From: a bacterium
Lineage (GTDB): Bacteria; Patescibacteriota; Patescibacteriia; UBA2196
Length of the DNA stretch: 64,000 nt
Direction of reading: 5' to 3'
NCBI GenBank assembly: GCA_035387885.1
Contig: DAOOOW010000001.1
Span: 43,392-107,391, forward strand
In this document: positions 1-64,000 of the stretch, piece by piece
How the letters are laid out: each line of letters starts with the position of its first letter
Position numbering within the stretch: position 1 is the first letter of the stretch
Made by a program: the position numbers and the translations under genes
The notes under the pieces: model-generated
What the model was told of the DNA's origin: nothing
Seen by the model: the letters and a program-made list of their open reading frames with translations, nothing else
The model's database searches: none

Positions 1-380
1 CGCTTTTTACATTTTCATTAAAGTAATTTGAATCTTTATTCGGATTCATTCGAAAAAAATTCGTAATAATTCGGAATTTATAATAAAAGATTTTTAAAAG
101 GATATTAGATTTAGTCATATTAGTACGGTCTAGGCTCAATCCCTTACGGGACTTACACCGGACCGCCTATCAACCTCATAGTCTCTGAAGTGACTATAAA
201 TCCTAATCTTGGAGACGGCTTCACGCTTATATGCTTTCAGCGTTTATCCAACCCGAACTTGACTACCCGGCGCTGCCACTGGCGTGACAACCGGCTGATC
301 AGAGGTTCGTCCTTCCCGGTCCTCTCGTACTAGGGAATGAGCTCCTCAAGATTTAACGCTCACAGTAGATAGGAGACCAA

Positions 381-1137
381 CAACTTTGTTACTATTTCTT
401 TTTGAGAAACGGACAAATATTTCTATTTATCTCTCTAATTCGCATTAGAGTTCGGACTATATCTTCCGCGCCTCCTCGGCGGGTCTAGCGTATAGTCTCT
501 GAGGATTTTAAAGATATAAATCTTGTTTTTTCGTTTTACGATACTTACCATTAACATTCATTTTATAAGCCAAATTAATAATTTTTTTAATTCCTGCTCT
601 ATTTGAATGAGCCCCACTTTGCATTAAAAAAACTATTTGCTTAAAAATTGTAAATGACTTTTGTTTGTCAGAAATAAAATTATATTTTTCAAAAAAAGGT
701 ATAATTTTATCAATTAAATCATCTCTATTTCTAACAACAAAAACATATGTATCGTCTTTCTTATTTTTAACATGGTTTTGTTTTAAATATCCGCAATCAA
801 AATATTTCTTTATAGTTTCCAAAATTTCTAATCGTAAATAACTTTGATTAATATGAAATTCTGGAATTACTTTTATTCCCTGTTTCATTTGCGGATCCTT
901 ATAGAAAGCGACATGAAAAGTTCCTTCACCTTCAGTAAAACCAACAATATACCATGGATTTATATGCTTTAATCTTTCCTGCTGATTGTCTGCGCTCAAC
1001 ACATTGTCACTATGTTTTATATTTTTCATCTATTTATTATAACATAGTAGTGTGAGATACTTCAACTCCTGTTCCTAAAAGGAGTTGGCCAGATTTTCCA
1101 GCATTTAGCTAGATTTATAGACAGCATGGATACTCCT
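381..1137 (-). mobile_element. Group I intron interrupting 23S rRNA, encoding a LAGLIDADG homing endonuclease
   Basis: 23S collinearity breaks after ...GAGACAGT (1138) and resumes at TTGGTCTCC (380). The minus-strand base before the 3' exon is G, consistent with the terminal guanosine of group I introns. The insertion point is near the E. coli 2593 region. Confidence 0.7.
508..1029 (-). CDS. LAGLIDADG homing endonuclease (intron-encoded, single-motif)
   Basis: Contains a LAGLIDADG-type motif (WYIVGFTEGEGTF). The ORF lies wholly inside the 23S intron. Confidence 0.85.
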   Translation of the reverse strand: MKNIKHSDNVLSADNQQERLKHINPWYIVGFTEGEGTFHVAFYKDPQMKQGIKVIPEFHINQSYLRLEILETIKKYFDCGYLKQNHVKNKKDDTYVFVVRNRDDLIDKIIPFFEKYNFISDKQKSFTIFKQIVFLMQSGAHSNRAGIKKIINLAYKMNVNGKYRKTKKQDLYL

Positions 1138-1171
1138 ACTGTCTCACGACGTTTTGAACCCAGCTCGCGTA

Positions 1172-1205
<34 letters not shown>

Positions 1206-1212
1206 GCTTCTA

Positions 1213-1248
<36 letters not shown>

Positions 1249-1475
1249 GAACTCCGCCGTCGCTATGGACGCTTGGGCGGAACTAGCCTGTTATCCCCGG
1301 AGTAGCTTTTATTCAATGATCTTTCAGCCACCTATATGGCATGATCGGTTCACTAACTTATGCTTTCGCAACTGCTCGTCTTGTTGGACTTGCAGTAAAG
1401 CAGGCTTAAGGGTTTGCCCTATCAATCCCGTTTCCATCGGGATCTAGCCTACCTTTGTAAATGCCTCCGTTACTT

Positions 1476-1507
<32 letters not shown>

Positions 1508-2889
1508 ACCAGATAATGTCCCCCTATAGGGGTTAGACTTACTAAATAACAAGGGTGGTATCTCACTATTGTCCCGATTGCTCGGGGCTCCCACCTATGC
1601 TGAACATGTTAATCAATAAATCAATATCAAGTTGTAGTAAAGCTTCACGGGGTCTTTTCGTCTAACTGTGAGAAGCCAGCATCTTTACTGGCATTGCAAT
1701 TTCACCGAGTCCCTTTTTAAGACAGTTTTCAGACCGTTATGCCATTCGTGCAGGACGGAACTTACCCGTCAAGGAATTTCGCTACCTTAGGACGATTATA
1801 GTTATCGCCGGCGTTCATCCGCGCTTCGGATCAGAGCTAGTCTCGATAAATCGATTTTCACCCCTCACGTTAACGTTCGGACACTGGCCAGGCATCAGCC
1901 CCTATACGTAGTCTTGCGACTTAGCAGGGACCTGTGTTTTTGGTAAACAGTCGCCTGAAACACGTTGGTTGCACCCCACATTGCTGTGGGGAGAGCTTAT
2001 CCCGAAGTTACGCTCGTTTTTTTGCCGAGTTCCTTAAAAAAGGGTTCTCTCGTTCACCTTAGTATACTCAACCCGCCTACCTGTGTCGGTTTACGGTACG
2101 GTTACTTTAATTCATGACTCTTGGTTTTTCTTGGCATTCAATCACATGAATTCGATCCAGCCGGAGCTTTCACTTCTACCAGCCGCGCCTCGTTAGACTC
2201 GGGCGGAAATCTCAAATTCCAAATCCTAAATTCCAAATAAATATCAAATTTAAAAAATCAAATTATAAATTATTTTAAAATTTAAAAATTTAATCATTAA
2301 AAATTATTTGGAAATTGAAAATTGAAAATTGGAAATTCCGTGCCGAATGCAATGAGGCACGGCCGGAACGTCATAGCCATAGGACGCTCATTCACTTGAA
2401 TACGTCGCCAAAAAGATAAAATTAAAGTAGGACAGGAATATTAACCTGTTCTTCCATCTTGTGTGACCCTTGGGCCATACAATTAGGATCGCCTAACCCT
2501 GGGATGACAGTCATTGCCCAGGAAACCTGAGGCTTTCGGTGGGCAGGATTCTCACCTGCCTTTTTGTTACTCATGCCAACATTCTTACTTCTGCTTCCTC
2601 CACACTCCCTCGCGGGATATGCTTCGCAGGTTAACAGAATACTCCTCTACCACATCACTGCTACGCAGTGGAAATCCGAAATCACAAATTCTAAATCCGA
2701 AACAATATCTAAATTCAAAAAAATAAAATATTAAAATTTTAAATTTAAATTTTTTAAATTTGTTTCGAATTTCGATATTCGAATTTCGTGCTTCCATTGC
2801 GAAGCAATGACATCCTCATCTTCGGTATTATATTTAGCCCCGAACATTTTTGGCGCATCTTCTCTTGACCAGTGAGCTATTACGCTATC

Positions 2890-2921
<32 letters not shown>

Positions 2922-3505
2922 TGGTTGTATGAGAAAAAACACCACCTTTAACACTTAATATAAATTTAGGGACCTTAGATAGAGATCTGGGCTGTTTCCC
3001 TTTTGACAATGAAGCTTAGCCCCCACTGTCTGACTACTGGAAATTTTAACCGGTATTCGGAGTTTGGTTGGGGAGGATATCTTGCGACTCCAGCCCCATC
3101 CAGTGCTCTACCCCCGGTTAAATATTAACCAGCGCTAGCCCTGAAGCTATTTCGAGGAGAACCAGCTATTACCAGGTTCGATTGGAATTTCACCCCTAAC
3201 CACAGCTCATCCCCGCGTGTTGTACGGCGCGTGAGTTCGGACCTCCTCCCACATTTCTGAGGGACTCATCCTGGCCATGGCTAGATCACCTGGTTTCGGG
3301 TCATACACATGCTGCCTTAAACGCCCATTTAAGACTTGGTTTCCCTATGCCTTAATCCGATTAACGGACTTAGACAAGCAACATAAGTATACTCGTTGGC
3401 TCATTCTTCAATAGGCACACCATTGTCCCGATTACTCGAGACTTTGATTCTTTGAAAACGTATGGTTTCAGAAACTATTTCATCCCCCTCACCGGGGTGC
3501 TTTTA

Positions 3506-3536
<31 letters not shown>

Positions 3537-4710
3537 ATCTTCGAAAGTATTTAGCCTTGGGGCATAGTCGCCCCTGCTTCAAACAGGATTTCACGTGTCC
3601 TGCCCTACTTAAGGTTCGTCATAATGAGATCTTTTCTTTTTGTATACTGGACTATCACCATCTGTGGTATTAGCTTTCCAGCTAATTTCTACTAAGAAAA
3701 AATTTTGTAACTCATTTTTTGTGTTATAAGCCACAAAAACTGACGCCTTGCAACACCTTAAACAGCAACGGCTCATACCTTTAAATACCGCTGCTCCGCA
3801 TCGGCATGCTAATTAATACAAATTATTTACGAATTATACAAATATAAATATTCGTAATAATTCGCAATTTTAATTCGCAAAATTCGCAGTCCAATGCGAA
3901 GCATTGGTAAAACACTGTTTAGGTTTAGGCTTTTCCCGGTTCGTTCGCCACTACTACGGGAATCATTATTATTTTATTTTCCTCCGCTTACTGAGATGTT
4001 TCACTTCAGCGGGTAAGCATCCCTCACTAACTTTTTGCTCCTTTAAAATTTAATCTTAAACATTTTTTGTTCATAAATATTTTATTTTTTATTTACAAAC
4101 ATTTTTATAAAAAAGATAAAATAATAAGCAGAAAGTTAGTGAGGGATAACGCAGGTTTACTACGTTGAGTTTCCTCATTCGGAAATCTCCGGATCAAAGT
4201 TTGCTTGGGAACTCCCCGGAGCTTATCGCACCCTGCCACGTCCTTCATCGCCTTTCGAAGTCTAGGCATCCACCATACGCCATAGTTCTAATATCCTTTT
4301 AAAAATCTTTTATTTTAAAATTTGAAACGTATTTATTACGTGCCTGCCCCGCATTTGCGGGGTAAAAAGATCACGCTTGTCCCGCGACTGCGGGATAAAT
4401 TCGCTTCGTTTTTACTCGATGTACATCCAGCACTAACTTTTTGCCAGTTTAAATATTTATTCTTAAAAACATTATTTAAAAAAATAATTTCTATTTTCCA
4501 TTAAACAAGGTCAATTAAAAAATAAATAAGCAAAAAGTTAGTGCTGGATAAATTGCTTTTACTTTATATATTGATTTCTCCTTTAATAAATTTTTAAAGT
4601 CCTATCCTTATCAACTAATTTCCATCTATTATATATAAACAAAAATTAACTGATAAATTTTTTCAAAATATTCGCATTTAATTCGCAATTTCAATTCGCA
4701 CAATTCGCAT

Positions 4711-4743
4711 AAAATAAAATACCCGCTCTTTCTTAAGCGGGCA
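4711..4743 (-). terminator. Rho-independent terminator after rpsR
   Basis: Hairpin GCCCGCTTAAGAAAGAGCGGGT followed by ATTTTATTTT on the minus strand. Confidence 0.5.
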
Positions 4744-4887
4744 AAAAACAAAGGTACACAAAATTAACCGCTTAAAGAAAATAAGATTAGTTTTTTAGTA
4801 TACATAAATAAATATAGTTGTGGATAAGTAAATTTTTATCTTTACCTATTATAGGATATAAAAAAAAGCTTGTCAAATGTTTAAAAG

Positions 4888-5112
4888 CTATTTTTTAATA
4901 AATGGCAAAAGACCCATAATACGGGCTCTTTTTATGGCCGTAGCAACTTTTCTTTGATGTTTCGCGCAAAGTCCAGAACGACGTCGAGGAACTATTCTGG
5001 CATAATGGGAGACAAATCGTTGTAATTCTAAAACATCCTTGAAATCAACAGGAATATTTTTATTGACGCAATAATAGCAATTTTTTTGTTCAGTAGTATT
5101 GGTTGACATCAT
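4888..5112 (-). CDS. rpsR: 30S ribosomal protein S18
   Basis: CYYC...RIVPRRRSGLCAKHQRKVATAIKRARIMGLLPF matches the S18 family. Confidence 0.9.
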   Translation of the reverse strand: MMSTNTTEQKNCYYCVNKNIPVDFKDVLELQRFVSHYARIVPRRRSGLCAKHQRKVATAIKRARIMGLLPFIKK

Positions 5113-5188
5113 ATATATATTCTAAAATTATTTTCTATTTTATTTTCCGCGTAGTTCAGCGTTATGTCCGTTTTAATCAGCATTTTTT

Positions 5189-5707
5189 TTAAAAAGGAAC
5201 AGTTTCTGAAGAAATATTATCAAAATTGACTTCTTCTAAAGGATTGCCAAATTCATCTAAATTAATGGTTTCTATTTTTTCAGTCACAGATTCGCTTATG
5301 GGCATATTTGGACTACTGGCTGATGTAAAAGTATTTTGAGCTGGTCGAGCTTGATAGGAAGAACTACCGTCACTTGGAGTTGTTCTCGGACCGAGTTGAA
5401 TGCTTTCAGCGACAATTTCTGTTTTATATTTAGTTGTACCATCTGGTGCTTTCCAATTTCTGGTTTGTAATCTGCCTTCTACTAAAAGGATACTACCTTT
5501 CCTAGAATATTGATTGACAATTTCGGCCAATCTAGACCAAGCTACAATATTATGAAATTCAGTGGACTCTTGTTTTTGTTTGGCATCATTATACCAGACG
5601 CGATTAGTGGCTAAACTTATTTGGGCCACGGTTTGTCCGGTGGTAGTAGTTCGAATTTCCGGATCTTTAGTTAAGCGTCCGATAAGATAAACTTTATTAA
5701 GATTCAT
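5189..5707 (-). CDS. ssb: Single-stranded DNA-binding protein
   Basis: OB-fold SSB N-terminal domain (VYLIGRLTKDPEIRTT..G..VAQISLATNR). Acidic C-terminal tail ending in F. Confidence 0.9.
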   Translation of the reverse strand: MNLNKVYLIGRLTKDPEIRTTTTGQTVAQISLATNRVWYNDAKQKQESTEFHNIVAWSRLAEIVNQYSRKGSILLVEGRLQTRNWKAPDGTTKYKTEIVAESIQLGPRTTPSDGSSSYQARPAQNTFTSASSPNMPISESVTEKIETINLDEFGNPLEEVNFDNISSETVPF

Positions 5708-5869
5708 ACAATTAGATAATAATTAAACTCGTGGTATTGAGTGATGTTATCGATTACGTGAAGTTGTGTTAAATTTGTTTTTATCGCCACTTTACGCCAT
5801 ATATTACGCCACTTTACGCCATAAGTTAAATTTTCTTAATTGATAAAATTATTTTTTAGGTTAAAATAA

Positions 5870-6418
5870 TTAAACATTTTCATTACTTAAGATATCATCC
5901 AATTTTTGATCTAATTCCTCCATGCTAATTTTATTTTCTTTTTTATGATTCTTGATTTCCAAATCTGGCTCTGCGACTGTTGGTTCCATTACTTTCTCGA
6001 CCACCTCTGGTTCTTTCCTAACATTTTCTCTGCGTTCACTGTTATTATATTGATTATTGGCACCATAAGGGGCTCGAACATCTTCTTCTCTGTAAACCAA
6101 TTTTGGTAACTCTGTTTTTTGGTCAACAAATTTGGAAACTTCAAATCTTAAAATATCTGGCAATAAACGCAACTCACGCCATAGTTTGTCGGCATCTTCT
6201 TTAAGTACATTTTCTAAATCTAAAATAAAATTGGTATAAAAAGCATGACGGACTTTCTTTATAGGGAAAGCCAATTTCCTTTTACCAATTTTATCTTCAG
6301 CAACAACAAGCACGCCAAATTTTTGGAGTAATGCGCTAATATTCTTACTCATTTCCACTAATTGTTCTTCTGTATTATTGGGTAGTAAGACAAATAAATT
6401 ATATTTATTCATAGTCAT
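5870..6418 (-). CDS. rpsF: 30S ribosomal protein S6 (with C-terminal extension)
   Basis: N-terminal S6 fold motifs (YNLFVLL...KRKLAFPIKK..HAFY). Operon context rpsF-ssb-rpsR. Confidence 0.85.
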   Translation of the reverse strand: MTMNKYNLFVLLPNNTEEQLVEMSKNISALLQKFGVLVVAEDKIGKRKLAFPIKKVRHAFYTNFILDLENVLKEDADKLWRELRLLPDILRFEVSKFVDQKTELPKLVYREEDVRAPYGANNQYNNSERRENVRKEPEVVEKVMEPTVAEPDLEIKNHKKENKISMEELDQKLDDILSNENV

Positions 6419-6534
6419 ATTTATAATTATTTAAATATTCGCCTGCCTGCCGGCGAGGCAGGTAATAATTCGGGTAATTATTTTATTCGGATTAATTCGT
6501 AGGTAATATAGATTGACTATAATTTATCATAAGT

Positions 6535-9129
6535 TTATTTTTTTGGCAAGGGGTGCCTCAATCGCCAAATTAAAATAACTAAAATTAAAATAATTAACCA
6601 AGAAAAAACCAACAAATATGGCCACCAAGTACTCAATTTCTTTTCTTGGCCAGAAATTGTTGGATTTTTTGTTTCTTGCGAGTTGTTGGTGATAATAATA
6701 TCTTCTTGGCTTCTTGGCAAAATCCTTAAACCACTTTCGGTGGGCGAAAAAATACCACTTACTGCAACTCTGGCAGCTAAAGTTAAATTAAGTTCAGACA
6801 TATTTAAATTAGTGCCGGACTTTAAAGTTACTTTGATTTCACCGCTCCCATCATCTAACCAAAAATAATCTTTACCAATGTCTGTAATTTCGCCAATTAT
6901 TTTTATTAAAGAACCTTTCCAGGAGTCATCTTCTTTTAATTCAACAATCTCAATTTGTTCGGCTTGAGGCAAATCTGCCAGAGCTATTTTTGTAATGGCC
7001 GATTGATCTTTAATTTTAATTCTTCTTTCACCATAAGCTGTGCTTAATTCCCCAACAATTTGCAGGCGCTCGCCAAGTTGTAATTCTGGCCAATCTTTTT
7101 TAGAAGAATATATTTGTATACCTTCAGTCCCGACCACATAAAAAATGTTTACACCCAAAACTCCAGGCAAAACCGCCACCACTCCCTCGATTTGTACGTT
7201 GGTGCCATCTGCCAATTCTTTAATATCGGCCAAGGTTGTTTTTGTCAAACTTGTACCTAAAACTTTTGTAGTAGTTTTTTTAGTTGTCGCAGTTGTAGCT
7301 GCTTTAGGAGTAGTATTTTCTTCTTCTTGCCACCAAAATTTTTCTGCCACTTCTGATTTAATAATTTCAGTTTTTTCATCAAACAAATTTTCTGAATCAA
7401 TAACTTTTAAACCAATTTTTAAAGGCAATTTATCTAATTTAATAGTTAAAAGCGGGGAAGAGGTCGAAAATGTGCTGGTGGCATTATTTAAAATACTAAC
7501 TGGATAATTAAAATGCCATTCGTAAATTAAATCTTCACCTTCAGGATCACTTGATTCGCTAGCATCTAATAAAATTTCTTGGCCCGAATTTATTTCCCCA
7601 CTGACTTCAAAATAGGCATCAGGGGCTAAATTATTTCTAGTGTATAAATTAATGGCTAAAGGTGTGGCAGTTTTAGACCAATAATATTGTCCATCAGCAG
7701 CCAACATATAGACTTCGCCTTCTAAAACATTTTTAGAATATTTAAGAGTATCGACAATTTTACCTGTTGGATCAAGCAATTGGATTTCTTCACCGCCAGT
7801 ATTTTTTAAATTCAAATTAGTAATATATTTTGGCAAAAGAAAAAAATGTCCAGCTTCCAAATAAGGCCACTTAAAATCTGTTTCTTTAATAATGTATTCA
7901 CCAAGTTCAGTTTTAATTTTCCAATCAACCAAAGGAAACATTTCGCCTTCTAAACTTTTTATTTCTATCCACTCGCCTAAATTTTCTGAATTTATTTCTT
8001 TATTTAAAATTTTTTTCTGATCAAAAGGCTTGTCTAGCTTTAAATTGCCAAAATCTGAGCCAATTGGATTAGCCATAATTTCATTAAGCTTAAATCTTTG
8101 GGCATAAGTTTTTATATAAGATGCGCCCGAACCACCGCCAGCGGTTTCTTTTTGTATTTCCGTAATAATATTATCATTATTTTGTGTTTGGCTAGTACTC
8201 CAATACCAAACACTAAACTCGTCTCTAGCCCAAACAACTTCTTCGGGCGCGCTTTCAATGTAACTAATTTCACAAACTAAATTATTTTGCTCATCAAATA
8301 GACGCACTGTTTCTCCACCTGTATTATTTAAAGATAAACCAGTAATATTTTTGGGTAGCACAAAAAAACCATTGTCCAAAATTGTAGTTGTAGCAAAATC
8401 CGCAATTTTAATAACATAACTGGTGTTAGCCAAATCACTAATTTTCCAATTAATCAAATCAATCGTTGTAGTGCTTAAATTTTTTAATTCAATCCATTCA
8501 TTATCATCAACTCCAGCTGGATTAGGCAGCAACTCATTAATAACGATTTTATGGTCAGAAGTTTCTACGGCTGGCGCGACAACCCCAGAACTATTTTGGG
8601 CTTGGGGTGTACCATTGGCCAGGGCGCTGTTTTGCCAATTCAAATCAGTTTTTCTTTCCATGGTTAATTTATTATCTTTATCACCGGCCAACCAGGCACT
8701 GCTATTATCAACCAGGTCAATAACCTGGCCTTCGCTGTCAATTAACTGCAATATTTCTCCTGTATCTTCCAGAGCACCAGAATAAATTTGATTAGCCACA
8801 ATTTCTGGCACAGTATTATCGTCTGTGCGTTCTAATAGATAATATTCGCCGGCAGCTAAAGTACTAGAAGCTAAGTGGATTAAGGGTGAGCCATCTTCAG
8901 CTTTAAGAATCCAGCCTGTTAAATCAATGCTTTGTGAACTAATATTTTTTAATTCTAACCATTCCTTACTGGATGAATCGCTATTACCCATCCAAGCAAT
9001 TTCATTAATTAAAACATCTTGGAAATTAACTGCTTGCGCTGGTTTTAAAAATAAAAAAATCCCGCTAAATAGCGAGACACCAAAACAAGCAAATATTATA
9101 ATAAATTTTAGCAGTTTACTTTGCATAAG
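6535..9129 (-). CDS. Large secreted/anchored surface protein with three lamin-tail-domain (LTD) repeats, a PKD-like domain, a Thr/Lys-rich linker and a C-terminal TM anchor
   Basis: Start chosen at MQSKLL (signal peptide), because the longer ORF overlaps tRNA-Leu. Repeated NE(I/L)..NP.G.D..EWIELKN.S...IDL..W motifs typical of LTD. C-terminal hydrophobic helix. Confidence 0.7.
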   Translation of the reverse strand, partial: LMQSKLLKFIIIFACFGVSLFSGIFLFLKPAQAVNFQDVLINEIAWMGNSDSSSKEWLELKNISSQSIDLTGWILKAEDGSPLIHLASSTLAAGEYYLLERTDDNTVPEIVANQIYSGALEDTGEILQLIDSEGQVIDLVDNSSAWLAGDKDNKLTMERKTDLNWQNSALANGTPQAQNSSGVVAPAVETSDHKIVINELLPNPAGVDDNEWIELKNLSTTTIDLINWKISDLANTSYVIKIADFATTTILDNGFFVLPKNITGLSLNNTGGETVRLFDEQNNLVCEISYIESAPEEVVWARDEFSVWYWSTSQTQNNDNIITEIQKETAGGGSGASYIKTYAQRFKLNEIMANPIGSDFGNLKLDKPFDQKKILNKEINSENLGEWIEIKSLEGEMFPLVDWKIKTELGEYIIKETDFKWPYLEAGHFFLLPKYITNLNLKNTGGEEIQLLDPTGKIVDTLKYSKNVLEGEVYMLAADGQYYWSKTATPLAINLYTRNNLAPDAYFEVSGEINSGQEILLDASESSDPEGEDLIYEWHFNYPVSILNNATSTFSTSSPLLTIKLDKLPLKIGLKVIDSENLFDEKTEIIKSEVAEKFWWQEEENTTPKAATTATTKKTTTKVLGTSLTKTTLADIKELADGTNVQIEGVVAVLPGVLGVNIFYVVGTEGIQIYSSKKDWPELQLGERLQIVGELSTAYGERRIKIKDQSAITKIALADLPQAEQIEIVELKEDDSWKGSLIKIIGEITDIGKDYFWLDDGSGEIKVTLKSGTNLNMSELNLTLAARVAVSGIFSPTESGLRILPRSQEDIIITNNSQETKNPTISGQEKKLSTWWPYLLVFSWLIILILVILIWRLRHPLPKK

Positions 9130-9210
9130 ATCATTTTTATTATAACACTTTTTAAAAACCGCCAAAAGACTATAAATAAAATTTAAATTAGTATATAATA
9201 AAATCATTAT

Positions 9211-9292
9211 GCCGATGTGGTGCAATTGGTAGACACGCATGGTTTAGGACCATGTGGGGCAACCCATGAGAGTTCGAGTCTCTCCATCGGCA
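9211..9292 (+). tRNA. tRNA-Leu (anticodon TAG)
   Basis: Cloverleaf folded by hand. Anticodon loop TTTAGGA, long variable arm, T-loop TTCGAGT. Confidence 0.85.
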
Positions 9293-9312
9293 AATTTACT
9301 TTAATTCTATAA

Positions 9313-9922
9313 ATGAATGCCTCTAAAAAACACAATAAATTAATAGCGATTTTAGAAATTATTTTAATCTTTATCCTGCCTGTTTTGTTTTTGCGTTTGA
9401 GTATCATACCTAGAAATTTTTATTTACAAGTCTTGACAATTTGTACATTTTTAGTAATTGGATTAATTTTTATAGAAAAAATATCTTCAAAAAATCTAAA
9501 CATTAGAATTGACAATTTTAAAAAAACAATTTTTCCGCACTTTATTATTACTTTTGTGGGGGGGGGTAACTTTAATAGTTATGGCTATAATTCTTCATAA
9601 AGAAAAAATCAGTCTAAACCTCTGGTCGTTATTTTTTTTCTGGTCAATACCCATAAGTTTTATACAAGAATTTTTATACCGAGGCTTTTTAATATACAAA
9701 TTAAAAAAAATATTTAGTTCTAGTATCTTAATAATTCTAATTAATGCCAGTCTGTTTGCTTTTATGCATATTATATATGAACCTCTGGCCTTAATTTTAT
9801 TATTAACTTTTGTTCCTGGGCTTTTCTTATCCTGGTTATCTCTTAAATTCCCCAATCTGTGGCTACTTTCTTTAAGTCATGGCATTCTTAATTTTTTTGC
9901 TATTTGGTATGCTTTTTTTTAA
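9313..9922 (+). pseudogene. CPBP/CAAX-type intramembrane metalloprotease, split by a +1 frameshift in a G7 homopolymer (9558-9564)
   Basis: Two overlapping ORFs (9313-9600 in frame 1, 9509-9922 in frame 2). Deleting one G joins them into a protein of about 200 aa. CPBP motifs EFLYRGF and FAFMHI are present. Confidence 0.6.
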
Positions 9923-9934
9923 CCTTAAATTCTT

Positions 9935-10375
9935 ATGAGAGCATTTAAATATTACACTGTAAGTATCTTAACCTTTTTAGGAAATATTTTTTTGGCTTGG
10001 CTACTCGTATATTATGGGGGAATTCAATATATTATTGCCACGACGCTTGGTTTTTTATTTCAAACCTTGATGGCATTTTTTGTAAATAAAAAATGGACTT
10101 TCCATAAAGTAAAATTCCCGATATTTAAACCAGTTATTAAATTTTTAATTAGTAAAAAAATAATTCATCCGAAAAACAATCTCCCCAAAAGTATTTTAAT
10201 TACTACAATTGTTCAAATACTGGTCTTTCTCTTTGTTATTGCAGGTACAACAATTGGGATTAATACGTTTCAGTGGTCGTTTATTTTTTCTCGAATTTTA
10301 GCAGGAATAATTGCTGGTTTTCTGAGTTATTGCATGGACTCATATTTTACATTTAAAACAATACCATTTCGTTAA
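9935..10375 (+). CDS. GtrA-family membrane protein
   Basis: Four TM helices and a conserved KKWTF motif typical of GtrA-like proteins. Confidence 0.65.
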   Translation: MRAFKYYTVSILTFLGNIFLAWLLVYYGGIQYIIATTLGFLFQTLMAFFVNKKWTFHKVKFPIFKPVIKFLISKKIIHPKNNLPKSILITTIVQILVFLFVIAGTTIGINTFQWSFIFSRILAGIIAGFLSYCMDSYFTFKTIPFR

Positions 10376-10510
10376 ATAGTTAAAATTAATATATTATTCT
10401 TTTCCTTAAAAATCTGTTATAATAAATTCATCTTAAATATTTTCGCGTTCTTCCGCGATTTCTGTCAGCGTCCAGTCCGCGTCCAGTCCGCGTTAGTCCG
10501 CGTTTATTAT

Positions 10511-11923
10511 ATGAAATCCAAACTTCTCATTTTATTTTTTCTTTTAACCATTACTTTAAGCACTGGTTTTGGTTGCAAGGGTGGTGACAAGGTCGCTCAA
10601 AAAGCTATTCTTGACCCAGTGGAAATAAATTTCTGGGGAGTTTTTGATTCTTCAGATAATTTTGAAACAATAATTGCTGCTTATCAATTAACGCATCCCA
10701 ATGTAACTATCAAATACAAAAAGATGCGTTATGAAGATTATGAACAACAAATGTTAGAAAGTTGGGCCAATGGCACTGGTCCAGATATTTTTGCTATTAA
10801 TAATACCTGGGTTGGAAAATATCAAAACAAAATTCTGCCTTTGCCAGCAACTGTAAAAATTCCAGTCATCGAAACAACCTCTGGATTTTTGAAAAAAGAA
10901 ACTAAGGCTGTGATCAAAGAATACAATACTTTAAACATCAATCAATTAAAAAATATTTTTCCAGATGTTGTCTATAAAGATGTCACTCGTCAAGAACAGA
11001 TCTATGCTCTGCCTTTATCCATTGATACTTTGGCGCTTTATTATAATAAAGATCTTTTTAATGCCGCCGGTATTGTGCAAGCCCCAACCACTTGGCAAGA
11101 ATTTTCCGAAGATGTAACTAAATTAATTAGACTTAATGCCAAAGGCGAATTTGAGCGCTCGGCAGCTGCCATTGGTGGAGCAAATAATATCAATCGTTCT
11201 AATGATATTTTAAGTTTACTCATGATGCAAAATGGCGCCACTATGGTTGATGGTAAAGACAAAATTGCTTTTGCTAAAAATCTAAATTCTGATAGTGATG
11301 TCAGACCAGGCGAACAAGCTTTGCAATTTTATGCCAGTTTTGCTCAACCATCCAAAGATGTTTATACTTGGAATAATACTTTACCAGAATCATTAGATAT
11401 GTTTTCATCTGGTAAATTGGCCATGTTTTTTGGCTATAATTATCAATTGCCTTTAATTAAAGCTCAAGCGCCAAGAATTAATTTTGCCCTAGCCAATATG
11501 CCTCATCTAAAAAATGACACTACTGATGCTTTTGGTTTGCCCATAAATTTTGCCAATTATTGGCTCTACACTGTTTTTAAAAAATCTGCTCATACTGATG
11601 AAGCTTGGGATTTTCTAGTTTTTTTAACCACTAAACAATACCAAGATGCCAATGGTAAACCTAGATACTATGCTGAAGACTATTTAGATACGGCAGCCAA
11701 TCCACCAGCCTTAAAAAGTTTAATCCAAAATTATCAAAATAAATATCCAGAATTAGCACCTTTTGCCAGTCAAATTTTAACTGCCGATTCTTGGTATCGG
11801 GGTAAAAATCCAGATGAAGCTAATAAAATTTTAAAACAATTAATTAATACGGCCGTGCTTGGCAATGAAGAACTTTATCGCGCAATTTCTGCTGCTGCTT
11901 CGGCTATTCAGCAATCATATTAA
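10511..11923 (+). CDS. Extracellular solute-binding protein (ABC transporter, family 1 SBP), lipoprotein
   Basis: Signal peptide plus lipobox-like TGFGC. Length and motifs (GPDIF..NN.W) fit sugar-type SBPs. Confidence 0.75.
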   Translation: MKSKLLILFFLLTITLSTGFGCKGGDKVAQKAILDPVEINFWGVFDSSDNFETIIAAYQLTHPNVTIKYKKMRYEDYEQQMLESWANGTGPDIFAINNTWVGKYQNKILPLPATVKIPVIETTSGFLKKETKAVIKEYNTLNINQLKNIFPDVVYKDVTRQEQIYALPLSIDTLALYYNKDLFNAAGIVQAPTTWQEFSEDVTKLIRLNAKGEFERSAAAIGGANNINRSNDILSLLMMQNGATMVDGKDKIAFAKNLNSDSDVRPGEQALQFYASFAQPSKDVYTWNNTLPESLDMFSSGKLAMFFGYNYQLPLIKAQAPRINFALANMPHLKNDTTDAFGLPINFANYWLYTVFKKSAHTDEAWDFLVFLTTKQYQDANGKPRYYAEDYLDTAANPPALKSLIQNYQNKYPELAPFASQILTADSWYRGKNPDEANKILKQLINTAVLGNEELYRAISAAASAIQQSY

Positions 11924-11940
11924 TAATTCTAAAAAATATT

Positions 11941-12507
11941 ATGAAGAAAAAATATCTGCTCCTATTTTTTTCTTGTTTAATAATTCTAAATGGTATTTTG
12001 TTAAATTTTCCAATTGCTAAAGCCTCTTGTCTTTGCATTTGTCAAGATACAGCCAGAAACAGTACTTGTTTTTTTGACCAAAAAGATTCGGCGAGTATTT
12101 GTAAGGACACTTGCACAAACAACAACCTTGAATACCTAGATTGTGATAGTAGCAGACCAGATGAATCAGGATTTTATTGTACTACCCCAGGAACTCCAGA
12201 ACCAGCAGACGCCGCTAACGGTTCCAGCGGCAGCTCTGAGACAGCCAGTTTTGACAATCCAGTACCGATTTTTAATAAAAAATCTTTAGCTGATGTTGTT
12301 GGCTTAATTATTAAAGGCCTACTGGGTTTAATGGGAATAGCAGCTTTAGTTATTTTTATTTATGCCGGATTTTTGTGGATGTTTGCCAAAGGCAACAGCG
12401 CCCAAATTAAAAAATCAATTGATGTCATGAAATATTGTGTTTTGGGCATAGCTGTCATCTATTTATCTTATGCTATGTTAAAATTTGTTTTTGGGATTAT
12501 TAAATAA
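11941..12507 (+). CDS. Pilin-like secreted two-TM protein (VirB2/TrbC-like architecture) with a Cys-rich N-terminal variable region
   Basis: Signal peptide. C-terminal core GLIIKGLLGLMGIAALVIFIYAGFLWMFAKGNSAQIKKSIDVMKYCVLGIAVIYLSYA. Paralogous to 12761, 13126, 13789 and 32681. Confidence 0.55.
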   Translation: MKKKYLLLFFSCLIILNGILLNFPIAKASCLCICQDTARNSTCFFDQKDSASICKDTCTNNNLEYLDCDSSRPDESGFYCTTPGTPEPADAANGSSGSSETASFDNPVPIFNKKSLADVVGLIIKGLLGLMGIAALVIFIYAGFLWMFAKGNSAQIKKSIDVMKYCVLGIAVIYLSYAMLKFVFGIIK

Positions 12508-12760
12508 TTTTTTTTAGTTTATCCCTTTTTAGTTTATCCCGAGCGAATTTACCTTCAGGCAAATGCGCTGAGGGATCTCATTTCTATTCTTGTGTTTTTA
12601 TGTTTTAATGTTTTCATGTTATAATAATTGTGGATAATTATTAGCACCATTCGCAATTTAAAATATTCGTATTAATTCGCAATTTCAATTCGCACAATTC
12701 GCATTAAATAAAAAAGGTCGACTATATAAATTTTTTATTAATTATTTTCTATAAAAAACT

Positions 12761-13126
12761 ATGAACAAAAAAACCTTACAAAAGATTTTCTTTTCCTTGG
12801 CTTTAATTGTTTTAATTGCCCCTATCATGGTGGCTGCCGACGATTTTGGCATAGACAAATTAGATCCTCTTCATTTACCTAATCAAACAGCAGATCCAGA
12901 ATCAATCATCGGCAATGTGATTAACCTAATTCTAGGTTTTTTAGCTTTAATTGCTGTAATTATTATTTTAATAGCTGGTTTTGAATGGATGACTGCTGGT
13001 GGCAATGATAAAAGAGTAGAAACTGCTCAAAAAAGATTAAAATATGGTTTAATTGGTTTAATCATTATTTTCTTAGCCTACGGCATTGTTACCTTTGTTT
13101 TATCAACTCTTACCGATATTGTCTAA
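12761..13126 (+). CDS. Pilin-like secreted two-TM protein (VirB2/TrbC-like), minimal paralog
   Basis: Signal peptide, then LIAGFEWMTAGGNDKRVETAQKRLKYGLIGLIIIFLAYGIV core. Confidence 0.55.
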   Translation: MNKKTLQKIFFSLALIVLIAPIMVAADDFGIDKLDPLHLPNQTADPESIIGNVINLILGFLALIAVIIILIAGFEWMTAGGNDKRVETAQKRLKYGLIGLIIIFLAYGIVTFVLSTLTDIV

Positions 13127-13782
13127 TGAAACATTTAAATTTTAAAAATTTATTCAGCCTTAAAAGGCATCTAAATTTAATGGTTATTGCAATAACTATT
13201 GTTTTTTTATTTTCGTTTGTCTCCCCCGCATTTTGCGGGGGAGCGCAAGCAGCAGACACCGGACTGAAAGAAACAGCCGAAAAGGCTGGTTTACCAATTA
13301 CTGGCGATTTAACTGCTATTATTGGACAAATAATTTACACTATTCTGGGTTTCTTGGGTGTAGCTTTTGTAATTTTAGTTTTATATGGTGGGGCTAAACG
13401 CATGTTTGCCAAAGGAGATAGTAAACAAATCACAGATTCCAATGGCATTATCACTTCTGCTGTGGTGGGTGTGGCTATAATTTTATTATCTTATATTATT
13501 ACTGCTTTTGTTATCAGCCAAGTAAAAAGTAATATTGGAGCTGGAAGTGATACTACTTATCCAGTAAGTGGAGAGCCACGAGGCGCAGAATTACCAAGTT
13601 CTGGGTGTACACAGGACTCTGATTGTTCATGTAGTACAAGATTGCAACTGCCCAAATGTATTATAAGTTCTGGGATGTGTGATGTGTGTCAAAGTGTTCA
13701 ATGTATAGATGCTAGTGATTGTACTGGCGAAAGTCCAATAGGTTGGACTTGTGTAAATCATACATGCACGCAAGGTAACTAG
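13126..13782 (+). CDS. Pilin-like two-TM protein (VirB2/TrbC-like) with a Cys-rich C-terminal domain
   Basis: Core LYGGAKRMFAKGDSKQITDSNGIITSAVVGVAIILLSYII. C-terminal 60 aa with 12 Cys. Carries an in-frame CCCCCGCATTTTGCGGGGG palindrome. Confidence 0.55.
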   Translation: MKHLNFKNLFSLKRHLNLMVIAITIVFLFSFVSPAFCGGAQAADTGLKETAEKAGLPITGDLTAIIGQIIYTILGFLGVAFVILVLYGGAKRMFAKGDSKQITDSNGIITSAVVGVAIILLSYIITAFVISQVKSNIGAGSDTTYPVSGEPRGAELPSSGCTQDSDCSCSTRLQLPKCIISSGMCDVCQSVQCIDASDCTGESPIGWTCVNHTCTQGN

Positions 13783-13788
13783 TTTAAT

Positions 13789-14193
13789 ATGCTTTATTCT
13801 CTTTCTAAAAAACCATTGCTAATTATCTTATTTATTGCTTTGTTTTTTTATTGTTTTATTCCTGTGCCCTCACAGGCTTCTATTTTTGATGCTATCACCA
13901 CTAATTTAGGCATTTTTAATCAAGGCGCTGAATTGCCAACTAGCAATGTTGGCCTTGAAGGCATTGTGATTAATATTATTAATACCGCTCTTTCATTTTT
14001 GGGTTTAATATTTGTTTGTCTGGTGCTCTATGCTGGTTTTCTCTATATGACAGCCGCTGGTGAAACAAAAAAAGTAGAAAAAGCTAATAATATTTTAAGA
14101 GATTCGGTTATTGGTTTAGCTATTATTTTTGCTTCCTACGTTCTGGTCAATTATGTAATTACCGAAGTTATTAAACTTATTAAAACTGCTTAA
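13789..14193 (+). CDS. Pilin-like secreted two-TM protein (VirB2/TrbC-like)
   Basis: Signal peptide, then LYAGFLYMTAAGETKKVEKANNILRDSVIGLAIIFASYVLV core. Confidence 0.55.
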   Translation: MLYSLSKKPLLIILFIALFFYCFIPVPSQASIFDAITTNLGIFNQGAELPTSNVGLEGIVINIINTALSFLGLIFVCLVLYAGFLYMTAAGETKKVEKANNILRDSVIGLAIIFASYVLVNYVITEVIKLIKTA

Positions 14194-14415
14194 AAAAATA
14201 ATTATTTTTCTTAACTCCGACCACCCAGTCGGTTTTTTGTTTACCATAAAGTATATTTTATTAAATTAATTTTGTCTTACTACTATAACCACCCCGCCCG
14301 ACTCCGTCGAGGCACCCCTCCTTGAAAAGGAGGGGATAAATTTTATTCCTCTATTTTAATAGAAAAGAATATTAAAAAATAAAAAACGGCACTCATTGAG
14401 CGCCGTTTGTGTCTG

Positions 14416-14793
14416 TCATCTTCGCGACTTGGGGTTTCGAACTGCCCCAGCCGAGTTTATATCTTCCTCTGCTTGTCTTTGTCTCTGAGGAGTCAGCGAA
14501 CGAGAAGATTTTTTTTCATCTCCAGCAGATCTATGACCGTACTCTTGCTTATAAATTTTAACCTGTTTAGTCTGGCCAACAACCCCCACCGGGGTCTGTT
14601 CTGTAATTATCTCGGCCACAGTCCCGGTGATTGACTCTGCCTCTCCAGATTTAATTTTTTCAGAGACAGCTTCATTCATAGCACTCAGGCTATTGTTGTA
14701 ATTTGCTAGCGACTTGTGAATCGGGCTATAACATCCCGAGGCCACATACGCTACTAACAAAAAAACAACTGTCAAAACAAGTAGTTTTTTCAT
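14416..14793 (-). CDS. Putative lipoprotein (hypothetical)
   Basis: MKKLLVLTVVFLLVAYVASGC lipoprotein signal preceded by GGGAGG RBS. Lies in a region of elevated GC. Confidence 0.5.
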   Translation of the reverse strand: MKKLLVLTVVFLLVAYVASGCYSPIHKSLANYNNSLSAMNEAVSEKIKSGEAESITGTVAEIITEQTPVGVVGQTKQVKIYKQEYGHRSAGDEKKSSRSLTPQRQRQAEEDINSAGAVRNPKSRR

Positions 14794-14809
14794 CTCAACC
14801 TCCCAATAT

Positions 14810-15067
14810 TTAAAACCAACTTTCCACAAAATTCACCACTATTGGCCAGAGAACAGTGTTGGTAATTCCTTTAATCAGAAGAACCAATACTGCCGCCCAG
14901 CAAATGGAATGTAAGGTGGCAAAAAATATGGCCAATGTTTTGCTACCTTCATCTTTGCAATCATCTGCTTTTTCGACAAACCACAAACCGGCCAGAAAAA
15001 ACAATACAGCTACCAAAAAATGCGTAGCAAAACCTTGCGTCCAGTTTTGTTTAATAAGTTCCCACAT
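14810..15067 (-). CDS. Small integral membrane protein (hypothetical)
   Basis: Two or three predicted TM helices. Start uncertain. Same operon as 14416 and 15079. Confidence 0.4.
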   Translation of the reverse strand: MWELIKQNWTQGFATHFLVAVLFFLAGLWFVEKADDCKDEGSKTLAIFFATLHSICWAAVLVLLIKGITNTVLWPIVVNFVESWF

Positions 15068-15078
15068 AGTACCTCCTG

Positions 15079-15357
15079 TTATCTGGCTGGAGCGTTGAGC
15101 ATAATCCACCAGCTATACCAATCAATATCAAAATAATTAAAAAGAGTTAAAAACATAAACACAATGCCAGCAAAGGCAATAACACCTTCAATTACATCAA
15201 TTAAAAAAACAACTTTTTTTCCTATCTTCTTTTTCTTTTCAAAAAAAATACTAAGGCGATCTATGGAAAAATACAGAGCGGCACACAGACCAAGTGCAAC
15301 CAAGGTTGCCAATTGATCACGTATAAGATGCAACAGTGAACTTTCCGGAATCGGCAT
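15079..15357 (-). CDS. Small integral membrane protein (hypothetical)
   Basis: Two TM helices. First gene of the minus-strand operon. Confidence 0.45.
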   Translation of the reverse strand: MPIPESSLLHLIRDQLATLVALGLCAALYFSIDRLSIFFEKKKKIGKKVVFLIDVIEGVIAFAGIVFMFLTLFNYFDIDWYSWWIMLNAPAR

Positions 15358-15431
15358 AACAACCTCCTGCTATTAAATGACCTGATTTGAAATTACTATT
15401 TAATAAATCAGCATACTTTATTTGTATATTT

Positions 15432-15447
15432 TTGTCAACCTTGACAA
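15432..15447. promoter_or_regulatory. Perfect palindrome TTGTCAACCTTGACAA in the divergent promoter region. A second TTGACA..TATATT lies at about 15494-15515
   Basis: Read directly from the sequence. Sits between the divergent operons 15357(-) and 15539/15889(+). Confidence 0.4.
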
Positions 15448-15888
15448 AATTTTCAATCTATGCTAAGCTTGTATATTCTAATAAAAACAGCTCGTTGACA
15501 AATATTAATATATTAAGGAAGGAAAAAGGTGATTACTTGTGGCAAAAACCATAGCCACTTTTGTATATCAAACAAGTATCCCTACTAAGGATGAAAGGGG
15601 CCCATTCGTGGCTGTTCATTCTAAAATGATAACGGGGGTTCTTGTTAAGAAAACAGCGGGATGTATATGGATAAAACCGGCTGTTTTAAATGAGCGCGGA
15701 TCTGTTGTTTCTATTAATAGATCAATTGCGCAATTTTCAATCTCAAAAATATCTGGCCCGATAAACTTCAAGCAATCAAGCTAACGAGCCAGTATTTTAT
15801 ATTAATAAACAGACCGCGAAAAATTAATAGCTTTTCGTTGGTCATAGTGTTGTTTAATTTCTTAACTCCCATGGTGGAGGAGGAAAAA

Positions 15889-16812
15889 ATGAAAAAGAGC
15901 GAAACTTTTATTCCGGGCGCCAACCAAATCAGTATTGGGTATGTAGCACTGTTCCCCGGAAAACTGACCCAGCTGAGAGACGACATCCCATGGGTAAAAA
16001 CCCGTGTGCTCAACGGCAATTTGCCGGGGACGGAAAAGGACTCGGGGATAACCGTGGTGCCGTGTCATTTGGATCACGGCAAAATCACCTTACCCGAGGA
16101 CATTGCCAACCACGCGTGTATCCAAAGATGGGAACGCGATGGTGTGACCCATCAAGAGGGCGGTCCGCTTCAACCGGTTTATGCCCTCAAGTCTGTTGAA
16201 AGACGCGGAAAGGATGAAAATGGCAATGGATTCGTCATCCTGCCGTGTCTTACAGATGGCAGTGCCCCCTATGGGTCATTTGTACCCGCCCAAGACGGCC
16301 AAAAAGATTACATCGTCGCCTATGTCAACAACATTGTGGACGGCATAACGGTTATGCTGATGGTGGAAGCCATTGAAAACGGAGTCTATCACGCCCACAT
16401 CTCGGTCGCGAATTTTACAGTCAATAGTATGACCGGGGAAGTTTTGCGTGAGAACGCCATCAACAGAGCGTTTGTGGTCGAAGGACGTCCGGATACTCTG
16501 CCGAATTTTTCTTCAAGAGTCGGCGAAAAGTATCTCGAAGCCTTTAAGGCGGCTATGGCCATTTTCAAAAGTATGGCGAAAGGCGAACGCCAGTGCGCCA
16601 TGTGGGTCAAGGACATTACCCGTCCGATCACTGCCCCCGTCCCCGATGCACCGTCTCCGGTTGAAGAACCGGCATCGGCGCCCGCTCCGGAAGCGAAAAG
16701 CAAAGGTGGCAAAGGCAAAAAGGCTGCCAAACAGCCCACGGCCGATGTCACGACCAATGGTGGCAACGGCCACACCGACACTGTGCCAGCCCCCAACGAA
16801 GTTGTTGCCTAG
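15889..16812 (+). CDS. Hypothetical protein, strongly GC-rich (about 50% GC against about 30% background), Pro/Ala/Lys-rich C-terminal tail
   Basis: GGAGGAGG RBS before ATG 15889. No family recognised. Confidence 0.6.
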   Translation: MKKSETFIPGANQISIGYVALFPGKLTQLRDDIPWVKTRVLNGNLPGTEKDSGITVVPCHLDHGKITLPEDIANHACIQRWERDGVTHQEGGPLQPVYALKSVERRGKDENGNGFVILPCLTDGSAPYGSFVPAQDGQKDYIVAYVNNIVDGITVMLMVEAIENGVYHAHISVANFTVNSMTGEVLRENAINRAFVVEGRPDTLPNFSSRVGEKYLEAFKAAMAIFKSMAKGERQCAMWVKDITRPITAPVPDAPSPVEEPASAPAPEAKSKGGKGKKAAKQPTADVTTNGGNGHTDTVPAPNEVVA

Positions 16813-16831
16813 TCCATCAGGACAAGGCAGA

Positions 16832-16863
16832 AGCTCGTCTCTTAGGAGACGGGCTTTTTTATT
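16832..16863 (+). terminator. Rho-independent terminator
   Basis: AGCTCGTCTCTTAGGAGACGGGCT followed by TTTTTTATTTT. Confidence 0.6.
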
Positions 16864-16963
16864 TTTATTTTTTTAAAACTTTTATTTAATCCACAACTTG
16901 ACCGTTCATAATAATTCTGATAGCCTATTAAAATAAAATATAAAATATTTGGAGGAAAAAATA

Positions 16964-17458
16964 ATGCCCAAGCATACCGTAGCGTCTCTTAAAGAAATAC
17001 CTTATGAATTCCATCCTGATTTAGAAAAAATAATAATTGCCTCGCAAACAAACAGAGGCGAAGAAAGTGTGCAAAAAGTACTCATTTCTTTGGCGAGTCT
17101 TAAGGGTGTGGTAACCGTCATTCCCACCACCACTTATTCTAAAAGAGATCGCTATGGTATTGATATGCAAATTACAATTACTACACACACAAAACAAGAA
17201 AACCGGTTTGGCAAAATCGTTGCTAAAAAAGTGATCCTGACATTCCCTTTGCAAATCAAAAGTTCTGTGATAACAGCCCAAAATTTTATTACTAAATACC
17301 CAGAAAGAGAAATTCCTGTTCTGGTACATTTGCCAGGTGCAACCACAAAAGAAATTATTAATGCCTTTGGCAGATTATTAGACAAATATAAATCACCAAC
17401 GCAAAGGAAAAACGGCATCATTGAGATAGCCGGAGAATATTCAAAAGACTCACCATAA
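16964..17458 (+). CDS. Hypothetical protein
   Basis: GGAGGAAAAAATAATG RBS. No domain recognised. Confidence 0.5.
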   Translation: MPKHTVASLKEIPYEFHPDLEKIIIASQTNRGEESVQKVLISLASLKGVVTVIPTTTYSKRDRYGIDMQITITTHTKQENRFGKIVAKKVILTFPLQIKSSVITAQNFITKYPEREIPVLVHLPGATTKEIINAFGRLLDKYKSPTQRKNGIIEIAGEYSKDSP

Positions 17459-17540
17459 AGCCGAGATTAATTTAATTTTGGCTTTTCTTTTTTCTAAAAA
17501 TAAAGTACAATAAAAACAGTTATTGAAAATAAAAAAACAT

Positions 17541-17626
17541 GGAAGGGTCGCATAGTTGGTCTAGTGCGCACGCTTGGAAAGCGTGTGTGGGGCAACTCAC
17601 CGCGAGTTCGAATCTCGCCCCTTCCG
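17541..17626 (+). tRNA. tRNA-Ser (anticodon GGA)
   Basis: Anticodon stem-loop CACGC-TTGGAAA-GCGTG, long variable arm, T-loop TTCGAAT, discriminator G. Confidence 0.85.
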
Positions 17627-17765
17627 AATAGATGTCCTCAAGCAGACAAATGAACTGCTTCATTTGTCGGTGCGATTCGAACAGTTTTTCCTTATCCCGA
17701 AAACTCGGGATGGAAAAACATTGAGAATCCCTGCCTACCGGCAGACAGGTCGCCCCTTCCGAATT
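17627..17765 (+). repeat. tRNA-adjacent hairpin-rich element ending in a duplicate of the tRNA-Ser 3' end (GTCGCCCCTTCCGAAT)
   Basis: Direct repeat of the tRNA 3' terminus at 17611-17628 and 17749-17765. Internal hairpins, including ATCCCGAAAACTCGGGAT and CCTGCCTACCGGCAGACAGG. Confidence 0.5.
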
Positions 17766-17794
17766 CTATATTTTAAAAACTAAAACCCAAATAT

Positions 17795-18271
17795 ATGACC
17801 CCTGAACACAATCTTTTGTCTTGGAATTTTCTAGAATATCCCAATCACCAAAGACAAAAATCTTGGTACATTTTTGCTACCTTAATTTTTTTAGCTTTTT
17901 TAGCTTATGCGATTTTAACTGCCAATTTTCTGTTTGGTTTAATTATCATTATGGTAGCCATTATTATATTTATTAATCATAACAAAGAACCAAGAGAATT
18001 AACTTTTAGTATTGTACGCAATGGCATTTTAATAGAAAATAATCTTTATCGTTTTAAAGAGATTAAAAAATTTTGGTTGCTTTACGAACCACCACAAATA
18101 AAAAATATTTATTTTGAATTACAATCTGGTCTCATGCCAATTTTAACCATTCCCTTGGCTGAGCAAAATCCACTAACAGTTAGAAAAATTTTAAAAGACC
18201 ATTTGCAAGAAGATTTAACTAAAGAAAATGAATCAACTGCTGATGCTTTGGCTAGATATTTAAAACTTTGA
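17795..18271 (+). CDS. Hypothetical membrane protein (two TM helices)
   Basis: ORF with good coding texture. No domain recognised. Confidence 0.5.
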   Translation: MTPEHNLLSWNFLEYPNHQRQKSWYIFATLIFLAFLAYAILTANFLFGLIIIMVAIIIFINHNKEPRELTFSIVRNGILIENNLYRFKEIKKFWLLYEPPQIKNIYFELQSGLMPILTIPLAEQNPLTVRKILKDHLQEDLTKENESTADALARYLKL

Positions 18272-18319
18272 TTTTTTAAATAATCTATTTCGGAATTATT
18301 ATTTTGTATTATTATCTTT

Positions 18320-18391
18320 GCCCTTGTCGTTCAATGGATAGGACATGAGCTTGCGGAGCTCACAATGTAGGTCCGATTCCTACCGAGGGCA
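18320..18391 (+). tRNA. tRNA-Arg (anticodon read as GCG, with an unusual TCCGATT T-loop)
   Basis: Hand-folded cloverleaf: acceptor GCCCTTG/CGAGGGC, anticodon arm TGAGC-TTGCGGA-GCTCA. C at position 55 is atypical. Confidence 0.55.
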
Positions 18392-18552
18392 AAGATGATC
18401 ATAAAAAAATCTGCCAGTAAAAGTAAAGGTATTTTGTAGGTCCGTGGGTTTCGCGGTGTCCCTAAAGGGACACATCACTCAACCCGTTGTGGCTATAAAA
18501 ACTAAAGCAGTTTAGTTTTTATTTAACGCCACAACTCCTACCGAGGGCAAAG
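18392..18552 (+). repeat. tRNA-adjacent repeat element with a GCAG-loop hairpin, ending in a duplicate of the tRNA-Arg 3' end (CTCCTACCGAGGGCAAAG)
   Basis: Repeat of GTAGGTCCG and of the tRNA 3' end. Hairpin ATAAAAACTAAA-GCAG-TTTAGTTTTTAT is homologous to copies at 52565 and 26290. Confidence 0.5.
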
Positions 18553-18659
18553 ATAATTATAAAAAATAATAAAAATAATGATAAAAAGATAAAATTGACA
18601 AAAAATATTTTCTGAAGTATAATGGCTTTAGAGACAAAAATCAACCTTTTTACCTTTAA

Positions 18660-19007
18660 GTGGTTGATTTTTTTCTACTCAAATTAAAGGTCGTTCATGT
18701 TCTTTTACAAACTAAGTGGCAAAAAAGCAGCCTAAATGAGAAATATATGATATTATTTTTTATTGGCATTTTAGAAATGCTTATTGTCACTGCCTGGACA
18801 AAGGTAGTAACAAAAAACCAAATTATTGCCAGTGGAACTATCACCATCATTAATATCCTTATTTGGTATTATGTTTTAGAAACGGTTGTCAATGATATTA
18901 ATAATTGGCAATTAATTTTACTTTATGCTTTTGGTTGTGCCTTGGGCACAATTCTGAGTACTCTTTATTTTAAAAATAAAGAAACTAACCATGAATCAAA
19001 AGCCTAA
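18660..19007 (+). CDS. Small hypothetical membrane protein
   Basis: Three hydrophobic helices. The start may be the internal Met (MILFFIG). Confidence 0.4.
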   Translation: MVDFFLLKLKVVHVLLQTKWQKSSLNEKYMILFFIGILEMLIVTAWTKVVTKNQIIASGTITIINILIWYYVLETVVNDINNWQLILLYAFGCALGTILSTLYFKNKETNHESKA

Positions 19008-19053
19008 AAATGCTTTATGAGCAATCAAGCAGATGAGGCTGAACCTCAACCTT

Positions 19054-19097
19054 AAAACACCTCGATAAGATTGATTTTATCGAGGTGTTTTATTTTT
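19054..19097 (+). terminator. Rho-independent terminator
   Basis: AAAACACCTCGATAAGATTGATTTTATCGAGGTGTTTT followed by ATTTTTG. Confidence 0.6.
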
Positions 19098-19133
19098 GCC
19101 TACAAGCCTAAATATTGTTAAAATGTAATTATT

Positions 19134-21224
19134 ATGTCTTGGCAATTAAATACTGAACTTAAAACTTTAAATAAAATGGGGGCAGATCTGGCTCCCAAAT
19201 TTAAAAAACTGGGTCTTTTAACCATTGAAGACCTGTTGTTTTATTTTCCTTTTCGTTATGATGATTATTCTAATTTAATTAAAATTGAAAAATTGGTGCC
19301 CAATATTTTAACCACACTTAGAGTTAAAGTCGAATTAATTAGCAGCAGACGTTCTTTTAAAAAACACATGTTAATTACCGAAGCTGTGGTGGCCGACGAA
19401 ACTGGCCAAATTAAAATTATTTGGTTTAATCAAAATTTTATTGCTAAAATTTTAAATATTGGCGATGAAATTTATTTGTCAGGCAAACCCATAATCACCG
19501 ATCATAGTGCGGAATTCCATAACCCTGTATTTGAAAAAATCGGCAAGTTTGAAAAAGCCACTATGCACACCAATCGTTTGGTGCCAGTCTATTCCAGCAC
19601 TGAAAAACTTTCTCAAAAACAAATTAGATTTTTATTAAAACAAATCTTACCAGTTAGCGCGCAAATTCAAGAATGGTTACCCCAAGAAATCATGCTCCAA
19701 GAAAAATTTTTGGCCTTGCAACAAGCTATTTATCAAATTCATTTTCCCAAAGACCAAGCAACTTTGGAATTAGCCAAAAACAGATTGAAATTTGATGAAA
19801 TATTTTTATTACAAATTCATTCTGGTTTAATTAAAAAAGAATTGGCTCAGTTGCAAAGCCCCAAAATTAATTTTTTTGCCACAGAAACTAAAGAATTTGT
19901 GGACCAGCTACCTTTTAAATTAACCGACTCGCAAAAAAAAGCTGCTTGGGAAATTATTAAAAATTTAAATCACGGCAAACCCATGAACCGTTTGCTCGAA
20001 GGTGATGTGGGTTCTGGCAAAACCATTGCCGTAGCCTTGGCGATTTTTAATGTGCTCTTAAATAAATTGCAGGTGGCCTGCATGGAACCTACGGAAATTT
20101 TAGCCCAGCAACAGTTTAATGTTTTTAAAAAAAATTTTCAAAAATATAATTTTAACATTGCCCTTTTAACCAGTTCTTTAACCTATTTTAACAATGAACA
20201 TCTAAGTAAAAAAGAACTACTTAAAAAAATAAAAGACCGCACGGTCGATTTAGTTATTGGCACGCATGCTTTAATTCAAGAAAAAGTTATTTTTAATAAT
20301 TTGGCTCTAGTGGTTATCGATGAACAACACCGCTTTGGGGTAAGTCAAAGAAAAATGCTTAAAGAAAAATCTCAGAGCAACAAAAATATTCAAACCATGC
20401 CCCATTTATTGTCGATGACCGCGACTCCCATTCCTCGCTCTTTAAGTCTGACCCTTTATGGCGATTTGGATTTATCTATTATTGATGAAATGCCCTTGGC
20501 CCGCATGGCTATTCAAACAGAAATTATTGGTCCAGAAAAAAGAGCTCAAGTTTATAATTTTATCAAAGAACAAATCCAAGCCGGCCATCAAATTTTTATT
20601 GTTTGTCCTTTGATTGATCCTTCGGATAAACTGGGTGTTAAAGCCGTGGTTGAAGAGTTTGAAAAATTGGATAAAAAAATATTCCCGGAAATTTCCGTGG
20701 GTTTATTACACGGACGGCTTAAGGTCGAAGAAAAAGAAAAAATAATGCAAGATTTTAAAGCCCAAAAAATTAAAATCCTCGTAGCTACCGCGGTGATTGA
20801 AGTGGGTATCGATATACCTAATGCCACAGTCATGATGATCGAATCAGCAGAAAGATTTGGGCTTTCGCAATTGCATCAACTTCGCGGTCGGGTTGGCAGA
20901 AGTGAATACCAATCATATTGTTTTTTAATGACTGAATCTGAAAGTCCAGAAACTATGCGTCGTATGCATGCTATGCTCACAGCCAAAAATGGTTTTGAAC
21001 TAGCAGAAAAAGATTTAGAGTTTAGAGGTCCTGGAGAAATTTATGGCATTAAACAATCGGGTTTTAATGATCTTTTAAAAATTGCTAAACTCACCGATTG
21101 GTTATTGATTAAAAAAGCCAAACCTTGGGTTGATAAAATTTTACACATAGATCCAACTTTAAACAAATTTCCACTCATTAAAGAGAAAATCAAGAATTTT
21201 GAAATGAATTTACATTTTGAATAA
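19134..21224 (+). CDS. recG: ATP-dependent DNA helicase RecG
   Basis: Wedge domain plus SF2 helicase motifs (GDVGSGKT, DEQHRFGV, TATPIPRS, QLRGRVGR). Confidence 0.9.
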   Translation: MSWQLNTELKTLNKMGADLAPKFKKLGLLTIEDLLFYFPFRYDDYSNLIKIEKLVPNILTTLRVKVELISSRRSFKKHMLITEAVVADETGQIKIIWFNQNFIAKILNIGDEIYLSGKPIITDHSAEFHNPVFEKIGKFEKATMHTNRLVPVYSSTEKLSQKQIRFLLKQILPVSAQIQEWLPQEIMLQEKFLALQQAIYQIHFPKDQATLELAKNRLKFDEIFLLQIHSGLIKKELAQLQSPKINFFATETKEFVDQLPFKLTDSQKKAAWEIIKNLNHGKPMNRLLEGDVGSGKTIAVALAIFNVLLNKLQVACMEPTEILAQQQFNVFKKNFQKYNFNIALLTSSLTYFNNEHLSKKELLKKIKDRTVDLVIGTHALIQEKVIFNNLALVVIDEQHRFGVSQRKMLKEKSQSNKNIQTMPHLLSMTATPIPRSLSLTLYGDLDLSIIDEMPLARMAIQTEIIGPEKRAQVYNFIKEQIQAGHQIFIVCPLIDPSDKLGVKAVVEEFEKLDKKIFPEISVGLLHGRLKVEEKEKIMQDFKAQKIKILVATAVIEVGIDIPNATVMMIESAERFGLSQLHQLRGRVGRSEYQSYCFLMTESESPETMRRMHAMLTAKNGFELAEKDLEFRGPGEIYGIKQSGFNDLLKIAKLTDWLLIKKAKPWVDKILHIDPTLNKFPLIKEKIKNFEMNLHFE

Positions 21225-21317
21225 AGAAATAAACTTAGTAGCTTGCCTACTTTTTTAAAAAATGATACTCTAATACTACTGTTAACAATTAACCAGAGCT
21301 TTGCTCTTACAAATATT

Positions 21318-21575
21318 ATGCCTGAAACAAAAATTACTATTTATTCCACCCCCTATTGTGGATATTGCAAAATGGTCAAACAATATTTAGATGAACACAA
21401 AATTGGCTACACTGATATTGATGTCATGGTCGATGAAAAAGCAGCCCAATATATGGTTGAAAAAACCAAGCAACAAGGCGTACCGGTCACCATTATTGAA
21501 AAAGACGGCCAAGAAAATATTATCATTGGTTTTAATAAAGCAGAATTAGCTAAAATTTTAAATATTAATAATTAA
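21318..21575 (+). CDS. Glutaredoxin/NrdH-like redoxin
   Basis: CGYC active site in a thioredoxin fold (ITIYSTPYCGYCKMVKQYL). Confidence 0.7.
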   Translation: MPETKITIYSTPYCGYCKMVKQYLDEHKIGYTDIDVMVDEKAAQYMVEKTKQQGVPVTIIEKDGQENIIIGFNKAELAKILNINN

Positions 21576-21614
21576 CAACCAGTTGTTTTTTAACAATGGT
21601 CAAATATATTTTAT

Positions 21615-22343
21615 ATGTCAGAAACAAAAAATGAATCCAAAAAATTTATCACTGATTCCCCTAAAACAAATTTTTTTATTGGTCTTGTTTTGGGTGTTGC
21701 TATCATCTCCACAATCGGTTTTGTAGGACTTGGTATAACCAAAAAAGATTCTACTAAAAACACTGCCACTAATTCTGAGAACTCTGGGCAACAAGTAGCT
21801 GGTGAACAGGCTGAAGCGAAAGAACCTGTTGTTGATTTAAAAATTACTGACAGCGACCATGTCTGGGGTGATAAAAATGCTCCAGTAAAAATATTCGAAT
21901 TTTCAGATTTTCAATGCCCTTACTGTGCCAAACATCATGAAACACTAAAAAAAATAGTTGAAGATTATGATGGTCAGGTGGCTTGGGTTTTTAAACAATT
22001 TCCTATTCAATCACATCCTTTGGGTATGCCAGGAGCTTTGGCTTCTGAATGTGCCAATGAGCAAGGAAAATTTTGGGAAATGTCTGATATGATTTTTTCT
22101 AATCAAAGCACTTTAACTGCCGAAAGTTTTGCCAGTTTTGCTAAAGACTTAGGTTTAGACACAGAAAAATTTAATACTTGTGTTAAAGACGCCAAATACA
22201 CCGAAAGAATTACTGCTGATTATAATTTAGGTATTGATTCTGGAGTGCAAGGCACACCATCTAACTTCATCAACAACAAATTAGTTCCTGGCGCTTTGCC
22301 ATACGAAAATATAAAAAGCGTGATTGATGACTTGTTAAAATAA
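21615..22343 (+). CDS. DsbA-family thiol:disulfide oxidoreductase with an N-terminal TM anchor
   Basis: CPYC active site. DsbA-like length and motifs. Confidence 0.75.
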   Translation: MSETKNESKKFITDSPKTNFFIGLVLGVAIISTIGFVGLGITKKDSTKNTATNSENSGQQVAGEQAEAKEPVVDLKITDSDHVWGDKNAPVKIFEFSDFQCPYCAKHHETLKKIVEDYDGQVAWVFKQFPIQSHPLGMPGALASECANEQGKFWEMSDMIFSNQSTLTAESFASFAKDLGLDTEKFNTCVKDAKYTERITADYNLGIDSGVQGTPSNFINNKLVPGALPYENIKSVIDDLLK

Positions 22344-22429
22344 TCACTTGCTAATTAGAGCGAATTAATTGCTAATTTTACGAATATTTTAAAAGACCGT
22401 TATAAACGGTCTTTTAAAATTTTAAATTA

Positions 22430-23275
22430 TTATTTTACTTTAGACAGTTTAATTAAATTTTTAAAAAGATAAGCTACAGTTAATGGTCCAACCCCACCAG
22501 GCACAGGAGAAATATATTTTGTTTTAATTAAGCAACTTGGGTCAACGTCCCCAAATATTTTTTTGCCAACTCGATTTATACCTACATCAATTATGATAGC
22601 ATCTTTTTTTAGCATAGCTGGCTTTAAAAAATTTTTCTTACCAAGAGCGATAATAACAATACGGTAATTGGTAATTGGTAATTGGTAATTGGTAAATTGA
22701 CTTTTTGATTTTATAAAAACTTTAATTTTTTCTTTGGCTAATTCTTTTTTTAGAGATTCAGCAAATTCTTGACTATGACACAAGATGACGGCTTTTTTAT
22801 TAATTAATTTTTGTTTAGATAATTTAATCAAATGTAAAATACTCTGGATGGTTGGAGAAATTATCTCTGGTGACCTCTCCCCAACCCTCTCCTTATAAAG
22901 GAGAGGGGGATGCAGCCCGTCTACATCCTTTTTTTTGTCAATCAAAGAAATAATCTTATTAGTCTTAAATTTTTTAGGTAATGGTAGTTGCACCATTAGG
23001 CCAGTTATTTTTTTATCATTATTTAATTTTTTAATTAAGTTAACTATTTTTTGCTCGCTAACAGTTTCTGATAAATGATATTTAAAAAAATTAACACCAA
23101 TTTCTTTGGCGCGTTTTTCTTTGATAGCCACATAAATTTTTGAGGCCGGATCATGCCCAACTAAAATCACCGCCAAAGTTGGTTTAAATTTTAATTTCGC
23201 GATTTGTTTTTTCAAATCTAAAAATATTTTTTCTGCTTCTTTGGAACCATCAAGCAAAATTTGACTGTTGAGCAT
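22430..23275 (-). CDS. folD: Bifunctional methylenetetrahydrofolate dehydrogenase/cyclohydrolase FolD
   Basis: KDVDG.HP and GGVGP.T motifs. Carries an in-frame palindromic repeat (22885-22908) encoding PPLLYKERVGE. Confidence 0.85.
   Translation of the reverse strand: MLNSQILLDGSKEAEKIFLDLKKQIAKLKFKPTLAVILVGHDPASKIYVAIKEKRAKEIGVNFFKYHLSETVSEQKIVNLIKKLNNDKKITGLMVQLPLPKKFKTNKIISLIDKKKDVDGLHPPLLYKERVGERSPEIISPTIQSILHLIKLSKQKLINKKAVILCHSQEFAESLKKELAKEKIKVFIKSKSQFTNYQLPITNYRIVIIALGKKNFLKPAMLKKDAIIIDVGINRVGKKIFGDVDPSCLIKTKYISPVPGGVGPLTVAYLFKNLIKLSKVK
22885..22908. repeat. Palindromic element CCCTCTCC-TTATAAA-GGAGAGGG embedded in-frame in folD
   Basis: Identical 24-mer at the intergenic site 24575-24598. 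Half copy at 60826-60840. Related G/C variant at 24150-24174. Confidence 0.7.
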
Positions 23276-23836
23276 ATTTTTAGTAAGGTTAGGTTATTAA
23301 ATTAACCTTATTACTCGGAGGAAAAATGAACTTTTTTATCTTTTCAATACTCACCACAAGTGCTTTATTAATCATGGGTATATGGGTTGGTGTTTCTATT
23401 TTTCGTGGCACCACCAATGGAACATGGCGTTATTTGACAAAAAGCGTGTTTCACAGAATATTCACACGAAAGGAGTAAACTAATGTAATCATTAACAGGG
23501 GATTTTCTACCGGTTATCCACCATTGGAAAATTTCAGGAACTGCTTTTTTAATCAAATTATTAAAAGAAGCATATGACGCAGACCCTCTAATTATTCCAA
23601 TACATGTTTGTATGACTCGCAATCTATTTTTTGAAAAAAGAATCGCTACCCATGACTTCCGTCTTGGAAAATACTTGTTACGTCTGCCCATGTGGACAGG
23701 CAAAGAAGCACGGGAGGAGCTTGAGTGTAATCAAATGCTTCATTTTAAAATTACTGAAATTTCTCATCAAGAATAATAACAAAAAACGCAAAATACAATA
23801 TTTTCAACTACTCAGCAGCACTCCCAAGGAGGCACT

Positions 23837-24040
23837 ATGACATTCCAAGAGGTAGCCATAAGACGTTACTTCATCTGCAAAAAAAATGGTGTTTTATATT
23901 TCAAGACGTCAGAAACAAATGCGCGATATTGGATTATGCATAAAGCAACGTGGGGCGAGGTTACAAATGAGGATCTTCCAAAGCTGGGGGATGTTTTCAT
24001 ACCCAGTGCTGAGGAACTCACAGAAAGACTGGACATCTGA
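23837..24040 (+). CDS. Small hypothetical protein (67 aa)
   Basis: GGAGG RBS 7 nt before ATG. Followed by a strong terminator. Locally elevated GC. Confidence 0.45.
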   Translation: MTFQEVAIRRYFICKKNGVLYFKTSETNARYWIMHKATWGEVTNEDLPKLGDVFIPSAEELTERLDI

Positions 24041-24058
24041 AAATAATTGTCTCTCCAT

Positions 24059-24090
24059 CTGCCAGTTGCAAAACTGGCAGTTTTTATTTT
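24059..24090 (+). terminator. Rho-independent terminator
   Basis: CTGCCAGTTGCAAAACTGGCAG followed by TTTTTATTTTTT. Confidence 0.65.
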
Positions 24091-24178
24091 TTAAATTTTA
24101 AATTTATTTAGTCTTGCAATTGTGAGTAGTTTAAAAAATGTCTCACCTGGCCCCCTCCCCTTAATAGGGGGGGTAGTA

Positions 24179-24565
24179 TTATTTTTTATTATTTTTTATC
24201 TCTTCACCAGTAATCCATATTTTTTCCACAACCGAATCAATATTGTCAAAAATTTCTTTACTATTAAATCTTTCAACAATTATACCTATTGATTCTAAAT
24301 ATTTTTGTCTTCTATTATCATACTCCGCTTGATCATCATACTCATGGGTACGCCCATCAATTTCAATACATAATTTAAGAGTTGGTGCGTAAAAATCTAC
24401 TATGTAAGATCCAATACTGTATTGTCTTTTGAATTTATATCCCAATTGATTGGCTTTAAGTTTTGACCATAATAATCTTTCACCTTTAGGCATGGATTGT
24501 CTTAACAATCTTCTAACGCTTTTCTTCTCTTCTGTGTTATAGAGTGTGGTGAGCATAGAATACAC
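24179..24565 (-). CDS. DUF559 (Vsr/restriction-endonuclease-like fold) domain protein
   Basis: LLWSKLKANQLGYKFKRQYSIGSYIVDFY..KLCIEIDG.TH matches the DUF559 signature. Confidence 0.7.
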   Translation of the reverse strand: MYSMLTTLYNTEEKKSVRRLLRQSMPKGERLLWSKLKANQLGYKFKRQYSIGSYIVDFYAPTLKLCIEIDGRTHEYDDQAEYDNRRQKYLESIGIIVERFNSKEIFDNIDSVVEKIWITGEEIKNNKK

Positions 24566-24604
24566 CTCTCCCTACCCTCTCCTTATAAAGGAGAGGGGAA
24601 ATAA

Positions 24605-25837
24605 TTAAACTTTAAATCTCTTGGTTAATTGTCCAACTTCCCTTAAAATTTGTTCTGGATTTCTTTTTTCAATTAAATCCTCATAAATCCATTTGGCAAT
24701 CATTTTCATTTCTTTTTCTCGCATCCCGCGAGTGGTACAAGCTGGTGTGCCGAGACGAATGCCGGATGGTTTAAAAGGCGAACCTGTTTCATATGGAACA
24801 GCATTTTTATTGCAAACTATGCCTGCTTTGTCTAACAAAACAGCAGCGTCGTGGCCATTAATATTTTTATCACGTAAATCAATTAATAATAAATGTTTGT
24901 CTGTGCCACCAGAAATAATTCTAAAACCATATTTTTTTAGCTCACTGGCCAAAACTTTGGCATTTTTAAGCACTTGTCTGGCGTATTTTTTGAATTTCAA
25001 ACTTTCAACTTCTTGCAAGCATACACCAATAGCCGCAACTACACTATTAAATGGTCCACCTTGTAAACTAGGAAAAATTCCTCGATCAATTTTATCTTTT
25101 AATTCTTGTCTACAAATAATTATGGCGCCTCTTGGCCCTCTTAAAGTTTTTTGTGTGGACATGGTTACCACGTCAGCGTCTGGAAAAGGTGAGCCCAAAG
25201 CTTTACCAGCCACTAAGCCGGCTTCGTGGGCAATGTCAGCTAAATAATAAGCTCCAACTTTTTTAGCGATTTCTGACATTTTCTTGTAATTAATTTCTCG
25301 CGCATAAGCCGTGCCACCAGAAATAATTAAATTAGGTTTTTCTTTTTTAGCCAGTTTTAAAATTTTATTATAATCAAAAACTTCAGTGTTTTTTTCCACA
25401 CCATAATAAGCAACATTAAAAATTTTTGAAGATAAAGAAATGGGTTTGCCAGACGGTAGTTTCCAACCATGCGATAGATGCCCGCCGTCGGTTAAATTCA
25501 TGGCTAATATTTTTTGTCCGGGCTCTAACAAACCGCTGATTACAGCTAAGTTGGCAATCGAAGCCGAAACTGCTTTGCAATTTACATGCCAATTTTTTTC
25601 TTTTAAACCAAAAACTTTTAAAGCTCTTTTATTGGTTAGATTTTCAATTTCATCAATAATTTCATTGCCCTGATAATATCTTTTACCAGGTTCGCCTTCA
25701 GAATATTTATTAGCTAAAACAGAACTCAAAACTCCCCGAACATTTGGGGAGGCATAATTTTCCGAAGCAATCAAAGTAATTTTTTCTTGTTGTCTCTTTG
25801 CTTCTTTTTTAATTAAATTATTAATTTCTTGATCCAT
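24605..25837 (-). CDS. glyA: Serine hydroxymethyltransferase
   Basis: SHMT family: PLP site TTHKTLRGPRGA-like (STQKTLRGPRGA), length 410 aa. Confidence 0.9.
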   Translation of the reverse strand: MDQEINNLIKKEAKRQQEKITLIASENYASPNVRGVLSSVLANKYSEGEPGKRYYQGNEIIDEIENLTNKRALKVFGLKEKNWHVNCKAVSASIANLAVISGLLEPGQKILAMNLTDGGHLSHGWKLPSGKPISLSSKIFNVAYYGVEKNTEVFDYNKILKLAKKEKPNLIISGGTAYAREINYKKMSEIAKKVGAYYLADIAHEAGLVAGKALGSPFPDADVVTMSTQKTLRGPRGAIIICRQELKDKIDRGIFPSLQGGPFNSVVAAIGVCLQEVESLKFKKYARQVLKNAKVLASELKKYGFRIISGGTDKHLLLIDLRDKNINGHDAAVLLDKAGIVCNKNAVPYETGSPFKPSGIRLGTPACTTRGMREKEMKMIAKWIYEDLIEKRNPEQILREVGQLTKRFKV

Positions 25838-25861
25838 TTTTTAAATTATAAATATTTAAAT

Positions 25862-25990
25862 TTTATTTCCCATACCCTTAGTAGGAGTTGAAGCTTCAAT
25901 TGAAAAGTAAACTGCTTTACTTTTAATTAGCCAAAACTGGCGAAGCGTTATCCCGAACACTCGGGATCGCTGAGCCCTCGGACCTACAAA
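25862..25990. repeat. Copy of the tRNA-associated repeat family (CCCTNGTAGGAGTTG end motif, CTGC-loop hairpin)
   Basis: Sequence similarity to the 26100-26340 and 18392-18552 elements. Hairpin AAAAGTAAA-CTGC-TTTACTTTT. Confidence 0.4.
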
Positions 25991-26004
25991 AATTTTATTA
26001 ATCT

Positions 26005-26076
26005 TACCCCCGGTAGGAATCGGACCTACATAACCAGCTTAGAAGGCTGGTGTTCTATCCATTGAACTACAGGGGC
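26005..26076 (-). tRNA. tRNA-Arg (anticodon TCT)
   Basis: Hand-folded: acceptor GCCCCTG, anticodon arm CCAGC-CTTCTAA-GCTGG. Shares the TCCGATT T-loop with the 18320 tRNA. Confidence 0.6.
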
Positions 26077-26099
26077 ATAAGTAATAAAATTTATAAAAA

Positions 26100-26340
26100 T
26101 TATTTTTAACATTACCCTCGGTAGGAGTTGCGGCGTTAAACCCCGCAAAATGCGGGGTAGTCACAAAGGGTTGAGCTTTATGCCGACAGGCATAGCGAAA
26201 CCTTCGAACCTTTATAAATAGCTTAGAAGGCTACTGCACTTGGGTTTGTTGATTCCTTCGGCATAACAACAAACCCGTTCTCGCACCAAAGCACTTAAAG
26301 CAGTTTAAGTGCTTTGGTCAGCTCGAACTCCATTGTGCTA
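26100..26340. repeat. MITE-like repeat element with imperfect terminal inverted repeats and an internal GCAG-loop hairpin
   Basis: Left end CCCTCGGTAGGAGTTGCGGCGTT is the reverse complement of the AACGCCACAACTCCTACCGAGGG tRNA-3'-like motif. Contains a TCT anticodon-arm-like segment and a CCCCGCAAAATGCGGGG hairpin. Confidence 0.45.
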
Positions 26341-26526
26341 CAGGTCAGCAAGAAATAAAATTTATAAAAACCAGTTTTATTCTATCCTATTTCTCCTAAT
26401 CTTGCAAGATTTTAAAACTTATGTTAATATAAAAATATTATTTTATAATTATTATTAATGACGTTTTTCTTGGCTTAAGGTCAAGTCTAACACACCTAAA
26501 GCTCGGATAAACGCCAAATTAAAACT

Positions 26527-26868
26527 ATGTTAGACAAAAAAATAAAAGAAGCCCTTATCAAAAAATTTCGTATCCACGAAACAGATTCTGGTTCGACTGA
26601 AGTTCAAATTGCTATTTTAAGTGAAGAAATTAAAGAATTGGCTGATCATTTAAAATCTCATAAAAAAGATTTTTCTTCCAGAAGAGGTTTGCTTAGAAAA
26701 ATTGGCCAACGCAGAAAATTATTAAAATTTTTAGAAAAAGATAATCCTCAGAGTTTTGAAACTCTGGCTAAAAAGTTAAAATTAAAAAAGATTGAAGAAC
26801 CCGAAGAAGAAAAAATTGGCCTTGAAGATGACCTTATTAAAATCGATGAGGAAGAATCTTTGGCTTAA
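26527..26868 (+). CDS. rpsO: 30S ribosomal protein S15 (with C-terminal extension)
   Basis: HETDSGSTEVQIAILSEEI..HLK.HKKD..SRRGLL..IGQRRKLL matches S15. Confidence 0.85.
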   Translation: MLDKKIKEALIKKFRIHETDSGSTEVQIAILSEEIKELADHLKSHKKDFSSRRGLLRKIGQRRKLLKFLEKDNPQSFETLAKKLKLKKIEEPEEEKIGLEDDLIKIDEEESLA

Positions 26869-26880
26869 AAACAAAAAAAT

Positions 26881-27570
26881 ATGCAAGAAACAAATTTATT
26901 TGAAGAAATTTTAAAAATTAAATTCAATAATCAAGATCTTTTAAAACAAGCCCTCATCCATCGTTCCTATCTTAATGAGCATGCAGATTTTGCTTTAGGA
27001 CACAACGAAAGATTAGAATTTCTTGGTGATGCTGTTTTGGAATTAATTGTGACTGAAAATCTTTACCAAAATTACCCTAATCCCGAAGGCGAAATGACCA
27101 ACTGGCGGGCTTCTTTAGTTAATGCCAAAATGCTAGCTGAAATTGCCCATTCTTTAAATGTGGAAAAATTTCTTTTCCTGTCCAAGGGTGAGGCTAAAGA
27201 TAAAAATCCTAAAGCTAGAAACTATATTTTAGCCAATGCCATGGAAGCAGTAATTGGAGCTATCTATTTAGATCAAGGTTTTGAAGTTGTTAAAAAATTT
27301 ATTTTAGAAAATATTGTCATAAAATTACCAGCCATTTTGGCCAACAAATCTTATGTGGATGCTAAATCTAGATTTCAAGAAATGGCTCAGGAAGAAACCG
27401 GAGTCACCCCTTCTTATATTGTTTTAGAAGAATCTGGACCTGATCATAATAAAAAATTTATAATTGGAGTTTATTTGGAAGATGAATTGATTGCCAAAGG
27501 TGAAGGCACTTCCAAACAAGAAGCTCAAATGGCAGCGGCCGAAGAGGGTTTAAAAGTTAAAAATTGGTAA
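26881..27570 (+). CDS. rnc: Ribonuclease III
   Basis: ERLEFLGDAVLELIV catalytic signature plus C-terminal dsRBD. Confidence 0.9.
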   Translation: MQETNLFEEILKIKFNNQDLLKQALIHRSYLNEHADFALGHNERLEFLGDAVLELIVTENLYQNYPNPEGEMTNWRASLVNAKMLAEIAHSLNVEKFLFLSKGEAKDKNPKARNYILANAMEAVIGAIYLDQGFEVVKKFILENIVIKLPAILANKSYVDAKSRFQEMAQEETGVTPSYIVLEESGPDHNKKFIIGVYLEDELIAKGEGTSKQEAQMAAAEEGLKVKNW

Positions 27571-27838
27571 AACGAATTCACATATAATTAAATCTATTTT
27601 ACAACCTAAAAATGGAGGTTAAATGATTTTATTAAAAAAAATAAAAATATCAGCCATCATAAAATTAATTTTTCATTTCTTGAAATTAATTTTTGATTTT
27701 TTGTGGGTTCATATTTTTTTTGTTTGTTATGTTTTTTACAAAACACCAATTATTGTGTTTAAATATCACTATAAACAAAGGAGCATAATTAATGGCTGAG
27801 CCAAATACTGAAGAAATTGTTCTAAATAAAAAAAAATT

Positions 27839-28042
27839 TTGAATATGCTCCATCGGGTCATTGTTGAGCATGGCGATAAAAGCAGAGAAAAACCTGTTTT
27901 GTTTCGCTTAAATAATGGGGTGTGGCAATTTGTCTGCACCATGGCGCATTTGGGGCATATTGGAAATCTTGAGTATGTCAAAATTTGCAACAAAAAAATA
28001 GAACTTCTTGAAAGAGAAATCAGAAAAAAAATGAAAAAATAA
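27839..28042 (+). CDS. Small hypothetical protein
   Basis: ORF following a tiny RBS-preceded upstream ORF. Probable start is ATG 27845. Confidence 0.3.
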   Translation: MNMLHRVIVEHGDKSREKPVLFRLNNGVWQFVCTMAHLGHIGNLEYVKICNKKIELLEREIRKKMKK

Positions 28043-28055
28043 TAAGGAGGGCTAT

Positions 28056-28253
28056 ATGGAATTCGAAAAAAAAACACTGAAAAAAATTAGAGACATGAAA
28101 AAAGAATGGTCGAAACAAGGAATACCAGTAATTGATGTTGGAGAACCACAACAAGATTGCACCTGTAATCATCCGCGCGCTAATCGCACTTTTGGCAAAA
28201 GATCTGCTGAATCTCCTATGCTTTTTTTACACCACGAGGAGACAGCTTGCTAG
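28056..28253 (+). CDS. Small hypothetical protein (65 aa)
   Basis: AGGAGG RBS 6 nt upstream. Terminator at about 28280-28315. Confidence 0.45.
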   Translation: MEFEKKTLKKIRDMKKEWSKQGIPVIDVGEPQQDCTCNHPRANRTFGKRSAESPMLFLHHEETAC

Positions 28254-28376
28254 AAGCAAAGAGTACTCTTCAACTTATACCTTGGCCCTTTTGGGTCCAA
28301 GGTTTTTTATTTTCCCAACTTATTTATTACTATTACCCCTTATTAATCTTTACTTATTACTTATTACTTATTCATC

Positions 28377-28405
28377 TTGACCTCAGCTCAAATTAGCTGT
28401 ATAAT
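28377..28405 (+). promoter_or_regulatory. Sigma70-type promoter for uvrA (TTGACC-17-TATAAT)
   Basis: Hexamers read directly from the sequence with 17-nt spacing. Preceded by three TTACTTA tandem repeats. Confidence 0.55.
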
Positions 28406-28449
28406 TGTGTTAAATATAGACACTTCGTAATTATCTCTTTTACAAAAAT

Positions 28450-31326
28450 ATGGCGCTAAAAAACAATAAAATTTCTCTTCTTAAAAATGATAAAATAATT
28501 TTAAAAGGTGTGCGCGTTAATAATTTAAAAAATATTAACGTGGAAATTCCTAAAAATAAATTTGTGGTTATCACTGGGCTGTCTGGATCTGGCAAGTCTT
28601 CTTTGGCTTTTGACACTATTTTTGCCGAGGGCCAAAGATTGTATTTAGAAAGTTTGTCGACTTATGCCAGACAGTTCGCCAACATTCAATCAAAGCCGGA
28701 TTTTGATTTTATTAGTGGTCTCTCGCCAGCTATTGCCATTGATCAAAAAAATATTGCCAACAATCCCCGTTCCACTGTGGCCACTATGACAGAAATTTAT
28801 GATCATTTGCGTTTACTCTATGCCCGAATCGGAAAAATTTATTGCCCTCACTGCGGCTCATTAATTCAAAAACAATCTGCAGAAAAAATTATTGAAAAAG
28901 TGGCTATGCTTTATGCTGATCAAGACATATATTTATTAGCTCCGGTCATTAAAAATAAAATTGGTCTTAACAAAAAAATTCTTAACGAAATTGCTACGGC
29001 CGGTTTTAAAAAAATACGTCTTAATAATGAATTTATTTTTTTAACAGGTAATGACGATCTGCGTTTTAATGAACAAGAAAAAAATACTCTAGAAATTCTA
29101 GTTAGTGAACTTAGAGCGCCAAAAAAAATTAATTTAATCAGACAAAATTTAGCTCCACAAAAAAATAATTGGCAAGACGATAGTCTTAATAGCAACTTTA
29201 TCAAAAATGTTAAATTAAGTTTGGATCTGGGCAATGGTTTTATCAATATCTACAATCCTAAAAATAAAAAAGAAAATTTATTTTCTGAATTTTTAGCTTG
29301 TCCTAAATGCGATTTTACTTTAAGTGAAATTGAACCGCGTCTTTTTTCTTTTAATTCTCCATATGGTGCTTGCGAAAATTGCGCTGGCCTCGGAGTTAAA
29401 GAAGAATTTGATCCAAATTTAATCATTCCTAACAAAAAATTAACCTTGCTTCAAGGCGCCATCAGACCATTCGTCAGATCCTTGGCCAAGAATCAAAATA
29501 AGTTTATTGAAGAATTAAAAAAGGTGGCTGAAAAAAATAATTTTAACCTCAACACTCCTTTAACAAATTTTACTAAAAAACAATTAGAAATTTTATTATA
29601 TGGCAAAGAAGATTTTGAAGGCGTTATAAAAAATCTGCACAAAAAATATTTGGAAAGTGATTCTGATTATCTTAAGAGTGAATTTACTAAATATATGCGT
29701 GTTTTTACTTGCCCAACTTGCGCTGGTAAAAGACTTAACAAAACCGCTTTGGCTGTTAAAGTAGCAGGAAAATCCATTGCCGAAATTACGGCCCAAAACA
29801 TTGCCAATTCTTTAGAATTTTTTCAAAAACTACCCAAACTTTTAAGTGCAGAAGAAAATGTTATTGCCGAGCAAATTGTTAAAGAAATTAACAAGCGTTT
29901 AGAATTTTTGCAAGAAGTTGGTTTGGAATACTTAACTTTAAACCGATCAGCTCAAACTCTTTCTGGAGGTGAAGCCCAAAGAATAAAATTAGCCACCCAA
30001 ACCAGCGCTGGCTTAACTGGTATTATTTATATTCTGGACGAACCTTCTATTGGTTTACATCCCAAAGATAATGCCAAACTTATTCAAACACTTAAAGCCA
30101 TGCGCGATCTTGGTAATTCTATTCTAGTGGTCGAACATGACAAAGAAACCATGCTACTGGCTGACTATATTTTAGACATTGGGCCAGGCGCTGGTAAATA
30201 TGGTGGTGAAGTGGTGGCCGTGGGCACACCTGAAGAAATCAAAAAAAATAAAAATTCTTTAACTGGTGCGTACTTGGCCAATAAAAATATTATCTCTTTT
30301 AAGACTAGACCAATCTTAAAAAATAAAAAAGAAAAAATTTTAATCATAAAAAAAGCAGCTGAATTTAATTTAAAAAATATTGATGTTAAAATACCTTTAG
30401 GCCAACTGGTTTGTTTAACCGGGGTATCTGGTTCTGGAAAATCAACTTTGGTGACCGAAATTTTAAGCAAAGCTCTGGCTCATCATTTTTATCAAAGTAA
30501 AGATTTACCCGGCAAACATGAAAAAATAATTGGCTTAGAATATCTTGATAAAATAATTGCTGTCGATCAAGACCCAATTGGACGCACGCCACGCTCCAAT
30601 CCGGCCACCTATACTGGAGTTTTTACAGCCATCAGAGAAATTTTTGCCACAACTAACGAAGCTAAAATTAAAAGATTTGATGTGGGTAGTTTTTCTTTTA
30701 ATGTGGTTGGTGGCCGTTGTGAAACTTGCGGTGGTGATGGTTATAAAAAAATAGAAATGAATTTTTTGCCAGATGTTTTTGTAAAATGTGAAGACTGCGC
30801 TGGTAAAAGATTTCGTCAGGAAATTTTAGCTATTCATTATAAAAATAAAAATATTGCCGATGTTTTAGCCATGACAGTTAGTGAAGCTATGGATTTTTTT
30901 GCCGAAACACCGACTATTTACCAAAAATTAAAAGTACTTTTTGAAGTTGGTTTAGAATATTTAACTTTAGGCCAACCGGCCAATACTCTTTCTGGAGGTG
31001 AAGCCCAAAGAATAAAATTAGCCACCGAATTAATGCGTCGTTCCACTGGCAAAACTCTTTATATTTTGGACGAACCGACCACTGGTTTACATTTTGAAGA
31101 TATTAAAAAATTATTACATGTTTTATATAAATTAGTAGCCACTGGCAATACGGTTTTAGTAGTGGAACACAATTTGGATGTTATAAAAAATGCCGACTGG
31201 GTGATTGATTTAGGACCAGAAGGTGGTGACAAAGGTGGTTATATTGTGGCCGAAGGCACGCCTGAAGAAATTGCTAACAATAAAAAAAGTTGGACTGGAA
31301 AATATTTAAAAAAAGTATTGAAATAA
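28450..31326 (+). CDS. uvrA: Excinuclease ABC subunit A
   Basis: Two ABC ATPase modules ([20 protein letters not shown]; two LSGGE signatures) and zinc-finger Cys clusters. Confidence 0.95.
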
Positions 31327-31385
31327 AAAAAATAAAATAAATTTTAATTTGATTATTTTAAATTTTATGTTAAAATTTTATTAAT

Positions 31386-31459
31386 GCGCCCGTAGCTCAA
31401 CTGGATAGAGCGCTTGGCTTCGGACCAAGAGGTTGAGGGTTCGAATCCTTCCGAGCGCA
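31386..31459 (+). tRNA. tRNA-Arg (anticodon TCG)
   Basis: Anticodon arm CTTGG-CTTCGGA-CCAAG, T-loop TTCGAAT. One C-A mismatch in the acceptor stem. Confidence 0.7.
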
Positions 31460-31474
31460 TTTTAAAAAAATAAC

Positions 31475-31547
31475 GCCTCGTTAGCTCAGTTGGTAGAGCA
31501 AGTGCCTCTTAAGCACGTGGTCGTAGGTTCGAATCCTACACGGGGCA
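31475..31547 (+). tRNA. tRNA-Lys (anticodon CTT)
   Basis: Acceptor GCCTCGT/ACGGGGC, anticodon loop CTCTTAA, T-loop TTCGAAT. Confidence 0.75.
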
Positions 31548-31550
31548 ATT

Positions 31551-31585
31551 AAAAAATCCTATTTCTTTAATAGGATTTTTTATTT
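31551..31585. terminator. Bidirectional rho-independent terminator (tRNA operon / pilT)
   Basis: AAAAAATCCTATTTCTTTAATAGGATTTTTTATTTT. Confidence 0.6.
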
Positions 31586-31592
31586 TATTCTA

Positions 31593-32627
31593 TTATATTT
31601 TACCATCGGCCATATATAAATTAGCAACCTCTTTAGTAATTAAGCCTTCTTCCACTTTCTTTTCCAAATCTTGATCTAAAGACATCATTCCAACATCAGC
31701 CGAAGTTTGCATAACGGTTCTTAATTGATTAGTTTTACCTTCTCTGATTAAATTGGCAACAGCTGAATCATTAATTAAAATTTCTCTCACCGCTAAACGA
31801 TTGCCGCTTTTACCAATTATTAATTGTTGTGAAATAACCCCATTTAAAACCATAGCCAATTGGACTTTAATTTGATCTTGTTGATGTGGCGGGAAGACAT
31901 CAATAATACGATCTATGGATTGGGCCGCACTATTAGTGTGCAAAGTAGATAAAACTAAATGTCCTGTTTCAGCTAAAGTCAAAGTAGCCGCAATGCTTTC
32001 CAAATCGCGCATTTCCCCAACCATAATTACATTAGGGTCTTGGCGAACAACATGTTTTAAGCCTTCAGCAAAAGAAACAGTGTCTATTTCAACCTGACGT
32101 TGTTTAATAATGGATTTAATAGGTGTAAAAACAAATTCAATTGGATCTTCCAAAGTTACAATATGCGCTGATCTTTCTTTATTAATTAAATCAATCATAG
32201 CCGCTAAACTAGTTGATTTACCGCAACCAGTTGGACCAGTTAATAAAATTAAACCCTGTTTCCTGCGAGTTAATTCAAAAACAACTTCTGGTAAACCCAA
32301 CTCTTCCATAGAAGGAATTTGAGAAGGTATGATACGGGCTACTAATCCTAAATAGCCTTTTTCAAAATGACAATTAACCCTGAAACGGGTTTTATCCACT
32401 GTCTCTTCAGAAAAATCTAATTCTCTAATATTAATTAATCTTTCCTTTTGTACGGGCGTTAAAATTTCATAAATTAAATTTTCCACTGCTTTAGCATTTA
32501 ATTCTGGCACGCCTTTAACTGCTTTTAATTCACCATTAACACGAAAAATTGGCGGCTTGCCAACAATAATATGCACATCAGAGGCTCCTTTATTAGCTGC
32601 TTCTTGAAAAATTTCTTTAAGATTCAT
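31593..32627 (-). CDS. pilT: Type IV pilus retraction ATPase PilT (twitching motility)
   Basis: Walker A LLTGPTGCGKST. PilT-type motifs (VGEMRD, SIDRIIDVF). Length 344 aa. Confidence 0.85.
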   Translation of the reverse strand: MNLKEIFQEAANKGASDVHIIVGKPPIFRVNGELKAVKGVPELNAKAVENLIYEILTPVQKERLINIRELDFSEETVDKTRFRVNCHFEKGYLGLVARIIPSQIPSMEELGLPEVVFELTRRKQGLILLTGPTGCGKSTSLAAMIDLINKERSAHIVTLEDPIEFVFTPIKSIIKQRQVEIDTVSFAEGLKHVVRQDPNVIMVGEMRDLESIAATLTLAETGHLVLSTLHTNSAAQSIDRIIDVFPPHQQDQIKVQLAMVLNGVISQQLIIGKSGNRLAVREILINDSAVANLIREGKTNQLRTVMQTSADVGMMSLDQDLEKKVEEGLITKEVANLYMADGKI

Positions 32628-32680
32628 AATTTATTTTTTATTTTAATTTAAAATTTTTATTTTTATTATGGTAATTTCAC

Positions 32681-33670
32681 CTATTGCCCACCGCAATAGT
32701 CCGACACACTTGCATGATAATGTGGATTAACGTCTTTTCTGTTGGTTTCATCTCTAAAGGTACATCCTGCTTTTTCTACCAACTGTTTCAAAAGAGCGGC
32801 TTGATCTGCAGATTGAAAATATTGGCTCCTAATATCTACCGCATATGACTGTGGTGGTGTAGTTGGCGTAGAGCCACCATAGTGACATGAATTTTTAGCA
32901 TGTGCACATTTTGGATCAGTCCAAGCTGCACCACTACAATTTTCTATCCCAGCAGAATCACTAATAGAAGTGATATAAATATCTGAGGATTTTAAAACCA
33001 TACCACCGGCGCCAGCATCTAGAGTATCTTTCATACAGGTAAGCGCCCTTTGGAGTGCGGGAGAAACATCCTTTGCCTGATCATGCCTTCCGTTAGGAAA
33101 TGGATTAACACCTCCTGAATAATCTGTAACTGCTCTTGTGCACGAAGCTATGGCAGAAACAGGTAACAAAACTGCAGTACTCGTTTCCCACCCCCCGCCA
33201 TTACCAGAATTGGTAACTTCTACATCTCTCCAAATAATATCGCCTGCGGTTGGTTTTTTCTCACAAGTAAATGTTTGCCATGATTGTTTAAAAACGGTCG
33301 ACACACCTTTACCAGTTTGTTTGCCGTCTGTCAAAGTATAGATTAAATAATTCACTCCAGCCCAAGCAATATAGATAACAAACATGCCAATTACTGCATT
33401 AATCATAATTTTGGTGGCACTAGATATTTTAGCAGAATTACCTTTACTAGTAATTAAAGTCAAGCCAGCATATAAGAACATAAGCAAGGCGGCCACTCCA
33501 GAAAGACCAATAATATAATTGGCAATTTTGGTAACCAAATTTAAGGCATCACAAAAACCGCAATTACCTGTGGCATAACAGTCCATTACCAAACTGGCCC
33601 CTTGAGCTATAAAGGGAATTAACAAAATGCTTAAAGAAAAAATTAAAATTTTAGATTTATTTTTCAACAT
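32681..33670 (-). CDS. Large pilin-like protein: signal peptide, VirB2/TrbC-like two-TM core, and a Cys-containing C-terminal domain of about 200 aa
   Basis: Core LMFLYAGLTLITSKGNSAKISSATKIMINAVIGMFVIYIAWAG is paralogous to the 11.9-14.2 kb cluster. Adjacent to pilT. Confidence 0.55.
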   Translation of the reverse strand: MLKNKSKILIFSLSILLIPFIAQGASLVMDCYATGNCGFCDALNLVTKIANYIIGLSGVAALLMFLYAGLTLITSKGNSAKISSATKIMINAVIGMFVIYIAWAGVNYLIYTLTDGKQTGKGVSTVFKQSWQTFTCEKKPTAGDIIWRDVEVTNSGNGGGWETSTAVLLPVSAIASCTRAVTDYSGGVNPFPNGRHDQAKDVSPALQRALTCMKDTLDAGAGGMVLKSSDIYITSISDSAGIENCSGAAWTDPKCAHAKNSCHYGGSTPTTPPQSYAVDIRSQYFQSADQAALLKQLVEKAGCTFRDETNRKDVNPHYHASVSDYCGGQ

Positions 33671-33822
33671 AGATTAATTATAACAAAAAATAAAAATAAA
33701 AACAAAATTATTAACTAATTTAAAAAACCGCTTTGCAGCAAAACGGTCTTTGGTGTAGCAAAATTAAGAAAAATGTTCACGTTCTTAACATACCTAAAAA
33801 CTTTTTAAAAATAAAAAGAACC

Positions 33823-34581
33823 TTATTTAGTCCCCAAAACAGTTGCTTTGCAACGATTAATTATATAATCATCTTCTGGATAAGGCAAAGAGCAAATACT
33901 GACATCTTTTTTTACGAGCGCAAAAGCTGTATAACAATCAGACTTGTTATACATGCTATCAGTACTAACACTATCACAGATTTTTAAATCATTGTTTATA
34001 ATGGCTAATTTTGTGTAACAAGTTGTTTGATAATAGTAATTACCAGGGTAGATAAGCATATCACAGATGCTTAAGGAATTGTTTTTAATTGCCAGTTGTA
34101 GATAACAATCTGTATCACTTAAGCCAGCTTTGCTACAAAGTTTTGCATCATTATTTTTAATTGCCAACTTAAAATAACAATCATCTCTGTCGCCATTATT
34201 ATCAGTGGCCACCTGACAGACAGAACTACTCGGAAATATTTTAAAAACCATTAATGAATGTCTTAGAGTAAAAGGATAAATTAAAATTAATAATAATATA
34301 ATAACAATAAAACTAATAAATACTTTTTTGTTATTAGACAATATTTTTCTTTGCACTCTTGCTAATATTGAACCTATAAACCAATTTAATATAATTGTAA
34401 TTGGCCAAGCAAAGATTGCCGCAATTGGGGCCGTATAAAAAATAATAAAAGGAAAACTTATAAATCCGCCAGTATAGACAAGTGAAGATAAATAAACAAA
34501 AAACAAAGTTAAAATTATAATATAAATAAGCACTTCTTTAAAGGGCAGAAATAATTTTTTTAAGAAAATTTTAGAATTCAT
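33823..34581 (-). CDS. Membrane protein with four tandem Cys-containing repeats of about 28 aa (C[YF]xxLAIxNNDxx[LI]C)
   Basis: Four N-terminal TM helices. The C-terminal repeats were read from the translation. Confidence 0.5.
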   Translation of the reverse strand: MNSKIFLKKLFLPFKEVLIYIIILTLFFVYLSSLVYTGGFISFPFIIFYTAPIAAIFAWPITIILNWFIGSILARVQRKILSNNKKVFISFIVIILLLILIYPFTLRHSLMVFKIFPSSSVCQVATDNNGDRDDCYFKLAIKNNDAKLCSKAGLSDTDCYLQLAIKNNSLSICDMLIYPGNYYYQTTCYTKLAIINNDLKICDSVSTDSMYNKSDCYTAFALVKKDVSICSLPYPEDDYIINRCKATVLGTK

Positions 34582-34713
34582 ATACCAATATTATAACAAT
34601 TAGAAAAAGACTTGTCTAAAAAATAAAAATGTCTTTTAATAAAAAGCACCTCTCGTTTCTGAGAGATGTTTTTCCCTTTAGCCTCGAACTAAAAAGTTCA
34701 GCACTAAAGACTG

Positions 34714-34788
34714 GGTGAGTGATGGGACTTGAACCCACAACCGCTAGATCCACAATCTAGTGCTCTAACCAATTGAGCTACACTCACC
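34714..34788 (-). tRNA. tRNA-His (anticodon GTG) with encoded G-1
   Basis: G-1 plus acceptor GTGAGTG/CACTCAC, discriminator C, anticodon loop TTGTGGA, T-loop TTCAAGT. Confidence 0.85.
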
Positions 34789-34800
34789 ATAATAAATTAT

Positions 34801-35243
34801 TTAAATTATAATTCTCCTAGCATAACCAAAATCAATGCCTAACTTTTTGCCAATTTGTCTATAAGTTTTGCCTTTGTCTCTTAATTGTTTTGTTTTTTTG
34901 ATATTATTTTTTTTTCGCAATCTTTTTTCTTTTTGTTTCTTCACTAGTTCATATAACTCTGGCATTATCTTAATAGCTAAACTTTTTTTGACTATTAAAT
35001 AAGGTAAAACTTTTATTAAAAAAAATATGAACATCTTTTGGGCTGGCTATATAATAAACCCAACAATCTTTCCAGTGTGGTTTTCTTTTTGTAATTTCCA
35101 TAACACCCCCCCAATTGAATAAATTTTTTGATCTCTTCCAGCACTTCCTTGTTTGTTTGAACAATAGTAATTCTAAAACCACTACCATTTTTAGTGATGG
35201 AACCTTCACCGTCAAAAAATCCGGCTACATAATTCCATGTCAT
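34801..35243 (-). pseudogene. Degenerate LAGLIDADG homing endonuclease gene (at least two frameshifts) immediately upstream of tRNA-His
   Basis: The N-terminal fragment has VAGFFDGEGSI. The C-terminal fragment has an HTH-like TYRQIGKKLGIDFGYARRI. Three overlapping frames. C7 homopolymer at 35106-35112. Confidence 0.6.
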
Positions 35244-35258
35244 AAAGGGTATTTTTTA

Positions 35259-35495
35259 TTATTTTTTATCCCCACAACAACACTTTTCATCAGCGCAACA
35301 CTTACCATTGGTTACTAGCAAATAAATAATTTCTGGTAGGCCAAGCAAATTAACAATTAAAAAAATCACAAACCAACTTTTTTCACCTCTTTGAGAAGCT
35401 CGCCACAAAGCCAAACCTTTCCAAACTAAACTCCAAGCTAAAATTAATAATAAAAGTGGTTGATTGTTTAATAATTGAGTCATTGTTTGTTCCAT
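35259..35495 (-). CDS. Small two-TM membrane protein with a Cys-rich C-terminus (CCADEKCCCGDKK)
   Basis: ORF with hydrophobic helices. No family assigned. Confidence 0.45.
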   Translation of the reverse strand: MEQTMTQLLNNQPLLLLILAWSLVWKGLALWRASQRGEKSWFVIFLIVNLLGLPEIIYLLVTNGKCCADEKCCCGDKK

Positions 35496-35602
35496 AAAAT
35501 TTAAGATTAATATTTTTAAACTAAACTTATTCTATCATAACTATAAAATATTTCAAGTAAAAAGCCCCGCTAATTGCGAGGCTTAAATTTTGCCTTAAAT
35601 TG

Positions 35603-36091
35603 TTATTTTAAATACATTTCTTTGCATTTTTTAATAATCGGTGCCACATTGGGCGCGCAATCTTTTGGCAAATTATCAATATCAAACCAAGCCATGGCTT
35701 TAATTTCTTCTCCTTGAACTGGCTCTTGATCTATTTCAACATAATAGTGAATTAATAAAATTACCTGCGGTTTTTCTGCGCCAGACTCTGGAATTTCTTG
35801 CCATAAAACCACATCACCCAAAGGCCCAATAATTTTTACTTCCACACCAATTTCTTCTTTGGCTTCTCGCACAGCATTTTCTTCTAAACCAGAATTCTTA
35901 ATTAACTTTCCACCACAAAATTTCCATTTTAATTCGGCAACTGGTTTATCGCCATGTTTAACTAAAAGAGTTTTTAAAACTCCATCACGTTTTTGTACGA
36001 TCACTGGGCCAGAGGCAATCATGGTTTGGAAAACACCAATTTCACCAGCTTTAACTTCATTAATTGAATTTGTCTGTTTTTGGTCTGACAT
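35603..36091 (-). CDS. NUDIX hydrolase
   Basis: Nudix box GGKL..GE...AV.REAKEEIGVEV. Confidence 0.75.
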   Translation of the reverse strand: MSDQKQTNSINEVKAGEIGVFQTMIASGPVIVQKRDGVLKTLLVKHGDKPVAELKWKFCGGKLIKNSGLEENAVREAKEEIGVEVKIIGPLGDVVLWQEIPESGAEKPQVILLIHYYVEIDQEPVQGEEIKAMAWFDIDNLPKDCAPNVAPIIKKCKEMYLK

Positions 36092-36116
36092 AAATTTATT
36101 TCTCCTTTTTTAAATT

Positions 36117-37751
36117 TTATTTTAATTTTTTAATTAGATATGTTTGTCTTAATTCTGTGTAGCCAAGTTTTTTATAATATTCTCTGACACCAATGCCAGC
36201 AATGACAGCTATTTCTTGAAAACCATTTTTCTGGGCAATTTTTTCTGCCTCAATTAAAAGCTTTTTGCCCAAACCTTTGTGCTGACTTGATAATTTTATT
36301 TTACTACCAATGGGGGTCAGTTGTCCATAGGAATGCAGTTCACGAATAATAGCGATTTTATCCGCCTGCACTCCTAATGATCCATTTTTTGCTCCGGCGG
36401 ATAAATTTATACTTTTAGGCAAGCGTAATCTACAGAAGGCGTACAAAATTTTTCTATCTTCTGATTCCATACTCAAAAAATATTCTGTACCACCATTAGC
36501 GTTATATTTTTCTATAAACATTTTGGTTCCCATTTTTTGCCTTTTACCTTTTGCCTTTTGCCTTTCTATTTGGTGTCCTACCTCCCTACATCTTATACAT
36601 TTACATTCTACTTTCAATAAATGTCTGAGGTTAGTAATTTTGTTACCGGCCGCGATAGATTCTTCAGGAATATCGCGAATAACTCGAATAATGCGCACAT
36701 AATAAGGAATTATTTTTTTAATTTTTATCAAAAGCATGGTTAATTTCTTAGTAGTATAGGGTTTATATTGGCCTTTTTTCCACCAATTATATAATTCAGC
36801 ATATTCATTAACCACACAAGGATAAATTTTAATTTGATCTGGTTGAAAATTATAATCTGAAAAAAGTTTTTTAAACATTAAAAAATCTTTATCCGGATTA
36901 GAACCCGGCAAATTAAGCATTAAATGATAAGTAATTTTAAAACCTAAATCGCGTAGGATTTTAGTAGCTTTAATAGTTTCTTTCACACCATGCCCACGTT
37001 TATTTAATTTTAAAATCTGGTCATCAATATGTTGCACACCTAATTCCACCCGCGTGCAACCAAGTTCGCGCATGGCCCAAGCAGATTTTTCTGTAATATA
37101 ATCTGGCCGAGTTTCCAAAGTTAAACCCACAATTCGATGTTTAGCTGTTTCGTTTTTCTTTTGTTCTGTATATAAATCGTCCCAAGTTATTTTATTAACA
37201 AGTTTTGATATTTTATTTTTTTTATAATTATTAGCAGCCAAAAAACAATTATAAACAAAACATAAGCGATATTTTTCTGGCAAATAGTCCCAAGTACCGC
37301 CCATAATAATTAATTCTATTTTATCAGTCTCGTGGCCGTTATTTTCCAAAGCTCTAATTCTTAAGGCCACTTGTTTAAAAGGATCAAATTGACACAAAAC
37401 CGCGCGCATGACGGCTGGTTCATTGGAAAGATAACTTTTGGGCATGTTCTTTTCGGTTGGACAATACACACAATTGCCTGGACATTTATATGGTTTGATT
37501 AAAACTGCCACCGGCGCCACACCAGAAAGTGTGCGAATGTGACGTTTTTTAAAAAGTTCTTCCAAATTTTTATCTGATTTTATTTTTTTACTTTTTACTA
37601 ATCCACGATATGCTTTTAACAGTTCTGCATTGGTTAATAAATTGGTTTTATTTTGCTTGGCAAATTTTCTTTTGAGCACAGCTAATTCGGCCTCATTTTT
37701 CGGAAGTTTAGTAAATATTTTTTTGATATTTTTGTTATACTCTTGAAACAT
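36117..37751 (-). CDS. Elp3-like radical SAM / GNAT acetyltransferase (bacterial Elp3 homolog, probable tRNA wobble-uridine modification)
   Basis: Radical-SAM Cys cluster CPGNCVYCP. C-terminal GNAT acetyl-CoA motif (Q.KGLGKKLL.EAEKIA). Length 544 aa. Confidence 0.75.
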   Translation of the reverse strand: MFQEYNKNIKKIFTKLPKNEAELAVLKRKFAKQNKTNLLTNAELLKAYRGLVKSKKIKSDKNLEELFKKRHIRTLSGVAPVAVLIKPYKCPGNCVYCPTEKNMPKSYLSNEPAVMRAVLCQFDPFKQVALRIRALENNGHETDKIELIIMGGTWDYLPEKYRLCFVYNCFLAANNYKKNKISKLVNKITWDDLYTEQKKNETAKHRIVGLTLETRPDYITEKSAWAMRELGCTRVELGVQHIDDQILKLNKRGHGVKETIKATKILRDLGFKITYHLMLNLPGSNPDKDFLMFKKLFSDYNFQPDQIKIYPCVVNEYAELYNWWKKGQYKPYTTKKLTMLLIKIKKIIPYYVRIIRVIRDIPEESIAAGNKITNLRHLLKVECKCIRCREVGHQIERQKAKGKRQKMGTKMFIEKYNANGGTEYFLSMESEDRKILYAFCRLRLPKSINLSAGAKNGSLGVQADKIAIIRELHSYGQLTPIGSKIKLSSQHKGLGKKLLIEAEKIAQKNGFQEIAVIAGIGVREYYKKLGYTELRQTYLIKKLK

Positions 37752-38008
37752 AACCCATGTTTGTCATCCCGACCGCAGTCCCGAGGATACGGGACGTAGT
37801 GGAGGGATCTATATTTTTATTAATTTTAGATTCCCTGCCTACCGGACAGGCAGGCTCCATTCCTAACGACTAAAAAAGCCAGTCGGAATGACAAAAAAAT
37901 ATTTTTTAAAAAAACAGAGCGGAAATTTGTCTCCGCTCCAATATATTTCTCTATCACTTGAACCATATTTCTATTCCAATAAGGCCTAACAAAAATCTTT
38001 CTGATTTT

Positions 38009-38209
38009 TTATTTAAACGGAGGGCTTTGACGTATAGCTTCATCTACACCAATTTCAATTTTATGTTTTTGAGCCACGGCCTCATAAATACTTCTACACC
38101 GGCTACAATATTCTAAATGTTGTCTTAACTCTTTAAATTTAGAAGAAAATTTATTTCTAGATAAAACAAAAGACTCTATAAACCTTTTTGAATAGACCTC
38201 CCATTTCAT
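38009..38209 (-). CDS. Small hypothetical protein (CxxC...)
   Basis: AGGAGG-like RBS. Terminator hairpin GAGCGGAGACAAATTTCCGCTC downstream. Confidence 0.4.
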   Translation of the reverse strand: MKWEVYSKRFIESFVLSRNKFSSKFKELRQHLEYCSRCRSIYEAVAQKHKIEIGVDEAIRQSPPFK

Positions 38210-38316
38210 CAGGGCCTCCTATATCTAAAGTAAATTTTGTTTACTCTAAAAATATCATGAAATTGTTTTTTTATCAAGTCCTTTATATTTTCTAGCAAGT
38301 GTGTTAAATTTGTTTT

Positions 38317-39141
38317 ATGAACCAAACTACTGCAGAAAATTTAATGAAAATTACCCAAGAATCCTATCAAAAAATTGCGTCTAGTTTTTCTGAAACCAGA
38401 AATTTTTCTTGGGTAGAAATTGATTTAGCCATTGAAAAATATTTGAAAAATAATTGCAAAATTTTAGATTTAGGTTGCGGTAATGGACGTCTGTTATTAT
38501 CTCTAAAAAAATATTTAGAAAATTTTGATTATACTGGTGTGGATAGTTGCCTAGAGTTAATTAAAAAAGCACAATTATCTTTTGCTTCATCGCAATTATC
38601 ACCTTTGTCATTCCCGCGAAAGCGGGAATCCAGAAACATTGCTTTTGAGCGTGGTGATATTTTAAACTTAACTAACTTTGCAGATAATTCCTTTGATTGT
38701 GTCTTTATGATCGCTAGTTTTAACCATGTTGCCAGTGTTGAACTACGCGAAAAATTATTATTAGATGTTAAAAGAGTCTTAAAACCAAATGGATTTTTAA
38801 TTATGACCAACTGGAATTTGTGGAATGTGTATAACAAAAAATCAGTCTGGTCTTATATACTGTCATCCCGAGTGGAGTTCCAACGAAGTCTGGGCGGAAC
38901 CGAGGGATCTCATATTTTTTCTGGATTCCCGATTAGATCGGGAATGACAATAAAAGATGTTCTCACTTTCTGGCAAAATCAATCCCCTATTTATTATCAC
39001 GCCTTCACCTTACGAGAATTAAAAAAACTTTTGCCAAAAACAAATTTTAAAATTTTAGCCAATTATTATGTTAAGGACGGTCAAAAATCTTTTTGGTTTA
39101 ATGGTAAAAATATTTTAACTATTGGCCAAAAAATAATATAA
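38317..39141 (+). CDS. Class I SAM-dependent methyltransferase carrying two in-frame palindromic repeat insertions
   Basis: Motif I ILDLGCGNGRLL. Inserted segments at about 38601-38640 (GTCATTCCCGCGAAAGCGGGAATCC) and about 38864-38960 (GTCATCCCGAG...GGATTCCCGATTAGATCGGGAATGAC) are translated in-frame. Confidence 0.8.
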   Translation: MNQTTAENLMKITQESYQKIASSFSETRNFSWVEIDLAIEKYLKNNCKILDLGCGNGRLLLSLKKYLENFDYTGVDSCLELIKKAQLSFASSQLSPLSFPRKRESRNIAFERGDILNLTNFADNSFDCVFMIASFNHVASVELREKLLLDVKRVLKPNGFLIMTNWNLWNVYNKKSVWSYILSSRVEFQRSLGGTEGSHIFSGFPIRSGMTIKDVLTFWQNQSPIYYHAFTLRELKKLLPKTNFKILANYYVKDGQKSFWFNGKNILTIGQKII

Positions 39142-39204
39142 ACTAATTGATTTATTTTACTATAAATAAAAAACCCGCGGCGTAGTTCAACCGCGGGAAT
39201 TTTT

Positions 39205-39531
39205 CTACCAAAGACACTTCTCAGTGTCTTTGGAAGGAGGAACTGCTTCGAGAGGTATGACTACCTCTCGAATCTCTCTGGGGCCTTCAACCCCAGAGGA
39301 GAGTATGTGCAACGCAAGCGAAACGGTTGCGTTGCACATACTTAGTGGTTTAATTACCAAAACTTTTTTTTCTCCGTCACAACTGACGGAGAAAAAATTT
39401 TTTGTCTCCTCCTCTTCTGTCGCGAGGAGGAATATTACAACCTGGGCCACCCACTTGAGGCCCTCAGAGTAAGGGGGCTTGCCGCCCTCCTCTCTGAATC
39501 GAGCAACCATTTCGCGTGCTGCCTGAATCAT
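39205..39531 (-). ncRNA. GC-rich array of eight consecutive, unrelated perfect hairpins (stems 5-13 bp) ending in a terminator. Candidate structured RNA. The nominal 109-aa ORF is probably not a real protein
   Basis: About 52% GC against about 30% background. The hairpins are listed in findings. Preceded by the shared leader element and an RBS-ATG. Confidence 0.35.
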
Positions 39532-39565
39532 GCTATTTCTCCTTTTTTCTCCCACCAGCCCCATG

Positions 39566-39652
39566 CCAGTAGGCTACTGCCTTAAAGTTATCGAGCAAAT
39601 AAGACCAAAAGATTTTATCCGCTCTTAGTTTTTAAGGCATAAGTCTACTGGC
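39566..39652 (-). promoter_or_regulatory. Conserved structured leader/operator, copy 1 (CCAGTAGACTTATGCCTTAA ...45 nt... TTAAGGCAGTAGCCTACTGG)
   Basis: About 90 nt nearly identical to the inverted copy at 61317-61406. Related to 41275-41360. Confidence 0.6.
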
Positions 39653-39821
39653 AAATAAATTTTAAAGGTGCTCTTTTTATTTAAATTAATTATCAAAATT
39701 TTTACTGCTTTATCTAACACTATAATTATCACATTTTTATCAAAAAGTGTCATTTCTGTCGACAAAATTATTAACTTGCTATTTTATTTTGCTTATATTA
39801 TAATAAAAATGAATAAATTTT

Positions 39822-39840
39822 TTGTCGAAATTTTCGACAA
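39822..39840. promoter_or_regulatory. Perfect 19-bp palindrome TTGTCGAAATTTTCGACAA upstream of the TrmB-like gene. A second TGTCGACA lies at about 39757
   Basis: Read directly. Candidate operator. Confidence 0.4.
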
Positions 39841-39862
39841 AAAACCCTAAAAACTAAAATTT

Positions 39863-40606
39863 ATGTTAGATAAAAAACTTATCCACACCCTTATTAAAAT
39901 TGGTTTAAATGAAAAAGAAGCCGAAATCTATCTGTCCTCTTTAGCTTTAGGTCCTAGCACAGTCGCTAAAATTAGCCAATCCTCTCAAATAAAACGCACT
40001 ACTGTGTATTCAGTAATTGAATCTCTAAAAGAAAAAGGGCTAATGTCTATCCAATTAAAAGGTTTCAAACAATTCTATGTGGCTGAAAAACCAGATAAAT
40101 TAGCAGATTTTTTAGAAGAAAGAAAAAAAACCCTTAAAAACGCTCTACCACAATTCGAATCTCTATATCAAATGAAAGGCATAGAAAGCGTTATTAAGCA
40201 TTATGAAGGTCTAAACAACATTAAAAGCTTATACAACAGCGTTTTAGCTGATTTAAAATTTAAAGATGATTATTTAACCATCTCTGATACTAAACGTTGG
40301 CTAGCTCAAGATGAAGAATTTTTTAATGATTTTATTAAAAAAAGAGCTAAACACAGAGCCAGAGTTCGTTTGCTTTTACAAGACAATGAAGTGGCTCAAA
40401 ACTTTAAACAATTTCAAAGAAACTATGGTATTGAAGTCAAAATATTGCCTATGGACACAGAGTTAAACACTAATTTGCTGGTTGTTCCTAAACAACTAAT
40501 TATTCAGCAATTAACCATACCCTATGAAGCTGTGGCTATAGAAAATCAAAATATAATTAATATGGGCAAGCAACTGTTTGAAATTATTTGGTCAACCTGC
40601 AAATAA
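39863..40606 (+). CDS. TrmB-family transcriptional regulator
   Basis: N-terminal wHTH (LNEKEAEIYLSSLALGPSTVAKISQSSQIKRTTVYSVIESLKEKGL). Length 247 aa. Paralog of 41662. Confidence 0.75.
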   Translation: MLDKKLIHTLIKIGLNEKEAEIYLSSLALGPSTVAKISQSSQIKRTTVYSVIESLKEKGLMSIQLKGFKQFYVAEKPDKLADFLEERKKTLKNALPQFESLYQMKGIESVIKHYEGLNNIKSLYNSVLADLKFKDDYLTISDTKRWLAQDEEFFNDFIKKRAKHRARVRLLLQDNEVAQNFKQFQRNYGIEVKILPMDTELNTNLLVVPKQLIIQQLTIPYEAVAIENQNIINMGKQLFEIIWSTCK

Positions 40607-40653
40607 AAAAGCCGAGATGTTGCCACCTCGGCCGTACTGCTGACTCGTCATCA

Positions 40654-41235
40654 TTAGAATGTGTGTTTCAACGCTGCCATGAATAACGGCGTTTTTTTAT
40701 CTAGGTTATAGGTTGCCGACAAAATAATTTTTTCATTACCACAAGGCAAAGAATAATTTATCGTCGGCATATGCGCTGGTTTTTCATCCAGGTAGTGCAA
40801 CACAGAGAAACCTGCACCAAAATTACCAGCTACAACATCCACAGAATGATATGCAAAACAGAAATTCGCCTTCCAAGTCGGTTTCAATACTTCACCAGCC
40901 ATTACACCAAACCAGCTGGTGAACGTTACAAACTTGGCAAAGTTTGGGGTGTAACCGACAAATGGCCCAGCCCAGACCGTTTTATAATAGACCCCAAAGC
41001 TAGGACCTACTGAAATCCCTGAGGGCAGATTTTTTAAAAAAATAAATTGCCCCAAGGTGCTGTTGAACTCGGCCATTAAAAGTATACTTTTTGCCGAATC
41101 AAGAACAGTTACTGCTCCACCCAGGCCAGAGCTAAGAGCGCTTTGGCCAGATGAAACTTTTATGTCAGTGACTTTTTGGGCCATCACCATGGTGGCAACG
41201 GCCAATACCAGCATCGCGATCATCATCTTTTCCAT
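40654..41235 (-). CDS. Secreted beta-barrel-like protein (OmpW/OmpA-like outer-membrane-protein texture) ending in a C-terminal Phe
   Basis: Signal peptide MEKMMIAMLVLAVATMVMAQ. Alternating hydrophobic beta-strand pattern. C-terminal ...LKHTF. Elevated GC. Preceded by leader copy 3. Confidence 0.5.
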   Translation of the reverse strand: MEKMMIAMLVLAVATMVMAQKVTDIKVSSGQSALSSGLGGAVTVLDSAKSILLMAEFNSTLGQFIFLKNLPSGISVGPSFGVYYKTVWAGPFVGYTPNFAKFVTFTSWFGVMAGEVLKPTWKANFCFAYHSVDVVAGNFGAGFSVLHYLDEKPAHMPTINYSLPCGNEKIILSATYNLDKKTPLFMAALKHTF

Positions 41236-41274
41236 AACCACCTCGTATTTTAGTGAATACTCCTGCCGGACTTT

Positions 41275-41360
41275 CCAGCAGAATAGTGCCTTAATTATTG
41301 TCAAACGATCAAAAGCAATCATACTTTGGTCGTTCTTAGTTTTTAAGGCATAAGTCTGCT
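41275..41360 (-). promoter_or_regulatory. Conserved structured leader/operator, copy 3 (compensatory T-to-C change in both arms)
   Basis: Arms CCAGCAGACTTATGCCTTAA / TTAAGGCACTATTCTGCTGG, against CCAGTAG.../...CTACTGG in copies 1 and 2. Confidence 0.5.
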
Positions 41361-41615
41361 GGAAATAAATTTTTAAAGTGCTGTATATCTTTTTATTTGC
41401 CATTCAAAAACTCTTCCTTGTTGTGAGAAGAGTTGAGAGTTATAAATCTAATATCTGGTGCTTTTGAGGAAATTAATCCTCTTGGCACTTTTTCTCTCTT
41501 CTCATTCTCTATTACTAGAATAGCATTTTAAAGGTATTTGTCAATAATTATGCCACATTTAAAAATGTTCTAATGGCTTAAGTTAGGCAATAATACCTTA
41601 TTTAATAAGACATGT

Positions 41616-41632
41616 TGTCAGAATTATTGACA
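41616..41632. promoter_or_regulatory. Palindrome TGTCAGAATTATTGACA upstream of the second TrmB-like gene
   Basis: Read directly. A similar TGTCAATAATTA lies at about 41549. Confidence 0.35.
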
Positions 41633-41661
41633 CATTTAAGAAAATTTGCTATACTTTATAT

Positions 41662-42393
41662 ATGGAAATAGAAGAAAAATTATTAGTTGATTTGGGGCTT
41701 TCCCCAACCGAAAGCAGAGTGTACCTAGCTGTTTTAGAGTTAAATAGCAGTACAGTCTTAAACATTGCCAAAAAAGCAGGCATCAAAAGACCAACCTGCT
41801 ATTTAAATTTGGATAATTTAGTAATCAAAGGCTATGTCACGAGAATTGAAAAACACAGTACCACTTTGTATACAGCAGAAAAACCAAGTTTTATTTTAAA
41901 TAAATATAAGGAAAAAATAGAAAACTTTAAAGATTTACTGCCTTTTTATGAAGCGAAATTTAATCGCGGTCCCAAGCCAAAGATTAGATATTATGAGGGT
42001 AAAGAAGAAATTTGGAATATTTATACAAAAATCATTTTTCCCTCTGAAGAACTGTATTTTTTTGGCACCGACATACAAAAAATAGAGAAAAACTTTCCCA
42101 ACCTGCTTGATTATTGGTTAAAGAAATTTTCTTCTAAAAATAAAAAAATGATGGAAATTGTTTCTTTTAATGAAGCCGGCTTTAAATACATGACCAAATA
42201 TAAAAAAAATCACCTCATAAAAATTATGCCAGCCAATCTGCCGGTTTTTGCTGATTCGGTTATTACAGAAAATAAAATTTTTATTATTTCTCTGAAAAAT
42301 CTTTTTGGGGTTTTGATTGAATCAGAAGACTTGGCCAAGACTTATAAAAATTTTTTCTTACTGGCTTGGCAAGCGGCTAAAAAAATGAAATAA
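41662..42393 (+). CDS. TrmB-family transcriptional regulator (paralog)
   Basis: wHTH LGLSPTESRVYLAVLELNSSTVLNIAKKAGIKRPTCYLNLDNLVIKGYV. Length 243 aa. Confidence 0.75.
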   Translation: MEIEEKLLVDLGLSPTESRVYLAVLELNSSTVLNIAKKAGIKRPTCYLNLDNLVIKGYVTRIEKHSTTLYTAEKPSFILNKYKEKIENFKDLLPFYEAKFNRGPKPKIRYYEGKEEIWNIYTKIIFPSEELYFFGTDIQKIEKNFPNLLDYWLKKFSSKNKKMMEIVSFNEAGFKYMTKYKKNHLIKIMPANLPVFADSVITENKIFIISLKNLFGVLIESEDLAKTYKNFFLLAWQAAKKMK

Positions 42394-42399
42394 ATTTTT

Positions 42400-43060
42400 G
42401 TTCCATATAGAACATTTAAAATAAAGTTTTCCACCAAAAATCTCTATTTAAGGCACTTTTCCACAAATTGTCTACACTAGTGTAGACAATTTTTATTTTA
42501 GCAAAAATAAGCCTTTAAATGTTCCATGTAGAACATTTAAAATAAAGTTTTCCACCAAAATGGCTTTTTTTTACCACTTATACACATTTTGTCTACACAC
42601 GTCTAGACATTTTATTAATTTTCACTCAATCACAACCAGTTTTTACTCTTGTCAGCTAGTTCTTTTTTTTTAAGATAATATTATTTAAAAAAATAAAGTT
42701 TACCCATCGGGGTTTAATTTTATTGTTAAATAATTGCAGTATGATAAACATTTTGTTCCATGTAGAACAATTTTAATTATTTTGGCAGATATTTATTCTA
42801 AATTAGGCATTTTCATAAAAATTGAATTTTTATGAAAAAATGCCTTTTTTTAGTCTTTTTGTTTATTATTAGCCAAAATCACCATTTTTCCAAAAAAAAT
42901 TGAATTTTTATGAAAAAAGAGTGTTTTTTACTTAAATTAGCCATTTTAGTCATTTTTCCAAAAAAATCCATCGTTTGACAAAATTAAATAAATATTTTTT
43001 TATTTAAAAAATGTCTACACAGGTCTAGACATTTTATTTTTTAATATTTTTTATCTAAAA
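42400..43060. repeat. Non-coding cluster of three iteron-like repeat families
   Basis: TGTTCCATGTAGAACATTTAAAATAAAGTTTTCCACCAAAA at 42400, 42522, and partially at about 42753. Palindrome TGTCTACAC..GTCTAGACA at about 42468, 42588 and 43012. AAAATTGAATTTTTATGAAAAAA at 42818 and 42897. Confidence 0.55.
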
Positions 43061-43120
43061 TTTTTTAAACCACCAACAAGTGGTGGTTTAAAATAAAAAA
43101 TAATTATTTATAATCAACTT

Positions 43121-43194
43121 TGGTGGACTTAGGCAGAATTGAACTGCCGTCTCCGCAATGCGAATGCGATGTATTACCACTATACGATAAGCCC
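43121..43194 (-). tRNA. tRNA-Ala (anticodon CGC), CCA encoded
   Basis: Acceptor GGGCTTA, anticodon loop TTCGCAT, T-loop TTCAATT, 3' ACCA. Confidence 0.75.
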
Positions 43195-43232
43195 GGTTTA
43201 ATAAAATTGTTGGAAAATTAACTCTAAAAAAT

Positions 43233-43304
43233 TGTCCTCGGAGGGAATCGAACCCCCATCTGTCCCTTAGGACGGGATTATTCTATCCATTGAACTACAA
43301 GGAC
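43233..43304 (-). tRNA. tRNA-Arg (anticodon CCT)
   Basis: Acceptor GTCCTTG/CGAGGAC, anticodon loop GTCCTAA, T-loop TTCGATT. Confidence 0.65.
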
Positions 43305-43471
43305 ATACACAAATATTAAAAAATAATATTATTATATTATCATTTGCTTTACAAAAAATCAAAAAAAACATAAGATAAAATTGATTATTTATAATTTAAA
43401 AAATATTTTTTAACCTCTAAATATTAAAAATTTACTTTTAGTTCTTAAGTAAGAACTAAAACCATAAAATT

Positions 43472-43846
43472 ATGTCAAAAGAAAATTTTAAAGATGTGGA
43501 AACAATTATTGGTCCATCTGTTAAAGTAGAAGGCGATTTTAATGCTGATGGTAATGTAATTATTGAAGGACAAATGCTGGGCTCTTTTAAAACTCAAAAA
43601 TCTTTGCGCGTGGGTGAAGAAGCAATTATTAAAGCTGCTATAGAGGCAGAAAATGCTTGGGTGGGAGGACAAATTGAAGGCAACTTAATTATTAAAAACC
43701 ATTTGGAATTATCCAGTAAAGCCAGAATTAGGGGTGATATTCAAGCACAAATTTTAACCATGGAAACAGGCGCTCAAATTAATGGTCAAATAAAAATGAA
43801 TGGCGAAGATACTGTGTTTAAAACAATGAATGAGGAAGAAGAGTAG
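43472..43846 (+). CDS. Bactofilin family cytoskeletal protein
   Basis: Beta-helical G-rich repeats (V.G.F.ADGNVIIEG...G..I.G.L.I) typical of bactofilin/DUF583. Confidence 0.7.
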   Translation: MSKENFKDVETIIGPSVKVEGDFNADGNVIIEGQMLGSFKTQKSLRVGEEAIIKAAIEAENAWVGGQIEGNLIIKNHLELSSKARIRGDIQAQILTMETGAQINGQIKMNGEDTVFKTMNEEEE

Positions 43847-43897
43847 TTACAAATGCTAAATATCAAATTTCCAACTACCAATTAAAAAAATATTTTT

Positions 43898-44728
43898 TTG
43901 AAATTTGTCATTTGGATTTTGACGTTTATTTCTATGTATTATTATATCTACGATCAATTTTTAAGCCAAAAAAAATACGATAAAATTTTGACTCAAATAG
44001 AAAGTAAAATTACAGACTTGGGTATTAAAGACAGAATAATTAAAATGTCCATTTTAAAAAGCGTTAAAGAACTAGTGACAGATGCCATTAGAAAAGGAGC
44101 TAAAAATATTATCGCTGTGGGCAATGATCAAACCATCAACCAAGTGGTTAATTTAGTTGCCAATCAAGAGGTTATAGTAGGCATAATTCCTATTGATAAA
44201 ATCAATAATCGTATTGCCAATTTTTTGGGTATTGATGATCCGCTAGAGGCCTGTGAAATTATCGCCGCCAGAAAAGTTGAGACTATTAATTTGGGCGAGG
44301 TTAATAATGATTATTTTATTAATTCCATTAAAATCCATGACAATAATTTAACTTTAAACTGCGACGAAAAATTCAAACTTTCTTTAACCAATAAAAATAA
44401 TTTAATTAGTATTTATAATTTTTCACCGGAATTTAATACTAATTTAAATGACCAAAATTTTTTTAACCCCAAGGATGTTTTTTTAGAAGTAATTGTGGAG
44501 CGTAAACCCAATGCTTCTTTGGATAAATTTTTTCAATCTTTATTAAAAACAGAAAAAAAACAACTCCCGGAAAGTATTTTTAGAGTTAAAAAAATAAATA
44601 TTAAAAATCCACTTAATAAAAGTGGATCCGTCTTGGTTGATAATTTTAAAATTCTTAAAACACCCTTAGATATTAAAATATCGACTAAAAAACTTAAAAT
44701 AATTGTGGGGAAAAAAAGAAAATTCTAA
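43898..44728 (+). CDS. Diacylglycerol-kinase catalytic-domain (YegS/DgkA-like) lipid kinase, divergent
   Basis: NIIAVGNDQTINQVVN...GIIPIDKINN resembles the DAGK_cat GGDGT..G..PLG motifs. Confidence 0.5.
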   Translation: MKFVIWILTFISMYYYIYDQFLSQKKYDKILTQIESKITDLGIKDRIIKMSILKSVKELVTDAIRKGAKNIIAVGNDQTINQVVNLVANQEVIVGIIPIDKINNRIANFLGIDDPLEACEIIAARKVETINLGEVNNDYFINSIKIHDNNLTLNCDEKFKLSLTNKNNLISIYNFSPEFNTNLNDQNFFNPKDVFLEVIVERKPNASLDKFFQSLLKTEKKQLPESIFRVKKINIKNPLNKSGSVLVDNFKILKTPLDIKISTKKLKIIVGKKRKF

Positions 44729-44786
44729 CTATTGTTTAATCTGCTCAACTCACCTTCGCCTGTTATTAAAAATTTTTTATTAAAAT

Positions 44787-45095
44787 TTATTTTTTCTTCA
44801 TTAAAGCCCCGGCCACAGCTTTTTTCTTAAGAGGATTTTTAATCCTCTCTTTTATTTCCTCGGTAAGACTATTATCATCAACAATCATTTTTTCTAAACT
44901 AATATCTACCACCTGTCCTCGACTAATTATTAATTCTTCAGTAATTAAACCCCTAATTAAACCTTCTGGTTTAATAGTATATTCCACAACGCTTTGTGAA
45001 TCTATTTGAATATTAAAACTTTGAATAGTGCCTAATTTTTGGCCACTTTGTGTTTCCACTTTAAGTCCAATCAATTGTTTATTAGTAATTTTCAT
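44787..45095 (-). CDS. PRC-barrel domain protein
   Basis: Size about 100 aa. L.G..V....G..LG.I..... pattern. Confidence 0.45.
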   Translation of the reverse strand: MKITNKQLIGLKVETQSGQKLGTIQSFNIQIDSQSVVEYTIKPEGLIRGLITEELIISRGQVVDISLEKMIVDDNSLTEEIKERIKNPLKKKAVAGALMKKK

Positions 45096-45098
45096 ATT

Positions 45099-45836
45099 TT
45101 ATTTTTTATCAATAATTTCTAGCGTTACTTTTTTCTTAAACAGATATAGTTGTTGGATACCCGTCAAAAGTGTACTCACAAACCAATAAAGGGTTAAACC
45201 AGCTGGTAAGGAAAAACCAATAAAAATAGTCATTAGAGGCATAAAATAAAGCATTTGTTTATTCATTTTGGCTGCCATATCTTCATCTTTAGCTGTGGCT
45301 ACAGCGGGTTGTTTTTTAGTAATCAACATTTTAGACACCCAATATTGAGCCAAGCCAGCCAAGACCGCCAAAATTATATTAGCTTTAGCCAGATCAATTA
45401 AACCAATAAACCAGGTGTTAATTTGACCAGGATTTTGGACAAAACTATATAAAATATCTAAATTTTGATTATTAGTTAAACCTTTACGAAAAACACTGTA
45501 GACAGCAACAAAAAACGGTAATTGGATAATTAAAGGCAAACACGAAGAAAAAGGAGAAATTTTCTCTTGTTTATATAAAGCCATGGTGGCCTTGGTCATT
45601 TCTTGGGGATTATCTTTAAACTTTTGGCGAATTTCTTCCATTTTTGGTTGAAGTTCTTGTAAAGCTTTTTGGGCTTTAATACTTTTAACTGAAAATGGAT
45701 AAAGGACTATTTTAATAACAATAGTAATTAAAATAATAGCAATACCAATATCATGCAAGGGAATAATATTGTAAAACCAAACCAAAAGATTAAAAATTGG
45801 TTGGTAAAGTATGGTATGATAAAGTTGGGTGAACAT
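45099..45836 (-). CDS. yidC: Membrane protein insertase YidC (short form)
   Basis: Five TM helices and conserved YidC/Oxa1 core. Operon rpmH-rnpA-yidD-yidC. Confidence 0.85.
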   Translation of the reverse strand: MFTQLYHTILYQPIFNLLVWFYNIIPLHDIGIAIILITIVIKIVLYPFSVKSIKAQKALQELQPKMEEIRQKFKDNPQEMTKATMALYKQEKISPFSSCLPLIIQLPFFVAVYSVFRKGLTNNQNLDILYSFVQNPGQINTWFIGLIDLAKANIILAVLAGLAQYWVSKMLITKKQPAVATAKDEDMAAKMNKQMLYFMPLMTIFIGFSLPAGLTLYWFVSTLLTGIQQLYLFKKKVTLEIIDKK

Positions 45837-45900
45837 ATAGAATTTATTATAACATTATTTATTTCTTTAAACAATTATTTGCTAATATTAGCTGTCTAAA

Positions 45901-46134
45901 TTACTTAATTGGATCATAACCACCTTTAGAAAAGGGGTGGCAGCGCAAAATTCTTTTAATCCCTTTAATACCACCCAATATAACACCATATTTGTCAATA
46001 GCTAAATACATATATTCAGAGCAAGTTGGCCTAAATTTACAAAATCCATAAGGTTTAAGAAATTTTAAAAATCCATGATCTAAAGACAAGGTTGTTTGAT
46101 ACAGAAGAATTAGTTTAAGAATGACGTATTTCAC
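45901..46134 (-). CDS. yidD: Membrane protein insertion efficiency factor YidD
   Basis: CKF.PTCSEY...A...G...G.......[15 protein letters not shown] signature. Confidence 0.85.
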
Positions 46135-46294
46135 AAAAAAATTTAATTTTAAATTTTAAAAAATTTATTCTAATTTTAGCCAAATAATAATCAAAATCGC
46201 CTATCAACGATTAATTAACCGCCCTCTCCGAGCCCGTAAGCTATCGGGCTCTAGATGCCCCGCCTTCAAAAGTCGGGAATTAAAAAAAGCCAAA

Positions 46295-46624
46295 TTATAG
46301 CCACAAATTGGATTTTTTATATAAAAAATCTATTTTTTGTGCTATTTCTTGAAAATTAAGTTTTTTAAGACTTTCTTTAGTTAAAAACATTAAATCATAG
46401 CCTTGTTTAATTTTTTGCTCATTTTTTTGAATAATATTTTTAATTTGTCTTCTTAATTTGTTTCTAACCACAGCTTTTTTATCTACTTGCAAAGATATAA
46501 CTATACCATAGCGATTTTTTCCAAGATTATTTTTAATTAGTTTAAAGCCAAATTCGCTCACAAAAAAGGGTTGGCCAAATTTTGCCACCCTTTCAAAATC
46601 ATTTTTTTTTCTTAAAGTAAGCAT
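46295..46624 (-). CDS. rnpA: Ribonuclease P protein component
   Basis: RNR motif region (KAVVRNKLRRQIKN). Position between rpmH and yidD. Confidence 0.8.
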   Translation of the reverse strand: MLTLRKKNDFERVAKFGQPFFVSEFGFKLIKNNLGKNRYGIVISLQVDKKAVVRNKLRRQIKNIIQKNEQKIKQGYDLMFLTKESLKKLNFQEIAQKIDFLYKKSNLWL

Positions 46625-46639
46625 AATATTATAGCTAAA

Positions 46640-46780
46640 CTATTGGACAGCCAATCTTTTTCTGCCTTTAGCTCGACGACGATTAATAACATTACGCCCG
46701 TTTTTAGTGGACATTCTTTCTAAAAATCCATGTTCTCTTTGACGTTTAATTTTTGAAGGTTGATAGGTTCTTTTAGACAT
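46640..46780 (-). CDS. rpmH: 50S ribosomal protein L34
   Basis: Translation [46 protein letters not shown], done by hand. ORF below the size cut-off of the supplied track. Confidence 0.9.
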
Positions 46781-46988
46781 ATTTTTTTTAGTTTAAATAT
46801 TTTAAATATTAATTATAATAACATGTTTTAATCTTTTATGTCAATTAATTTTAAAAATCTTGTTTTATACACACTCCTTCCACAAGCTGTTAACTTTTAG
46901 GCATATTGCGCCTATTATCTATTACTGATAAAATATAAGTAACAAAATAAATTTTATTTATTTACTCTGCTTAAGCGGAATTAATTTT

Positions 46989-48359
46989 ATGAATAATGAG
47001 CAACTTTGGCAAGCTATTTTAGGAGAACTAGAAGTTTCTATTTCTAAAGCTAACTTTACTACTTGGTTTAAAAATACTTTTGTTTTAGAACAAGAAGATA
47101 ATAAGCTTATTGTAGCCGTACCCAACACATTTACCAAAACTTGGCTAGAAAATAAATACAATAAAGCTATTATTTCGGCTCTTAAAAAAATAACCCAAAA
47201 CAAACTCAATGAAATATATTATAAAGTTTCTTTGGTGCCTGAAAAAACCACTAATTCCGTGCATAATTTAAAAAATATTATTAAAAATGATTTAGAATTA
47301 AAAAATACCGAAAACCTTAAAACCGATAATCATGGATTAAATCCTAAATATGTGTTTGAAACTTTTATTGTAGGTAAAAGCAACGAACTAGCCTTTGCAG
47401 CTGCTCAAGCAGTGGCTAAAAACCCAGGCAAATCCTATAATCCACTCTACATTTATGGCGGTGTGGGTTTAGGTAAAACTCATTTATTACAAGCTATTGG
47501 TCATGAAATAGTTAAAAAAAATCCGCAAGCCAAACTTTTATATGCAACCAGTGAATATTTTACCAATCAATTCGTTTTTGCTATTCGTTCTAATAAAACC
47601 AAGGAATTTCAAAACAAATTTAGAGATATTGATGTTTTAATTATTGATGATATTCAATTTATTTCCGGCAAAGAACAAACTCAGGAACAATTATTTCATA
47701 CTTTTAACGATTTACATCAAAATAATAAACAAATAATTTTTTCCTCTGATAGAATTCCTAAGGCTATTGCTGGTTTAGAATCAAGATTAGAATCACGTTT
47801 TGAATGGGGTATGATTGTCGATATTGCTGAACCAGACACAGAAACTAAAATTGCTATTATTGAGGCTAAATTAATTGAAAAAGGCTTTTCTTTAGATAAA
47901 AACATTGTTTTATTTTTGGCTACCAATTCCGGTCGCAATGTTAGAGAAATAGAAGGTATTATTAATCGTATTATAGCCCATTGTGATTTAATTAGTCATG
48001 ACAAAGAAGTCACTCTGGAAGACGTTAAAAATATTTTACAGACCATTAATCAACATTTACCTCAAAGTGCTATTACAATCAAAAAAATTATTAAAATTGT
48101 AGCAGAATTTTATGATGTATCATTGGATGATATTCTTAGTGAATCTAGAAAAAAAGAATTAGTTGAACCAAGACAAATTACCATGTATTTAATTAGAGAA
48201 GAAATTGGTTCATCATTTCCCAATATTGGTCAAGAACTTGGCGGTAGAGACCACACCACTGCCATGCACGCTTATGAAAAAGTTAAAAAGTTAGTTTTAG
48301 AAAATGATAAAATTAAACAGGATATTTTTTTACTCAAACAAAAACTTTATAATGATTAA
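46989..48359 (+). CDS. dnaA: Chromosomal replication initiator DnaA
   Basis: AAA+ Walker A GGVGLGKTHL. C-terminal DNA-binding domain (MYLIREE...LGGRDHTT). Confidence 0.95.
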   Translation: MNNEQLWQAILGELEVSISKANFTTWFKNTFVLEQEDNKLIVAVPNTFTKTWLENKYNKAIISALKKITQNKLNEIYYKVSLVPEKTTNSVHNLKNIIKNDLELKNTENLKTDNHGLNPKYVFETFIVGKSNELAFAAAQAVAKNPGKSYNPLYIYGGVGLGKTHLLQAIGHEIVKKNPQAKLLYATSEYFTNQFVFAIRSNKTKEFQNKFRDIDVLIIDDIQFISGKEQTQEQLFHTFNDLHQNNKQIIFSSDRIPKAIAGLESRLESRFEWGMIVDIAEPDTETKIAIIEAKLIEKGFSLDKNIVLFLATNSGRNVREIEGIINRIIAHCDLISHDKEVTLEDVKNILQTINQHLPQSAITIKKIIKIVAEFYDVSLDDILSESRKKELVEPRQITMYLIREEIGSSFPNIGQELGGRDHTTAMHAYEKVKKLVLENDKIKQDIFLLKQKLYND

Positions 48360-48611
48360 AAATTGTGTACAAATATGTTGATAAAATTATAAATAACGTG
48401 CTTAAAAATATTATTTTATTTTACAACATATTTTATTAACATAATTTTATTTTTTTTACACTTATTTGTTAATATTTTATCAACAAGTCTAAAATTCAAA
48501 TTTAAGACAATTAAAAAGTTTATACAGCATATTTTAAAAAAAATTATTGGTTATCCACTGGGCTTATTATTATCATTAAATTATATTTAAATATTAATTA
48601 ATAATAACAAT
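48360..48611. promoter_or_regulatory. Candidate oriC / DnaA-box region in the dnaA-dnaN spacer
   Basis: AT-rich, with TTATCCACT (48551-48559) and degenerate boxes. rpmH-dnaA-dnaN synteny. Confidence 0.4.
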
Positions 48612-49724
48612 ATGAAATTTACTTGTGTAAAAGAAAATTTAATTAAAGGCATCAATACTGTGGCTAGGATTTCTGGAAAAAATATTAGTTTGCCAATTTT
48701 AAATAATATTTTAATTGCTACTGCGGATGATGGAGTGGAATTTGTGGGTACTAACTTAGAAATTGGCATTAAAAATAAAATTAGAGCCAAAATTGAAGAC
48801 AAAGGCAAAATAACTGTCCCAGCCAAAACATTGGCTAGTTTTGTAAATTTTTTACCAGATGAAAAAGTAAGCTTTGAGTTAATAAAAAATAGCAACGAAA
48901 TACAAATAAAATCTGGTACTTGGGAAACAAAAATTAAAACTCAATCAGCAGAAGATTATCCATTAATTCCGGAAGTAGAAAGAAAAAATGGTTTTAAAAT
49001 TAAAGCTAAAAAATTTAAAGAAGCACTAGAACAAGTGATTTTTGCAGCGCTTTCCAATGAGGCCAGGCCAGAATTATCTGGTGGGTATATTTCATTTAAT
49101 GAAAAACAACTTACAATTGTGGCTACAGATAGTTATCGTTTAGCTGAAAAACATATAGAGTTAAGTGAAAGCATTAAAAAAGCTGGTAGTTTTATTGTGC
49201 CTATAAAAACTTTACAGGAAATTGAAAAAATAATTAGTGAAAATGATAATAACGAAGATTTGGAAATTTATTTTGAAGAAAATCAAATTATATTTTTAAT
49301 TGCTGGGGTGGAAATTAATTCCAGACTAATTAATGGACAGTATCCAGATTATAAACAAATAATTCCTACTAAAAGCAATACTCAAATTATAATTAATAAA
49401 AATGAAATTTTAAATGCAGTTAAAGCAGCTAGTGTTTTTACCAAAATTGGCATCAATGATGTTATGTTTGAATTTAAAAAACCGGCCAGTGTAATAATTA
49501 AAGCTGTTAATAATCAATTGGGTGAAAATCAAGCTGTTATTAATGGGGAGATTAATGGTGATGATAATAATATTACTTTTAATTATCATTATATTTTGGA
49601 AGGCCTAGCTAATTTAAAAGAAGAAAAATTTGTTTTAGAAATTTCTAATGCTAACAATCCTGCAATTCTTAAACCTTTAGAAAAAAAAGATTATTTGTAT
49701 TTAATAATGCCCATTCGTCAATAA
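48612..49724 (+). CDS. dnaN: DNA polymerase III beta sliding clamp
   Basis: Three-domain beta clamp, 370 aa. N-terminal MKF.C.K..L. Confidence 0.9.
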   Translation: MKFTCVKENLIKGINTVARISGKNISLPILNNILIATADDGVEFVGTNLEIGIKNKIRAKIEDKGKITVPAKTLASFVNFLPDEKVSFELIKNSNEIQIKSGTWETKIKTQSAEDYPLIPEVERKNGFKIKAKKFKEALEQVIFAALSNEARPELSGGYISFNEKQLTIVATDSYRLAEKHIELSESIKKAGSFIVPIKTLQEIEKIISENDNNEDLEIYFEENQIIFLIAGVEINSRLINGQYPDYKQIIPTKSNTQIIINKNEILNAVKAASVFTKIGINDVMFEFKKPASVIIKAVNNQLGENQAVINGEINGDDNNITFNYHYILEGLANLKEEKFVLEISNANNPAILKPLEKKDYLYLIMPIRQ

Positions 49725-49769
49725 AACATTTTAATATATTAACATTTAAACATATTAACATTTAAAAAA

Positions 49770-50300
49770 ATGCAAATTGAATTTAAAAAATATATTCGCG
49801 AAATACAAAATTGGCCAAAGACAGGAGTAAATTTTAAAGATATTACTACAGCGTTGGAAAATAAAGAAATTTTTCAGGAAATTATTAATCAATTGTGTGA
49901 GCCTTATAATGATAAAAAAATAGATAAAATTGTGGGTATTGATGCTAGAGGATTTTTATTAGCTGGGGCTATGGCTTATAAATTAAATACAGGATTGTCT
50001 GTGGTGAGAAAAAAAGGTAAATTGCCATATAAAACCAAATTCAAAGAATATAATTTGGAATATGCCTCGGCCATAATTGAAATGCACGAAGATACAATTA
50101 AACCTCAAGAAAAAGTGATTATAGTTGATGATTTGATAGCTACTGGCGGCACAATTTTGGCTACTATAGATTTAGTAAAAGAATTTGCTGGAGAAATTGT
50201 GGGGGTGAGTGTGGTAATTGATTTACCTTTTTTGGGCGGATCAGAAAAAATAAAAAATAAATATAATTTTAATTATTTAATTAGCTATGATTGTGAATAA
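49770..50300 (+). CDS. apt: Adenine phosphoribosyltransferase
   Basis: PRPP-binding motif VIIVDDLIATGGT. Confidence 0.85.
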   Translation: MQIEFKKYIREIQNWPKTGVNFKDITTALENKEIFQEIINQLCEPYNDKKIDKIVGIDARGFLLAGAMAYKLNTGLSVVRKKGKLPYKTKFKEYNLEYASAIIEMHEDTIKPQEKVIIVDDLIATGGTILATIDLVKEFAGEIVGVSVVIDLPFLGGSEKIKNKYNFNYLISYDCE

Positions 50301-50342
50301 AAAATAAAAATATTAATAAATATTTAATCGTGCTTAATAAAA

Positions 50343-51206
50343 ATGTTAGATACTAGCGACGCTAATAATCAAGAAATAAAGATAGGAATTTTTGGCGGTT
50401 CTGGATTTTATAATTTAATGGATAATATGCAAGAAATTGAAATGGAAACACCTTTTGGTAAACCGTCAGACAAAATTATGATAGGAAAAATTGTGGGTAA
50501 AAAAGTGGCTTTTTTACCGAGACATGGAAAAAATCATCAATTTCCTCCACATAAAATTCCCTACAAGGCTAATTTGTGGGCCATGAAAAGTTTGGGAGTA
50601 CAAAAAATAATTTCACCTATAGCTGTGGGAAGTTTACAAGCTAATATAAAACCAGGAGATTTTGTAGTTTGTGATCAATACATAAATTGGACTGGTAACA
50701 GAGGGTTAAATCAAAGAGATGATACATATTATCATGGTGAGTTGATTGACGGAATTCATAAATCAGAGAGGGTAGCCCATTTTACTAATGCTTTACCTTA
50801 TTGTGAAGAGACAAGAAAAATAATAAACAATATTTTGGATGAAGAAAACATAAGTTACCACAAAACTGGCACAGTAGTGGTTATAGAAGGCCCAAGGTTT
50901 TCAACCCAAGCAGAATCAAAATTTTTTAGCAATCAAGGTTGGCATATTATTAACATGACAGCTTATCCAGAAATACCTTTAGCAAGAGAATTGGGTATGT
51001 GTTATGTTAATATTGGTTTAGTCACAGATTATGATGCGGGTTTAGAAAATGATCCCTCTATCCAGCCAGTTACCTCAGAGGAAATTATAAAAGTTTTTAA
51101 TAATAATAATCAAAAAATAAAAGAATTAATATTTAAAATTATTGAACGCATACCTCAAGAAATAAAATGTAATTGTGAAAAACATATTGAAAGTGCAATA
51201 ATATAA
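50343..51206 (+). CDS. Purine nucleoside / 5'-methylthioadenosine phosphorylase (PNP/MTAP family)
   Basis: GIFGGSGFY N-terminal motif and PNP-UDP fold length. Confidence 0.75.
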   Translation: MLDTSDANNQEIKIGIFGGSGFYNLMDNMQEIEMETPFGKPSDKIMIGKIVGKKVAFLPRHGKNHQFPPHKIPYKANLWAMKSLGVQKIISPIAVGSLQANIKPGDFVVCDQYINWTGNRGLNQRDDTYYHGELIDGIHKSERVAHFTNALPYCEETRKIINNILDEENISYHKTGTVVVIEGPRFSTQAESKFFSNQGWHIINMTAYPEIPLARELGMCYVNIGLVTDYDAGLENDPSIQPVTSEEIIKVFNNNNQKIKELIFKIIERIPQEIKCNCEKHIESAII

Positions 51207-51365
51207 AAGTAACAAGTAAATAATTTTAAAAATCAAATTTTAAAATTCAAAATAAATCAAAAATTAAAATTTTAAAACTTAAACTAAAAGGCTTAATATT
51301 TTAAAAATTAAATATTTAAAATTATTTTAAAATTTGATTTTTAAAATTTAAAATTTATTTATGTT

Positions 51366-51923
51366 ATGTCTACACTAACAGATATAAAAAAGGGTGTCAT
51401 ATTAAAATTTAACGGTGAGCCATGCATGGTGCAGGAAGCTAATTTTTTAAGAATGCAACAAAGAAAACCAGTTATGCAAACTAAAATGAAAAATATAAAA
51501 ACTGGTCAAGTGGTGGAATATAGTTTTAAGCAAGGAGAATCGATTGAATTAGCAGATATGGGGCGTAAGAAAGCTAGCTTTTTATATAAAGAAAAAGATA
51601 AATATTGTTTTATGGACGATGATTATGAACAAATTGCTTTAGCCGAAGATTTAATAGGTGAGGCAGTAAAATTTTTAAAAGAAACTCAAGAAGTGGATTT
51701 GGTTTTATATGAAGAATCTATTATTGGAGTGCGATTACCACCCAAAGTCGATTTAAAAGTCGTCCAAGCCCCTCCTGGGGTTAAAGGAGACACTGCCACG
51801 GGCGGTAAGAAGCCAGTCACGCTCGAAACTGGCGCCGTTATTAATGTACCTTTGTTTATTAACGAAGGTGAAATAATTAGAGTTAATACAGAAACAGAGG
51901 AGTATGTGGAAAGAGTGAGTTGA
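51366..51923 (+). CDS. efp: Elongation factor P
   Basis: KGV.L.F.GEP..V.E..F...QQRKP motif. Three-domain EF-P, 185 aa. Confidence 0.9.
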   Translation: MSTLTDIKKGVILKFNGEPCMVQEANFLRMQQRKPVMQTKMKNIKTGQVVEYSFKQGESIELADMGRKKASFLYKEKDKYCFMDDDYEQIALAEDLIGEAVKFLKETQEVDLVLYEESIIGVRLPPKVDLKVVQAPPGVKGDTATGGKKPVTLETGAVINVPLFINEGEIIRVNTETEEYVERVS

Positions 51924-51969
51924 GGAAAACAGCAAAAGGTAAAAGTAAAATATATATAAAATAAATTAT

Positions 51970-52242
51970 ATGTTTAATCCAGACCGAGAACCAAAACAAG
52001 AAAATAGATTAGAGAAAATTGAACTTACTGAGGAAGAAAAATTTTTAATAACTTTAATTAAAGCAAGGGGTATTGAAGATCTAGAAATTAATAAAATGTT
52101 CATAGATTGGTATAATAAGCAACAAACAATAATTGATAAATCAGAAAATTTTAATTTAGCAAATATTAATTTTTTAAGACGCAAAGCATATATATTTTTA
52201 GAGGTTGGATATTTTGATGAAATGGAGGATGAATTTGAGTAA
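51970..52242 (+). CDS. Hypothetical acidic protein
   Basis: ORF with coding texture. No family assigned. Confidence 0.4.
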   Translation: MFNPDREPKQENRLEKIELTEEEKFLITLIKARGIEDLEINKMFIDWYNKQQTIIDKSENFNLANINFLRRKAYIFLEVGYFDEMEDEFE

Positions 52243-52539
52243 GCAATTAATTTAGCGAAGAATCTTGGTTGGGATGATTTAAAAAATGAGATTAGAGGCG
52301 AAGTAGATGGTATGATTAATAGATGGACAATAAAAAATAAAGAATAAAATTTATAAAAAATAAACCCCCTGAGAATATCAAGGGGTTTTACAATTAAAGT
52401 AGGGGCACAAAATTTTGTGCCCCTACAAAAAATACTCCGCAGCTACAAGCGTGGGGTTAATTTTAACTTCGTTCACTGTTAGTTAAAAAACTAGATCCCT
52501 CCGCTCGTTCTTACAGTGGGTTTCACAATGCCTGTCGAC

Positions 52540-52760
52540 ATAATGCTTCACCCATTGTGGCTATAAAAATTAAAGCAGTTTAATTTTTATTTAACGCCAC
52601 AACTGGTCGAGATAAACTGCAGGAAAAAATAATGAGCTACCCCGCATCTAAAAGTGCGGGGTTAATTTTAACTTTGTTCGCGGGTGGTTTTGCCGTCATT
52701 CCATTCGGCAAAACCTGGCTCACTTCGTTAAAATTAAAAAGCCCCGAGCAGGCGGAGCTA
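52540..52760. repeat. Cluster of repeat-family copies (GCAG-loop hairpin, CCCCGCA..TGCGGGG hairpin, GTCATTCC element)
   Basis: CTATAAAAATTAAA-GCAG-TTTAATTTTTAT with compensatory changes relative to 18495. GGGGTTAATTTTAACTT occurs twice. Confidence 0.5.
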
Positions 52761-52946
52761 AATACAAGAATTAAGAATAATGAATAAAGAATTATGAATA
52801 AAAAATGAATTAATTTTTTCTACTCGGCTTTAGCCGAGGTTGGTGGTACTTTAGTACAACATTAAAAAGAAAATTATTTATAGTTTAGTGGTAAACTAAA
52901 GTTTACCAAACCCCCACTAAAGTGGGGTAGAAAAAATAAATTAACT

Positions 52947-53963
52947 TTATTTTTCTTTTTCCTTAATAAAATTCCAGATTTCTTTTTTAATTTCTTGGGT
53001 TAATTTTTTATCTTCTTTTAAAGTTTTTTTAGCATTTTCGCGACCAACACCAAGTTTAATGTCTTTGCAAGAAAAAGTGGTGCCAGATTTTTTGACTAGA
53101 CCATAGGTCATACCCAAATCAATAATATCTCCAGAAAGCGAGATGCCTTCATTATACATAATATCAAATTCCGCAGTTTTAAAAGGGGCGGCCACTTTAT
53201 TTTTAACTATTTTGGCTTTTACCCGATTGCCCACAATTTCTTCCCCCATTTTAATTTGAGCGGCACGGCGTAATTCAATACGCACAGAAGAATAAAATTT
53301 TAAAGCCAAGCCACCGGGAGTAGTTTCTGGATTACCAAAGAAAACCCCAATTTTATGTCTAATTTGATTGATAAAAATAACACAGGTTTTAGTTTTGGAA
53401 ACAATAGCAGTGAGTTTTCTTAGAGCTTGACTCATTAATCTGGCTTGCAGAGCCATATGAGTATCACCCATCTCACCCTCAATTTCCGCTTTGGGAGTCA
53501 GGGCAGCCACGGAGTCCACAATAATTACATCAACACTATTTGATCTAACCAAAGTTTCTACAATGTCCAAAGCTTGTTCGCCAGAATCTGGTTGGGAAAA
53601 TAATAACTCATTAATATTAACACCTATTTTTTTAGCATATTCAGGATCTAGGGCGTGTTCAGCATCAACGAAAGCTACAAGGCCACCCATTTTTTGAGTT
53701 TCAGCAGCAATGTGTTGGGCAATGGTGGTTTTACCAGAGGCTTCTGCTCCATAAATTTCAATAATTCTGCCACGAGGCACACCACCAACAACAAGAGCAA
53801 TATCTAAAGACAAACAACCCGTAGGAATTACAGAAACTTCCATGGCTTTAGCTTCACCAAATTTCATAATAGCCCCCTCGCCAAACTTTTCCTTAATTTG
53901 ATCAATGGCTGATTGAGTATTTTCTTGTTTAGTTTCCTTTTCGGTTTTTTGTTCTTCTTTCAT
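52947..53963 (-). CDS. recA: Recombinase RecA
   Basis: Walker [10 protein letters not shown]. RecA L1/L2 regions. Length 338 aa. Confidence 0.95.
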
Positions 53964-54071
53964 GTGGTTAGAAGTGTTTAAAGGCGAATAATATTAGACG
54001 CGCATAAACGCTAAATAGTGTGTGGATAACTATCATTATCTTAGCAAATGCTTGGGGAGTGTCAAATAATT

Positions 54072-54731
54072 TTATGGTGCTGGTTCAAAAATTATTTTTC
54101 TTTCAATTGTTCTGGTTTTAGAATATTTTGTTTTACCTTCAATAAGTAAATTGTTAATACCAGGAATTAAATTAATAACTTGAGCAAAAGAATTGTCTGG
54201 TAGAAGTATTACATCTTCTTGATTAATTTTAATTTTAACTTCAGAGTTGGCTTTGCCAGAAACTGTAATAACGTTATTATTAGAGATTAGATTTGTTTGC
54301 GGATAAAAAATTTCAATTATTGGCGGCGCAGTTATTTGATTTATTTGCCAGACAATATAGACCAAAAAAATAAGGGTGAAAAAAATAAAAAAAGAAAGTT
54401 TAATTGTTTTAGGGAGATTAAATAAATCGGAAAGTTTAATTTTTTGAGTAAATATTTTTTTATGATAATTTTCTTCAGAGACCATATAAAATTTAATATT
54501 TTTAATGTCTGGTATTTTTATTTTTAAAAAATTACAATAGTCTTTTAAAAAATTTTTAGCATAAATTTCTCCTGGTAATTTAGACCAATCATTTTTTTCC
54601 AAAGCTTCTAAAAATTTATAATTAATGTGAATATGTTTGCTAATTATTTTTAAAGAAAGCCCAGTACGATAACGGGCTTCTTTAAGAATTTGACCAATAT
54701 TTTGTTGTTGAAATTTTTTAGTAAAAAACAT
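54072..54731 (-). CDS. RodZ-like protein (N-terminal XRE HTH, a TM helix and a C-terminal domain)
   Basis: HTH GQILKEARYRTGLSLKIISKHIHINYKFLEALE followed by one TM helix. Confidence 0.55.
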   Translation of the reverse strand: MFFTKKFQQQNIGQILKEARYRTGLSLKIISKHIHINYKFLEALEKNDWSKLPGEIYAKNFLKDYCNFLKIKIPDIKNIKFYMVSEENYHKKIFTQKIKLSDLFNLPKTIKLSFFIFFTLIFLVYIVWQINQITAPPIIEIFYPQTNLISNNNVITVSGKANSEVKIKINQEDVILLPDNSFAQVINLIPGINNLLIEGKTKYSKTRTIERKIIFEPAP

Positions 54732-54772
54732 ATTGTTGATATCTGGTAACTAGTAAAAGGTAATAGAAAAAA

Positions 54773-56977
54773 TTAAAAATTTTCAAAAGTGTCATTAGAA
54801 TTTTCTGTAGGTAAAATTTCTTCTAATTCTTCGTGAGCTTTTTCTAATTCGTGCAAGGCTTCATCTTGTTTAAAATCTTCATGGCCAACTAAAACTTCTC
54901 TAGGTTTTGCACCATTAGCATGGCCAACAATTCCCATGCTTTCCAGAGTGTCTAAAATTCTGGCCGCTCTAGCATAACCAATACTTAGGCGTCTTTGTAA
55001 ATATGAAGCAGAAGCTTTGCCAGATTTAATCACAATTTCTTTGGCTTCCTCAAGCATAGTATCATCTTCATCAATTTTTAAAGGTGCACCATCAACTCCC
55101 AAAATTTCTGTTTTTTTAGTTATTTCTTCGTTATAATCTGGTTCGCCAAAATTAGTTTTTAAGTAACTAACTACATTATCTATTTCTTTATCAGACAAAT
55201 AGGCGCCTTGAATTCTTTTGGGTTTTGATAAATCAGCAGAGATAAAAAGCATATCTCCTCTACCAAGTAATTTATCAGCTCCAGAATGATCTAAAATTGT
55301 TCTAGAATCTCCAGAAGAAGCCACAGAGAAAGCAATTCTTGAAGTAATATTAGCTTTAATTAAACCAGTGATTACATTAACCGAGGGTCTTTGAGTGGCT
55401 ACAATTAAATGAATGCCAACAGCTCTGGCTTTTTGGGCCAAGCGGATAATAGCTGGTTCTATATCAATTGCCGCTAAAGACATTAAATCTGCCAATTCAT
55501 CAACGACAATAATTAAATAAGGCATAGGTTCTTGGGCAGTTTCATTGTAATTATCAATATTTCTTTTATGAGCGACTGATAAAATCTTAAACCTGTCTTC
55601 CATTTCTTTGACAGCCCACTTAAGTGCTTGGACAGTTTCTTTAATACTGGTAATTACCGGACAACTTAAATGAGGAATATCATTGTATTGAGTCATTTCC
55701 ACTTGTTTTGGGTCGATTAAAATAAATTTTAAACGATCTGGTTGATTTTGATATAAAAGAGAAATAATTAAAGTATTAAGACAAACGGTTTTGCCAGAAT
55801 TAGTCGCGCCGGCCACTAGTAAATGGGGCATTTTTTCTAAATTAGCTAATTGAGGTTTACCTGCTACATCCTTGCCTAGGGCAATCATTAAATTGCCATT
55901 TCTTTTTCTAAATTCTTCAGTATTAAGAATTTCTTTTAAGCCAACTAAAGCAATTTTAGTGTTAGGAACTTCTACACCAATTAATGATTTGCCAGGGATT
56001 GGCGCTTCTAGGCGAATTGGATGAGCTGCTAGGGCTAAGGCTAAATCATTAGATAGAGCGGTAATTTGGGCCACTTTAACTCCAGCCATGGGCTTAAAAG
56101 TATATTGAGTAACTGTAGGACCAACAGCAACTTCACCCATTTCAACATCAATGTTAAAATGACTTAAAGTTTTTTTAATGATTTCTTGATTGGCTTTGAT
56201 ATCGCCAGCTGAAGGTTTGGAAGATTTATCTTCCAAAAGATCAAACGGAACATCAATTTTAGGATAATGTTTTTTATTTTTTTTAGGTGTATTTAATAAT
56301 TCTTCATCGTTTGATATTAATCCTCCTGTGTCGGAAATTTCTTTAGGTGCGAAATTAATTTCTTTTTGTTCAAAACCAATTTCTTCAGCTGTAAGCTCCT
56401 CAAGAGCAGCAGTTGATTGTTTTTGTTCTAATTTATTTTTAATTTTATTGAATAAAACAAATTCCGGCCAATGTAATTTTAAAATTAAATTTTTAATGGA
56501 TGTTTCAAAGTAAAATAATAAACCAATTAAAAATAAAGCAATTAAAATTATTAAGGCTCCAGCAAAATTAGCTACTTTTTCTAAGGGGTTAGTTAAAAAA
56601 AAGCCTAAAATTCCGCCACCCGTGCCTTGGTTATAAAAAGTAAAAGATTTATCATGGGCAAATAATTGTAAAAGTCCTAAAAAACTTAGAGTCATAATAA
56701 TTAACCCTAAAGATTTAAGTGTAGAAGATTCGTATTTTTCTTTATTGATAATTAGATAGCCACTAATTATTAGAATTATAGGGGCTAGCCAATTGGCCCA
56801 ACCAAAAGAAAACAGCCAAAATGAATTAATGGCTTGACCAGCCTTGCCTGCCAAATCAAAATTTCCCAATAAACTTAAAAAAGCAATGGCAAAAATAACA
56901 ATCACTAAAACGTCTTTTTTAGTGTCAGAAGAGATATTTATTGAAGCTAACAAAGATGATTTTTTTGTCTTTTTCAT
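54773..56977 (-). CDS. ftsK: DNA translocase FtsK/SpoIIIE
   Basis: N-terminal TM domain. Motor domain Walker A GATNSGKT. C-terminal gamma wHTH. Confidence 0.9.
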   Translation of the reverse strand: MKKTKKSSLLASINISSDTKKDVLVIVIFAIAFLSLLGNFDLAGKAGQAINSFWLFSFGWANWLAPIILIISGYLIINKEKYESSTLKSLGLIIMTLSFLGLLQLFAHDKSFTFYNQGTGGGILGFFLTNPLEKVANFAGALIILIALFLIGLLFYFETSIKNLILKLHWPEFVLFNKIKNKLEQKQSTAALEELTAEEIGFEQKEINFAPKEISDTGGLISNDEELLNTPKKNKKHYPKIDVPFDLLEDKSSKPSAGDIKANQEIIKKTLSHFNIDVEMGEVAVGPTVTQYTFKPMAGVKVAQITALSNDLALALAAHPIRLEAPIPGKSLIGVEVPNTKIALVGLKEILNTEEFRKRNGNLMIALGKDVAGKPQLANLEKMPHLLVAGATNSGKTVCLNTLIISLLYQNQPDRLKFILIDPKQVEMTQYNDIPHLSCPVITSIKETVQALKWAVKEMEDRFKILSVAHKRNIDNYNETAQEPMPYLIIVVDELADLMSLAAIDIEPAIIRLAQKARAVGIHLIVATQRPSVNVITGLIKANITSRIAFSVASSGDSRTILDHSGADKLLGRGDMLFISADLSKPKRIQGAYLSDKEIDNVVSYLKTNFGEPDYNEEITKKTEILGVDGAPLKIDEDDTMLEEAKEIVIKSGKASASYLQRRLSIGYARAARILDTLESMGIVGHANGAKPREVLVGHEDFKQDEALHELEKAHEELEEILPTENSNDTFENF

Positions 56978-57069
56978 ATTGATATTTTAACACTATTATC
57001 AAACCTTGCCAAGAAATAAATTGTATCCTATAATATAAACATTATTAAAAATAAATTAAGATCAATCGT

Positions 57070-57267
57070 ATGGCATTACAATCAAAAGGACATTCCAAAA
57101 CAGCTAAAAGAACTAGACGTGGCGCTATTAAACTTAAAAAAATTTCTTTAACATCTTGTCCTAAATGTAAAGAACCTGTTAAACCGCACACAGTTTGCCA
57201 TAAATGCGGTAGTTATAAAGGTAAAGAGGTGGTAAAGATTAGGATTAAGAAGGCAAAGAAGAAATAA
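57070..57267 (+). CDS. rpmF: 50S ribosomal protein L32
   Basis: N-terminal MA.Q.K.SK..RRG. Zinc-ribbon CPKC...VCHKCGSYKG. Confidence 0.75.
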   Translation: MALQSKGHSKTAKRTRRGAIKLKKISLTSCPKCKEPVKPHTVCHKCGSYKGKEVVKIRIKKAKKK

Positions 57268-57390
57268 AAAAATTACAAATTCAAAATTACAAATACCAAA
57301 TAAATTCCAAATTACAATTTTTAAAATTTTAAATTTTGTTTTTAATTTTGGTATTGGTGCTTGTTTGGAATTTGATTAAAGTTTGCCGTT

Positions 57391-57882
57391 GTGGCAAACA
57401 TTAATTTGGAACTTGGAATTTTAAATTTTATGTCTAATAGACATTTATCAAGAACTATTGCCATGCAAACGCTCTATGAGTGGGATTTTAATCATCGCTC
57501 ACAAAAATTGGATAAACTAATTACTGATAATATAGGTCAATATGCCCAAGGATTAGAAGATACGGAATTTATCATTAGATTGGTTAAAGGCGTGGTTAAA
57601 CATATTGCAGAAATTGATGAAAAAATTATTAAATATGCGCCCGAATGGCCTTTAGATAAGATTACTATTTTAGATCGCAATGTTTTGCGTTTGGGAATTT
57701 ATGAATTGACTTTAGAAAAAAATGAAGTGCCACCCAAAGTAATTATTAATGAAGCCATTGAAATGGCCAAAACTTTTAGTGGGATGACTTCGGGGAAATT
57801 TGTGAATGGAGTACTTGGAACCGTGTACACAGAATTAGAGAATAGAAATGTTAAAGAAGTTTCTGTAGTTGATTCTTTATAA
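57391..57882 (+). CDS. nusB: Transcription antitermination factor NusB
   Basis: SRTIAMQTLYEWDF...ILRLGIYEL......PPKVIINEAIEMAK.F....FVNGVL. Confidence 0.8.
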   Translation: MANINLELGILNFMSNRHLSRTIAMQTLYEWDFNHRSQKLDKLITDNIGQYAQGLEDTEFIIRLVKGVVKHIAEIDEKIIKYAPEWPLDKITILDRNVLRLGIYELTLEKNEVPPKVIINEAIEMAKTFSGMTSGKFVNGVLGTVYTELENRNVKEVSVVDSL

Positions 57883-58102
57883 TATGAAAATTACAAATTC
57901 AAAATTACAAATATCAAATAAATTTCAAATAACAAAAAATCTAATTGAATAATGAATTATGGTTTTGAATTTTAATTTTGGTGCTTATTTGGGATTTGGT
58001 GCTTTGAATTTGGAATTTAAAATTAACTTAACTTTCTTGGCCGTTAGACAGCCAGACAATAAAAAGTCTGTAGTGTAATGGTCAAGATACAAAAGGAATA
58101 AT

Positions 58103-60355
58103 ATGAAACATGAAAAACAAGTTTTTTCCGCGGAAATTGGCGGAAAAAGTTTAATTATTGAAACAGGAAAATTGGCCCAACAAACTAATGCCTCTTGCAC
58201 CATCCAATATGGTGACACAGTGGTTTTGGCCACTGCCTGTATGTCAAAAAAAATCCGTGAAGGCATGGATTTTTTTCCTTTATTGGTAGATTTTGATGAA
58301 AAACTTTACGCCGCAGGAAAAATTAAAGGTTCGAGATTTATTAAAAGAGAAGGCAAGGCATCTGATGAAGCAATTTTATCCGGTCGTTTAGTAGATCGTT
58401 CTATCAGACCACTTTTTTCTGAAACAATGAGAAATGATGTGCAAGTGGTTTTAAGCGTTTTGTCTTTTGACTCTGAAAATGATCCAGATGTTATAGGATT
58501 AAATGCCGCATCCATGGCTTTATTTATGTCAGATATTCCTTGGGCTGGACCAGTGGCAGCTGTTAGAGTCGGGATGATTGAATCTTCAACAGAGGCTGGA
58601 AAATATGAAATGGTTTTAAATCCTAGTTATGAAGCTAGAAAAAAATCGGTTTTAGATTTGGTGGTAGCTGGTACAAAAGATGAAATTGTCATGCTCGAAG
58701 CTGGAGCTAATATTATTTCCGATACTCAGATGCAAGAAGCAATAGAATTTGGACATAAACATTTGAAAAAAATAATTGATTTAATGGAGAGTATCAGAGC
58801 TAAAATTGGTTTAGCTAAAATAAATTTAGAATTAGAAATAGAAAAAACTGCTGAAGAATTAGCTTCAATCGCTAAATTAGAAGAGAAAGTTAGCGCTTTG
58901 GTAAAAGCTAAAATTGAAGAAATTTTTAGTTCTAAATCCAAAGATGAATATCATAATAATATTGATAAATTATATTTGCATACAGAAGAAACTTTAAAGG
59001 CAGATAATGATGTTTCTAAAGAAGAAAAAATAGTTGGTTTAAAAATGATTGAAAAGTTTTTAGATATTCACGCCAGAAAATTAGTTTTAGAAAAAAATAT
59101 TCGTGTTGATGGCCGAGCCATTGATGAAATTAGACCTTTAACTGCGGAAGTTGGAGTCTTACCACGAATTCATGGTTCTGGTTTATTTCAAAGAGGTGAA
59201 ACACAGGTTTTATCAGTTGTTACTCTTGGCGCGCCATCTGATGAACAGACGTTGGATACTATGGAAGAATCTAGTAAGAAACGCTATATGCATCATTATA
59301 ATTTTCCTAATTTTTCAGTAGGTGAAATTGGCCCAATGAGAGGGCCAGGTAGAAGAGAAATTGGACATGGGGCACTCGCAGAAAAAGCTTTAGTGCCGGT
59401 GATTCCAGAAAAAGAAGTTTTTCCATACACCATTCGAGTTGTTTCAGAAGTTTTAGGATCAAATGGCTCATCTTCCCAAGCTTCCATTTGCGGTTCTTCT
59501 TTGTCCTTAATGGATGCTGGGGTGCCAATTAAAGATACGGTAGCGGGTATTGCTATGGGCATGATGAGTGATTATAATAATAAAAATAATTATAAAATTT
59601 TAACAGATATTCAAGGAGTGGAAGATCATTCAGGGGACATGGATTTTAAAATTGCTGGCACAAAAGATGGAATTACCGCTTTGCAATTAGATATTAAACT
59701 TGGGGGTATTGGCTTAAATATTGTTAAAGAAACTTTGGCTAGAGCTTACGAAGCCAGATTAAAAATTTTAGAAGTTATGAAGAGCGCCATTGCCGAACCA
59801 AGAGCAGATTTATCTCCTTACGCGCCAAGAATTTATACTTTACAAATTAATCCAGATAAAATTCGTGATGTGATTGGCCCAGGTGGTAAAGTGATTAACG
59901 AAATTATTGATACCACTGGCGTAGCCATTGATATTGAAGATTCTGGTTTGGTGTTTATTACTGCGCCTAATGGCGCCTCAGCTGAAAGAGCTATGGAATG
60001 GGTGAAAAATTTAACTCGCGAAGTGCAACCGGGTGAATTCTTCACTGGTAAAGTTACTAGGCTGATGACTTTTGGAGCTTTTGTAGAAGTTTTACCAAAA
60101 CAAGAAGGTTTGGTGCATATTTCTGAAATGGCTCCATTTAGAGTTGACCGAGTTGAAGATGTGGTTAATGTGGGTGATTCAATTCCAGTTATTGTTAAAG
60201 AAATTGATGATCAAGGCCGAATAAATTTAACTATGATTGGCACAGATTTTGATTTTTCTAAGATTAAACAGTCAGCTCCGTCAGATCCACACCATGGAGG
60301 ATTTAATAGAGGGGGAAGAAGAGATGATCGAAGGGGTGGTGGATTTAGAAGGTAA
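58103..60355 (+). CDS. pnp: Polyribonucleotide nucleotidyltransferase (PNPase)
   Basis: Two RNase PH domains, KH (VIGPGGKVINEI) and S1 domains. Gly/Arg-rich C-terminal tail. Confidence 0.95.
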   Translation: MKHEKQVFSAEIGGKSLIIETGKLAQQTNASCTIQYGDTVVLATACMSKKIREGMDFFPLLVDFDEKLYAAGKIKGSRFIKREGKASDEAILSGRLVDRSIRPLFSETMRNDVQVVLSVLSFDSENDPDVIGLNAASMALFMSDIPWAGPVAAVRVGMIESSTEAGKYEMVLNPSYEARKKSVLDLVVAGTKDEIVMLEAGANIISDTQMQEAIEFGHKHLKKIIDLMESIRAKIGLAKINLELEIEKTAEELASIAKLEEKVSALVKAKIEEIFSSKSKDEYHNNIDKLYLHTEETLKADNDVSKEEKIVGLKMIEKFLDIHARKLVLEKNIRVDGRAIDEIRPLTAEVGVLPRIHGSGLFQRGETQVLSVVTLGAPSDEQTLDTMEESSKKRYMHHYNFPNFSVGEIGPMRGPGRREIGHGALAEKALVPVIPEKEVFPYTIRVVSEVLGSNGSSSQASICGSSLSLMDAGVPIKDTVAGIAMGMMSDYNNKNNYKILTDIQGVEDHSGDMDFKIAGTKDGITALQLDIKLGGIGLNIVKETLARAYEARLKILEVMKSAIAEPRADLSPYAPRIYTLQINPDKIRDVIGPGGKVINEIIDTTGVAIDIEDSGLVFITAPNGASAERAMEWVKNLTREVQPGEFFTGKVTRLMTFGAFVEVLPKQEGLVHISEMAPFRVDRVEDVVNVGDSIPVIVKEIDDQGRINLTMIGTDFDFSKIKQSAPSDPHHGGFNRGGRRDDRRGGGFRR

Positions 60356-60564
60356 AATTAAAATGTCTAATGTCTAATTAATAATGTCTAATGAATGATA
60401 AAATGTAACTCTGGCCTTTAGACCGGAATTACTGTAGGGGCGGGTTTTAAACCCGCCAATAAAAACCAGTCTGAAAGGGCTGGTTTTTGGTTGGGATTGA
60501 TTTTTTAATAAAGAGTGGTATAATAGAAACATAATTAAGGCATTAACTATTTAGCAAAAAAAAT

Positions 60565-60759
60565 ATGAAAAATTTAAACTATAATATTATTTTAAAACCA
60601 GAAAAGCAAGGCGGTTTTACTGTGGTTGTGCCATCTTTACCTGGTTGTGTAACATATGGCAGAGATTTAGCAGAAGCCAAGAAAATGGCTAAAGATGCTA
60701 TTAAAGTTTATGTGGCAAGTTTGGTTAAACACAAAGAATGCGCTTTCTGTAAAATTTAA
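60565..60759 (+). CDS. HicB-family antitoxin-like protein (UPF0150), apparently orphan
   Basis: ILKPEKQGGFTVVVPSLPGCVTYGRDLAEAKKMAKDAIKVY matches the HicB N-terminal domain. TATAAT at about 60521. No hicA seen. Confidence 0.65.
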   Translation: MKNLNYNIILKPEKQGGFTVVVPSLPGCVTYGRDLAEAKKMAKDAIKVYVASLVKHKECAFCKI

Positions 60760-61007
60760 TTAAATAGGATTTTATTCGTAGGGACAGGTTTGAAACCTGT
60801 CCTTTTGGTTTGGTTGGGTTTTTATCCTCTCCTTATAAAACAGGTACCTATTTTTGTTGGCTCCAATCTCCTGATTGGAGCCTTAGTGCTTCATTAGTGT
60901 AATTAAAATATAAAAAATATAATAAAGAGGCATTGTGTCTCCAGTCAGGAGACTGGAGACAACCAACAACGGCAAACTTTAATTTGAAAAGGCGGGGACT
61001 AATTACT

Positions 61008-61039
61008 TGTGGATAAAATTTATTAATGGTTGTGGATAA
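61008..61039. promoter_or_regulatory. Two consensus DnaA boxes (TGTGGATAA) in direct orientation
   Basis: Exact 9-mers at 61008-61016 and 61031-61039. Confidence 0.45.
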
Positions 61040-61138
61040 AACCTTACTTTTGTTATAAAACTATAACTTTAAATATGATTAATTTTGGCTTAATTTAGCA
61101 TAAAATAGCATTAAAAAAGCTAATTTTGATATAAATAC

Positions 61139-61167
61139 TTGACAAATATTTTAATCTGTGCTATAAT
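61139..61167 (+). promoter_or_regulatory. Perfect consensus sigma70 promoter (TTGACA-17-TATAAT)
   Basis: Read directly. Followed by a transcript of about 100 nt ending at terminator CCCCTGCTCTTCTCTAAGAACGCGGGGTTTTT (61243-61275). Confidence 0.6.
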
Positions 61168-61316
61168 GACTGCAGAGAATGAGAGGAGAAAAAAGTCTAG
61201 AAAGAATTAATTCTTTTAAGGCGTTGAAATTAGTTTTTAATTCCCCTGCTCTTCTCTAAGAACGCGGGGTTTTTAAATCGAAAAATATAAAAATAGTACT
61301 TTGATAATAAAAATAT

Positions 61317-61406
61317 TGCCAGTAGACTTATGCCTTAAAAACTAAGAGCGGATAAAATCTTTTGGTCTTATTTGCTCGATAACTTTAAGGCAGTAGCCTA
61401 CTGGCA
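61317..61406 (+). promoter_or_regulatory. Conserved structured leader/operator, copy 2 (inverted duplicate of 39566-39652)
   Basis: About 90 nt near-identical to the reverse complement of copy 1. Precedes the receiver-like ORF. Confidence 0.6.
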
Positions 61407-61449
61407 ATGAGGCTGGTTGGAAAAAAATAAAAAAAGAAAAGAGGAAACA

Positions 61450-62004
61450 ATGAAGGTTTTGATCGTTGAAGACCAGCTTAGGCTGGGTGGAAGAGGTGGC
61501 CGCTGGTTGGAATCAGAGGAGTTTTGCTCTCTACTCGAGCAAGCTACGGGTTATGAAATTTTTCACTGCCAGGATGTATTTTCGGCAGTGGAAATTTTAA
61601 GGAAGGAAAAAATTGATTTTGTGGTAACAGATATGGGGTTGCCACAAAAGGCAGGAGAAGAGCCTTCTCCTGTTGCGGGACTGCAGATAGTAGAAATCCT
61701 TAAGAGTGAAAAAATTCCTTTTAAGGTTTTTACAAGTGTCACTCACTGCGCACATGCTTTAACTGCTGCAGCAGAGGCTGGTCTGATAACAGCAGAATGG
61801 GCCATGTGGGTGCAAGATCACCATGTGGAAATGGAATACGCGGCTTCGGCCGAGGACGACCCACGGTTTCCTCCCAAGTTAGATAGAATCGGGGAATGGA
61901 AACACGGCGGGATGGTGATCTTCGGATGTTTCGTTGTTGGAGGAAAAAGACCTGTTTTTTTGGAGGATTTTATAAAAAAATGGGTCAAAGTAATATCAAT
62001 GTAG
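61450..62004 (+). CDS. Receiver-domain-like (CheY-like) protein with a C-terminal extension, GC-rich
   Basis: MKVLIVEDQ...GYEI....DVFSAVEIL...KIDFVVTDMGLP...GLQIVEIL......KVFTSV. Phosphoacceptor-like Asp in VVTDMGLP. About 50% GC. Confidence 0.55.
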   Translation: MKVLIVEDQLRLGGRGGRWLESEEFCSLLEQATGYEIFHCQDVFSAVEILRKEKIDFVVTDMGLPQKAGEEPSPVAGLQIVEILKSEKIPFKVFTSVTHCAHALTAAAEAGLITAEWAMWVQDHHVEMEYAASAEDDPRFPPKLDRIGEWKHGGMVIFGCFVVGGKRPVFLEDFIKKWVKVISM

Positions 62005-62360
62005 AAATCTCCCTCACTTACGCAAAGCACCGTGTAAGTGAGGGACTACTGCCCTTGCCGCAAAACAGCGCGGCAAGGGCTTTTTATTTTTTTAAAAAAT
62101 ATGTTATGCTTAAGGTATAAAATTGTTAAAATTGATTTTTAGTGATAAAATATAGCTGTAAGAAACTTAATTAAATCATTAACTTCAGCGCATCTATTTT
62201 TTTAAAAGGAAATTCAATAAAGGCTTCTGTGGTAATTAGAAAAAGCAGGGGCTTTTTATTTTTTTTAAATTTGCTATAATTAATTTGAATTATTCTATAA
62301 TCTATGATACATTAAAGTTATCAATTTTGTTAACTTTCGTGTATTATTAATTTTTAGCCT

Positions 62361-63053
62361 ATGACTCCAGAATATCTGTTAGAATTAAAAAAGAGCTTAA
62401 AAATTTCAGTTGACCAGATTTTGCGCGAGGAGGCAGAAATGATTTTTTTAGAGGCTTTAGCTAAAGACCAGCTTGGTGCCAAAGTCATTTTTTATGGCGG
62501 AACTTCCCTGCGGCTGGTGTATGGTTCACCAAGATTTTCTGAAGATATTGATTTGATTAAGATTAAACCATTTAGCTTGGCTGAATTTAAAAAATTTGCT
62601 AATAAAGTAGCCAAAAATAATTCTTGGGAATTAAGAGACCTTAGGGGTAAAAGGCAGACTTTATTTGCTTTATATTTTATTAAAGATGAAAAATTAAAAC
62701 ATCCATTTTCTATAAAAATTGAAATTCATACACCCAAAAAAAAGCCCATGATTGATGAAAAAATAGCTTTAATTAAAAGCCCAGTTTCTGTTTTAGAACC
62801 ACTACTCTTGGTGCCAAGCTTAACAAAATTAAAAGAATTAAAAATAGCGGCTTTATTAGATAGAAAAAAAGCCAGAGATATTTTTGATTTATGGTATATT
62901 GCTCAAACGCTAAGAGAAGAGTTTGTCTTGCCAAAAAAAATAACCCCATATAACAAAAGAGAGTTTAAGAATGAATTACAAGTTTTTTTGCCAACTAAAT
63001 ATTATTCAATTATTGAACAATTATATGAACAAGTTGCTAATTCAAATAAATAA
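62361..63053 (+). CDS. Nucleotidyltransferase toxin, AbiEii/AbiGii (DUF1814) family
   Basis: FYGGTSLRLVYGSPRFSEDIDL matches the AbiEii GGTAL..YG..R.SEDLD signature. Confidence 0.75.
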   Translation: MTPEYLLELKKSLKISVDQILREEAEMIFLEALAKDQLGAKVIFYGGTSLRLVYGSPRFSEDIDLIKIKPFSLAEFKKFANKVAKNNSWELRDLRGKRQTLFALYFIKDEKLKHPFSIKIEIHTPKKKPMIDEKIALIKSPVSVLEPLLLVPSLTKLKELKIAALLDRKKARDIFDLWYIAQTLREEFVLPKKITPYNKREFKNELQVFLPTKYYSIIEQLYEQVANSNK

Positions 63054-63597
63054 AATTCCTAAAAAATATTATTCATTGACTGATCTTAAAAAAGTAAGTC
63101 AGTTGGGTGGAGAGAGTTTAAAAGTAGCACTTAGCCGTTTGATAAAAAATAATTTACTTTTTAAACTAGCGCCCGCGATGTTTACTGTTGATCCATCTTT
63201 GGTTGACTGGGAAAAATTTGCCTTAGAGGCCTATGGACCGAGTTATTTATCTTGCGAGTGGATATTGGCCAAAAATGGTATTTTAAGTCAAAAAACTTAT
63301 AGTCCAACCATGGTGACATCTAAAAGAAGTAGGGTTATAAAAAATGAAAATATGGTTTTAATTTACCATCACCTCAAACCAGAATTGTTTTTTGGATATA
63401 CACTTGAGCAGGGGTTATTAGAAGCTGAACAAGAAAAAGCTTTTTTGGATTTATTGTATTTGTCTCTTCGTGGTTATGCTAAATTTGACCAAGAAGAAAT
63501 GAATTTGGATTTGCTGGATAAGATTAAATTAAAGAAATATTTAAAGAGGTTTGAAAATAAAAAAATGGAAAACATGGTGGCAAAAATTTTTAAATAA
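63025..63597 (+). CDS. AbiEi-like antitoxin/transcriptional regulator (putative)
   Basis: N-terminal wHTH-like segment YSLTDLKKVSQLGGESLKVALSRLIKNNLLFKLAPAMFTV. Overlaps the end of the AbiEii gene. Gene order is atypical (toxin first). Confidence 0.45.
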   Translation: MNKLLIQINKIPKKYYSLTDLKKVSQLGGESLKVALSRLIKNNLLFKLAPAMFTVDPSLVDWEKFALEAYGPSYLSCEWILAKNGILSQKTYSPTMVTSKRSRVIKNENMVLIYHHLKPELFFGYTLEQGLLEAEQEKAFLDLLYLSLRGYAKFDQEEMNLDLLDKIKLKKYLKRFENKKMENMVAKIFK

Positions 63598-63610
63598 GTA
63601 AATTAAACAT

Positions 63611-64000
63611 ATGCATACTGGAGAATTTTTTAAGAGAAAAAAGTTAGAACCAGAAGAAAGAGGCGAGCCTAATGAGCAGACAGAATTTTTAGATTTGTTA
63701 TCAAACAAAGAAAAAGAAGAATTATTAAGACAGCTCCAAGAAAGAGGTTTAAAAAGTATATTGAAAATCAAAACCGAAGATATAAAAATTGAATCAGTAA
63801 ATAAAAAATCCCCAGAAAAACAAGATGTCTTATACAATGAGAGTATTTTAGAAATAAATGGGACAATTAAATTAGATAATTTTTTGTTAACCGAAGGAGC
63901 GGAGGAATTTAATTGGCAGACGGTGGTTAATTGGGCAAACGCAGATCATACTGGACTTAATAAAATAGCTTTTCTTAATAAAATACATAATATTGATTTT
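63611..64000 (+). CDS. Hypothetical protein, 5' portion (runs off the window)
   Basis: Open frame from ATG 63611 to the window end. Confidence 0.35.
   Translation, partial: MHTGEFFKRKKLEPEERGEPNEQTEFLDLLSNKEKEELLRQLQERGLKSILKIKTEDIKIESVNKKSPEKQDVLYNESILEINGTIKLDNFLLTEGAEEFNWQTVVNWANADHTGLNKIAFLNKIHNIDF

Follow-up and report, generated by a model that had tools for sequence, protein, structure and literature searches.

A 64-kb window of Patescibacteria DNA (by "the window" we mean the whole stretch that was analysed) contains six copies of a non-coding element of 79-96 nt each (a unit of about 90 bp). Five more copies come from four related Patescibacteria genomes, which brings the total to 11 distinct copies. 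Together they are a true repeat family whose hairpin structure is conserved and covaries. With moderate confidence, we interpret this family as a lineage-restricted, non-autonomous, MITE- or REP-like selfish DNA repeat that is old and diverged and that prefers the DNA encoding tRNA loops.

Copies of the element and their structure

We detected copies by running a covariance model, with filters off, over the 64-kb window. The window copies scored 34.7-92.9 bits and everything else in the window scored at most 13.8 bits. The copy at tRNA-Ser and three copies from relatives (the D-loop copy L005_D and the copies in L014 and L017) were not in the model's training set, yet they were recovered. The copies in the window are:

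17627-17722, minus strand: the Ser copy, antisense to tRNA-Ser; 34.7 bits, E about 1e-6
18445-18536, plus strand: copy A, in the T-loop of a tRNA-Arg remnant, in tRNA orientation; 92.5 bits
25886-25978, minus strand: copy B, in the T-loop of the ancestral tRNA-Arg(TCT) remnant, in tRNA orientation; 75.7 bits
26126-26204, minus strand: copy C_T, in the T-loop of pseudo-tRNA C, in tRNA orientation; 69.8 bits
26241-26329, plus strand: copy C_D, in the D-loop of pseudo-tRNA C, antisense to the tRNA; 82.8 bits
52517-52604, plus strand: copy D, in the recA-efp spacer, without tRNA-like flanks; 92.9 bits

The sequence-only reading of this DNA had described an association with tRNA genes, with related copies flanking tRNA-Arg(TCT) and another near 52.5 kb. 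The covariance model bore this out: five of the six window copies lie at three of the nine tRNA genes. Counted by locus, three of the four are within about 250 nt of a tRNA gene, and this zone makes up about 8% of the window (binomial P ~0.002).

The copies are just 41-85% identical to each other, so there is no sign of recent movement. Copy A is 82-83% identical to D and to the L014 copy, the nearest relative of B is the L017 copy (73%), and the mutual identity of A, B, and C_T is only 54-63%. The T-loop copies are scattered in the family tree and do not form one group.

The element has two helical domains: GGGTT..(hairpin)..AACCC and then GTTN..(AA-GCAG-TT hairpin)..NAAC. In the alignment, 91% of cells are paired, with double-sided changes at 19 of 29 pairs. 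None of 500 shuffles equalled the observed pairing, and slid controls were 33-48% paired. The stems vary freely and the bases of the loop and the junctions are conserved. As had been proposed from the sequence, the changes in the stems are compensatory: stems differ between copies and their complementarity remains perfect. It had also been proposed that the loop is always GCAG. This is correct for most copies, but C_T has another second hairpin (CCCCGCATTTTGCGGGG) in place of the GCAG hairpin, and in one copy from a relative the loop is GCGG. The GCAG hairpin of copy A is at 18495-18522, and C_D has a 15-bp GCAG hairpin at 26285-26318. (In the Ser and D-loop copies, the loop is CTGC on the tRNA's strand; the hairpin of the Ser copy is GACAAATGAA-CTGC-TTCATTTGTC on the plus strand.) Among the 26 perfect hairpins in the window (loop 4 nt, stem 8 bp or longer), five have GCAG or CTGC as the loop, and each of the five falls inside an element.

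The ends of the element, (T/A)GGGTTT and CAACT, are not complementary, so there are no terminal inverted repeats. By the junction table, 9 of the 11 copies lack a flanking duplication, and the left flanks differ (TCCG, CACT, TTCT, ACAG, CTCG, and GTAT). A classical MITE would have terminal inverted repeats and a target-site duplication of fixed length, and an IS200/IS605-derived or REP/RAYT-type element would have a conserved 4-5 nt target or tag at one end and hairpins with an unvarying sequence; neither set of features is seen here. We also considered and rejected three other kinds of sequence. In an integron attC site, the order of the GTT and AAC boxes is reversed. A T-box leader of glyA had no Rfam match. 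Finally, the stems are AT-rich and were not called by a terminator scan, so the element is not a transcription terminator.

The paired cells comprise 255 Watson-Crick pairs, 1 G-T, and 5 A-C, and both strands fold equally well as DNA (for copy A, z = -6.6 and -7.4). The near-absence of pairs other than Watson-Crick and the folding of both strands support our reading of the family as a DNA-level repeat. Alternatively, the element could be a functional structured RNA or signal: either an RNase III-cleaved spacer module within pre-tRNAs, comparable to the intervening sequences of 23S rRNA, or a small RNA gene that uses the tRNA-like flanks for processing. We think that this is unlikely. The structure is strongly conserved by compensatory changes, even where two genomes have copies at the same position, and there the stems stay perfect. 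These stems are perfect duplexes of 9-15 bp, and the RNA folds are much more stable than those of shuffled sequence (z of -5 to -6; -5.1 for copy A). The element is also retained in very compact genomes, and its conservation between genomes is at least that of the SHMT gene: the T-loop copy of L005 is 85% identical to copy A, compared with 77% DNA identity for SHMT. Conservation like a gene's, along with the compensated stems at orthologous positions, suggests that the element is under constraint and possibly has a function, rather than being junk. On the other side, G-U pairs account for 1 of 281 cells, which is unusual under selection for RNA structure, and about half of the copies are antisense to local transcription. 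Nor is there a matching family in Rfam 15: at the gathering score and at E up to 10, nothing overlapped any copy, and the only families to reach the gathering score were tRNA and 23S rRNA.

Interrupted tRNA copies

Seven copies interrupt tRNA-derived sequence, and they do so at two sites only, the T-loop and the D-loop, although this pattern rests on few independent events and the three D-loop copies may come from a single insertion. The four T-loop copies are in tRNA orientation; the three D-loop copies, like the Ser copy, are antisense. Copies of one class share exactly the same junctions, and the flanks are CKA/TCC in both classes (the slash marks the junction). The T-loop insertion is after A58 and the D-loop insertion is on the opposite strand. 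Viewed along the element's strand, both sites resemble 5'-TYCKA/TCC-3'. Every interrupted copy adjoins an intact gene for the same tRNA. In the window, the tRNA genes at these loci and the sequences around the elements are:

17540-17627, plus strand: intact tRNA-Ser(GGA) (ARAGORN; Rfam tRNA, 56.1 bits)
17723-17764, plus strand: an extra small hairpin, CTGCC-TACC-GGCAG, and then direct repeat 2 (from the sequence, the exact repeat, and the fold)
18319-18392, plus strand: intact tRNA-Arg(GCG) (ARAGORN, Rfam), with direct repeat 1, TCCTACCGAGGGCAAAGAT, at 18378-18396
18435-18444, plus strand: remnant of a second tRNA-Arg copy, with the T-stem 5' strand and the first T-loop bases, TGTAGGTCCG
18536-18554, plus strand: direct repeat 2, with the T-stem 3' strand, acceptor 3' strand, and trailer AAGAT of the disrupted copy
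25858-25885, minus strand: ancestral tRNA-Arg(TCT) 3' end and trailer, CCTAC TAAGGGTA TGGGAAATAAAATTT
26004-26077, minus strand: intact tRNA-Arg(TCT) (ARAGORN, Rfam); it has a leader and a trailer of its own, complementary to each other, AAATTTTATTA / TAATAAAATTT
26113-26349, minus strand: pseudo-tRNA-Arg(TCT) "C", with an anticodon arm at 26218-26234
26379-26407, minus strand: sigma-70-like promoter match (a consensus match only)

At tRNA-Arg(GCG), the remnant at 18435-18444 is identical to 18366-18375 of the intact gene, and an exact 19-nt repeat, at 18378 and 18536, brackets the insert. At tRNA-Ser(GGA), an exact 15-nt repeat, TCGCCCCTTCCGAAT, occurs at 17615 and 17750: the first (17615-17629) comprises the last bases of the tRNA and 2-3 bases of the trailer, and the second (17750-17764) is a displaced tRNA-Ser 3' end. 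The sequence-only reading had these as exact duplicates of the last 17-18 nt of each tRNA; both are exact, but the length was approximate and the repeats enter the trailer. It also reported an end motif, CAACTCCTACCGAGGG, in all of the copies. We found the motif in just three of the six window copies, and it is a composite of the element's last bases with the T-stem 3' strand and the acceptor 3' strand of the tRNA-Arg remnant.

A high-GC, foreign-looking block adjoins tRNA-Ser on its upstream side. Comparing its ORFs to Pfam and PHROGs gave nothing usable, and the sole match in these scans of neighbouring ORFs was a weak match of a 169-aa ORF to DUF4365.

The direct repeats might instead be scars left by integrases, which we consider quite unlikely. 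The tRNA 3'-end repeats would then be the attL and attR cores, and the 120-140 bp between them would be attP arms (left after the interior of the integrated element was deleted) or a miniature element that was mobilized in trans. Partial tRNA genes from integrating elements are common in prokaryotes, and in such attL/attR pairs a full tRNA and a nearby partial copy share an exact 3'-end repeat (PMC9897764), as is seen around the Ser and Arg(GCG) inserts. The foreign-looking block would fit with integration, as would a 543-aa ORF in L010 that follows tRNA-Arg(GCG), in the place where the window has copy A. (This ORF also gave nothing usable with Pfam or PHROGs.) However, there are only 120-140 bp between the repeats, and no recombinase, integrase, or mobile-element gene was found nearby, in the window or in the loci that we fetched. 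The repeats are unequal in length and bracket more than the element, and no bracketing repeats of the tRNA 3' end were found for B, C, D, or the copies in relatives. The family occurs at tRNA-Ser as well as at tRNA-Arg, whose cores are unrelated, and it runs in both directions relative to the tRNA; the element lies inside the T-loop of the displaced fragment, not next to an uninterrupted att core; and the D-loop copies are in 5' fragments that duplicate the leader, which are not a product of 3'-end integration. There are also homologous copies in two non-tRNA spacers, and a scan of viral contigs yielded a single chance match (18 bits, within a phage gene). Att-site scars had been one of the options raised from the sequence; they would account for the two exact 3'-end repeats, but they leave the 5' fragments, the two orientations, and the D-loop and spacer copies unexplained.

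At the tRNA-Arg(TCT) locus, tRNA cassettes are nested. The ancestral leader is on C, which occupies the ancestral 5' position directly behind it. The ancestral 3' end and trailer, which match the native 3' end and trailer in L010, are on B, with a T-stem 5' remnant (GTAGGTCCG, 25979-25987) beside the element. The intact gene lies between C and B and has a matched leader and trailer of its own, as well as a different acceptor stem. C is a chimera of two tRNA types and its acceptor stem is unpaired. Before this analysis, the region at 26100-26340 had been viewed as one element with terminal inverted repeats and an embedded TCT anticodon arm. The arm is indeed present, but the inverted repeats are two opposite copies, C_T and C_D, that flank it. 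D-loop copies occur at the same position in L001 and L005, with their stem changes compensated. The promoter match at 26379-26407, which is conserved in L010, is the only promoter-like match upstream of the array, which implies that C, the tRNA, and B are co-transcribed. The array is probably transcribed, judging by this match. A sole promoter-like site for the entire array would favor a functional RNA, but the elements lie in decayed pseudogenes.

The interrupted copies are dead tRNAs. ARAGORN, run in intron mode and with relaxed thresholds, reported no interrupted tRNA and made spurious calls only. Similarly, removing the inserts in silico from C and from copy 1 of L005 did not give a tRNA, even at relaxed thresholds. 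We also considered whether C55 in the T-loop (TCCGATT) might be a resistance mutation, and dropped this idea: the interrupted fragments carry C55 too, and it is also present in L012, for which the model detected no copy in 21 kb of fetched sequence.

It is highly improbable that the elements are tRNA-derived, SINE-like retroelements, as had been suggested from the sequence, or that they are introns (group I or archaeal bulge-helix-bulge) in functional tRNA genes. Three copies do have tRNA-like ends, C has the TCT anticodon arm, and group I introns are common in the tRNA genes of Patescibacteria (PMC13011429). But the published introns are in the anticodon loop, not in the T-loop or D-loop (PMC13011429), and at 79-96 nt the element is far below the size of a group I core. 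No Rfam intron matched at E up to 10. Of the eight copies linked to tRNAs, four are antisense (three in D-loops and the Ser copy), removal of the insert restores no tRNA, and an intact gene for the same tRNA is beside each interrupted copy. As for retroelements, no reverse transcriptase was found in the window or in the fetched loci. Furthermore, the tRNA-like parts are missing from three spacer copies: D, the copy in L014 at the same recA-efp locus, and the copy in L017, which is antisense to both adjoining genes. These copies, in recA-efp and hsp20-vanW spacers, have flanks that share no motif. The tRNA-like ends are what is left of the interrupted tRNA copy; the element itself does not include them.

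Related genomes and a search for mobilizing genes

The same arrangement is seen in four independent assemblies, so it is not an assembly artefact. The presence of the element varies between related genomes, as expected for mobile or formerly mobile DNA. L010 and L013 (from one sample; SHMT 83% identical, RecA 91%) are clean at those loci where a comparison was possible: there is a single clean tRNA-Arg(TCT), no copy A behind tRNA-Arg(GCG), and a recA-efp spacer of 230 nt without a copy (seen in L013), as compared to 1024 nt in the window. In L016, tRNA-Ser and tRNA-Arg(GCG) are both clean, and copy B is missing from the same site in L001, L003, L010, and L012. The initial proposal of a mobile element fits with this patchiness, but its SINE-like, tRNA-derived origin does not hold. 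The patchiness also argues against a functional RNA, as close relatives have nothing at the corresponding loci that looks like a substitute for the missing element.

A strict pattern for the subtype of A, C, and D matched just one of 185,579 species genomes (L005), which implies that this subtype is narrowly distributed or that the pattern is over-strict. Ten further Kuenenbacteria-like contigs had no copies.

We found no transposase, integrase, or other plausible mobilizing gene in the window or the fetched loci, and no Y1 HUH transposase was seen within the 64-kb window. There is an ORF with a GIY-YIG domain within the tRNA-Arg(TCT) array of L005, and another is beside tRNA-Ser in L017. These encode small proteins with the catalytic domain only; none were seen in the window. 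SegB, a GIY-YIG homing endonuclease, amplifies segments that contain tRNA genes in T-even phage (PMC13096335). The likeness is that a GIY-YIG gene lies beside tRNA genes and that whole-tRNA segments are locally duplicated; in contrast to SegB, the ORFs predicted here are catalytic-domain-only and come from the relatives L005 and L017.

A proposed selfish repeat in redundant tRNA copies

We propose that the element moved as DNA and that an enzyme acting in trans would have mobilized it. Insertion into T-loop or D-loop DNA would destroy the tRNA, so the element would persist only in redundant tRNA copies or fragments. Redundant copies would be formed as tRNA cassettes (leader, tRNA, and trailer) are locally duplicated or replaced. 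This would explain why each tRNA-embedded copy adjoins an intact gene for the same tRNA and why the flanks resemble tRNA 3' or 5' ends. Nuclease-induced breaks may promote the local duplications; the GIY-YIG genes at tRNA loci of two relatives are the one observation that points to this step.

A more elaborate scenario is that the element is an active, site-specific invader of the T-loop box and of its antisense look-alike in the D-loop, with GIY-YIG nucleases driving the replacement of tRNA cassettes. We regard this as improbable. If it were true, essential tRNA genes that a minimal genome has in single copy would be the object of an arms race. To our knowledge, such targeting of tRNA genes has not been described for non-autonomous elements of bacteria.

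The selfish DNA repeat that we favor would resemble the small, non-autonomous palindromic repeats of bacteria, such as MITEs, REP/REPIN, ERIC, and the Rickettsia palindromic elements (PMC3184786, PMC2229807). Like those, the element is short, non-coding, multi-copy, and hairpin-forming, occurs in either orientation in spacers and sometimes in genes, and is patchy among strains (PMC3184786, PMC2229807). Unlike those, it has no terminal inverted repeats, regular target duplication, or GTAG-type tag, its stems vary freely around conserved loop and junction bases, and most copies are in tRNA loop-coding DNA. Intervening sequences of 23S rRNA are excised by RNase III, and the host rRNA stays functional. 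There too, the loop of a stable RNA gene is taken by an extended hairpin, whose occurrence among relatives is sporadic, but in the present family the interrupted tRNAs are dead and part of the inserts run antisense. By analogy only, as they are organellar and have no sequence relationship, the double-hairpin (or repetitive hairpin) elements of mitochondria are also similar: they are about 80-100 nt with two hairpins, and their structure is more conserved than their sequence (PMC2800124). These invade the spacers and RNA genes of small AT-rich genomes by a mechanism that has not been explained (PMC2800124). Finally, in comparison with attL/attR fragments, the tRNA fragment of this family is interrupted in its T-loop, and there are also 5' fragments that duplicate the leader.

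If the element is a functional RNA instead, Patescibacteria would have a new RNA family of their own. If it is a selfish repeat, then even Patescibacteria genomes of about 1 Mb carry structured families of selfish repeats, and a small DNA element prefers the most conserved sequence in tRNA genes. Their tRNA loci would hold several generations of dead copies, which would confuse tRNA annotation and searches for att sites. The covariance model is defined and can be used to mine CPR genomes, and there is a defined locus that offers a test bed for GIY-YIG-driven turnover of tRNA genes in bacteria, as with SegB in phage.

A family of double-hairpin repeats

The sequence-only reading had described tRNA-adjacent repeats that share a hairpin with a GCAG loop. 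Across the whole window, we found 26 perfect hairpins with stems of at least 8 bp and a 4-nt loop. Five of these have a GCAG or CTGC loop (by our arithmetic, about 0.2 would be expected by chance), and all five lie inside the regions that had been flagged. Seven copies of the element were aligned, folded with RNAalifold, and used to build a covariance model (the Ser copy was outside the training set). RNAalifold gives a two-domain structure with compensated changes in 16 of 29 pairs. With filters off, the model detects six copies in the window and no others, at 34.7-92.9 bits (next best match, 13.8 bits):

17627-17722 (-), copy Ser, behind tRNA-Ser
18445-18536 (+), copy A, downstream of tRNA-Arg(GCG)
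25886-25978 (-), copy B, in a displaced 3' remnant of tRNA-Arg(TCT)
26126-26204 (-), copy C_T, in the T-loop of C, a pseudo-tRNA-Arg(TCT)
26241-26329 (+), copy C_D, in the D-loop of C
52517-52604 (+), copy D

This arrangement is present in four independent assemblies of the window's species, so it is not an assembly artefact.

The element is 79-96 nt long. Domain 1 consists of (T/A)GGGTTT, an inner hairpin, and AACCC; domain 2 consists of GTTN(3-4)GC, a hairpin with a perfect 9-15 bp stem and AA-GCAG-TT at its tip, and GCN(3)AAC(T). The reported covariation of the stems extends to 11 distinct copies, with 91% of cells paired and both sides changed in 19 of 29 pairs, although these statistics are somewhat favoured because the alignment was fitted to the covariance model. 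The observed values were reached in 0 of 500 shuffles, and when the partners were offset by one, two, or three columns, the paired cells fell to 33-48%. The paired cells comprise 255 Watson-Crick, 1 G-T, and 5 A-C. When folded as single-stranded DNA, both strands of copy A are equally stable (z of -6.6 and -7.4).

The window (32% GC) is from a Patescibacteria MAG. Its serine hydroxymethyltransferase (SHMT) is identical to a protein labelled "bacterium", its closest named relatives are "Patescibacteria group", and a 158-aa protein nearby has a Candidatus Kuenenbacteria homologue (62% identity). Rfam matches in the window are limited to its nine tRNA genes and one 23S rRNA gene, with no match of any kind over the element copies.

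Insertion sites in dead tRNA copies

Eight of the 11 copies lie inside or adjoin tRNA-derived sequence. Four T-loop copies (A, B, C_T, and L005_T from a related genome) follow position 57/58 in the same orientation as the tRNA. Three D-loop copies (C_D, L001_D, and L005_D) are antisense to the tRNA, as is the Ser copy directly behind tRNA-Ser. On the element strand the two site classes are alike: the intact T-loop reads TCCGA/T(T)CC and the intact D-loop, antisense, reads TTCTA/TCC. The tRNA-like ends had suggested a tRNA-derived element. Instead, they are remnants of the host, as three homologous copies lack tRNA-like flanks: D, the L014 copy that corresponds to it in position (downstream of the recA terminator), and a copy in the hsp20-vanW spacer of L017.

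The tRNA-derived host sequences are dead tRNA copies. C (26113-26349, -) is a full-length look-alike of tRNA-Arg(TCT) with both kinds of insert, and its acceptor strands are unpaired. It is chimeric: its 5' part resembles the intact L005 tRNA, but the 3' strand of the T-stem and the acceptor strand belong to the other type. For copies A and B, the host remnant is limited to the T-arm and the acceptor 3' strand. The elements do not turn out to be introns of functional tRNAs: ARAGORN found no tRNA in C or in L005 copy 1, even with the inserts removed in silico, and its intron mode added nothing. Group I introns do occur in tRNA genes of Patescibacteria, but those known lie in the anticodon loop and are far larger (PMC13011429), so we rejected this identity.

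Other, unrelated perfect hairpins lie in the T-loop or D-loop of dead tRNA copies (L005 1468-1516, L001 9702-9757, and L003 8932-8959; examples are CCCTAAACC-ATAA-AGGTTTAGGG and GCCATGCACC-TTTA-TGGTGCATGGC), so these loops gather hairpins of several kinds.

The copies are 41-85% identical to each other, which marks them as old and speaks against any recent burst. The nearest relatives of A are L014 (83%) and D (82%); those of B and C_T are L017 (73%) and L005_T (75%), respectively. Because the T-loop copies do not cluster (in a tree on only 88 columns), repeated arrival at the same position, or sequence exchange among copies, is favoured over one ancestral insertion. Between genomes, the copies match each other as closely as SHMT genes do at the DNA level (77-85%), and the differences between orthologous D-loop hairpins are compensated (such as GCAGACAAA versus GCAAGCAAA). 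This could reflect constraint; alternatively, it could reflect DNA-level palindrome correction by template switching, a known mechanism.

Related loci and the tRNA-Arg(TCT) gene

The presence of the element varies between related genomes. L010 and L013 (one sample; SHMT 83% and RecA 91% identical; gene order as in the window) have one clean tRNA-Arg(TCT) between S15 and glyA, in a spacer of 300 nt versus 690 nt in the window, and their recA-efp spacer is 230 nt versus 1024 nt. No copy A follows their tRNA-Arg(GCG), but the position is not simply an empty site, since a 543-aa ORF lies there. In L016, the tRNA-Ser and tRNA-Arg(GCG) genes are both clean. L001 and L003 lack copy B and have tRNA-Arg(TCT) 5' fragments whose leader is duplicated; the L001 fragment contains the D-loop copy. 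Of 185,579 species genomes, L005 alone matched a strict pattern. Its S15-glyA interval holds first a pseudo-tRNA that has the D-loop copy and, in its T-loop, other hairpins. A GIY-YIG ORF (Pfam E 8e-12) comes next, then a 5' fragment, then an intact tRNA of the second type, and last a 3' fragment that carries a T-loop copy.

In the window, C is preceded by a leader, and B is followed by a 3' end and trailer, that correspond to those of the lone L010 gene. The leader and trailer of the intact tRNA-Arg(TCT) between C and B are its own and complement each other, and its acceptor stem is different. Thus, a complete tRNA cassette now lies between displaced older pieces, and at least three different alleles have left remnants at the locus. 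The only promoter-like match is upstream of C, so the C, tRNA, and B array is probably one transcript.

A functional RNA would fit the conserved structure and this probable transcription. However, antisense copies, the near absence of G-U pairs, and the clean loci of relatives argue the other way, and we consider a functional RNA unlikely.

The leader and trailer of tRNA-Arg(TCT) are complementary over 10-13 bp; their sequence varies by genome while the complementarity is kept, an arrangement that resembles a processing stem enclosing one tRNA gene (examples: AAATTTTATTA / TAATAAAATTT; AAATTTTATTTCC / GGGAAATAAAATTT; AGCGTTGTCGC / GCGACAACGCT):

window, leader 26078-26098, trailer 25988-26003
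L010, leader 7950-7968, trailer 8043-8060
L012, leader 8378-8398, trailer 8474-8490

The T-loop of tRNA-Arg(GCG) and of tRNA-Arg(TCT) reads TCCGATT, with C in place of the nearly universal U55 (window 18367-18383 and 26012-26028; L005 1935-1951; L012 8446-8462). L010, L001, and L003 have TTCGATT, and the remaining window tRNAs have a normal T-loop.

The window has several other repeats and nuclease-like ORFs. The 23S rRNA gene (1053-4296, -) exceeds the Rfam model by about 320 nt and has two AT-rich palindromic blocks (2204-2340 and 2672-2793) with CAAATTC-type repeats. Related blocks in spacers (51211-51360, 57259-57450, and 57881-58018) indicate a second hairpin-forming insertion family. A LAGLIDADG_1 endonuclease ORF (508-1029, -) lies just beyond the 23S 3' end, and a 40-nt stem (70-109 / 4287-4326, 90% complementary) encloses both. 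Another small repeat, GGGGTTAATTTTAACTTCGTTC, with a CCCCGC..GCGGGG hairpin ahead, adjoins copy D (52453-52476, 52658-52681, and inverted at about 52727-52745, where it overlaps the recA terminator region) and is present in L014 (11290-11330). A DUF559 / MTES_1575 endonuclease-like ORF (24179-24565, -) lies between glyA and folD, which are adjacent in L001 and L003; L005 has a homologue downstream of glyA. A perfect 91-nt inverted repeat (39564-39654 / 61316-61406, arms 21.7 kb apart, with the dnaA, dnaN, efp, recA region inside) could mark an invertible segment, an insertion-element end pair, or an assembly feature. Immediately upstream of tRNA-Ser, a GC-rich block (43-55% in a genome of 32% GC; 14400-16860 and 16949-17458) looks like foreign DNA. 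Its ORFs have no family match, and an adjoining 169-aa ORF matches DUF4365 weakly (E 0.007).

Nature of the element

Exact repeats of tRNA 3' ends do lie downstream of two genes, as had been reported: TCGCCCCTTCCGAAT at 17615 and 17750 (tRNA-Ser) and TCCTACCGAGGGCAAAGAT at 18378 and 18536 (tRNA-Arg(GCG)). Scars of integrases at tRNA genes would account for these two direct repeats (PMC9897764), but this att-site reading leaves the two orientations, D-loop copies, 5' fragments, and spacer copies unexplained, and we regard it as decidedly unlikely. No transposase or integrase was found in the window or in the relatives' loci examined.

We argue instead that the element is a DNA-level, non-autonomous repeat, and not an intron, a tRNA-derived retroelement, or a dedicated RNA, because it is orientation-independent, pairs almost only by Watson-Crick pairs, lies inside pseudogenes, is patchy in relatives, and has no Rfam match. 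Insertion into the T-loop or D-loop would kill the host tRNA, and survivors would be hits in redundant copies only, which would explain why every tRNA-embedded copy has a working gene alongside. The redundant copies may have come from local duplication or replacement, perhaps promoted by a nuclease. Two relatives have genes within or beside tRNA loci for small GIY-YIG proteins with the catalytic domain only; the two proteins share 37% identity:

L005 1541-1801, GIY-YIG ORF
L017 1586-1849, GIY-YIG ORF

In phage, the GIY-YIG endonuclease SegB amplifies tRNA-containing segments (PMC13096335).

The element belongs to a known kind, the small hairpin-forming repeats of bacteria. It is a real, undescribed family, unusual in its preference for the DNA of tRNA loops, and the loci that bear it are a record of serial tRNA gene turnover.

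Follow-up and report, generated by a model that had tools for sequence, protein, structure and literature searches.

Nuclease-associated hairpin repeats placed in frame in permissive protein loops of a Patescibacteria lineage

The question raised by this locus is how a palindromic repeat comes to be part of the coding sequence of folD, and whether it does so in the manner of the Rickettsia palindromic elements (RPEs), as a preliminary description of the same DNA proposed. In the 64-kb stretch that was analysed (the window), the 24-mer CCCTCTCCTTATAAAGGAGAGGGG occurs as exact copies at 22885-22908 and 24575-24598, one of them in frame in folD, just as first described; zero copies are expected by chance (100 shuffles), and no third match is found in the window at up to 3 mismatches. 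The likeness of the two copies runs 12 nt further to the left (ACCTCTCCC[C/T]A[A/-]CCCTC..., with 34 of 36 aligned positions identical). The JGI and ENA assemblies have identical sequences and both copies are kept in an NCBI strain (L006) that is 98.8% identical, which excludes an assembly artefact. Between these two strains no presence/absence polymorphism was found at any repeat of the window, and no recent movement was seen. The features of the host gene are as follows.

22430-23275, minus strand: folD (281 aa), host gene with two repeat hotspots (Pfam domains, orthologs)
22871-22909, minus strand: 39-nt A-type hairpin repeat within the folD reading frame, a homologue of that at 24563-24598
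22663-22695, minus strand: (GGTAATT)x4.7 perfect heptamer tandem repeat, folD hotspot 2 (TRF, 100% matches)

The sense strand of the folD repeat reads CCCCCTCTCCTT-TAT-AAGGAGAGGG followed by TTGGGGAGAGGTCA, and as DNA it folds into a hairpin of -12.7 kcal/mol (z -3.4). As judged solely from the open frame, it is translated to PPLLYKERVGERS (residues 123-135, in the context ..DVDGLH-PPLLYKERVGERS-PEIISPT), a net gain of 12 codons over P0002, the nearest insert-free ortholog. Both FolD Pfam domains are found (THF_DHG_CYH, 5e-35; THF_DHG_CYH_C, 6e-31), and Y48, K52, QLPLP, DVDG and PVPGGVGP are invariant across the FolDs of the clade, in which the Rossmann motif is degenerate. The AlphaFold2 model has a mean pLDDT of 90.5 and dips only at residues 121-140 (59-70) and 191-200 (66); in the model the insert is probably a disordered 13-residue loop between the domains. 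At hotspot 2 the heptamer array is translated in frame as TNYQLPITNY and is length-neutral relative to the orthologs, which carry ITNYELRITNY, ITHYTLRITHY or VIPAEAGIQ..GMT at this position.

The 24-mer is the inner stem-loop of a nested hairpin of ~39-55 nt, here termed the A-type repeat, with the structure ACCTC(A/T)CCCC - CCCTCTCCTT NNN AAGGAGAGGG - GGGG(T/A)GAGGT; its stem pairs a Shine-Dalgarno-like arm (AAGGAG) with an anti-SD-like arm (CTCCTT). The core was found in at least 120 loci of many phyla, almost always together with the outer arms ACCTCACCCC / GGGGTGAGGT. The groups represented include Cyanobacteria, among which the Nostocales are rich in the core, Bacteroidota, Chloroflexi, many CPR lineages and Bathyarchaeia. 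In-frame copies occur in other phyla as well, for example in ileS of Sphingopyxis and in a GcvP-like ORF of Runella, ORF-based databases being biased towards such cases. Stems are perfectly conserved and loops vary in the window, L001 and L130, and likewise across phyla, where stem conservation is partly built in by a search pattern chosen on the stem. Only two to three A-type copies are visible in the genome fragment. The folD copy of the window (loop TATA, GGGAGAGGT) is closer to its own cassette copy, described below, than to those found in folD of L130 and L001 (loop ACGA, GGGGTGAGGT), which fits copying or conversion between nearby copies.

The copy at 24575-24598 had been described as intergenic. 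It does not stand alone but marks the 5' boundary of a DUF559 cassette, which sits as an insertion between glyA and folD; the folD copy lies 1.7 kb downstream of it.

23276-24604, no strand assigned: spacer between glyA and folD, 1.33 kb, containing the DUF559 cassette, a terminator and, on the plus strand, two small ORFs
24563-24598, minus strand: A-type hairpin, 5' flank of the DUF559 gene, beginning 6 nt past the glyA stop codon
24179-24556, minus strand: DUF559 (Vsr-like / PD-(D/E)xK fold) endonuclease-like gene, 125 aa from ATG
24141-24173, minus strand: degenerate second hairpin, 3' flank of the DUF559 gene, CCCCCCCTATTAAGGGGAGGGGG + CCAGGTGAGA

The DUF559 product, which is 128 aa long if the GTG at 24565 is the start, matches PF04480 (4e-29), PDB 3hrl (1e-17) and NF007294. 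In L001, L002 and L127 glyA and folD overlap, and in L130 the order is simply glyA-[A]-DUF559-[A']-folD. The same pairing recurs elsewhere: among 20 metagenomic DUF559 relatives, representing 12 independent genomic contexts, a CCTCTCC..GGAGAGG palindrome lies at most 110 nt upstream in 19, with the outer arm also present in 17 of the 20 loci and a downstream copy in eight, whereas the rest of the same loci yields 2 palindrome matches in 30.8 kb. Viewed from the palindrome, a DUF559 ORF is held by 3 of the 120 loci, in all three cases within 300 nt, so most A-type copies are solo; no small gene family besides DUF559 recurs beside the palindrome in these 120 loci. Hairpin-coded peptides in 9 of 150 DUF559 representatives are uninformative, as gene callers place starts past the hairpin. 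The window carries the arrangement by which we propose to define such cassettes, namely a CCCTCTCC-type palindrome with a GGGG(T/A)GAGGT outer arm, no more than ~110 nt upstream of DUF559 and often accompanied by another copy downstream. Literature searches on the A-type sequence and on DUF559 with repeats returned nothing relevant. DUF559 and the A-type hairpin are associated; an enzymatic activity of DUF559 on it we infer, and the hairpins could also be regulatory or boundary elements of the DUF559 genes, not nuclease substrates.

These observations bear on whether the folD stretch is an insertion at all. A codon-level comparison at the site finds L002 insert-free and same-family occupants in L001 and L130. 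The element is nearly length-neutral relative to canonical FolD and stands where a 17-residue FHPxNxGxL segment, otherwise deleted in this clade, would be. One might suppose that the stretch is ancestral coding sequence, and that the copy beside DUF559 matches it by chance or descends from folD; its length, near that of the FHPxNxGxL segment of solved FolDs, and its presence at the same site in both L001 and L130 agree with this. Yet the expected number of chance matches is nil, the stretch bears no sequence relationship to the canonical segment and is missing from the closest orthologs, and the hairpin recurs in at least 120 loci elsewhere among the phyla as well as ahead of DUF559 genes that have no relation to folD. 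We regard ancestral descent as scarcely credible, the cross-phylum loci, the insert-free orthologs and the DUF559 flanks having already largely refuted it.

Two in-frame hairpin elements had also been described in a methyltransferase gene, and both were located.

38317-39141, plus strand: class I SAM-dependent methyltransferase of 274 aa, a host gene in which two repeat hotspots lie
38606-38633, plus strand: element 1, NTS/SRM-type hairpin, single module, in frame, TGTCATTCCCGCGAAAGCGGGAATCCAG, encoding LSFPRKRESR
38861-38949, plus strand: element 2, two-ended SRM-like miniature element, TGTCATCCCGAG...CGGGAATGACA, 89 nt, in frame

Element 1 forms a hairpin with an 8-bp stem (-9.0 kcal/mol, z -3.9) and agrees with the NTS consensus CGTCATTCCCGCGMAVGCGGGAATCYRG at 27 of 28 positions, the first base alone differing (consensus from PMC11893778). 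The repeats variously named NTS, dRS3 or SRM are single-stranded DNA targets of the Ssn GIY-YIG nucleases (PMC11893778); SsnA binds the NTS as ssDNA and cuts just upstream of it, and NTS-ssnA-NTS loci are laid out in the manner of an IS (Chenal et al. 2025, PMC11893778). Near-identical copies of element 1 are found in Neisseria, Azospirillum, Legionella and others. It is the sole window match to the SRM pattern HGTCWYN(0-2)YYVSBRHN(0-5)WNVSBRGN(0-2)RNCYNB (1 against 0.03 in shuffles), which in its strict form is narrowly failed by four other TGTCAT modules of the window and by the L127 elements. Element 2 has the termini TGTCAT...ATGACA, each end being a hairpin module, and the methyltransferase orthologs have at its site either nothing or other repeat families. 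A motif scan found no GIY-YIG (Ssn-like) gene in the 64-kb window; L128 has one 93-aa GIY-YIG ORF between duplicated tRNA segments, without flanking GTCAT hairpins.

The preliminary description had spoken of selfish palindromes whose in-frame insertion would be a notable property of this lineage. The elements are not specific to it: NTS/SRM repeats are known from Neisseria and many Pseudomonadota, and the folD element is present in at least ten phylum-level groups.

The mean pLDDT of the methyltransferase model (AlphaFold2) is 84.9, with values below 50 only at residues 97-100 and 193-205, and in both proteins the repeat-coded residues coincide with low-pLDDT residues. Mapping onto the AlphaFold models, as had been suggested, thereby places the folD and methyltransferase inserts in predicted low-confidence loops, a placement based on the pLDDT and DSSP of predicted models. 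Orthologs were aligned as well: across 33 FolD and 28 methyltransferase sequences, each protein has two hotspots, occupied by at least five repeat families or by nothing, and close orthologs show empty sites or sites with other families. On a rough NJ tree the occupied sites are distributed patchily. L127 compared with L002 (77% nucleotide identity) gives filled versus empty sites, the occupants being elements of 105 and 72 nt that both end in TGTCAT...ATGACA; at the junctions no empty-site ortholog exceeds 77% identity, a divergence too great for target-site duplications to be defined.

Given GC-rich palindromes within genes, it should be asked whether the inserts are translated. Ribosomes bypass GC-rich 'byp' elements in some yeast mitochondria, and the setting here, an AT-rich genome with GC-rich palindromes in its genes, is similar. 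The ribosome might likewise pass over the inserts, the inserts might be excised at the mRNA level, or the host genes might be decaying pseudogenes, with which the degenerate Rossmann motif of the clade FolD would agree. Against all three, the repeat-derived stretches of both window genes are in frame throughout and without stops, the FolDs of the clade show no variation in their catalytic and structural motifs, and both proteins are predicted to fold confidently around the inserts. We consider non-translation highly unlikely.

The same comparisons address a further explanation, according to which the hairpins are kept for use in place, as regulatory mRNA or DNA structures or as modulators of recombination or transformation of the genes they flank, and the coding copies are under selection. 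Perfect stems with variable loops, in the window, L001, L130 and across phyla, are what such use would predict, and the two A copies form direct repeats that bracket DUF559 and the 5' part of folD. In Neisseria, transformation is modulated by NTS repeats (PMC11893778). However, many close orthologs are element-free at the same sites with their genes intact, unrelated families occupy identical sites, and the stem-based search pattern accounts for part of the stem conservation across phyla. Use in place is thus an unlikely reason for these copies.

Dispersed relatives of the elements were also sought in the window, where TGTCATYCC..GGRAT end modules number five against 0.05 expected.

37762-37893, plus strand: intergenic relative of the methyltransferase element at full length, both termini present, CCTGCCTACCGGACAGGCAGG module nested inside
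12547-12580, plus strand: intergenic partial relative, left module only, TATCCCGAG..GAGGGATCTCA
13221-13243, plus strand: GC-rich palindrome, FVSPAFCGGAQA, within the part of a pilin-like ORF that encodes the signal peptide

The intergenic relatives that had been proposed were therefore borne out in part: the first of these has both ends, the second only the left module, and the stretch at 52690-52720 is weak, sharing only GTCATTCC. As to the proposed pilin insertion, the pilin-like ORF (13126-13782) does contain CTCCCCCGCATTTTGCGGGGGAG at 13221-13243; a 17-mer of this palindrome is found again at 26141-26157, and CCCCGCA..TGCGGGG occurs four times in the window (4347, 13224, 26141 and 52640) against 0.01 expected. 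But an insertion is not demonstrable, and the case was not accepted as a demonstrated one, since all three homologs (one at 60% identity) carry the palindrome, with identical residues and almost unchanged DNA, within the signal peptide. Separately, a GTAG...CTAC palindrome lies at 52399-52426. Rfam, searched with gathering and E-value thresholds, gave no family that covers the repeats, the modules next to tRNAs or the segment 39205-39564, which is dense in hairpins.

The two-ended elements invite comparison with MITEs. Small size, terminal inverted repeats and no transposase inside are found together in 38861-38949, 37762-37893 and the L127 elements; the single-hairpin copies fall outside this definition. 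All the elements could be ordinary MITEs that a DDE transposase, reading the TGTCAT...ATGACA termini, moves in trans, with Ssn and DUF559 as frequent neighbours or passengers. The TG...CA-type inverted termini of the 72-132-nt elements fit this, and a modular nested build is typical of MITEs. Nevertheless, no transposase was seen near any copy, few window ORFs having been screened against protein-family libraries; the A-type repeat and element 1 of the methyltransferase each consist of one hairpin and lack a pair of distinct ends; a GTCAT tag plus hairpin is exactly the recognition target of SsnA; and the DUF559/A-type association stands at 19 of 20. Transposition of this kind appears quite unlikely.

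How do these repeats relate to other known systems? RPEs are ~150 bp long and form ten Rickettsia families, each with a conserved peptide (Ogata et al. 2000, via PMC10969869). The likening to RPE behaviour was fair: in both cases dispersed palindromic repeats lie in frame in unrelated housekeeping genes and also between genes of a reduced, AT-rich genome, are absent from orthologs, and add peptide segments at positions compatible with the fold. At 39, 28 and 89 nt, however, the in-frame elements fall short of the ~100-150 bp with conserved peptide that define RPEs. They are single hairpins of 28-39 nt or two-ended elements of 72-132 nt, are cross-phylum and are linked to small nuclease genes, and their host is Patescibacteria-like rather than a Rickettsia. 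A link between RPEs and SRMs is possible, as Rickettsia is listed among the SRM-rich genomes. With NTS/SRM repeats, other modules of the window share the GTCAT tag, the hairpin and the ATC(C) tail, and the hairpin-nuclease gene-hairpin layout of Ssn loci is mirrored by the DUF559 cassette; the A-type sequence differs, and the partner has a Vsr-like / PD-(D/E)xK fold and not a GIY-YIG one. Chenal et al. 2025 (PMC11893778) report no Patescibacteria, no copies inside coding sequences and no DUF559.

REP/REPIN-RAYT systems likewise tie short, multicopy GC-rich hairpins to a flanked, domesticated single-copy enzyme gene acting on ssDNA hairpins, the RAYT being an IS200/IS605-like Y1 transposase. 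But REPs are extragenic by definition, unlike the in-frame copies here, and the A-type copies are without a GTAG or CGTC tag; for the B-type, the tag reads TGTC within the window and CGTC in NTS. A RAYT gene was not seen. The small dispersed repeats (SDRs) of cyanobacteria reportedly insert into genes, RNAs and each other, and heptamer STRR repeats are also said to occur there. Shared features are the very small hairpins and the heptanucleotide tandem repeats, and the A-type core is abundant in Nostocales; to our knowledge, no nuclease partner has been proposed in the work on SDRs. ERIC, BOX, Correia and Anabaena MITEs occasionally form in-frame fusions with host ORFs (PMC10969869). Those MITEs are confined to the species or genus level and a transposase is presumed, whereas the families described here are cross-phylum and paired with nucleases.

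Taken together, the elements are hairpin repeats that are associated with nucleases and have become fixed in permissive loops; they behave like RPEs but probably do not belong to that family. It is probable that the hairpin families are cognate repeats of the nuclease genes that they flank, which disperse and are kept in frame where loops tolerate them. Each family would belong to a small stand-alone nuclease gene flanked by that hairpin; for Ssn and SRM this pairing has been demonstrated experimentally by others. A cassette of the form [hairpin]-DUF559-[hairpin] would have entered between glyA and folD, and copies may then have dispersed through copying initiated by the nuclease or by recombination, or through gene conversion between copies. 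GC-rich palindromes contain few stop codons, and those copies whose length preserves the frame and which come to lie in indel-tolerant surface loops would therefore survive selection and join the protein, a gene-dense AT-rich genome being the setting. In related lineages the same permissive loops may have been hit repeatedly, or their occupants replaced.

A further-reaching proposal, which we offer tentatively, is that the A-type hairpin and DUF559 form a second nuclease/hairpin-repeat system parallel to Ssn-NTS, in which DUF559 would recognise or cut the CCCTCTCC hairpin, driving copying or conversion and, together with SRMs, remodelling protein loops of the CPR.

In-frame palindromic repeats are already known from Rickettsia, and NTS/SRM-Ssn pairs since 2025; literature searches on CPR in-frame palindromes and repeat-coded peptides returned nothing relevant. 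What is new is the finding of such families, among them an NTS of Neisseria type that is near-perfect, within the housekeeping genes of a lineage of Patescibacteria; the two recurring loops per protein, in which families alternate among orthologs so that the loops act as permissive landing pads; and the tight coupling of the focal repeat to DUF559, a very large family of unknown function. The inserts inflate and distort metagenome protein families, and PLLxKER, VIPAKAGIQ, SFPRKRES and ...GMT are repeat-coded rather than functional motifs. If the tentative proposal is true, the system would extend across bacterial phyla into Bathyarchaeia with a nuclease of Vsr-like PD-(D/E)xK fold, and would give a function to DUF559, a family of ~22,000 cluster representatives with no known role. 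Loops of CPR housekeeping proteins, tRNA 3' ends and rRNA helices would then be repeatedly remodelled by such repeats and by SRMs.

The 24-nt inner stem-loop of the A-type hairpin, the GC-rich repeat family under study, was found exactly at 22885-22908, inside folD, and again intergenically at 24575-24598, as the preliminary description had it; none is expected by chance. The likeness between the copies extends 12 nt leftward, with 34/36 aligned positions identical. Two sites in folD hold repeats:

22430-23275, minus strand: folD, with both Pfam domains and the 24-mer copy at 22885-22908 (site 1)
22663-22695: site 2, a perfect (GGTAATT)x4.7 heptamer array, read TNYQLPITNY, just before the IIIALG strand

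At site 1 the window's FolD reads DVDG-LH-PPLLYKERVGERS-PEIISPT, versus DVDG-L-NSSKLISPT in the closest insert-free ortholog; the repeat-derived stretch spans 39 nt (CCCCCTCTCCTTTATAAGGAGAGGGTTGGGGAGAGGTCA). Among the 30 closest FolDs the site is empty in about 11, A-type elements occupy it in the window and in P0007, P0017 and P0030, and the other occupants are CHPELVSGS..NKFGMT elements, VIPAKAGIQ-type elements and AT-rich repeats; occupancy was patchy on a rough NJ tree. Site 2 orthologs carry different heptamer-coded peptides or VIPAEAGIQ..GMT elements. A clean comparison of filled and empty states at both sites was offered by the folD genes of two related genomes, L127 and L002 (77% nucleotide identity), the L127 sites being filled by elements of 105 and 72 nt, each with TGTCAT...ATGACA ends. 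Solved FolDs have a 17-residue segment at site 1 (FHPxNxGxLxxG) that is cut to 7-11 residues in many CPR FolDs; the repeat-coded stretch in the window is again of about canonical length, and its sequence is dissimilar. The AlphaFold2 model (mean pLDDT 90.5) was confident except for dips at residues 121-140 and 191-200, the repeat-coded stretches. Heptamers were also seen at 36535-36565, where (TTTTGCC)x4.4 is read QKAKGKRQK in an ELP3-like radical-SAM/GNAT protein (ORF 36117-37751, minus strand), and at 28339-28372, where (CTTATTA)x4.9 ends a small ORF.

The methyltransferase gene displayed the same two-site pattern when orthologs were compared:

38317-39141: methyltransferase gene, two repeat elements inside
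38606-38633: element 1, a single hairpin, TGTCATTCCCGCGAAAGCGGGAATCCAG
38861-38949: element 2, two-ended
37762-37893: longer intergenic relative of element 2

One site holds SPLSFPRKRESRN and longer relatives, SRACLPAGRGS, AT-rich repeats or nothing in orthologs; the other holds SSxRKRGS...FPIRSGMT, FTDYELQITDY or nothing. In the methyltransferase model (mean pLDDT 84.9) the only residues scoring under 50 were 97-100 and 193-205, again the repeat-coded stretches. Alignment of both proteins to orthologs yielded insert-free versions and varied families at the sites, and the insert residues map to low-pLDDT stretches of both predicted structures. The earlier proposal of in-frame insertion holds for these two genes, whose orthologs are empty or carry other families, and is unproven for the third, a pilin-like ORF in which all three homologs keep the palindrome.

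That ORF contains CTCCCCCGCATTTTGCGGGGGAG, of a stem family with four copies in the window versus 0.01 expected. Its only three homologs all retain FVSPAFCGGAQA, the palindrome DNA is nearly unchanged in one that is 60% identical, and DNA-level conservation runs throughout the surrounding signal-peptide region; the ORF therefore does not count as a demonstrated insertion. Adjoining the pilin-like genes, a 2.6-kb block (14270-16850) has many indels and is mostly unalignable with the same region of a 98.8%-identical strain, the flanks on both sides aligning at 98.8% identity, and is a hypervariable region.

TGTCATYCC..GGRAT end modules occur five times in the window versus 0.05 expected. In Neisseria, the 28-nt NTS repeat, CGTCATTCCCGCGMAVGCGGGAATCYRG, contains dRS3, and SsnA, a small nuclease of the GIY-YIG type, binds this repeat in single-stranded form and cleaves just upstream; Ssn-related motifs (SRMs) typically lie on both flanks of ssnA genes, an IS-like arrangement (Chenal et al. 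2025, PMC11893778). With NTS, element 1 shares 27/28 positions, and it is the sole window match to the published SRM pattern (1 versus 0.03 expected); judged by sequence, it is an NTS/SRM member. The remaining TGTCAT modules share a GTCAT tag, hairpin and ATCC tail, and narrowly miss the strict pattern. A motif scan of the 64-kb window found no GIY-YIG ORF. Near-identical copies of element 1 were returned by blastn from Neisseria gonorrhoeae (at least 40 per record), Azospirillum, Legionella, Cupriavidus and sphingomonads, one of them in frame (RHPRESGDP...LDSRFRGNDK) within the gene annotated as ileS in Sphingopyxis indica. The NTS study lists Rickettsia among SRM-rich genomes and makes no mention of Patescibacteria, intragenic copies or DUF559 (PMC11893778). 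A further hairpin family, CCTGCCT(G/A)CCGG..AGGCAGG, is intergenic at 6442-6462, 17728-17748 and 37834-37854, the last copy nested within the 37762-37893 element, and in the methyltransferase orthologs P0122 and P0124 it lies in frame, giving SRACLPAGRGS.

The genes glyA and folD overlap in three related genomes (L001, L002 and L127) and lie 1.33 kb apart in the window, where the glyA stop is followed directly by the second 24-mer copy, then by GGGAGAGGTG, a DUF559 gene (PF04480, 4e-29; PDB 3hrl, 1e-17) and a degenerate hairpin, CCCCCCCTATTAAGGGGAGGGGG..GGTGAGA. The related locus L130 (DUF559 79% identical) has exactly the order glyA-hairpin-DUF559-hairpin-folD, with site 1 of the folD gene there likewise occupied by an A-type element. 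A search of metagenome contigs with the window's DUF559 protein turned up 20 non-redundant loci, representing 12 independent genomic contexts. A CCTCTCC..GGAGAGG palindrome lay at most 110 nt upstream of the DUF559 ORF in 19/20, with the outer arm GGG(T/A)GAGGT also present in 17/20 and a further copy just downstream in 8/20; the rest of these loci held two matches in 30.8 kb, one being the L130 folD copy. The A-type family is thus statistically tied to DUF559 genes. No earlier description of such a cassette was found in the literature searched, and the most fitting description is a further type of system pairing a nuclease with a cognate hairpin, as Ssn-SRM and RAYT-REP do. In another related genome (L128, 2000-2560), a 93-aa GIY-YIG ORF, preceded by three copies of the AT-rich hairpin CCATAAAGATTTATGG, lies between duplicated tRNA-Arg(tct)-like segments with ccttctaagctagttataggggtt on each side; this duplication suggests insertion of a nuclease gene into a tRNA gene.

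A scan for CCCTCTCCTTNNNAAGGAGAGGG, with one genome per species, gave at least 120 A-type loci, in Nostocales and other Cyanobacteria, Bacteroidota, Ignavibacteria, Armatimonadota, Chloroflexi, many Patescibacteria, Bdellovibrionales, Leptospirales, Pseudomonadota and Bathyarchaeia, nearly all nested in ACCTCACCCC / GGGGTGAGGT arms. Among the matches listed, only three loci had a DUF559 ORF, always less than 300 nt from the palindrome, and no other small gene family recurred beside it. Solo copies are therefore in large excess over those in cassettes, resembling, by analogy, non-autonomous derivatives. Long open frames (at least 60 codons either side) enclosed 17/138 copies among the matches listed, including a Runella GcvP-like ORF, a Falkowbacteria RarA-like ORF and cyanobacterial kinases.

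The host sequence is AT-rich (GC about 32%), with nine tRNAs and the housekeeping genes typical of a small genome; its proteins have their closest named relatives in Patescibacteria, e.g. Candidatus Kuenenbacteria. It is also present in JGI and ENA assemblies, and the 98.8%-identical strain is GCA_964498445.1 at NCBI. Its 23S rRNA exceeds the bacterial Rfam model by about 320 nt:

1053-4296, minus strand: 23S rRNA, inserts near model positions 165 (~104 nt) and 283 (~152 nt)

AT-rich heptamer-type hairpins in this gene (~2200-2340 and ~2670-2790) are similar to repeats at 51200-51360 and 57260-58020. Downstream of tRNA genes, at 17540-17764, 18319-18553 and 25858-26330, come hairpin-module blocks of 120-160 nt that end in a tRNA 3'-end repeat (tRNA-Ser, TCGCCCCTTCCGAAT, at 17615 and 17750; tRNA-Arg, TCCTACCGAGGGCAAAGA, at 18378 and 18536); those around tRNA-Arg(tct) are similar and include the CCCCGCAAAATGCGGGG palindrome. 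The blocks match no Rfam family and resemble either miniature elements that have integrated at the 3' ends of tRNAs or tRNA-like RNAs into which hairpins were inserted. The two copies of a perfect 91-nt inverted repeat (39564-39654 and 61316-61406) are 21.7 kb apart. One lies upstream of a hairpin-dense 360-nt stretch at 39205-39564 (minus strand), which ends in a terminator; this stretch matches neither Pfam nor Rfam and is possibly a structured RNA. The second follows a 1-kb hairpin-rich spacer (60355-61417) and is upstream of an ORF resembling a response regulator. A perfect 28-nt GTAG...CTAC palindrome, GTAGGGGCACAAAATTTTGTGCCCCTAC, occurs once (52399-52426), its GTAG tag being typical of RAYT-associated REPs, and an 11-nt GC-rich tandem repeat, (GTCCGCGTCCA)x3.7 at 10464-10503, directly precedes an ORF starting at 10511.

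The window's repeats are dispersed, form hairpins and keep the reading frame; by alignment they have no counterpart in close orthologs, they sit in loops modeled with low confidence, and the inserts would be translated into protein. They behave like Rickettsia palindromic elements (RPEs), which are in-frame, fold-compatible palindromes; their size falls outside that of RPEs, for which reason they are not filed as such. The earlier likening to RPEs stands for behavior and was too narrow for identity, one element being an NTS/SRM member and another family DUF559-linked and cross-phylum. By analogy with Ssn, DUF559 would act on the A-type hairpin. Copies would spread through copying set off by a nuclease or by recombination. 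The window's folD copy is like the neighboring cassette copy (TATA loop, GGGAGAGGT), whereas L130 and L001 share another variant (ACGA loop, GGGGTGAGGT), which suggests conversion between nearby copies. The main value of these results lies in the lead on DUF559 and in the pattern of recurrent hotspots. Hotspots would reflect selection for permissive loops, and incoming elements possibly also prefer resident hairpins.

Follow-up and report, generated by a model that had tools for sequence, protein, structure and literature searches.

Does the minus strand of this locus specify a structured RNA of a new kind, or a protein gene that also folds? The window (the whole 64-kb stretch analyzed here, from the chromosome of an uncultured, ultrasmall Patescibacteria [CPR] bacterium present in anaerobic-digester samples) contains a short GC-rich block that the original prediction described as eight perfect hairpins, each different and assignable to no known RNA class. 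All eight are present on the minus strand at 39174-39463, adjoining one another and unrelated in sequence, and several of their stems are longer than first reported. Seven stems are perfect over 7 to 16 bp; H1 (39444-39463; GGGCC-N10-GGCCC), with just 5 bp around a loop of 10, is the only weak hairpin of the array. Beyond it on the same strand lie H2 (39407-39431; TCCTCCTC-GCGACAGAA-GAGGAGGA; 8 bp, loop 9), which codes for FLLATEEEE; H3 (39366-39397; TTTTTTCTCCGTCA-GTTG-TGACGGAGAAAAAA; 14 bp, loop 4), which codes for NFFSVSCDGEKK; H4 (39302-39342; AGTATGTGCAACGCAA-CCGTTTCGC-TTGCGTTGCACATACT; 16 bp, loop 9); H5 (39276-39298; CTCTGGGG-TTGAAGG-CCCCAGAG; 8 bp, loop 7); H6 (39247-39272; TTCGAGAGGTA-GTCA-TACCTCTCGAA; 11 bp, loop 4), which codes for IREVVIPLE; H7 (39208-39233; CCAAAGACACT-GAGA-AGTGTCTTTGG; 11 bp, loop 4), which spans the last nine codons of the open reading frame discussed below (ORF-A); and H8 (39174-39197, or 39168-39197 with T6; CCCGCGG-TTGAACTACG-CCGCGGG; 7 bp plus one G.U pair). 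Together, the H2-H8 stems hold 75 pairs, with no mismatch and no G.U within the perfect stems. The only wobbles are a T.G flanking the H6 counterpart in the related species L025 and the T.G added to H8 by a terminator scan.

Chance is ruled out as the source of this array. Nonoverlapping perfect stems of at least 7 bp number 7 in the 258 nt of the array versus 54 in the other 63.7 kb, a density of ~27 per kb compared to <1 per kb over the whole window. RNAfold gave z = -11.8 for 39170-39600 and z = -10.6 for ORF-A alone, and when the full 64 kb was scanned on both strands in 150-nt steps of sequence, the four most extreme scores all fell in the hairpin block. The block is thus strongly nonrandom, as predicted, and the most structured stretch of the window. 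An assembly artifact was rejected, as the block is identical in four independent assemblies. The lack of a known RNA family was also borne out: at the gathering threshold, Rfam matched only 23S rRNA and tRNAs elsewhere in the window and nothing in the block; at E <= 10, the block returned noise (best local matches of at most 24 bits, with thresholds of at least 49); and tRNA and tmRNA searches gave no match. Neither the rest of the 64-kb window, nor ~200 kb of related loci, nor phage and plasmid collections contained a match to the arms of H2-H7. A repeated palindromic family (Rickettsia palindromic elements, REP, or MITE) was rejected because there are no related copies, only H8 and the leader having relatives. 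Capture of terminators from elsewhere was rejected because the arms are unmatched and T-runs adjoin only H3 and H8 among the array hairpins. A spacer-like or foreign origin was set aside for want of a phage or plasmid match, viral-contig matches to H6 being unrelated terminators. The GC content of ORF-A is 0.49 compared to ~0.31 in neighboring genes, and the stems are not its sole cause, since the non-stem parts are GC-rich too.

ORF-A (39205..39531, minus strand) runs for 109 codons (108 aa) from an ATG at 39531-39529 to a TAG at 39207-39205, stopping 7 nt short of the terminator stem, and a Shine-Dalgarno GGAG (39539..39542, minus strand) lies 7 nt ahead of the ATG; the ATG, the GGAG, and the frame are as first described. 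It is the sole open frame, with GC of.58/.39/.50 at codon positions 1/2/3. Seven stems of 5-16 bp fall inside it, all but one of them 8 bp or longer, and its second two-thirds consists of perfect palindromes whose arms would both be translated in frame. With the hairpin architecture taken as given, the probability of such a frame being open by chance is 0.010. Gene callers predicted ORF-A in four assemblies, and its RBS occupies the same position relative to the conserved leader upstream as the RBS of receiver-like genes in leader copy C and in the L016 locus. The putative product is an orphan. Pfam, PHROG, and PADLOC domains were not found in it, a single-sequence AlphaFold model was mediocre (pLDDT 56, pTM 0.50), and no homologs beyond its own cluster were recovered among 5.8 billion or 1.84 billion proteins, the L025 protein likewise escaping the sensitive search. 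The resemblance between residues 6-29 and an eight-fold repeat in P0042 (~30 bits per stretch, with a repeat-inflated E value) was attributed to chance, and homology to the proteins of genes B and C or of L016 was rejected, none being found.

The case for coding comes largely from L025, which has a homolog of ORF-A in the syntenic position; BLASTP aligns the two proteins across 71 aa with 35% identity (E = 9e-7). Both loci are flanked by ELP3-like and methyltransferase genes (75-78% nucleotide identity), and that of L025 also has the same promoter/operator and a homologous terminator. The TrmB-family regulator beside the homolog retains 91.5% amino acid identity to its counterpart in the window (TrmB1), compared to 35% for the ORF-A protein. 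Conserved residues include FSVSxDG, VKP, and EVVIPLE, and ~13 of the ~25 conserved positions use different synonymous codons (e.g., FSVS is TTC TCC GTC AGT in ORF-A and TTT TCT GTG AGT in L025). The similarity score between the two reading frames is 71, whereas other sense frames score 18-46 and antisense frames no more than 55. Conservation of EVVIPLE possibly reflects a nucleotide-level constraint, because it overlaps a DNA-identical hairpin; frame specificity still has P = 0.02 once that H6 block is removed. The L025 frame is open with a chance P of 0.0004, while its other frames hold 9-13 stops. Within the species, 7 synonymous and 5 nonsynonymous changes separate ORF-A from strain L026 (pN/pS = 0.22). 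The homolog, the frame-specific similarity, the low probability of an open frame (0.01 and 0.0004), and the pN/pS ratio all argue against the original prediction that the frame survives as a by-product of GC content. Over a small sample with two independent lineages, ORF-A appears to be a genuine protein gene under amino acid-level selection.

The structure has been kept alongside the frame. The L025 homolog contains five perfect hairpins (16, 11, 7, 10, and 8 bp) and the terminator, with 52 bp of perfect stems and no G.U pairs. H6, H7, and H8 retain their register there, with no broken pairs. In H6, one G-C pair has been replaced by a compensatory A-T pair in the same register, and five consecutive codons are identical, third positions included. 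The counterpart of H7 (CCAAAATA-ATTAAA-TATTTTGG) keeps the outer CCAAA/TTTGG, while three inner pairs have changed on both sides. Elsewhere, the hairpins have been remodeled: H2 and H5 are missing, H3 and H4 are shifted in register, and an 18-codon insertion in the L025 homolog bears an 11-bp hairpin. The FSVS codons form the left arm of H3 in the window and the right arm of the 16-bp hairpin in L025. The repeats are thus either perfect or absent, gained and lost between the two genes. By our estimate, 75 perfect pairs could not have persisted passively, as 31% of TrmB third codon positions differ between the window and L025. Covariation statistics were weak (170 of 500 shuffles reached the observed score), the alignment comprising two independent lineages and near-identical strains. 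A homologous protein whose synonymous changes disrupt the stems had been named in advance as evidence against a noncoding reading. Such a homolog exists, synonymous changes included, but its stems are compensated or rebuilt and not destroyed. Coding and structure can therefore coexist, since the stems are restored despite synonymous, and even nonsynonymous, changes.

Strain L026 adds detail at a shorter distance. In H4, the adjacent substitutions S64R and M65R break the outer 5 bp and leave 11 perfect bp, so the perfection of the stems is not absolute. In an imperfect hairpin near the N terminus, a synonymous T-to-C change is coordinated with CGA-to-GGG, and pairing is kept. Changes are clustered (T381A/T383G in H4; C220G/A222G with T195C), a pattern compatible with template switching that is nonetheless unpolarized and could arise through random clustering of the 12-16 differences. 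Pairing of the RBS with a distant CCUCC at 39236-39246, seen in the minimum free energy structure, is lost in L026 and was dropped. Palindrome centers pair codon position 1 with position 3 in 4 of 7 cases (6 of 12 including L025), a codon-phase count that is not significant.

The surroundings of ORF-A suggest a regulated, exchangeable cassette. A TrmB-family regulator (TrmB1; Pfam PF01978; 39863..40606, plus strand) is divergent from the hairpin locus, in agreement with the original prediction. Between it and the ORF-A promoter lies a perfect palindrome, TTTTTTGTCGAAAATTTCGACAAAAAA (39818..39844), which is conserved at L025 7693-7719 and is a candidate TrmB operator. The candidate sigma-70 promoter (39725..39753, minus strand; ATGACA-17-[TG]GATAAT) sits in a block 85% identical to the intergenic region between TrmB and cargo gene in L025. 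At the other end, H8 has the form of an intrinsic terminator, with G-C at 7 of its 8 pairs and TTTTTT directly after the stem, and is homologous to cargo-gene terminators of L021/L022 and L025 (88% identity to that of L021 across 34 nt). The gene at the corresponding position in L021 is a 182-aa orphan whose coding sequence ends in four unrelated perfect hairpins, followed by the same terminator. Genes B and C, which lie behind the same leader as ORF-A, are GC-rich and unusually structured (z = -4.9 and -5.8, compared to 0.15 to -1.9 in ordinary genes). G.U pairs occur in the leader and in gene C, unlike in the perfect stems of ORF-A and L025. Strains and species have exchanged the cassette, its edges falling sharply at leader and terminator, and the locus lies ~7.5 kb from dnaA, close to the GC-skew minimum. 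The adjacent methyltransferase gene carries two in-frame GC-hairpin insertions that are missing or replaced in orthologs, and perfect hairpins are common in the intergenic DNA of this genome. Hypermutation of the cargo genes in the manner of a DGR was rejected: gene B differences lie mostly at third codon positions (52 synonymous compared to 38 nonsynonymous codons) and therefore point to allele replacement.

Inverted repeats are normally held to be incompatible with coding sequence, and to our knowledge, dense perfect coding palindromes have been well described only in hairworm mitochondria. In nematomorph mitochondria, perfect palindromes within coding sequences are translated and are dynamically gained and lost, and it has been proposed that template switching or conversion maintains them (PMC6649704, 2019). 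ORF-A resembles that case in having perfect inverted repeats inside the coding sequence, with both arms in frame, perfect or absent and dynamic between relatives (PMC6649704). It differs in its setting on a bacterial (CPR) chromosome and in being a small orphan accessory gene and not a conserved respiratory gene; its stems are 7-16 bp, back to back, over about two-thirds of the coding sequence, whereas those of nematomorphs reach 284 bp (PMC6649704). In addition, ORF-A is a GC-rich gene of an AT-rich genome, a conserved structured leader precedes it, and its translation is predicted from sequence. Template switching is known to create and maintain perfect stems (PMC8794818, PMC5941160), and the quasipalindrome model predicts perfect stems, multinucleotide compensation, reverse-complement stem extension, and conserved perfect repeats (PMC8794818, PMC5941160, PMC8604942, PMC7202029). 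These predictions fit the patterns among the window, L026, and L025, where the changes are unpolarized and template switching would be the presumed mechanism. The earlier studies concerned rRNA and miRNA genes, Escherichia coli reporters, proteobacterial inverted repeats, and yeast genes, none of them reporting a gene whose coding sequence is dominated by the process (PMC8794818, PMC5941160, PMC8604942, PMC7202029).

We therefore consider it probable, with confidence somewhat above even, that ORF-A is a small, lineage-restricted, and fast-evolving protein gene in a TrmB-regulated cassette, with coding palindromes that arose by template switching and confer a benefit at the RNA level. The cassette would occupy a hypervariable slot bounded by the conserved methyltransferase gene on one side and by the origin-proximal part of the chromosome on the other. 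Transcription may start at the TrmB-controlled promoter and proceed through the 90-nt leader, the RBS, and ORF-A to the intrinsic terminator, the leader itself probably being a recent copy from the receiver-like gene at 61.3 kb. The palindromes probably arise and stay perfect at the DNA level through intrastrand template switching or arm-to-arm conversion, with the more constrained arm serving as template and overwriting its less constrained neighbor. Such a process would explain why mismatches and G.U pairs are absent, why multinucleotide changes come in clusters, why hairpins have been rebuilt on different sides of one conserved peptide, and why the protein has diverged so fast. The resulting chain of hairpins would be tolerated and probably retained because it shields the transcript from decay or tunes translation. 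The hairpins cluster in the genes of cassettes, with z about 0 in ordinary genes, a distribution that a mutational process acting genome-wide does not by itself explain. A bolder version, in which TrmB-linked CPR cassettes undergo directed hairpin-templated rewriting (targeted template switching near the origin) that overwrites sequence beside conserved cores, strikes us as doubtful. If true, it would diversify small accessory proteins fast while always leaving a perfectly paired, stable mRNA, and would constitute a new diversity-generating or structure-preserving mechanism and not a passive mutational quirk.

An alternative that is possible, though we think it unlikely, is that ORF-A is coding but its palindromes have no function and are selfish or neutral by-products of conversion or template switching, accumulating where protein constraint is weak. 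This view was favored for nematomorph mitochondria, and the same reasoning could be applied here (PMC6649704). Stems that are perfect or absent and that are gained, lost, or shifted in register between species would be expected from it, as would a gene evolving far faster than its neighbors (35% compared to 91.5% amino acid identity), hairpin insertions in the methyltransferase gene, and frequent perfect hairpins in intergenic DNA. It is harder to reconcile with the packing of stems at ~27 per kb in a window that as a whole averages <1 per kb, with the register kept across species by H6, H7, and H8, or with the recurrence in L021 of a 3' hairpin tail and conserved terminator. Structure is, moreover, enriched specifically in transcripts of the cassette/leader group.

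Nor do the remaining readings explain the locus as well. Along the lines of the original prediction, the block would be a noncoding or dual-function RNA (a processed array, a sponge, or a decoy) with an incidental or secondary open reading frame. Like CsrB/RsmZ, it is a chain of simple stem-loops, and the dual-function RNAIII also contains a small ORF. Extreme structure, the lack of a protein-family match, and nucleotide conservation in excess of what the protein needs (five identical codons in H6) would all suit an RNA. We nevertheless regard this as quite improbable, as coding evidence in two species speaks against a noncoding RNA, a protein-binding array, or terminator decoys alike: the frame is open in both, follows a canonical RBS, and shows synonymous changes at conserved residues, frame-specific similarity, and a pN/pS of 0.22. 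A CsrB/RsmZ-type sponge was rejected because the loops (GCGACAGAA, GTTG, CCGTTTCGC, TTGAAGG, GTCA, GAGA, TTGAACTACG) share no common motif such as GGA. Unlike CsrB/RsmZ and RNAIII, the block has no repeated loop motif and no Rfam match, ORF-A spans the RNA, and conservation is at the protein level; that the hairpin sequences themselves are unconserved argues against specific RNA-RNA or RNA-protein recognition. That the palindromes work as DNA, whether by binding proteins, by marking sites of recombination or cassette exchange as cruciforms or hairpins, or by signaling in replication near oriC, is highly improbable. Perfect Watson-Crick palindromes without G.U, swapping of the cassette at sharp boundaries, and proximity to dnaA and the GC-skew minimum would be compatible with such a role, but the palindromes all differ, leaving no common recognition motif, and occur only within the transcribed unit; genes for a recombinase, an integrase, or an HUH enzyme were not seen in the locus, and the leader has no attC core sites.

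Rickettsia palindromic elements are selfish palindromic repeats inserted in frame within ORFs, forming a multicopy family of related sequences that decay over time. They likewise show that hairpin DNA can be tolerated and translated in protein genes, and the in-frame insertions in the methyltransferase gene are exactly of this sort. The hairpins of ORF-A, in contrast, are all different, perfect, and without a match in the window or related loci. Stable GC-rich hairpins at transcript ends block exonucleases, and the known stabilizers are untranslated and usually repeated. The ORF-A transcript, which would carry a large hairpin at its 5' end and successive hairpins up to a terminator at its 3' end, resembles those protected by REP/BIME and 5' stabilizers; its hairpins differ in being unique and within the coding sequence, and a stabilizing effect is putative. 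The window encodes PNPase, and related genomes encode RNase J. The Rickettsia elements are also mentioned in the discussion of the nematomorph study (PMC6649704).

On balance, ORF-A is rather likely to be a rare bacterial case of coding palindromes and not a new noncoding RNA. If borne out, it would extend coding palindromes to free bacterial chromosomes, with stems kept or re-formed even as the protein has dropped to 35% identity beside a 91.5%-identical regulator. At ~330 nt, the gene could be a compact system in which to study the joint effect of template switching on new proteins and on RNA structure. Screens for GC-rich structured islands in AT-rich genomes can evidently catch real protein genes.

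The leader ahead of ORF-A is of separate interest. This conserved, imperfect 90-nt hairpin in the 5' untranslated region (39564..39653, minus strand) is 100% identical to 61317-61406 on the plus strand, 21.7 kb away and ahead of a receiver-like gene. That sharing had been predicted; a third, diverged copy at 41273-41364 (minus strand) had been missed. Rfam gave nothing for the leader or for an upstream attenuator-like element at the gathering threshold or at E <= 10, species-representative genomes gave only chance matches to the leader, and a search of metagenome contigs recovered one related locus, L016. An integron attC site was rejected, as the arms (GCCTTAA...TTAAGGC) have no G before TT and there are no R''/R' core sites, no integrase among the called genes of the locus, and no arrays, the copies being dispersed in 5' untranslated regions. 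A MITE was rejected because similarity reaches past the inverted repeat. The leader folds with 30 pairs, 4 of them compensatory, with G.U on the sense strand (z = -7 to -10.6). A conserved box, GCTGGTGGG (39551..39559, minus strand), can pair with the 3' arm of the leader (39564-39572) in an alternative helix that adjoins the RBS. In this helix, 97% of cells are paired across the four copies, with 2 compensatory pairs, compared to 19-56% in slid controls, which suggests that the two helices may act as a switch. The leader may thus be considered a candidate riboswitch or attenuator: across four sequences that match no Rfam family, it combines a conserved hairpin with compensatory pairs and an alternative helix beside the RBS. 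Together with the upstream attenuator-like element, the shared leader is a separate candidate for a novel cis-regulatory RNA of Patescibacteria.

The ORF-A frame (39531-39205, minus strand, 108 aa) very probably encodes a protein despite being written through an array of hairpins. Its start lies 7 nt downstream of GGAG and its stop 7 nt ahead of the terminator stem. The array comprises eight successive stem-loops on the minus strand from 39463 to 39174, just as the original prediction had described, save that most stems are longer than it had stated: H1 (39444-39463; stem 5 bp, loop 10), H2 (39407-39431; 8 bp, loop 9), H3 (39366-39397; 14 bp, loop 4), H4 (39302-39342; 16 bp, loop 9), H5 (39276-39298; 8 bp, loop 7), H6 (39247-39272; 11 bp, loop 4), H7 (39208-39233; 11 bp, loop 4) and the intrinsic terminator H8 (39174-39197; 7 bp, followed by T6). 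The hairpins bear no sequence relation to one another, and the 75 stem pairs of H2-H8 include neither a mismatch nor a G.U pair. A census found 7 perfect stems of at least 7 bp in the 258 nt of the array, against 54 in the remaining 63.7 kb. The RNAfold z-score, a check proposed alongside the prediction, was -11.8 over 39170-39600, and when both strands of the whole window were scanned in 150-nt steps, the block took the four most extreme positions. Its sequence is identical in four independent assemblies and is therefore no artefact. Rfam returned no family match for the block, in line with the earlier view that it belongs to no known RNA class; a sponge RNA, an attC site and any Rfam family were rejected as identities, as was a Rickettsia palindromic element or REP family, because the hairpin copies are unique.

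The intrinsic tests favour coding, since ORF-A is the sole open frame at the hairpin block and 108 open codons arose with P = 0.010 in simulations preserving hairpin architecture and composition. First searches suggested an orphan: among 5.8 billion proteins the only match was ORF-A's own 90% cluster, a sensitive search against 1.84 billion representatives contributed nothing more than a match to a repeat protein that we rejected as spurious, and there was no Pfam domain match. The AlphaFold single-sequence model had a pLDDT of 56 and a pTM of 0.50. Synteny supplies the decisive evidence for coding. Among related genomes, reached via orthologs of the neighbouring methyltransferase, locus L025 shares the ELP3-like gene, the methyltransferase (75-78% nt), the TrmB regulator (85% nt, 91.5% aa), the operator/promoter and the origin-side region, and carries a 127-aa ORF ending just ahead of a terminator homologous to H8. 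This ORF matches ORF-A by BLASTP (35% over 71 aa, E = 9e-7), with conserved residues including FSVSxDG, V(I/L)VKP, C, GV, RE and EVVIPLE, and a different synonymous codon is used at about half of the conserved residues. The similarity is frame-specific (71 for frame 0 against frame 0, 18-46 for other sense frames, at most 55 for antisense), with P = 0.02 after removal of the DNA-identical H6 block. The L025 frame is itself open with P = 0.0004, its other frames holding 9-13 stops. In the strain variant L026, ORF-A differs at 12 positions, 7 synonymous and 5 non-synonymous (pN/pS = 0.22, Nei-Gojobori counting), and there are 0 differences in the leader, promoter and divergent regulator gene TrmB1 (~1,070 nt).

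The L025 gene also contains five perfect hairpins (16, 11, 7, 10 and 8 bp) and a terminator. H6 keeps its register, with one compensatory pair (G-C to A-T) produced by an R-to-Q replacement on one arm and a synonymous change in a Leu codon on the other; H7 retains its outer CCAAA/TTTGG pairs, with three inner pairs altered on both sides; and H8 is conserved. For the other hairpins the register is not homologous: the conserved FSVS codons, which make up the left arm of H3 in the window, make up the right arm of a 16-bp hairpin in L025, H4 overlaps the 7-bp L025 hairpin with a different centre, H2 and H5 have no counterpart, and an 18-codon insertion in L025 contains one of its hairpins. In L026 the outer 5 bp of H4 are broken by a pair of adjacent substitutions. 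As only two lineages are represented, the formal statistics for covariation are weak. Third codon positions of TrmB differ by 31% between the window species and L025, which by our own estimate makes passive persistence of 75 perfect pairs impossible, so that the stems would be either young or actively maintained.

Upstream of ORF-A lie a 90-nt leader (copy A, 39564-39653), which is an imperfect hairpin, a candidate promoter (39753-39725) and a perfect palindrome (39818-39844), and the divergent TrmB gene completes the unit. Copy A is 100% identical to 61317-61406, preceding the receiver-like gene C; a diverged third copy (41273-41364, minus) stands ahead of gene B (40654-41235, minus), which encodes a GC-rich secreted protein of 193 aa, and a fourth was found in another species (L016). 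Across the four copies 30 pairs of the hairpin are kept, 4 with compensatory changes, and several are G.U on the sense strand. An alternative helix can form between the leader's 3' arm and a conserved box adjoining the RBS (97% of cells paired, 2 compensatory pairs). Where copy B departs from A and C, the changes are compensatory in the main hairpin as well as in this alternative helix. Copies B, C and that of L016 are preceded by a conserved promoter-proximal element (41400-41520, minus; 61170-61290, plus; L016 4100-4235, minus) that copy A lacks. Its closing helix is GAGAATGAGA.../...CTCTTCTC, the 3' strand of which can form an alternative terminator hairpin followed by a T-run, a layout that resembles an attenuator or riboswitch; an Rfam search with the element gave no family match.

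ORF-A sits in a slot between the methyltransferase and the bactofilin/origin side. Comparison of 38317-43300 with loci L017-L032 shows this slot to be a hypervariable insertion site, holding different TrmB-regulated cargo genes or none in different relatives. L019 and L031 have no cassette; elsewhere TrmB is accompanied by a 74-aa membrane ORF (L017), a gene B homolog (L023), a 182-aa orphan and a receiver-like gene (L021), three small ORFs (L025) or a radical-SAM gene (L030). The 182-aa gene of L021 carries four unrelated perfect hairpins (9, 7, 10 and 11 bp) within its last 55 codons, and behind them comes a terminator that shares 88% identity with H8. High GC content (0.43-0.45 versus 0.31) and unusually strong structure (z = -4.9 and -5.8, versus 0.15 to -1.9 in ordinary genes) mark genes B and C, with a similar trend in the L016 operon. 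The coding sequence of gene B (40620-41186) has diverged by ~21% from one strain to another, chiefly at third codon positions; its flanks (leader, TrmB1, methyltransferase) differ by 0-0.4%, a pattern that indicates allele replacement with sharp boundaries. At 42399-43100, direct repeats and palindromes (TGTTCCATATAGAACA, TGTCTACAC..GTGTAGACA) are clustered together with DnaA-box-like words, an arrangement that L017 and L025 preserve. This cluster may belong to oriC or form an array of operators for a regulator; dnaA is located at ~46989-48359, and GC skew reaches its minimum at ~44-48 kb.

The locus is a leader-RBS-ORF-terminator unit conserved at the protein level, whose perfect palindromes have persisted or been rebuilt. 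The original prediction favoured a non-coding array, and the strong folding suits a purely non-coding RNA; given the conserved frame, we regard that reading as improbable. The palindromes may have arisen by DNA-level template switching or arm conversion, with which three features agree: G.U pairs and mismatches are wholly absent, differences are clustered and multi-nucleotide, and arms are reused on alternate sides. Earlier work describes template switching at quasipalindromes and in RNA stems (PMC8794818, PMC5941160), and template switching or arm conversion has also been put forward to explain coding palindromes in Nematomorpha (PMC6649704). Those of nematomorph mitochondria are the closest known case, with perfect stems, arms inside the coding frame (translated in nematomorphs) and dynamic turnover in common; ORF-A is set apart by its host, the type of gene, how long and how densely packed its stems are, and its regulatory setting.

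Translated hairpins are tolerated in this lineage, since the methyltransferase gene (38317-39141) has two perfect GC-rich hairpins inserted in frame (38610-38629 and 38925-38945), encoding ..FPRKRES.. and ..FPIRSGM.., and its orthologs have other hairpin-encoded inserts (e.g., ACLPAGRG) or none at those loops. With such turnover, palindromes that are neutral or selfish are a credible alternative, if a fairly unlikely one, and likelier than a non-coding locus. A benefit at the RNA level, such as shielding from decay, is suggested by the concentration of stems in cassette transcripts, the constant register of H6-H8, the recurrence of a 3' hairpin tail in L021, and the presence of G.U pairs and of coordinated changes in the leader and the N-terminal hairpin. 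A role of the palindromes as DNA signals would suit their perfect symmetry; it seems very improbable, and less likely than the neutral or selfish reading.

Further structured elements surround gene C. Upstream of its promoter, three unrelated perfect intergenic hairpins (9-11 bp) occupy 60780-60961, directly preceded by a small ORF (60565-60759, plus) that by eye alone we take to be HicB-type antitoxin-like. Of the three hairpins, GGACAGGTTTGAAACCTGTCC is also present in another species (L021 4770-4796) and has the look of a REP-type element. Downstream, at 62010-62080, are two hairpins, one with stem ends TCCCT...AGGGA followed by CTA and one with stem CCCTTGCCGC/GCGGCAAGGG ahead of a T-run. 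Counterparts, intergenic and inside operons, occur in L016 (both with TCCCT...AGGGA stem ends) and once in L025; hairpins of this type may be processing or stabiliser sites.

Insertions are frequent in CPR rRNA genes, and the 23S rRNA match (1053-4296, minus) spans 3,244 nt against a 2,925-nt model, which implies at least one insertion. Strong structure (z = -7.8 to -9.3) also marks 150-nt windows at 26251-26400, 16801-16950, 52351-52950, 32851-33000 and 37801-37950, some of which adjoin tRNA genes or members of repeat families (18469-18536 with 52537-52604; 52433-52484 with 52638-52689).

Follow-up and report, generated by a model that had tools for sequence, protein, structure and literature searches.

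A conserved three-helix leader hairpin in three copies upstream of unrelated genes in a Patescibacterium

Structured elements in the 5' untranslated region (UTR) of bacterial mRNAs are known to act in several ways. The 5'-terminal stabiliser stem-loops of E. coli ompA and of the B. subtilis aprE and ermC leaders block RNase J and 5'-end-dependent decay. RNase III leader hairpins, such as the phage T7 R1.1-type signals and those in the pnp and rnc leaders, are cleaved, and this cleavage sets mRNA stability. The NMT1/xanthine and folE/THF-II motifs are riboswitch aptamers consisting of a hairpin with an internal loop, which overlap the ribosome-binding site (RBS) or a terminator and occur in many genera, and second-messenger riboswitches control genes of the surface-barrel and receiver sort. 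At the DNA level, integron attC sites combine two 7-bp boxes, an unpaired spacer and a variable terminal structure, and they accompany variable genes that are often orphan and of atypical GC. Finally, Matus-Garcia, Nijveen and van Passel are said to have described in 2012 'mobile promoters', i.e., homologous 5' regulatory regions placed before unrelated genes in one genome.

We analysed a window of 64 kb from a Patescibacteria-like bacterium with a small genome, the whole stretch of DNA presented here, in which an initial annotation had noted a structured leader or operator in three copies. This observation is confirmed, and the element, of about 95 nt, is real and under selection. The two 20-nt arms that had been given for it (CCAGYAGACTTATGCCTTAA and TTAAGGCASTAKYCTRCTGG) are present exactly as described and each match at three sites, against a chance expectation of about zero. 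The hairpin arms are 20–25 bp long and 85–88% complementary, and the two arms within each copy cross-match with 2–3 mismatches. A covariance model built from the copies and run over the 64-kb window with filters off returned three copies only (108–128 bits), with the antisense of the same three copies at 42–52 bits and the next unrelated hit at 18 bits. The copies, each identified by its arms, folding and the covariance model, are the following:

39563 to 39654, minus strand: leader hairpin copy c1 (107.7 bits), with P1 at 39654-39645 / 39572-39563, P2 at 39638-39632 / 39585-39579 and P3 at 39624-39615 / 39602-39593
41272 to 41365, minus strand: leader hairpin copy c3 (128.3 bits), with P1 at 41365-41356 / 41281-41272, P2 at 41349-41343 / 41294-41288 and P3 at 41335-41326 / 41312-41303
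61316 to 61407, plus strand: leader hairpin copy c2 (111.6 bits), with P1 at 61316-61325 / 61398-61407, P2 at 61332-61338 / 61385-61391 and P3 at 61346-61355 / 61368-61377

The near-identity reported between c1 and c2 amounts to 100% over 92 nt of hairpin and 98% over 100 nt. Copy c3 has the same architecture, including the swap from U-A to C-G in P1 that had been read as a compensatory T-to-C change. The folding energies of the copies (-37.9 to -46.7 kcal/mol, compared with -14 to -20 in shuffled sequences) correspond to z-scores of -8.1 to -9.0, with none of 200 shuffles folding as well, and the opposite strand of the hairpin folds about equally well. Three coaxial helices are present in every copy: P1 is separated from P2 by an internal loop that is partly paired, and a junction links P2 to P3. 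The same P1-P2-P3 arrangement was recovered independently by RNAalifold. The element had been described as two 7-bp helices around a 6x6 internal loop, closing a loop of about 45 nt, and this description holds in part. Both helices exist, but P1 is 9–10 bp long rather than 7 and carries a second compensatory pair (G-C versus U-A), whereas P2 has 7–8 bp. The internal loop is located as described, yet it is partly paired (3–4 pairs). The 45-nt loop does not exist as such: P2 is followed by the junction AAACUAAGA and then by a third helix, P3, of 10–13 bp.

Covariation was assessed in five distinct sequences, i.e., c1, c2, c3, the c3 copy of strain L019, and the c3 copy of the sister species L025. 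Across these five, 97% of the cells are paired, versus 27–47% with slid partners, and double-sided (compensatory) changes are seen at 5–6 pairs, versus 0–2 in the slid controls. They comprise two pairs in P1 (G-C/U-A and U-A/C-G) and three in P3, and at column pair 39/71 all of G-C, G.U and A-U occur. In c3 one pair is disrupted, and P2 is invariant throughout. Because only 2–3 independent lineages are represented, we regard this covariation as supportive and not as statistically decisive. The G.U versus A.C counts lean towards the sense strand in c1 and c2, towards the antisense strand in L025, and are neutral in c3; they single out neither strand, so a role at the DNA level keeps some probability. 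The junction bases vary as well, from C to U in L019 and from G to A in L025. A mini-ORF in the 5' arm (AUG-CCU-UAA) was disregarded, having no Shine-Dalgarno sequence.

Taken together, P1, the 3–4 internal-loop pairs and P2 form a near-continuous duplex of about 23–27 bp with P3 on top, which exceeds the coaxial length of at least about 20 bp of RNase III substrates. The element thus resembles RNase III leader hairpins in having a coaxial duplex of about 22–27 bp in the 5' UTR, broken by an internal loop. RNase III sites, however, are without the extra P3 and the conserved junction found here, and the likeness is one of fold only.

The sister species L025 (Logan SRR32414324), which was reached via homology to gene B, the gene behind c3, has the c3 ortholog in place. 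Between the window and L025, the element differs at 2 of 100 positions, compared with 9 of 140 (6.4%) in the unit that lies upstream of it, 18% in the 33 nt between element and ATG, and 14–25% in the remaining intergenic DNA. Divergence is 10% in the regulator gene TrmB2, 29% in gene B, and 16–20% in neighbouring housekeeping genes. At a rate of 0.16, the chance of two or fewer differences per 100 positions is 5e-6. Both L025 substitutions in the element (columns 20/91 and 39/71) turn a non-Watson-Crick pair into A-U. Among strains about 5% apart, each hairpin copy has 0–1 change, versus 19% in gene B. These strains are mosaic, with 0% diverged segments adjoining 19% segments, so recent recombination may add to the low divergence of the element. 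The sharp minimum of divergence exactly at the hairpin nevertheless argues for constraint. L025 is without the entire TrmB1-c1-gene A module, i.e., c1 with the genes on either side. The bounds of this species-level insertion or deletion differ from the ends of the element, and in this respect it is unlike attC.

Outside this species and its sister species, no relative of the element was recovered. The whole window searched against Rfam 15 at the gathering threshold gave rRNA and tRNAs only, and E-value scans of 39150-41450 and 60700-61500 gave the hairpin at most 21 bits, of miRNA-type noise, where the thresholds are 68–171. An exact 18-mer search of the GTDB representative genomes returned 12 hits, all by chance, none with the second arm and none in a Patescibacterium. 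A gapped-pattern search of JGI metagenomes returned 27 loci, all of them lacking both P1 and the junction, and two viral scans as well as BLAST against phage and plasmid sequences gave no match. As far as exact-pattern and BLAST searches reach, the element thus seems to be confined to this species and one sister species, and to be lineage-born. The homologs of window proteins that carry a source name are from Patescibacteria. The 23S rRNA gene of the window (1053-4296, minus strand) is 3244 nt long; compared with the bacterial model it is enlarged by several sizeable insertions, two of which measure 104 and 152 nt.

Each copy is oriented in sense with the gene that follows and lies 27–45 nt upstream of an RBS and ATG, at the distances first reported. 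The flanking sequences are shared between copies as well:

39655 to 39680, minus strand: upstream flank of c1, AAATAAAAAGA..GCACCTTTAAAAT, recognised by sequence comparison
41366 to 41392, minus strand: the same upstream flank at c3
61288 to 61315, plus strand: the same upstream flank at c2
39532 to 39562, minus strand: 3' flank of c1, which contains the gene A RBS and the block G(G/U)C(U/C)GG..GGA common to the copies
41236 to 41271, minus strand: 3' flank of c3, with the shared block and an RBS
61408 to 61449, plus strand: 3' flank of c2, with the shared block and an RBS

In none of the three copies was a fitting AT-rich promoter found between hairpin and RBS, and therefore any transcript of the downstream gene includes the element in its 5' UTR. 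From the position of plausible promoters upstream, we infer that the element is transcribed and where its transcript would start. In all copies, a -10-like hexamer in the upstream flank ends 4–7 nt before the first paired base, and the hexamers have no -35 partner; the promoter role of this flank is putative. The homology between c1 and c2 extends over an alignment of about 145 nt, and that between c1 and c3 covers 25 nt upstream and the 5' half, followed by the shared 3' block. The element is similar to mobile promoters in that this block of about 145 nt, 98–100% identical, precedes the non-homologous genes A and C. It differs from them in being dominated by covarying RNA structure and in being conserved in the sister species.

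A small mobile element, either a remnant or an active copy (MITE, REP or attC-like site) that came to lie before genes by chance, would account for the terminal inverted arms and for near-identical copies before unrelated genes, as with c1 and c2 over 92 nt. The layout of helix, unpaired spacer and helix is like that of attC, in which paired boxes also surround a spacer and are linked to variable genes of atypical GC; other repeated intergenic hairpin modules occur in this genome, and the cargo genes at the same spot differ by species. The homology between copies, however, continues about 25 nt beyond both arms (about 25 nt upstream and about 15–30 nt downstream), so that the duplicated unit is larger than the palindrome. 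The sequences flanking the arms (TTTG/CATG in c1, TATTG/CAATG in c2 and ATTT/AAAG in c3) extend the inverted symmetry instead of forming direct repeats, i.e., there are no target-site duplications. No transposase or integrase is found among the Pfam-annotated neighbours of the copies. The concern that the element might be the end of a known IS or MITE is not borne out either, considering these flanks and the phage, plasmid and viral collections without a match. The attC boxes RYYYAAC / GTTRRRY are absent, the outer helix reading CCAGYAG / CTRCTGG on either strand. The copies, at 39.6, 41.3 and 61.3 kb, do not all share a strand, and c3 is separated from c1 by a gene of opposite orientation; they thus do not form an array of co-oriented cassettes. 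The element consequently differs from attC by having no R-box consensus, integrase or array, and by sitting in a leader at fixed spacing to the RBS. All three copies keep the same orientation and spacing to the start codon, and the orthologous copy is kept in place in the sister species. We therefore consider a mobile element quite improbable. An invertible promoter was rejected, as the segment between the arms has only 46 bp and its orientation is the same in all strains.

Upstream of c2 and c3, and absent from c1, lies a second structured unit:

61139 to 61282, plus strand: c2 upstream unit, with a 12/12 consensus promoter and, after it, about 100 nt of structured RNA beginning with AGAGAAUGAGAGGAG and ending in a hairpin and U-run
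41396 to 41544, minus strand: c3 upstream unit, homologous to that of c2, with compensatory changes in the inner hairpin

The unit is also found in L025, at 6990-7145. Its structured RNA starts with AGAGAAUGAGARGAG and had no Rfam match. For c2 and c3, the strongest consensus promoters are found some 145 nt upstream of the hairpin, which would make the hairpin internal to the UTR and not its 5' end. The hairpin of c2 and c3 could then be the second domain of a leader of about 275 nt, in which the upstream unit is the real switch and the hairpin only a processing site in between. Consistent with this proposal, the unit begins at the predicted +1 and folds as a closed domain, the 3' strand of its closing helix can alternatively form a hairpin followed by UUUUU, and its inner hairpin shows compensatory changes, with a G.U kept in L025. 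Against it, the terminator scan called none of the terminator-like hairpins, which are weak, and c1 has the hairpin without the upstream unit, so the two modules are separable. A long leader of this kind is unlikely in our estimation, and the upstream unit itself may represent a small RNA gene or, alternatively, an attenuator domain. The idea that the hairpin pairs with the upstream unit was rejected: the perfect 11-nt complement in c2 (UUAGUUUUUAA / UUAAAAACUAA) has 3 mismatches in c3 and in L025. A long near-perfect hairpin was also observed at 60852-60967, between a HicB-like gene and the c2 upstream unit, for which Rfam gave miRNA-type noise only.

The leader hairpin itself bears no sign of a switch. 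None of the copies was called in the terminator scan, in which P1 is followed by CAUGGGG, CAAUGAGG or AAAGUCC and by no U-run, and folds of the full leaders left the hairpin intact, with no conserved pairing to the RBS or start codon. The absence of a terminal U-run and of RBS contact indicates that the element is not a terminator, an attenuator or an RBS-sequestering switch. This bears on the proposal of a riboswitch, in which the three genes would be controlled through binding of a small molecule, or of a second messenger, to the internal loop and junctions. The leader position, the three helices and the invariant 5' strand of internal loop and junction would suit a riboswitch, as would targets that comprise surface-barrel and receiver proteins. 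Like the NMT1/xanthine and folE/THF-II motifs, the element is a single extended hairpin in the 5' UTR with a conserved internal loop and junction. In contrast to those motifs, it is without an expression platform, is limited to one species group and has no Rfam match. Besides, it is nearly all helical with few conserved unpaired bases, and the junction bases differ among strains and species. Since neither a terminator nor an RBS-sequestering platform is present, we regard a riboswitch as very improbable.

The genes behind the hairpin are mutually unrelated:

39205 to 39531, minus strand: gene A, encoding 108 aa, GC 0.49
40654 to 41235, minus strand: gene B, encoding 193 aa with a signal peptide, GC 0.43
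61450 to 62004, plus strand: gene C, encoding an atypical receiver-domain protein of 184 aa, GC 0.45

Their GC content of 0.43–0.49, versus 0.33 window-wide, agrees with the atypical composition first reported. A strongly GC-rich ORF at 15889-16812 on the plus strand (GC 0.53, 307 aa, no Pfam match) has no hairpin upstream, and GC-richness and the leader are thus not strictly linked. Whether the downstream genes are acquired, as had been proposed, is uncertain.

Gene A had been described as a hairpin array. Its mRNA is indeed a chain of 6–7 near-perfect to perfect hairpins, with a terminator at 39197-39174, but a non-coding nature as the sole reading is rejected, as the ORF is kept and its changes are coding-like, 8 of 12 strain differences falling at third codon positions. 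Searches of Pfam and PHROG gave no match for gene A. In L053, a different gene occupies this spot and is followed by a terminator, CCCCGCGGTTGCACTATGCCGCGGGG, homologous to that of gene A.

The OMP-like character reported for gene B is in line with its structural model (pLDDT 94), a 12-stranded beta-barrel like the KdgM/NanC outer-membrane porins (TM 0.57–0.63), and with its C-terminal Phe, as in the OMP beta-signal. The family comprises 83 remote representatives of about 200 aa, of which the few with a source name are from Patescibacteria. Patescibacteria are usually held to lack an outer membrane, and a full-text literature search returned no paper evidently on Patescibacteria beta-barrel porins, judged by title and abstract. 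Gene B is hypervariable, differing by 19% between strains with identical flanks. It was rejected as the target of a diversity-generating retroelement, given that the differences are gene-wide and mostly synonymous. A gene B homolog of 42% identity at L063 has a plain short leader, without the element.

For gene C, one word-seeded search returned no homolog outside its own cluster. In a related strain (L015, 10556-12060), two extra genes follow gene C, a second GC-rich receiver-like gene of 164 aa and one of 222 aa, which are missing from the strain of the window (62005-62100). The two genes appear to have been lost through recombination between the repeated terminator hairpins CCCTCACTTACRC...GTGTAAGTGAGGG. 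The slot between a conserved methyltransferase gene and TrmB2 holds different small genes per species (L053 2480-4010, L064 1-745 and L025 6150-8730), namely a member of the 182/164-aa family, a 118-aa receiver or a beta-barrel, and from these contents it appears to be a hotspot of variable genes.

Two of the copies, c1 and c3, are divergent from genes for TrmB-family regulators, an assignment made in the initial annotation that Pfam supports for both (E 1e-13 to 1e-14):

39863 to 40606, plus strand: TrmB1, a wHTH regulator divergent from c1 and absent from L025
41662 to 42393, plus strand: TrmB2, a wHTH regulator divergent from c3
39753 to 39725, minus strand: predicted promoter of gene A, ATGACA-17-GATAAT
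39757 to 39764: palindrome TGTCGACA beside the -35 of the predicted gene A promoter, a candidate TrmB1 operator
39818 to 39844: palindrome TTTTTTGTCGAAA/TTTCGACAAAAAA just downstream of the TrmB1 promoter, a candidate autoregulatory operator

TrmB1 and TrmB2 are 24% identical, which makes them old paralogs, and TrmB2 has more than 130 homologs, of which the named ones are from Patescibacteria. The hairpin could be a DNA operator, whose nested inverted repeats would bind a regulator in dimeric or tetrameric form (TrmB1, TrmB2 or another) that blocks or activates transcription of the gene behind them. The long complementary arms described above, the divergent TrmB genes at two of three copies, and the equal folding of both strands with near-palindromic arms are what an operator would be expected to show. 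On the other hand, the central helix P3 covaries, which would be unneeded in a protein-bound DNA palindrome. An association between the element and TrmB genes is not supported: at c2 no TrmB gene is divergently adjacent, and the closest one, a third paralog, lies about 3–4 kb downstream on the same strand; the sister species is missing TrmB1 together with c1 and gene A; and the TrmB2 orthologs in four other species, L053 (80% identity), L064 (76%), L056 (73%) and L058 (68%), face other genes and are without the element. Regulators as diverged as TrmB1 and TrmB2 would also have to read nearly the same arms. The separate TGTCGA palindromes lie at the promoters and none is within the hairpin, and the TGTCA..TGACA motif that had been taken for a further palindrome consists of two divergent -35 boxes. 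The element is thus independent of TrmB, and we consider an operator improbable. TrmB1 probably controls its two divergent promoters at the DNA level, and the hairpin would be a separate layer.

The end of the predicted TrmB2 promoter (41627-41662, TTGACA-17-TATACT with TG) is 7 nt away from the ATG, suggesting that the mRNA is leaderless. Just downstream of TrmB2 lie two tandem 94-nt modules (42399-42492 and 42520-42613), 80% identical, with the palindromes TGTTCCATATAGAACA and TTGTCTACACTAGTGTAGACAA in each. In L064, the gene divergent from TrmB2 is preceded by a mini-hairpin, GCCAGUAUAAUCUGGC followed by GGGAGAAAAAAUG, which resembles the P1 base and the c1 3' flank; speculatively, it might be a collapsed or ancestral form of the element. 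Elsewhere in the window, the 3' end of a tRNA-Arg gene is duplicated (18378-18408 and 18536-18566; region 18378-18566) around an insert of about 130 nt. Within the insert is a 68-nt hairpin module, GTTGTGGC...GCCACAAC, of which another copy lies at 52537-52604 beside a TGTCGACA palindrome, and a further repeat pair is found at 52433 and 52638 (region 52433-52700).

The initial annotation had left open whether this is a cis-regulatory RNA or an operator. Considering the compensatory changes and the conservation, we retain the first of these, a cis-acting structured leader element of three genes, while the covariation of P3 disfavours the second. A structured leader acting at the RNA level is the likely nature of the element. 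For the more specific reading, that it is a lineage-specific, duplicated, promoter-proximal leader acting on RNA as a stability, processing or factor-recognition hairpin, we see about even chances. Under this reading, a module consisting of a short promoter-proximal flank, the hairpin of about 95 nt and the 3' flank would have been duplicated before three unrelated accessory genes and transcribed within their 5' UTRs. The hairpin, always folded, would serve as a recognition or processing platform that sets a common fate for the three mRNAs.

Among RNA-level functions, a role in stability or processing is our tentative choice. In one version, the hairpin would be protective at or near the 5' end against 5'-end-dependent decay by RNase J; an enzyme of this kind is encoded in the lineage, at the L025 locus (Pfam RNase_J domains). 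The element is comparable to the stabiliser stem-loops in being a stable hairpin at or near the start of the leader, upstream of and apart from the RBS, that stays folded at all times, can be moved between genes and is without a terminator tail. It differs from them in size and conservation, as the known stabilisers have 10–30 nt and are not conserved in sequence, whereas the element has about 95 nt, three helices and a near-invariant sequence, and its 5'-terminal position is putative. In a second version, the hairpin would be cut by a double-strand-specific RNase or bound by a sequence-specific factor, with the invariant 5' half (ACUUAU, GCCUUAA, AAACUAAGA) as the recognition surface. As the function of the RNA-level leader, binding of a dedicated factor is almost as probable as a role in stability or processing, although each of the two is by itself less likely than not, and ligand sensing by a riboswitch has a very low probability there. 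Within this scheme, a trans-acting factor and the sense in which the element would shift expression are both putative.

A bolder proposal, which we hold to be improbable, is that the hairpin is bound by a dedicated protein or small ligand, which as a trans-acting factor would switch on a small, fast-evolving set of host-interaction genes in an epibiotic Patescibacterium. If true, the element would represent a new lineage-born RNA regulon signal for a KdgM-like secreted barrel, atypical receivers and a small protein of unassigned role. The conserved leader and terminator hairpins would then also be recombination anchors for the exchange of cargo genes.

Overall, the element is a candidate new cis-regulatory RNA motif within the broad class of structured 5'-UTR leaders, and not a new principle. 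Its scope is narrow, as the motif occurs in one species group only. To our knowledge, gene regulation in Patescibacteria is almost unexplored. A selected leader placed before three genes of odd composition, and better conserved than these genes are, would give a concrete handle on post-transcriptional control in this group, and the genetic tools under construction for Patescibacteria might also draw on it as a transferable module for expression or stability.
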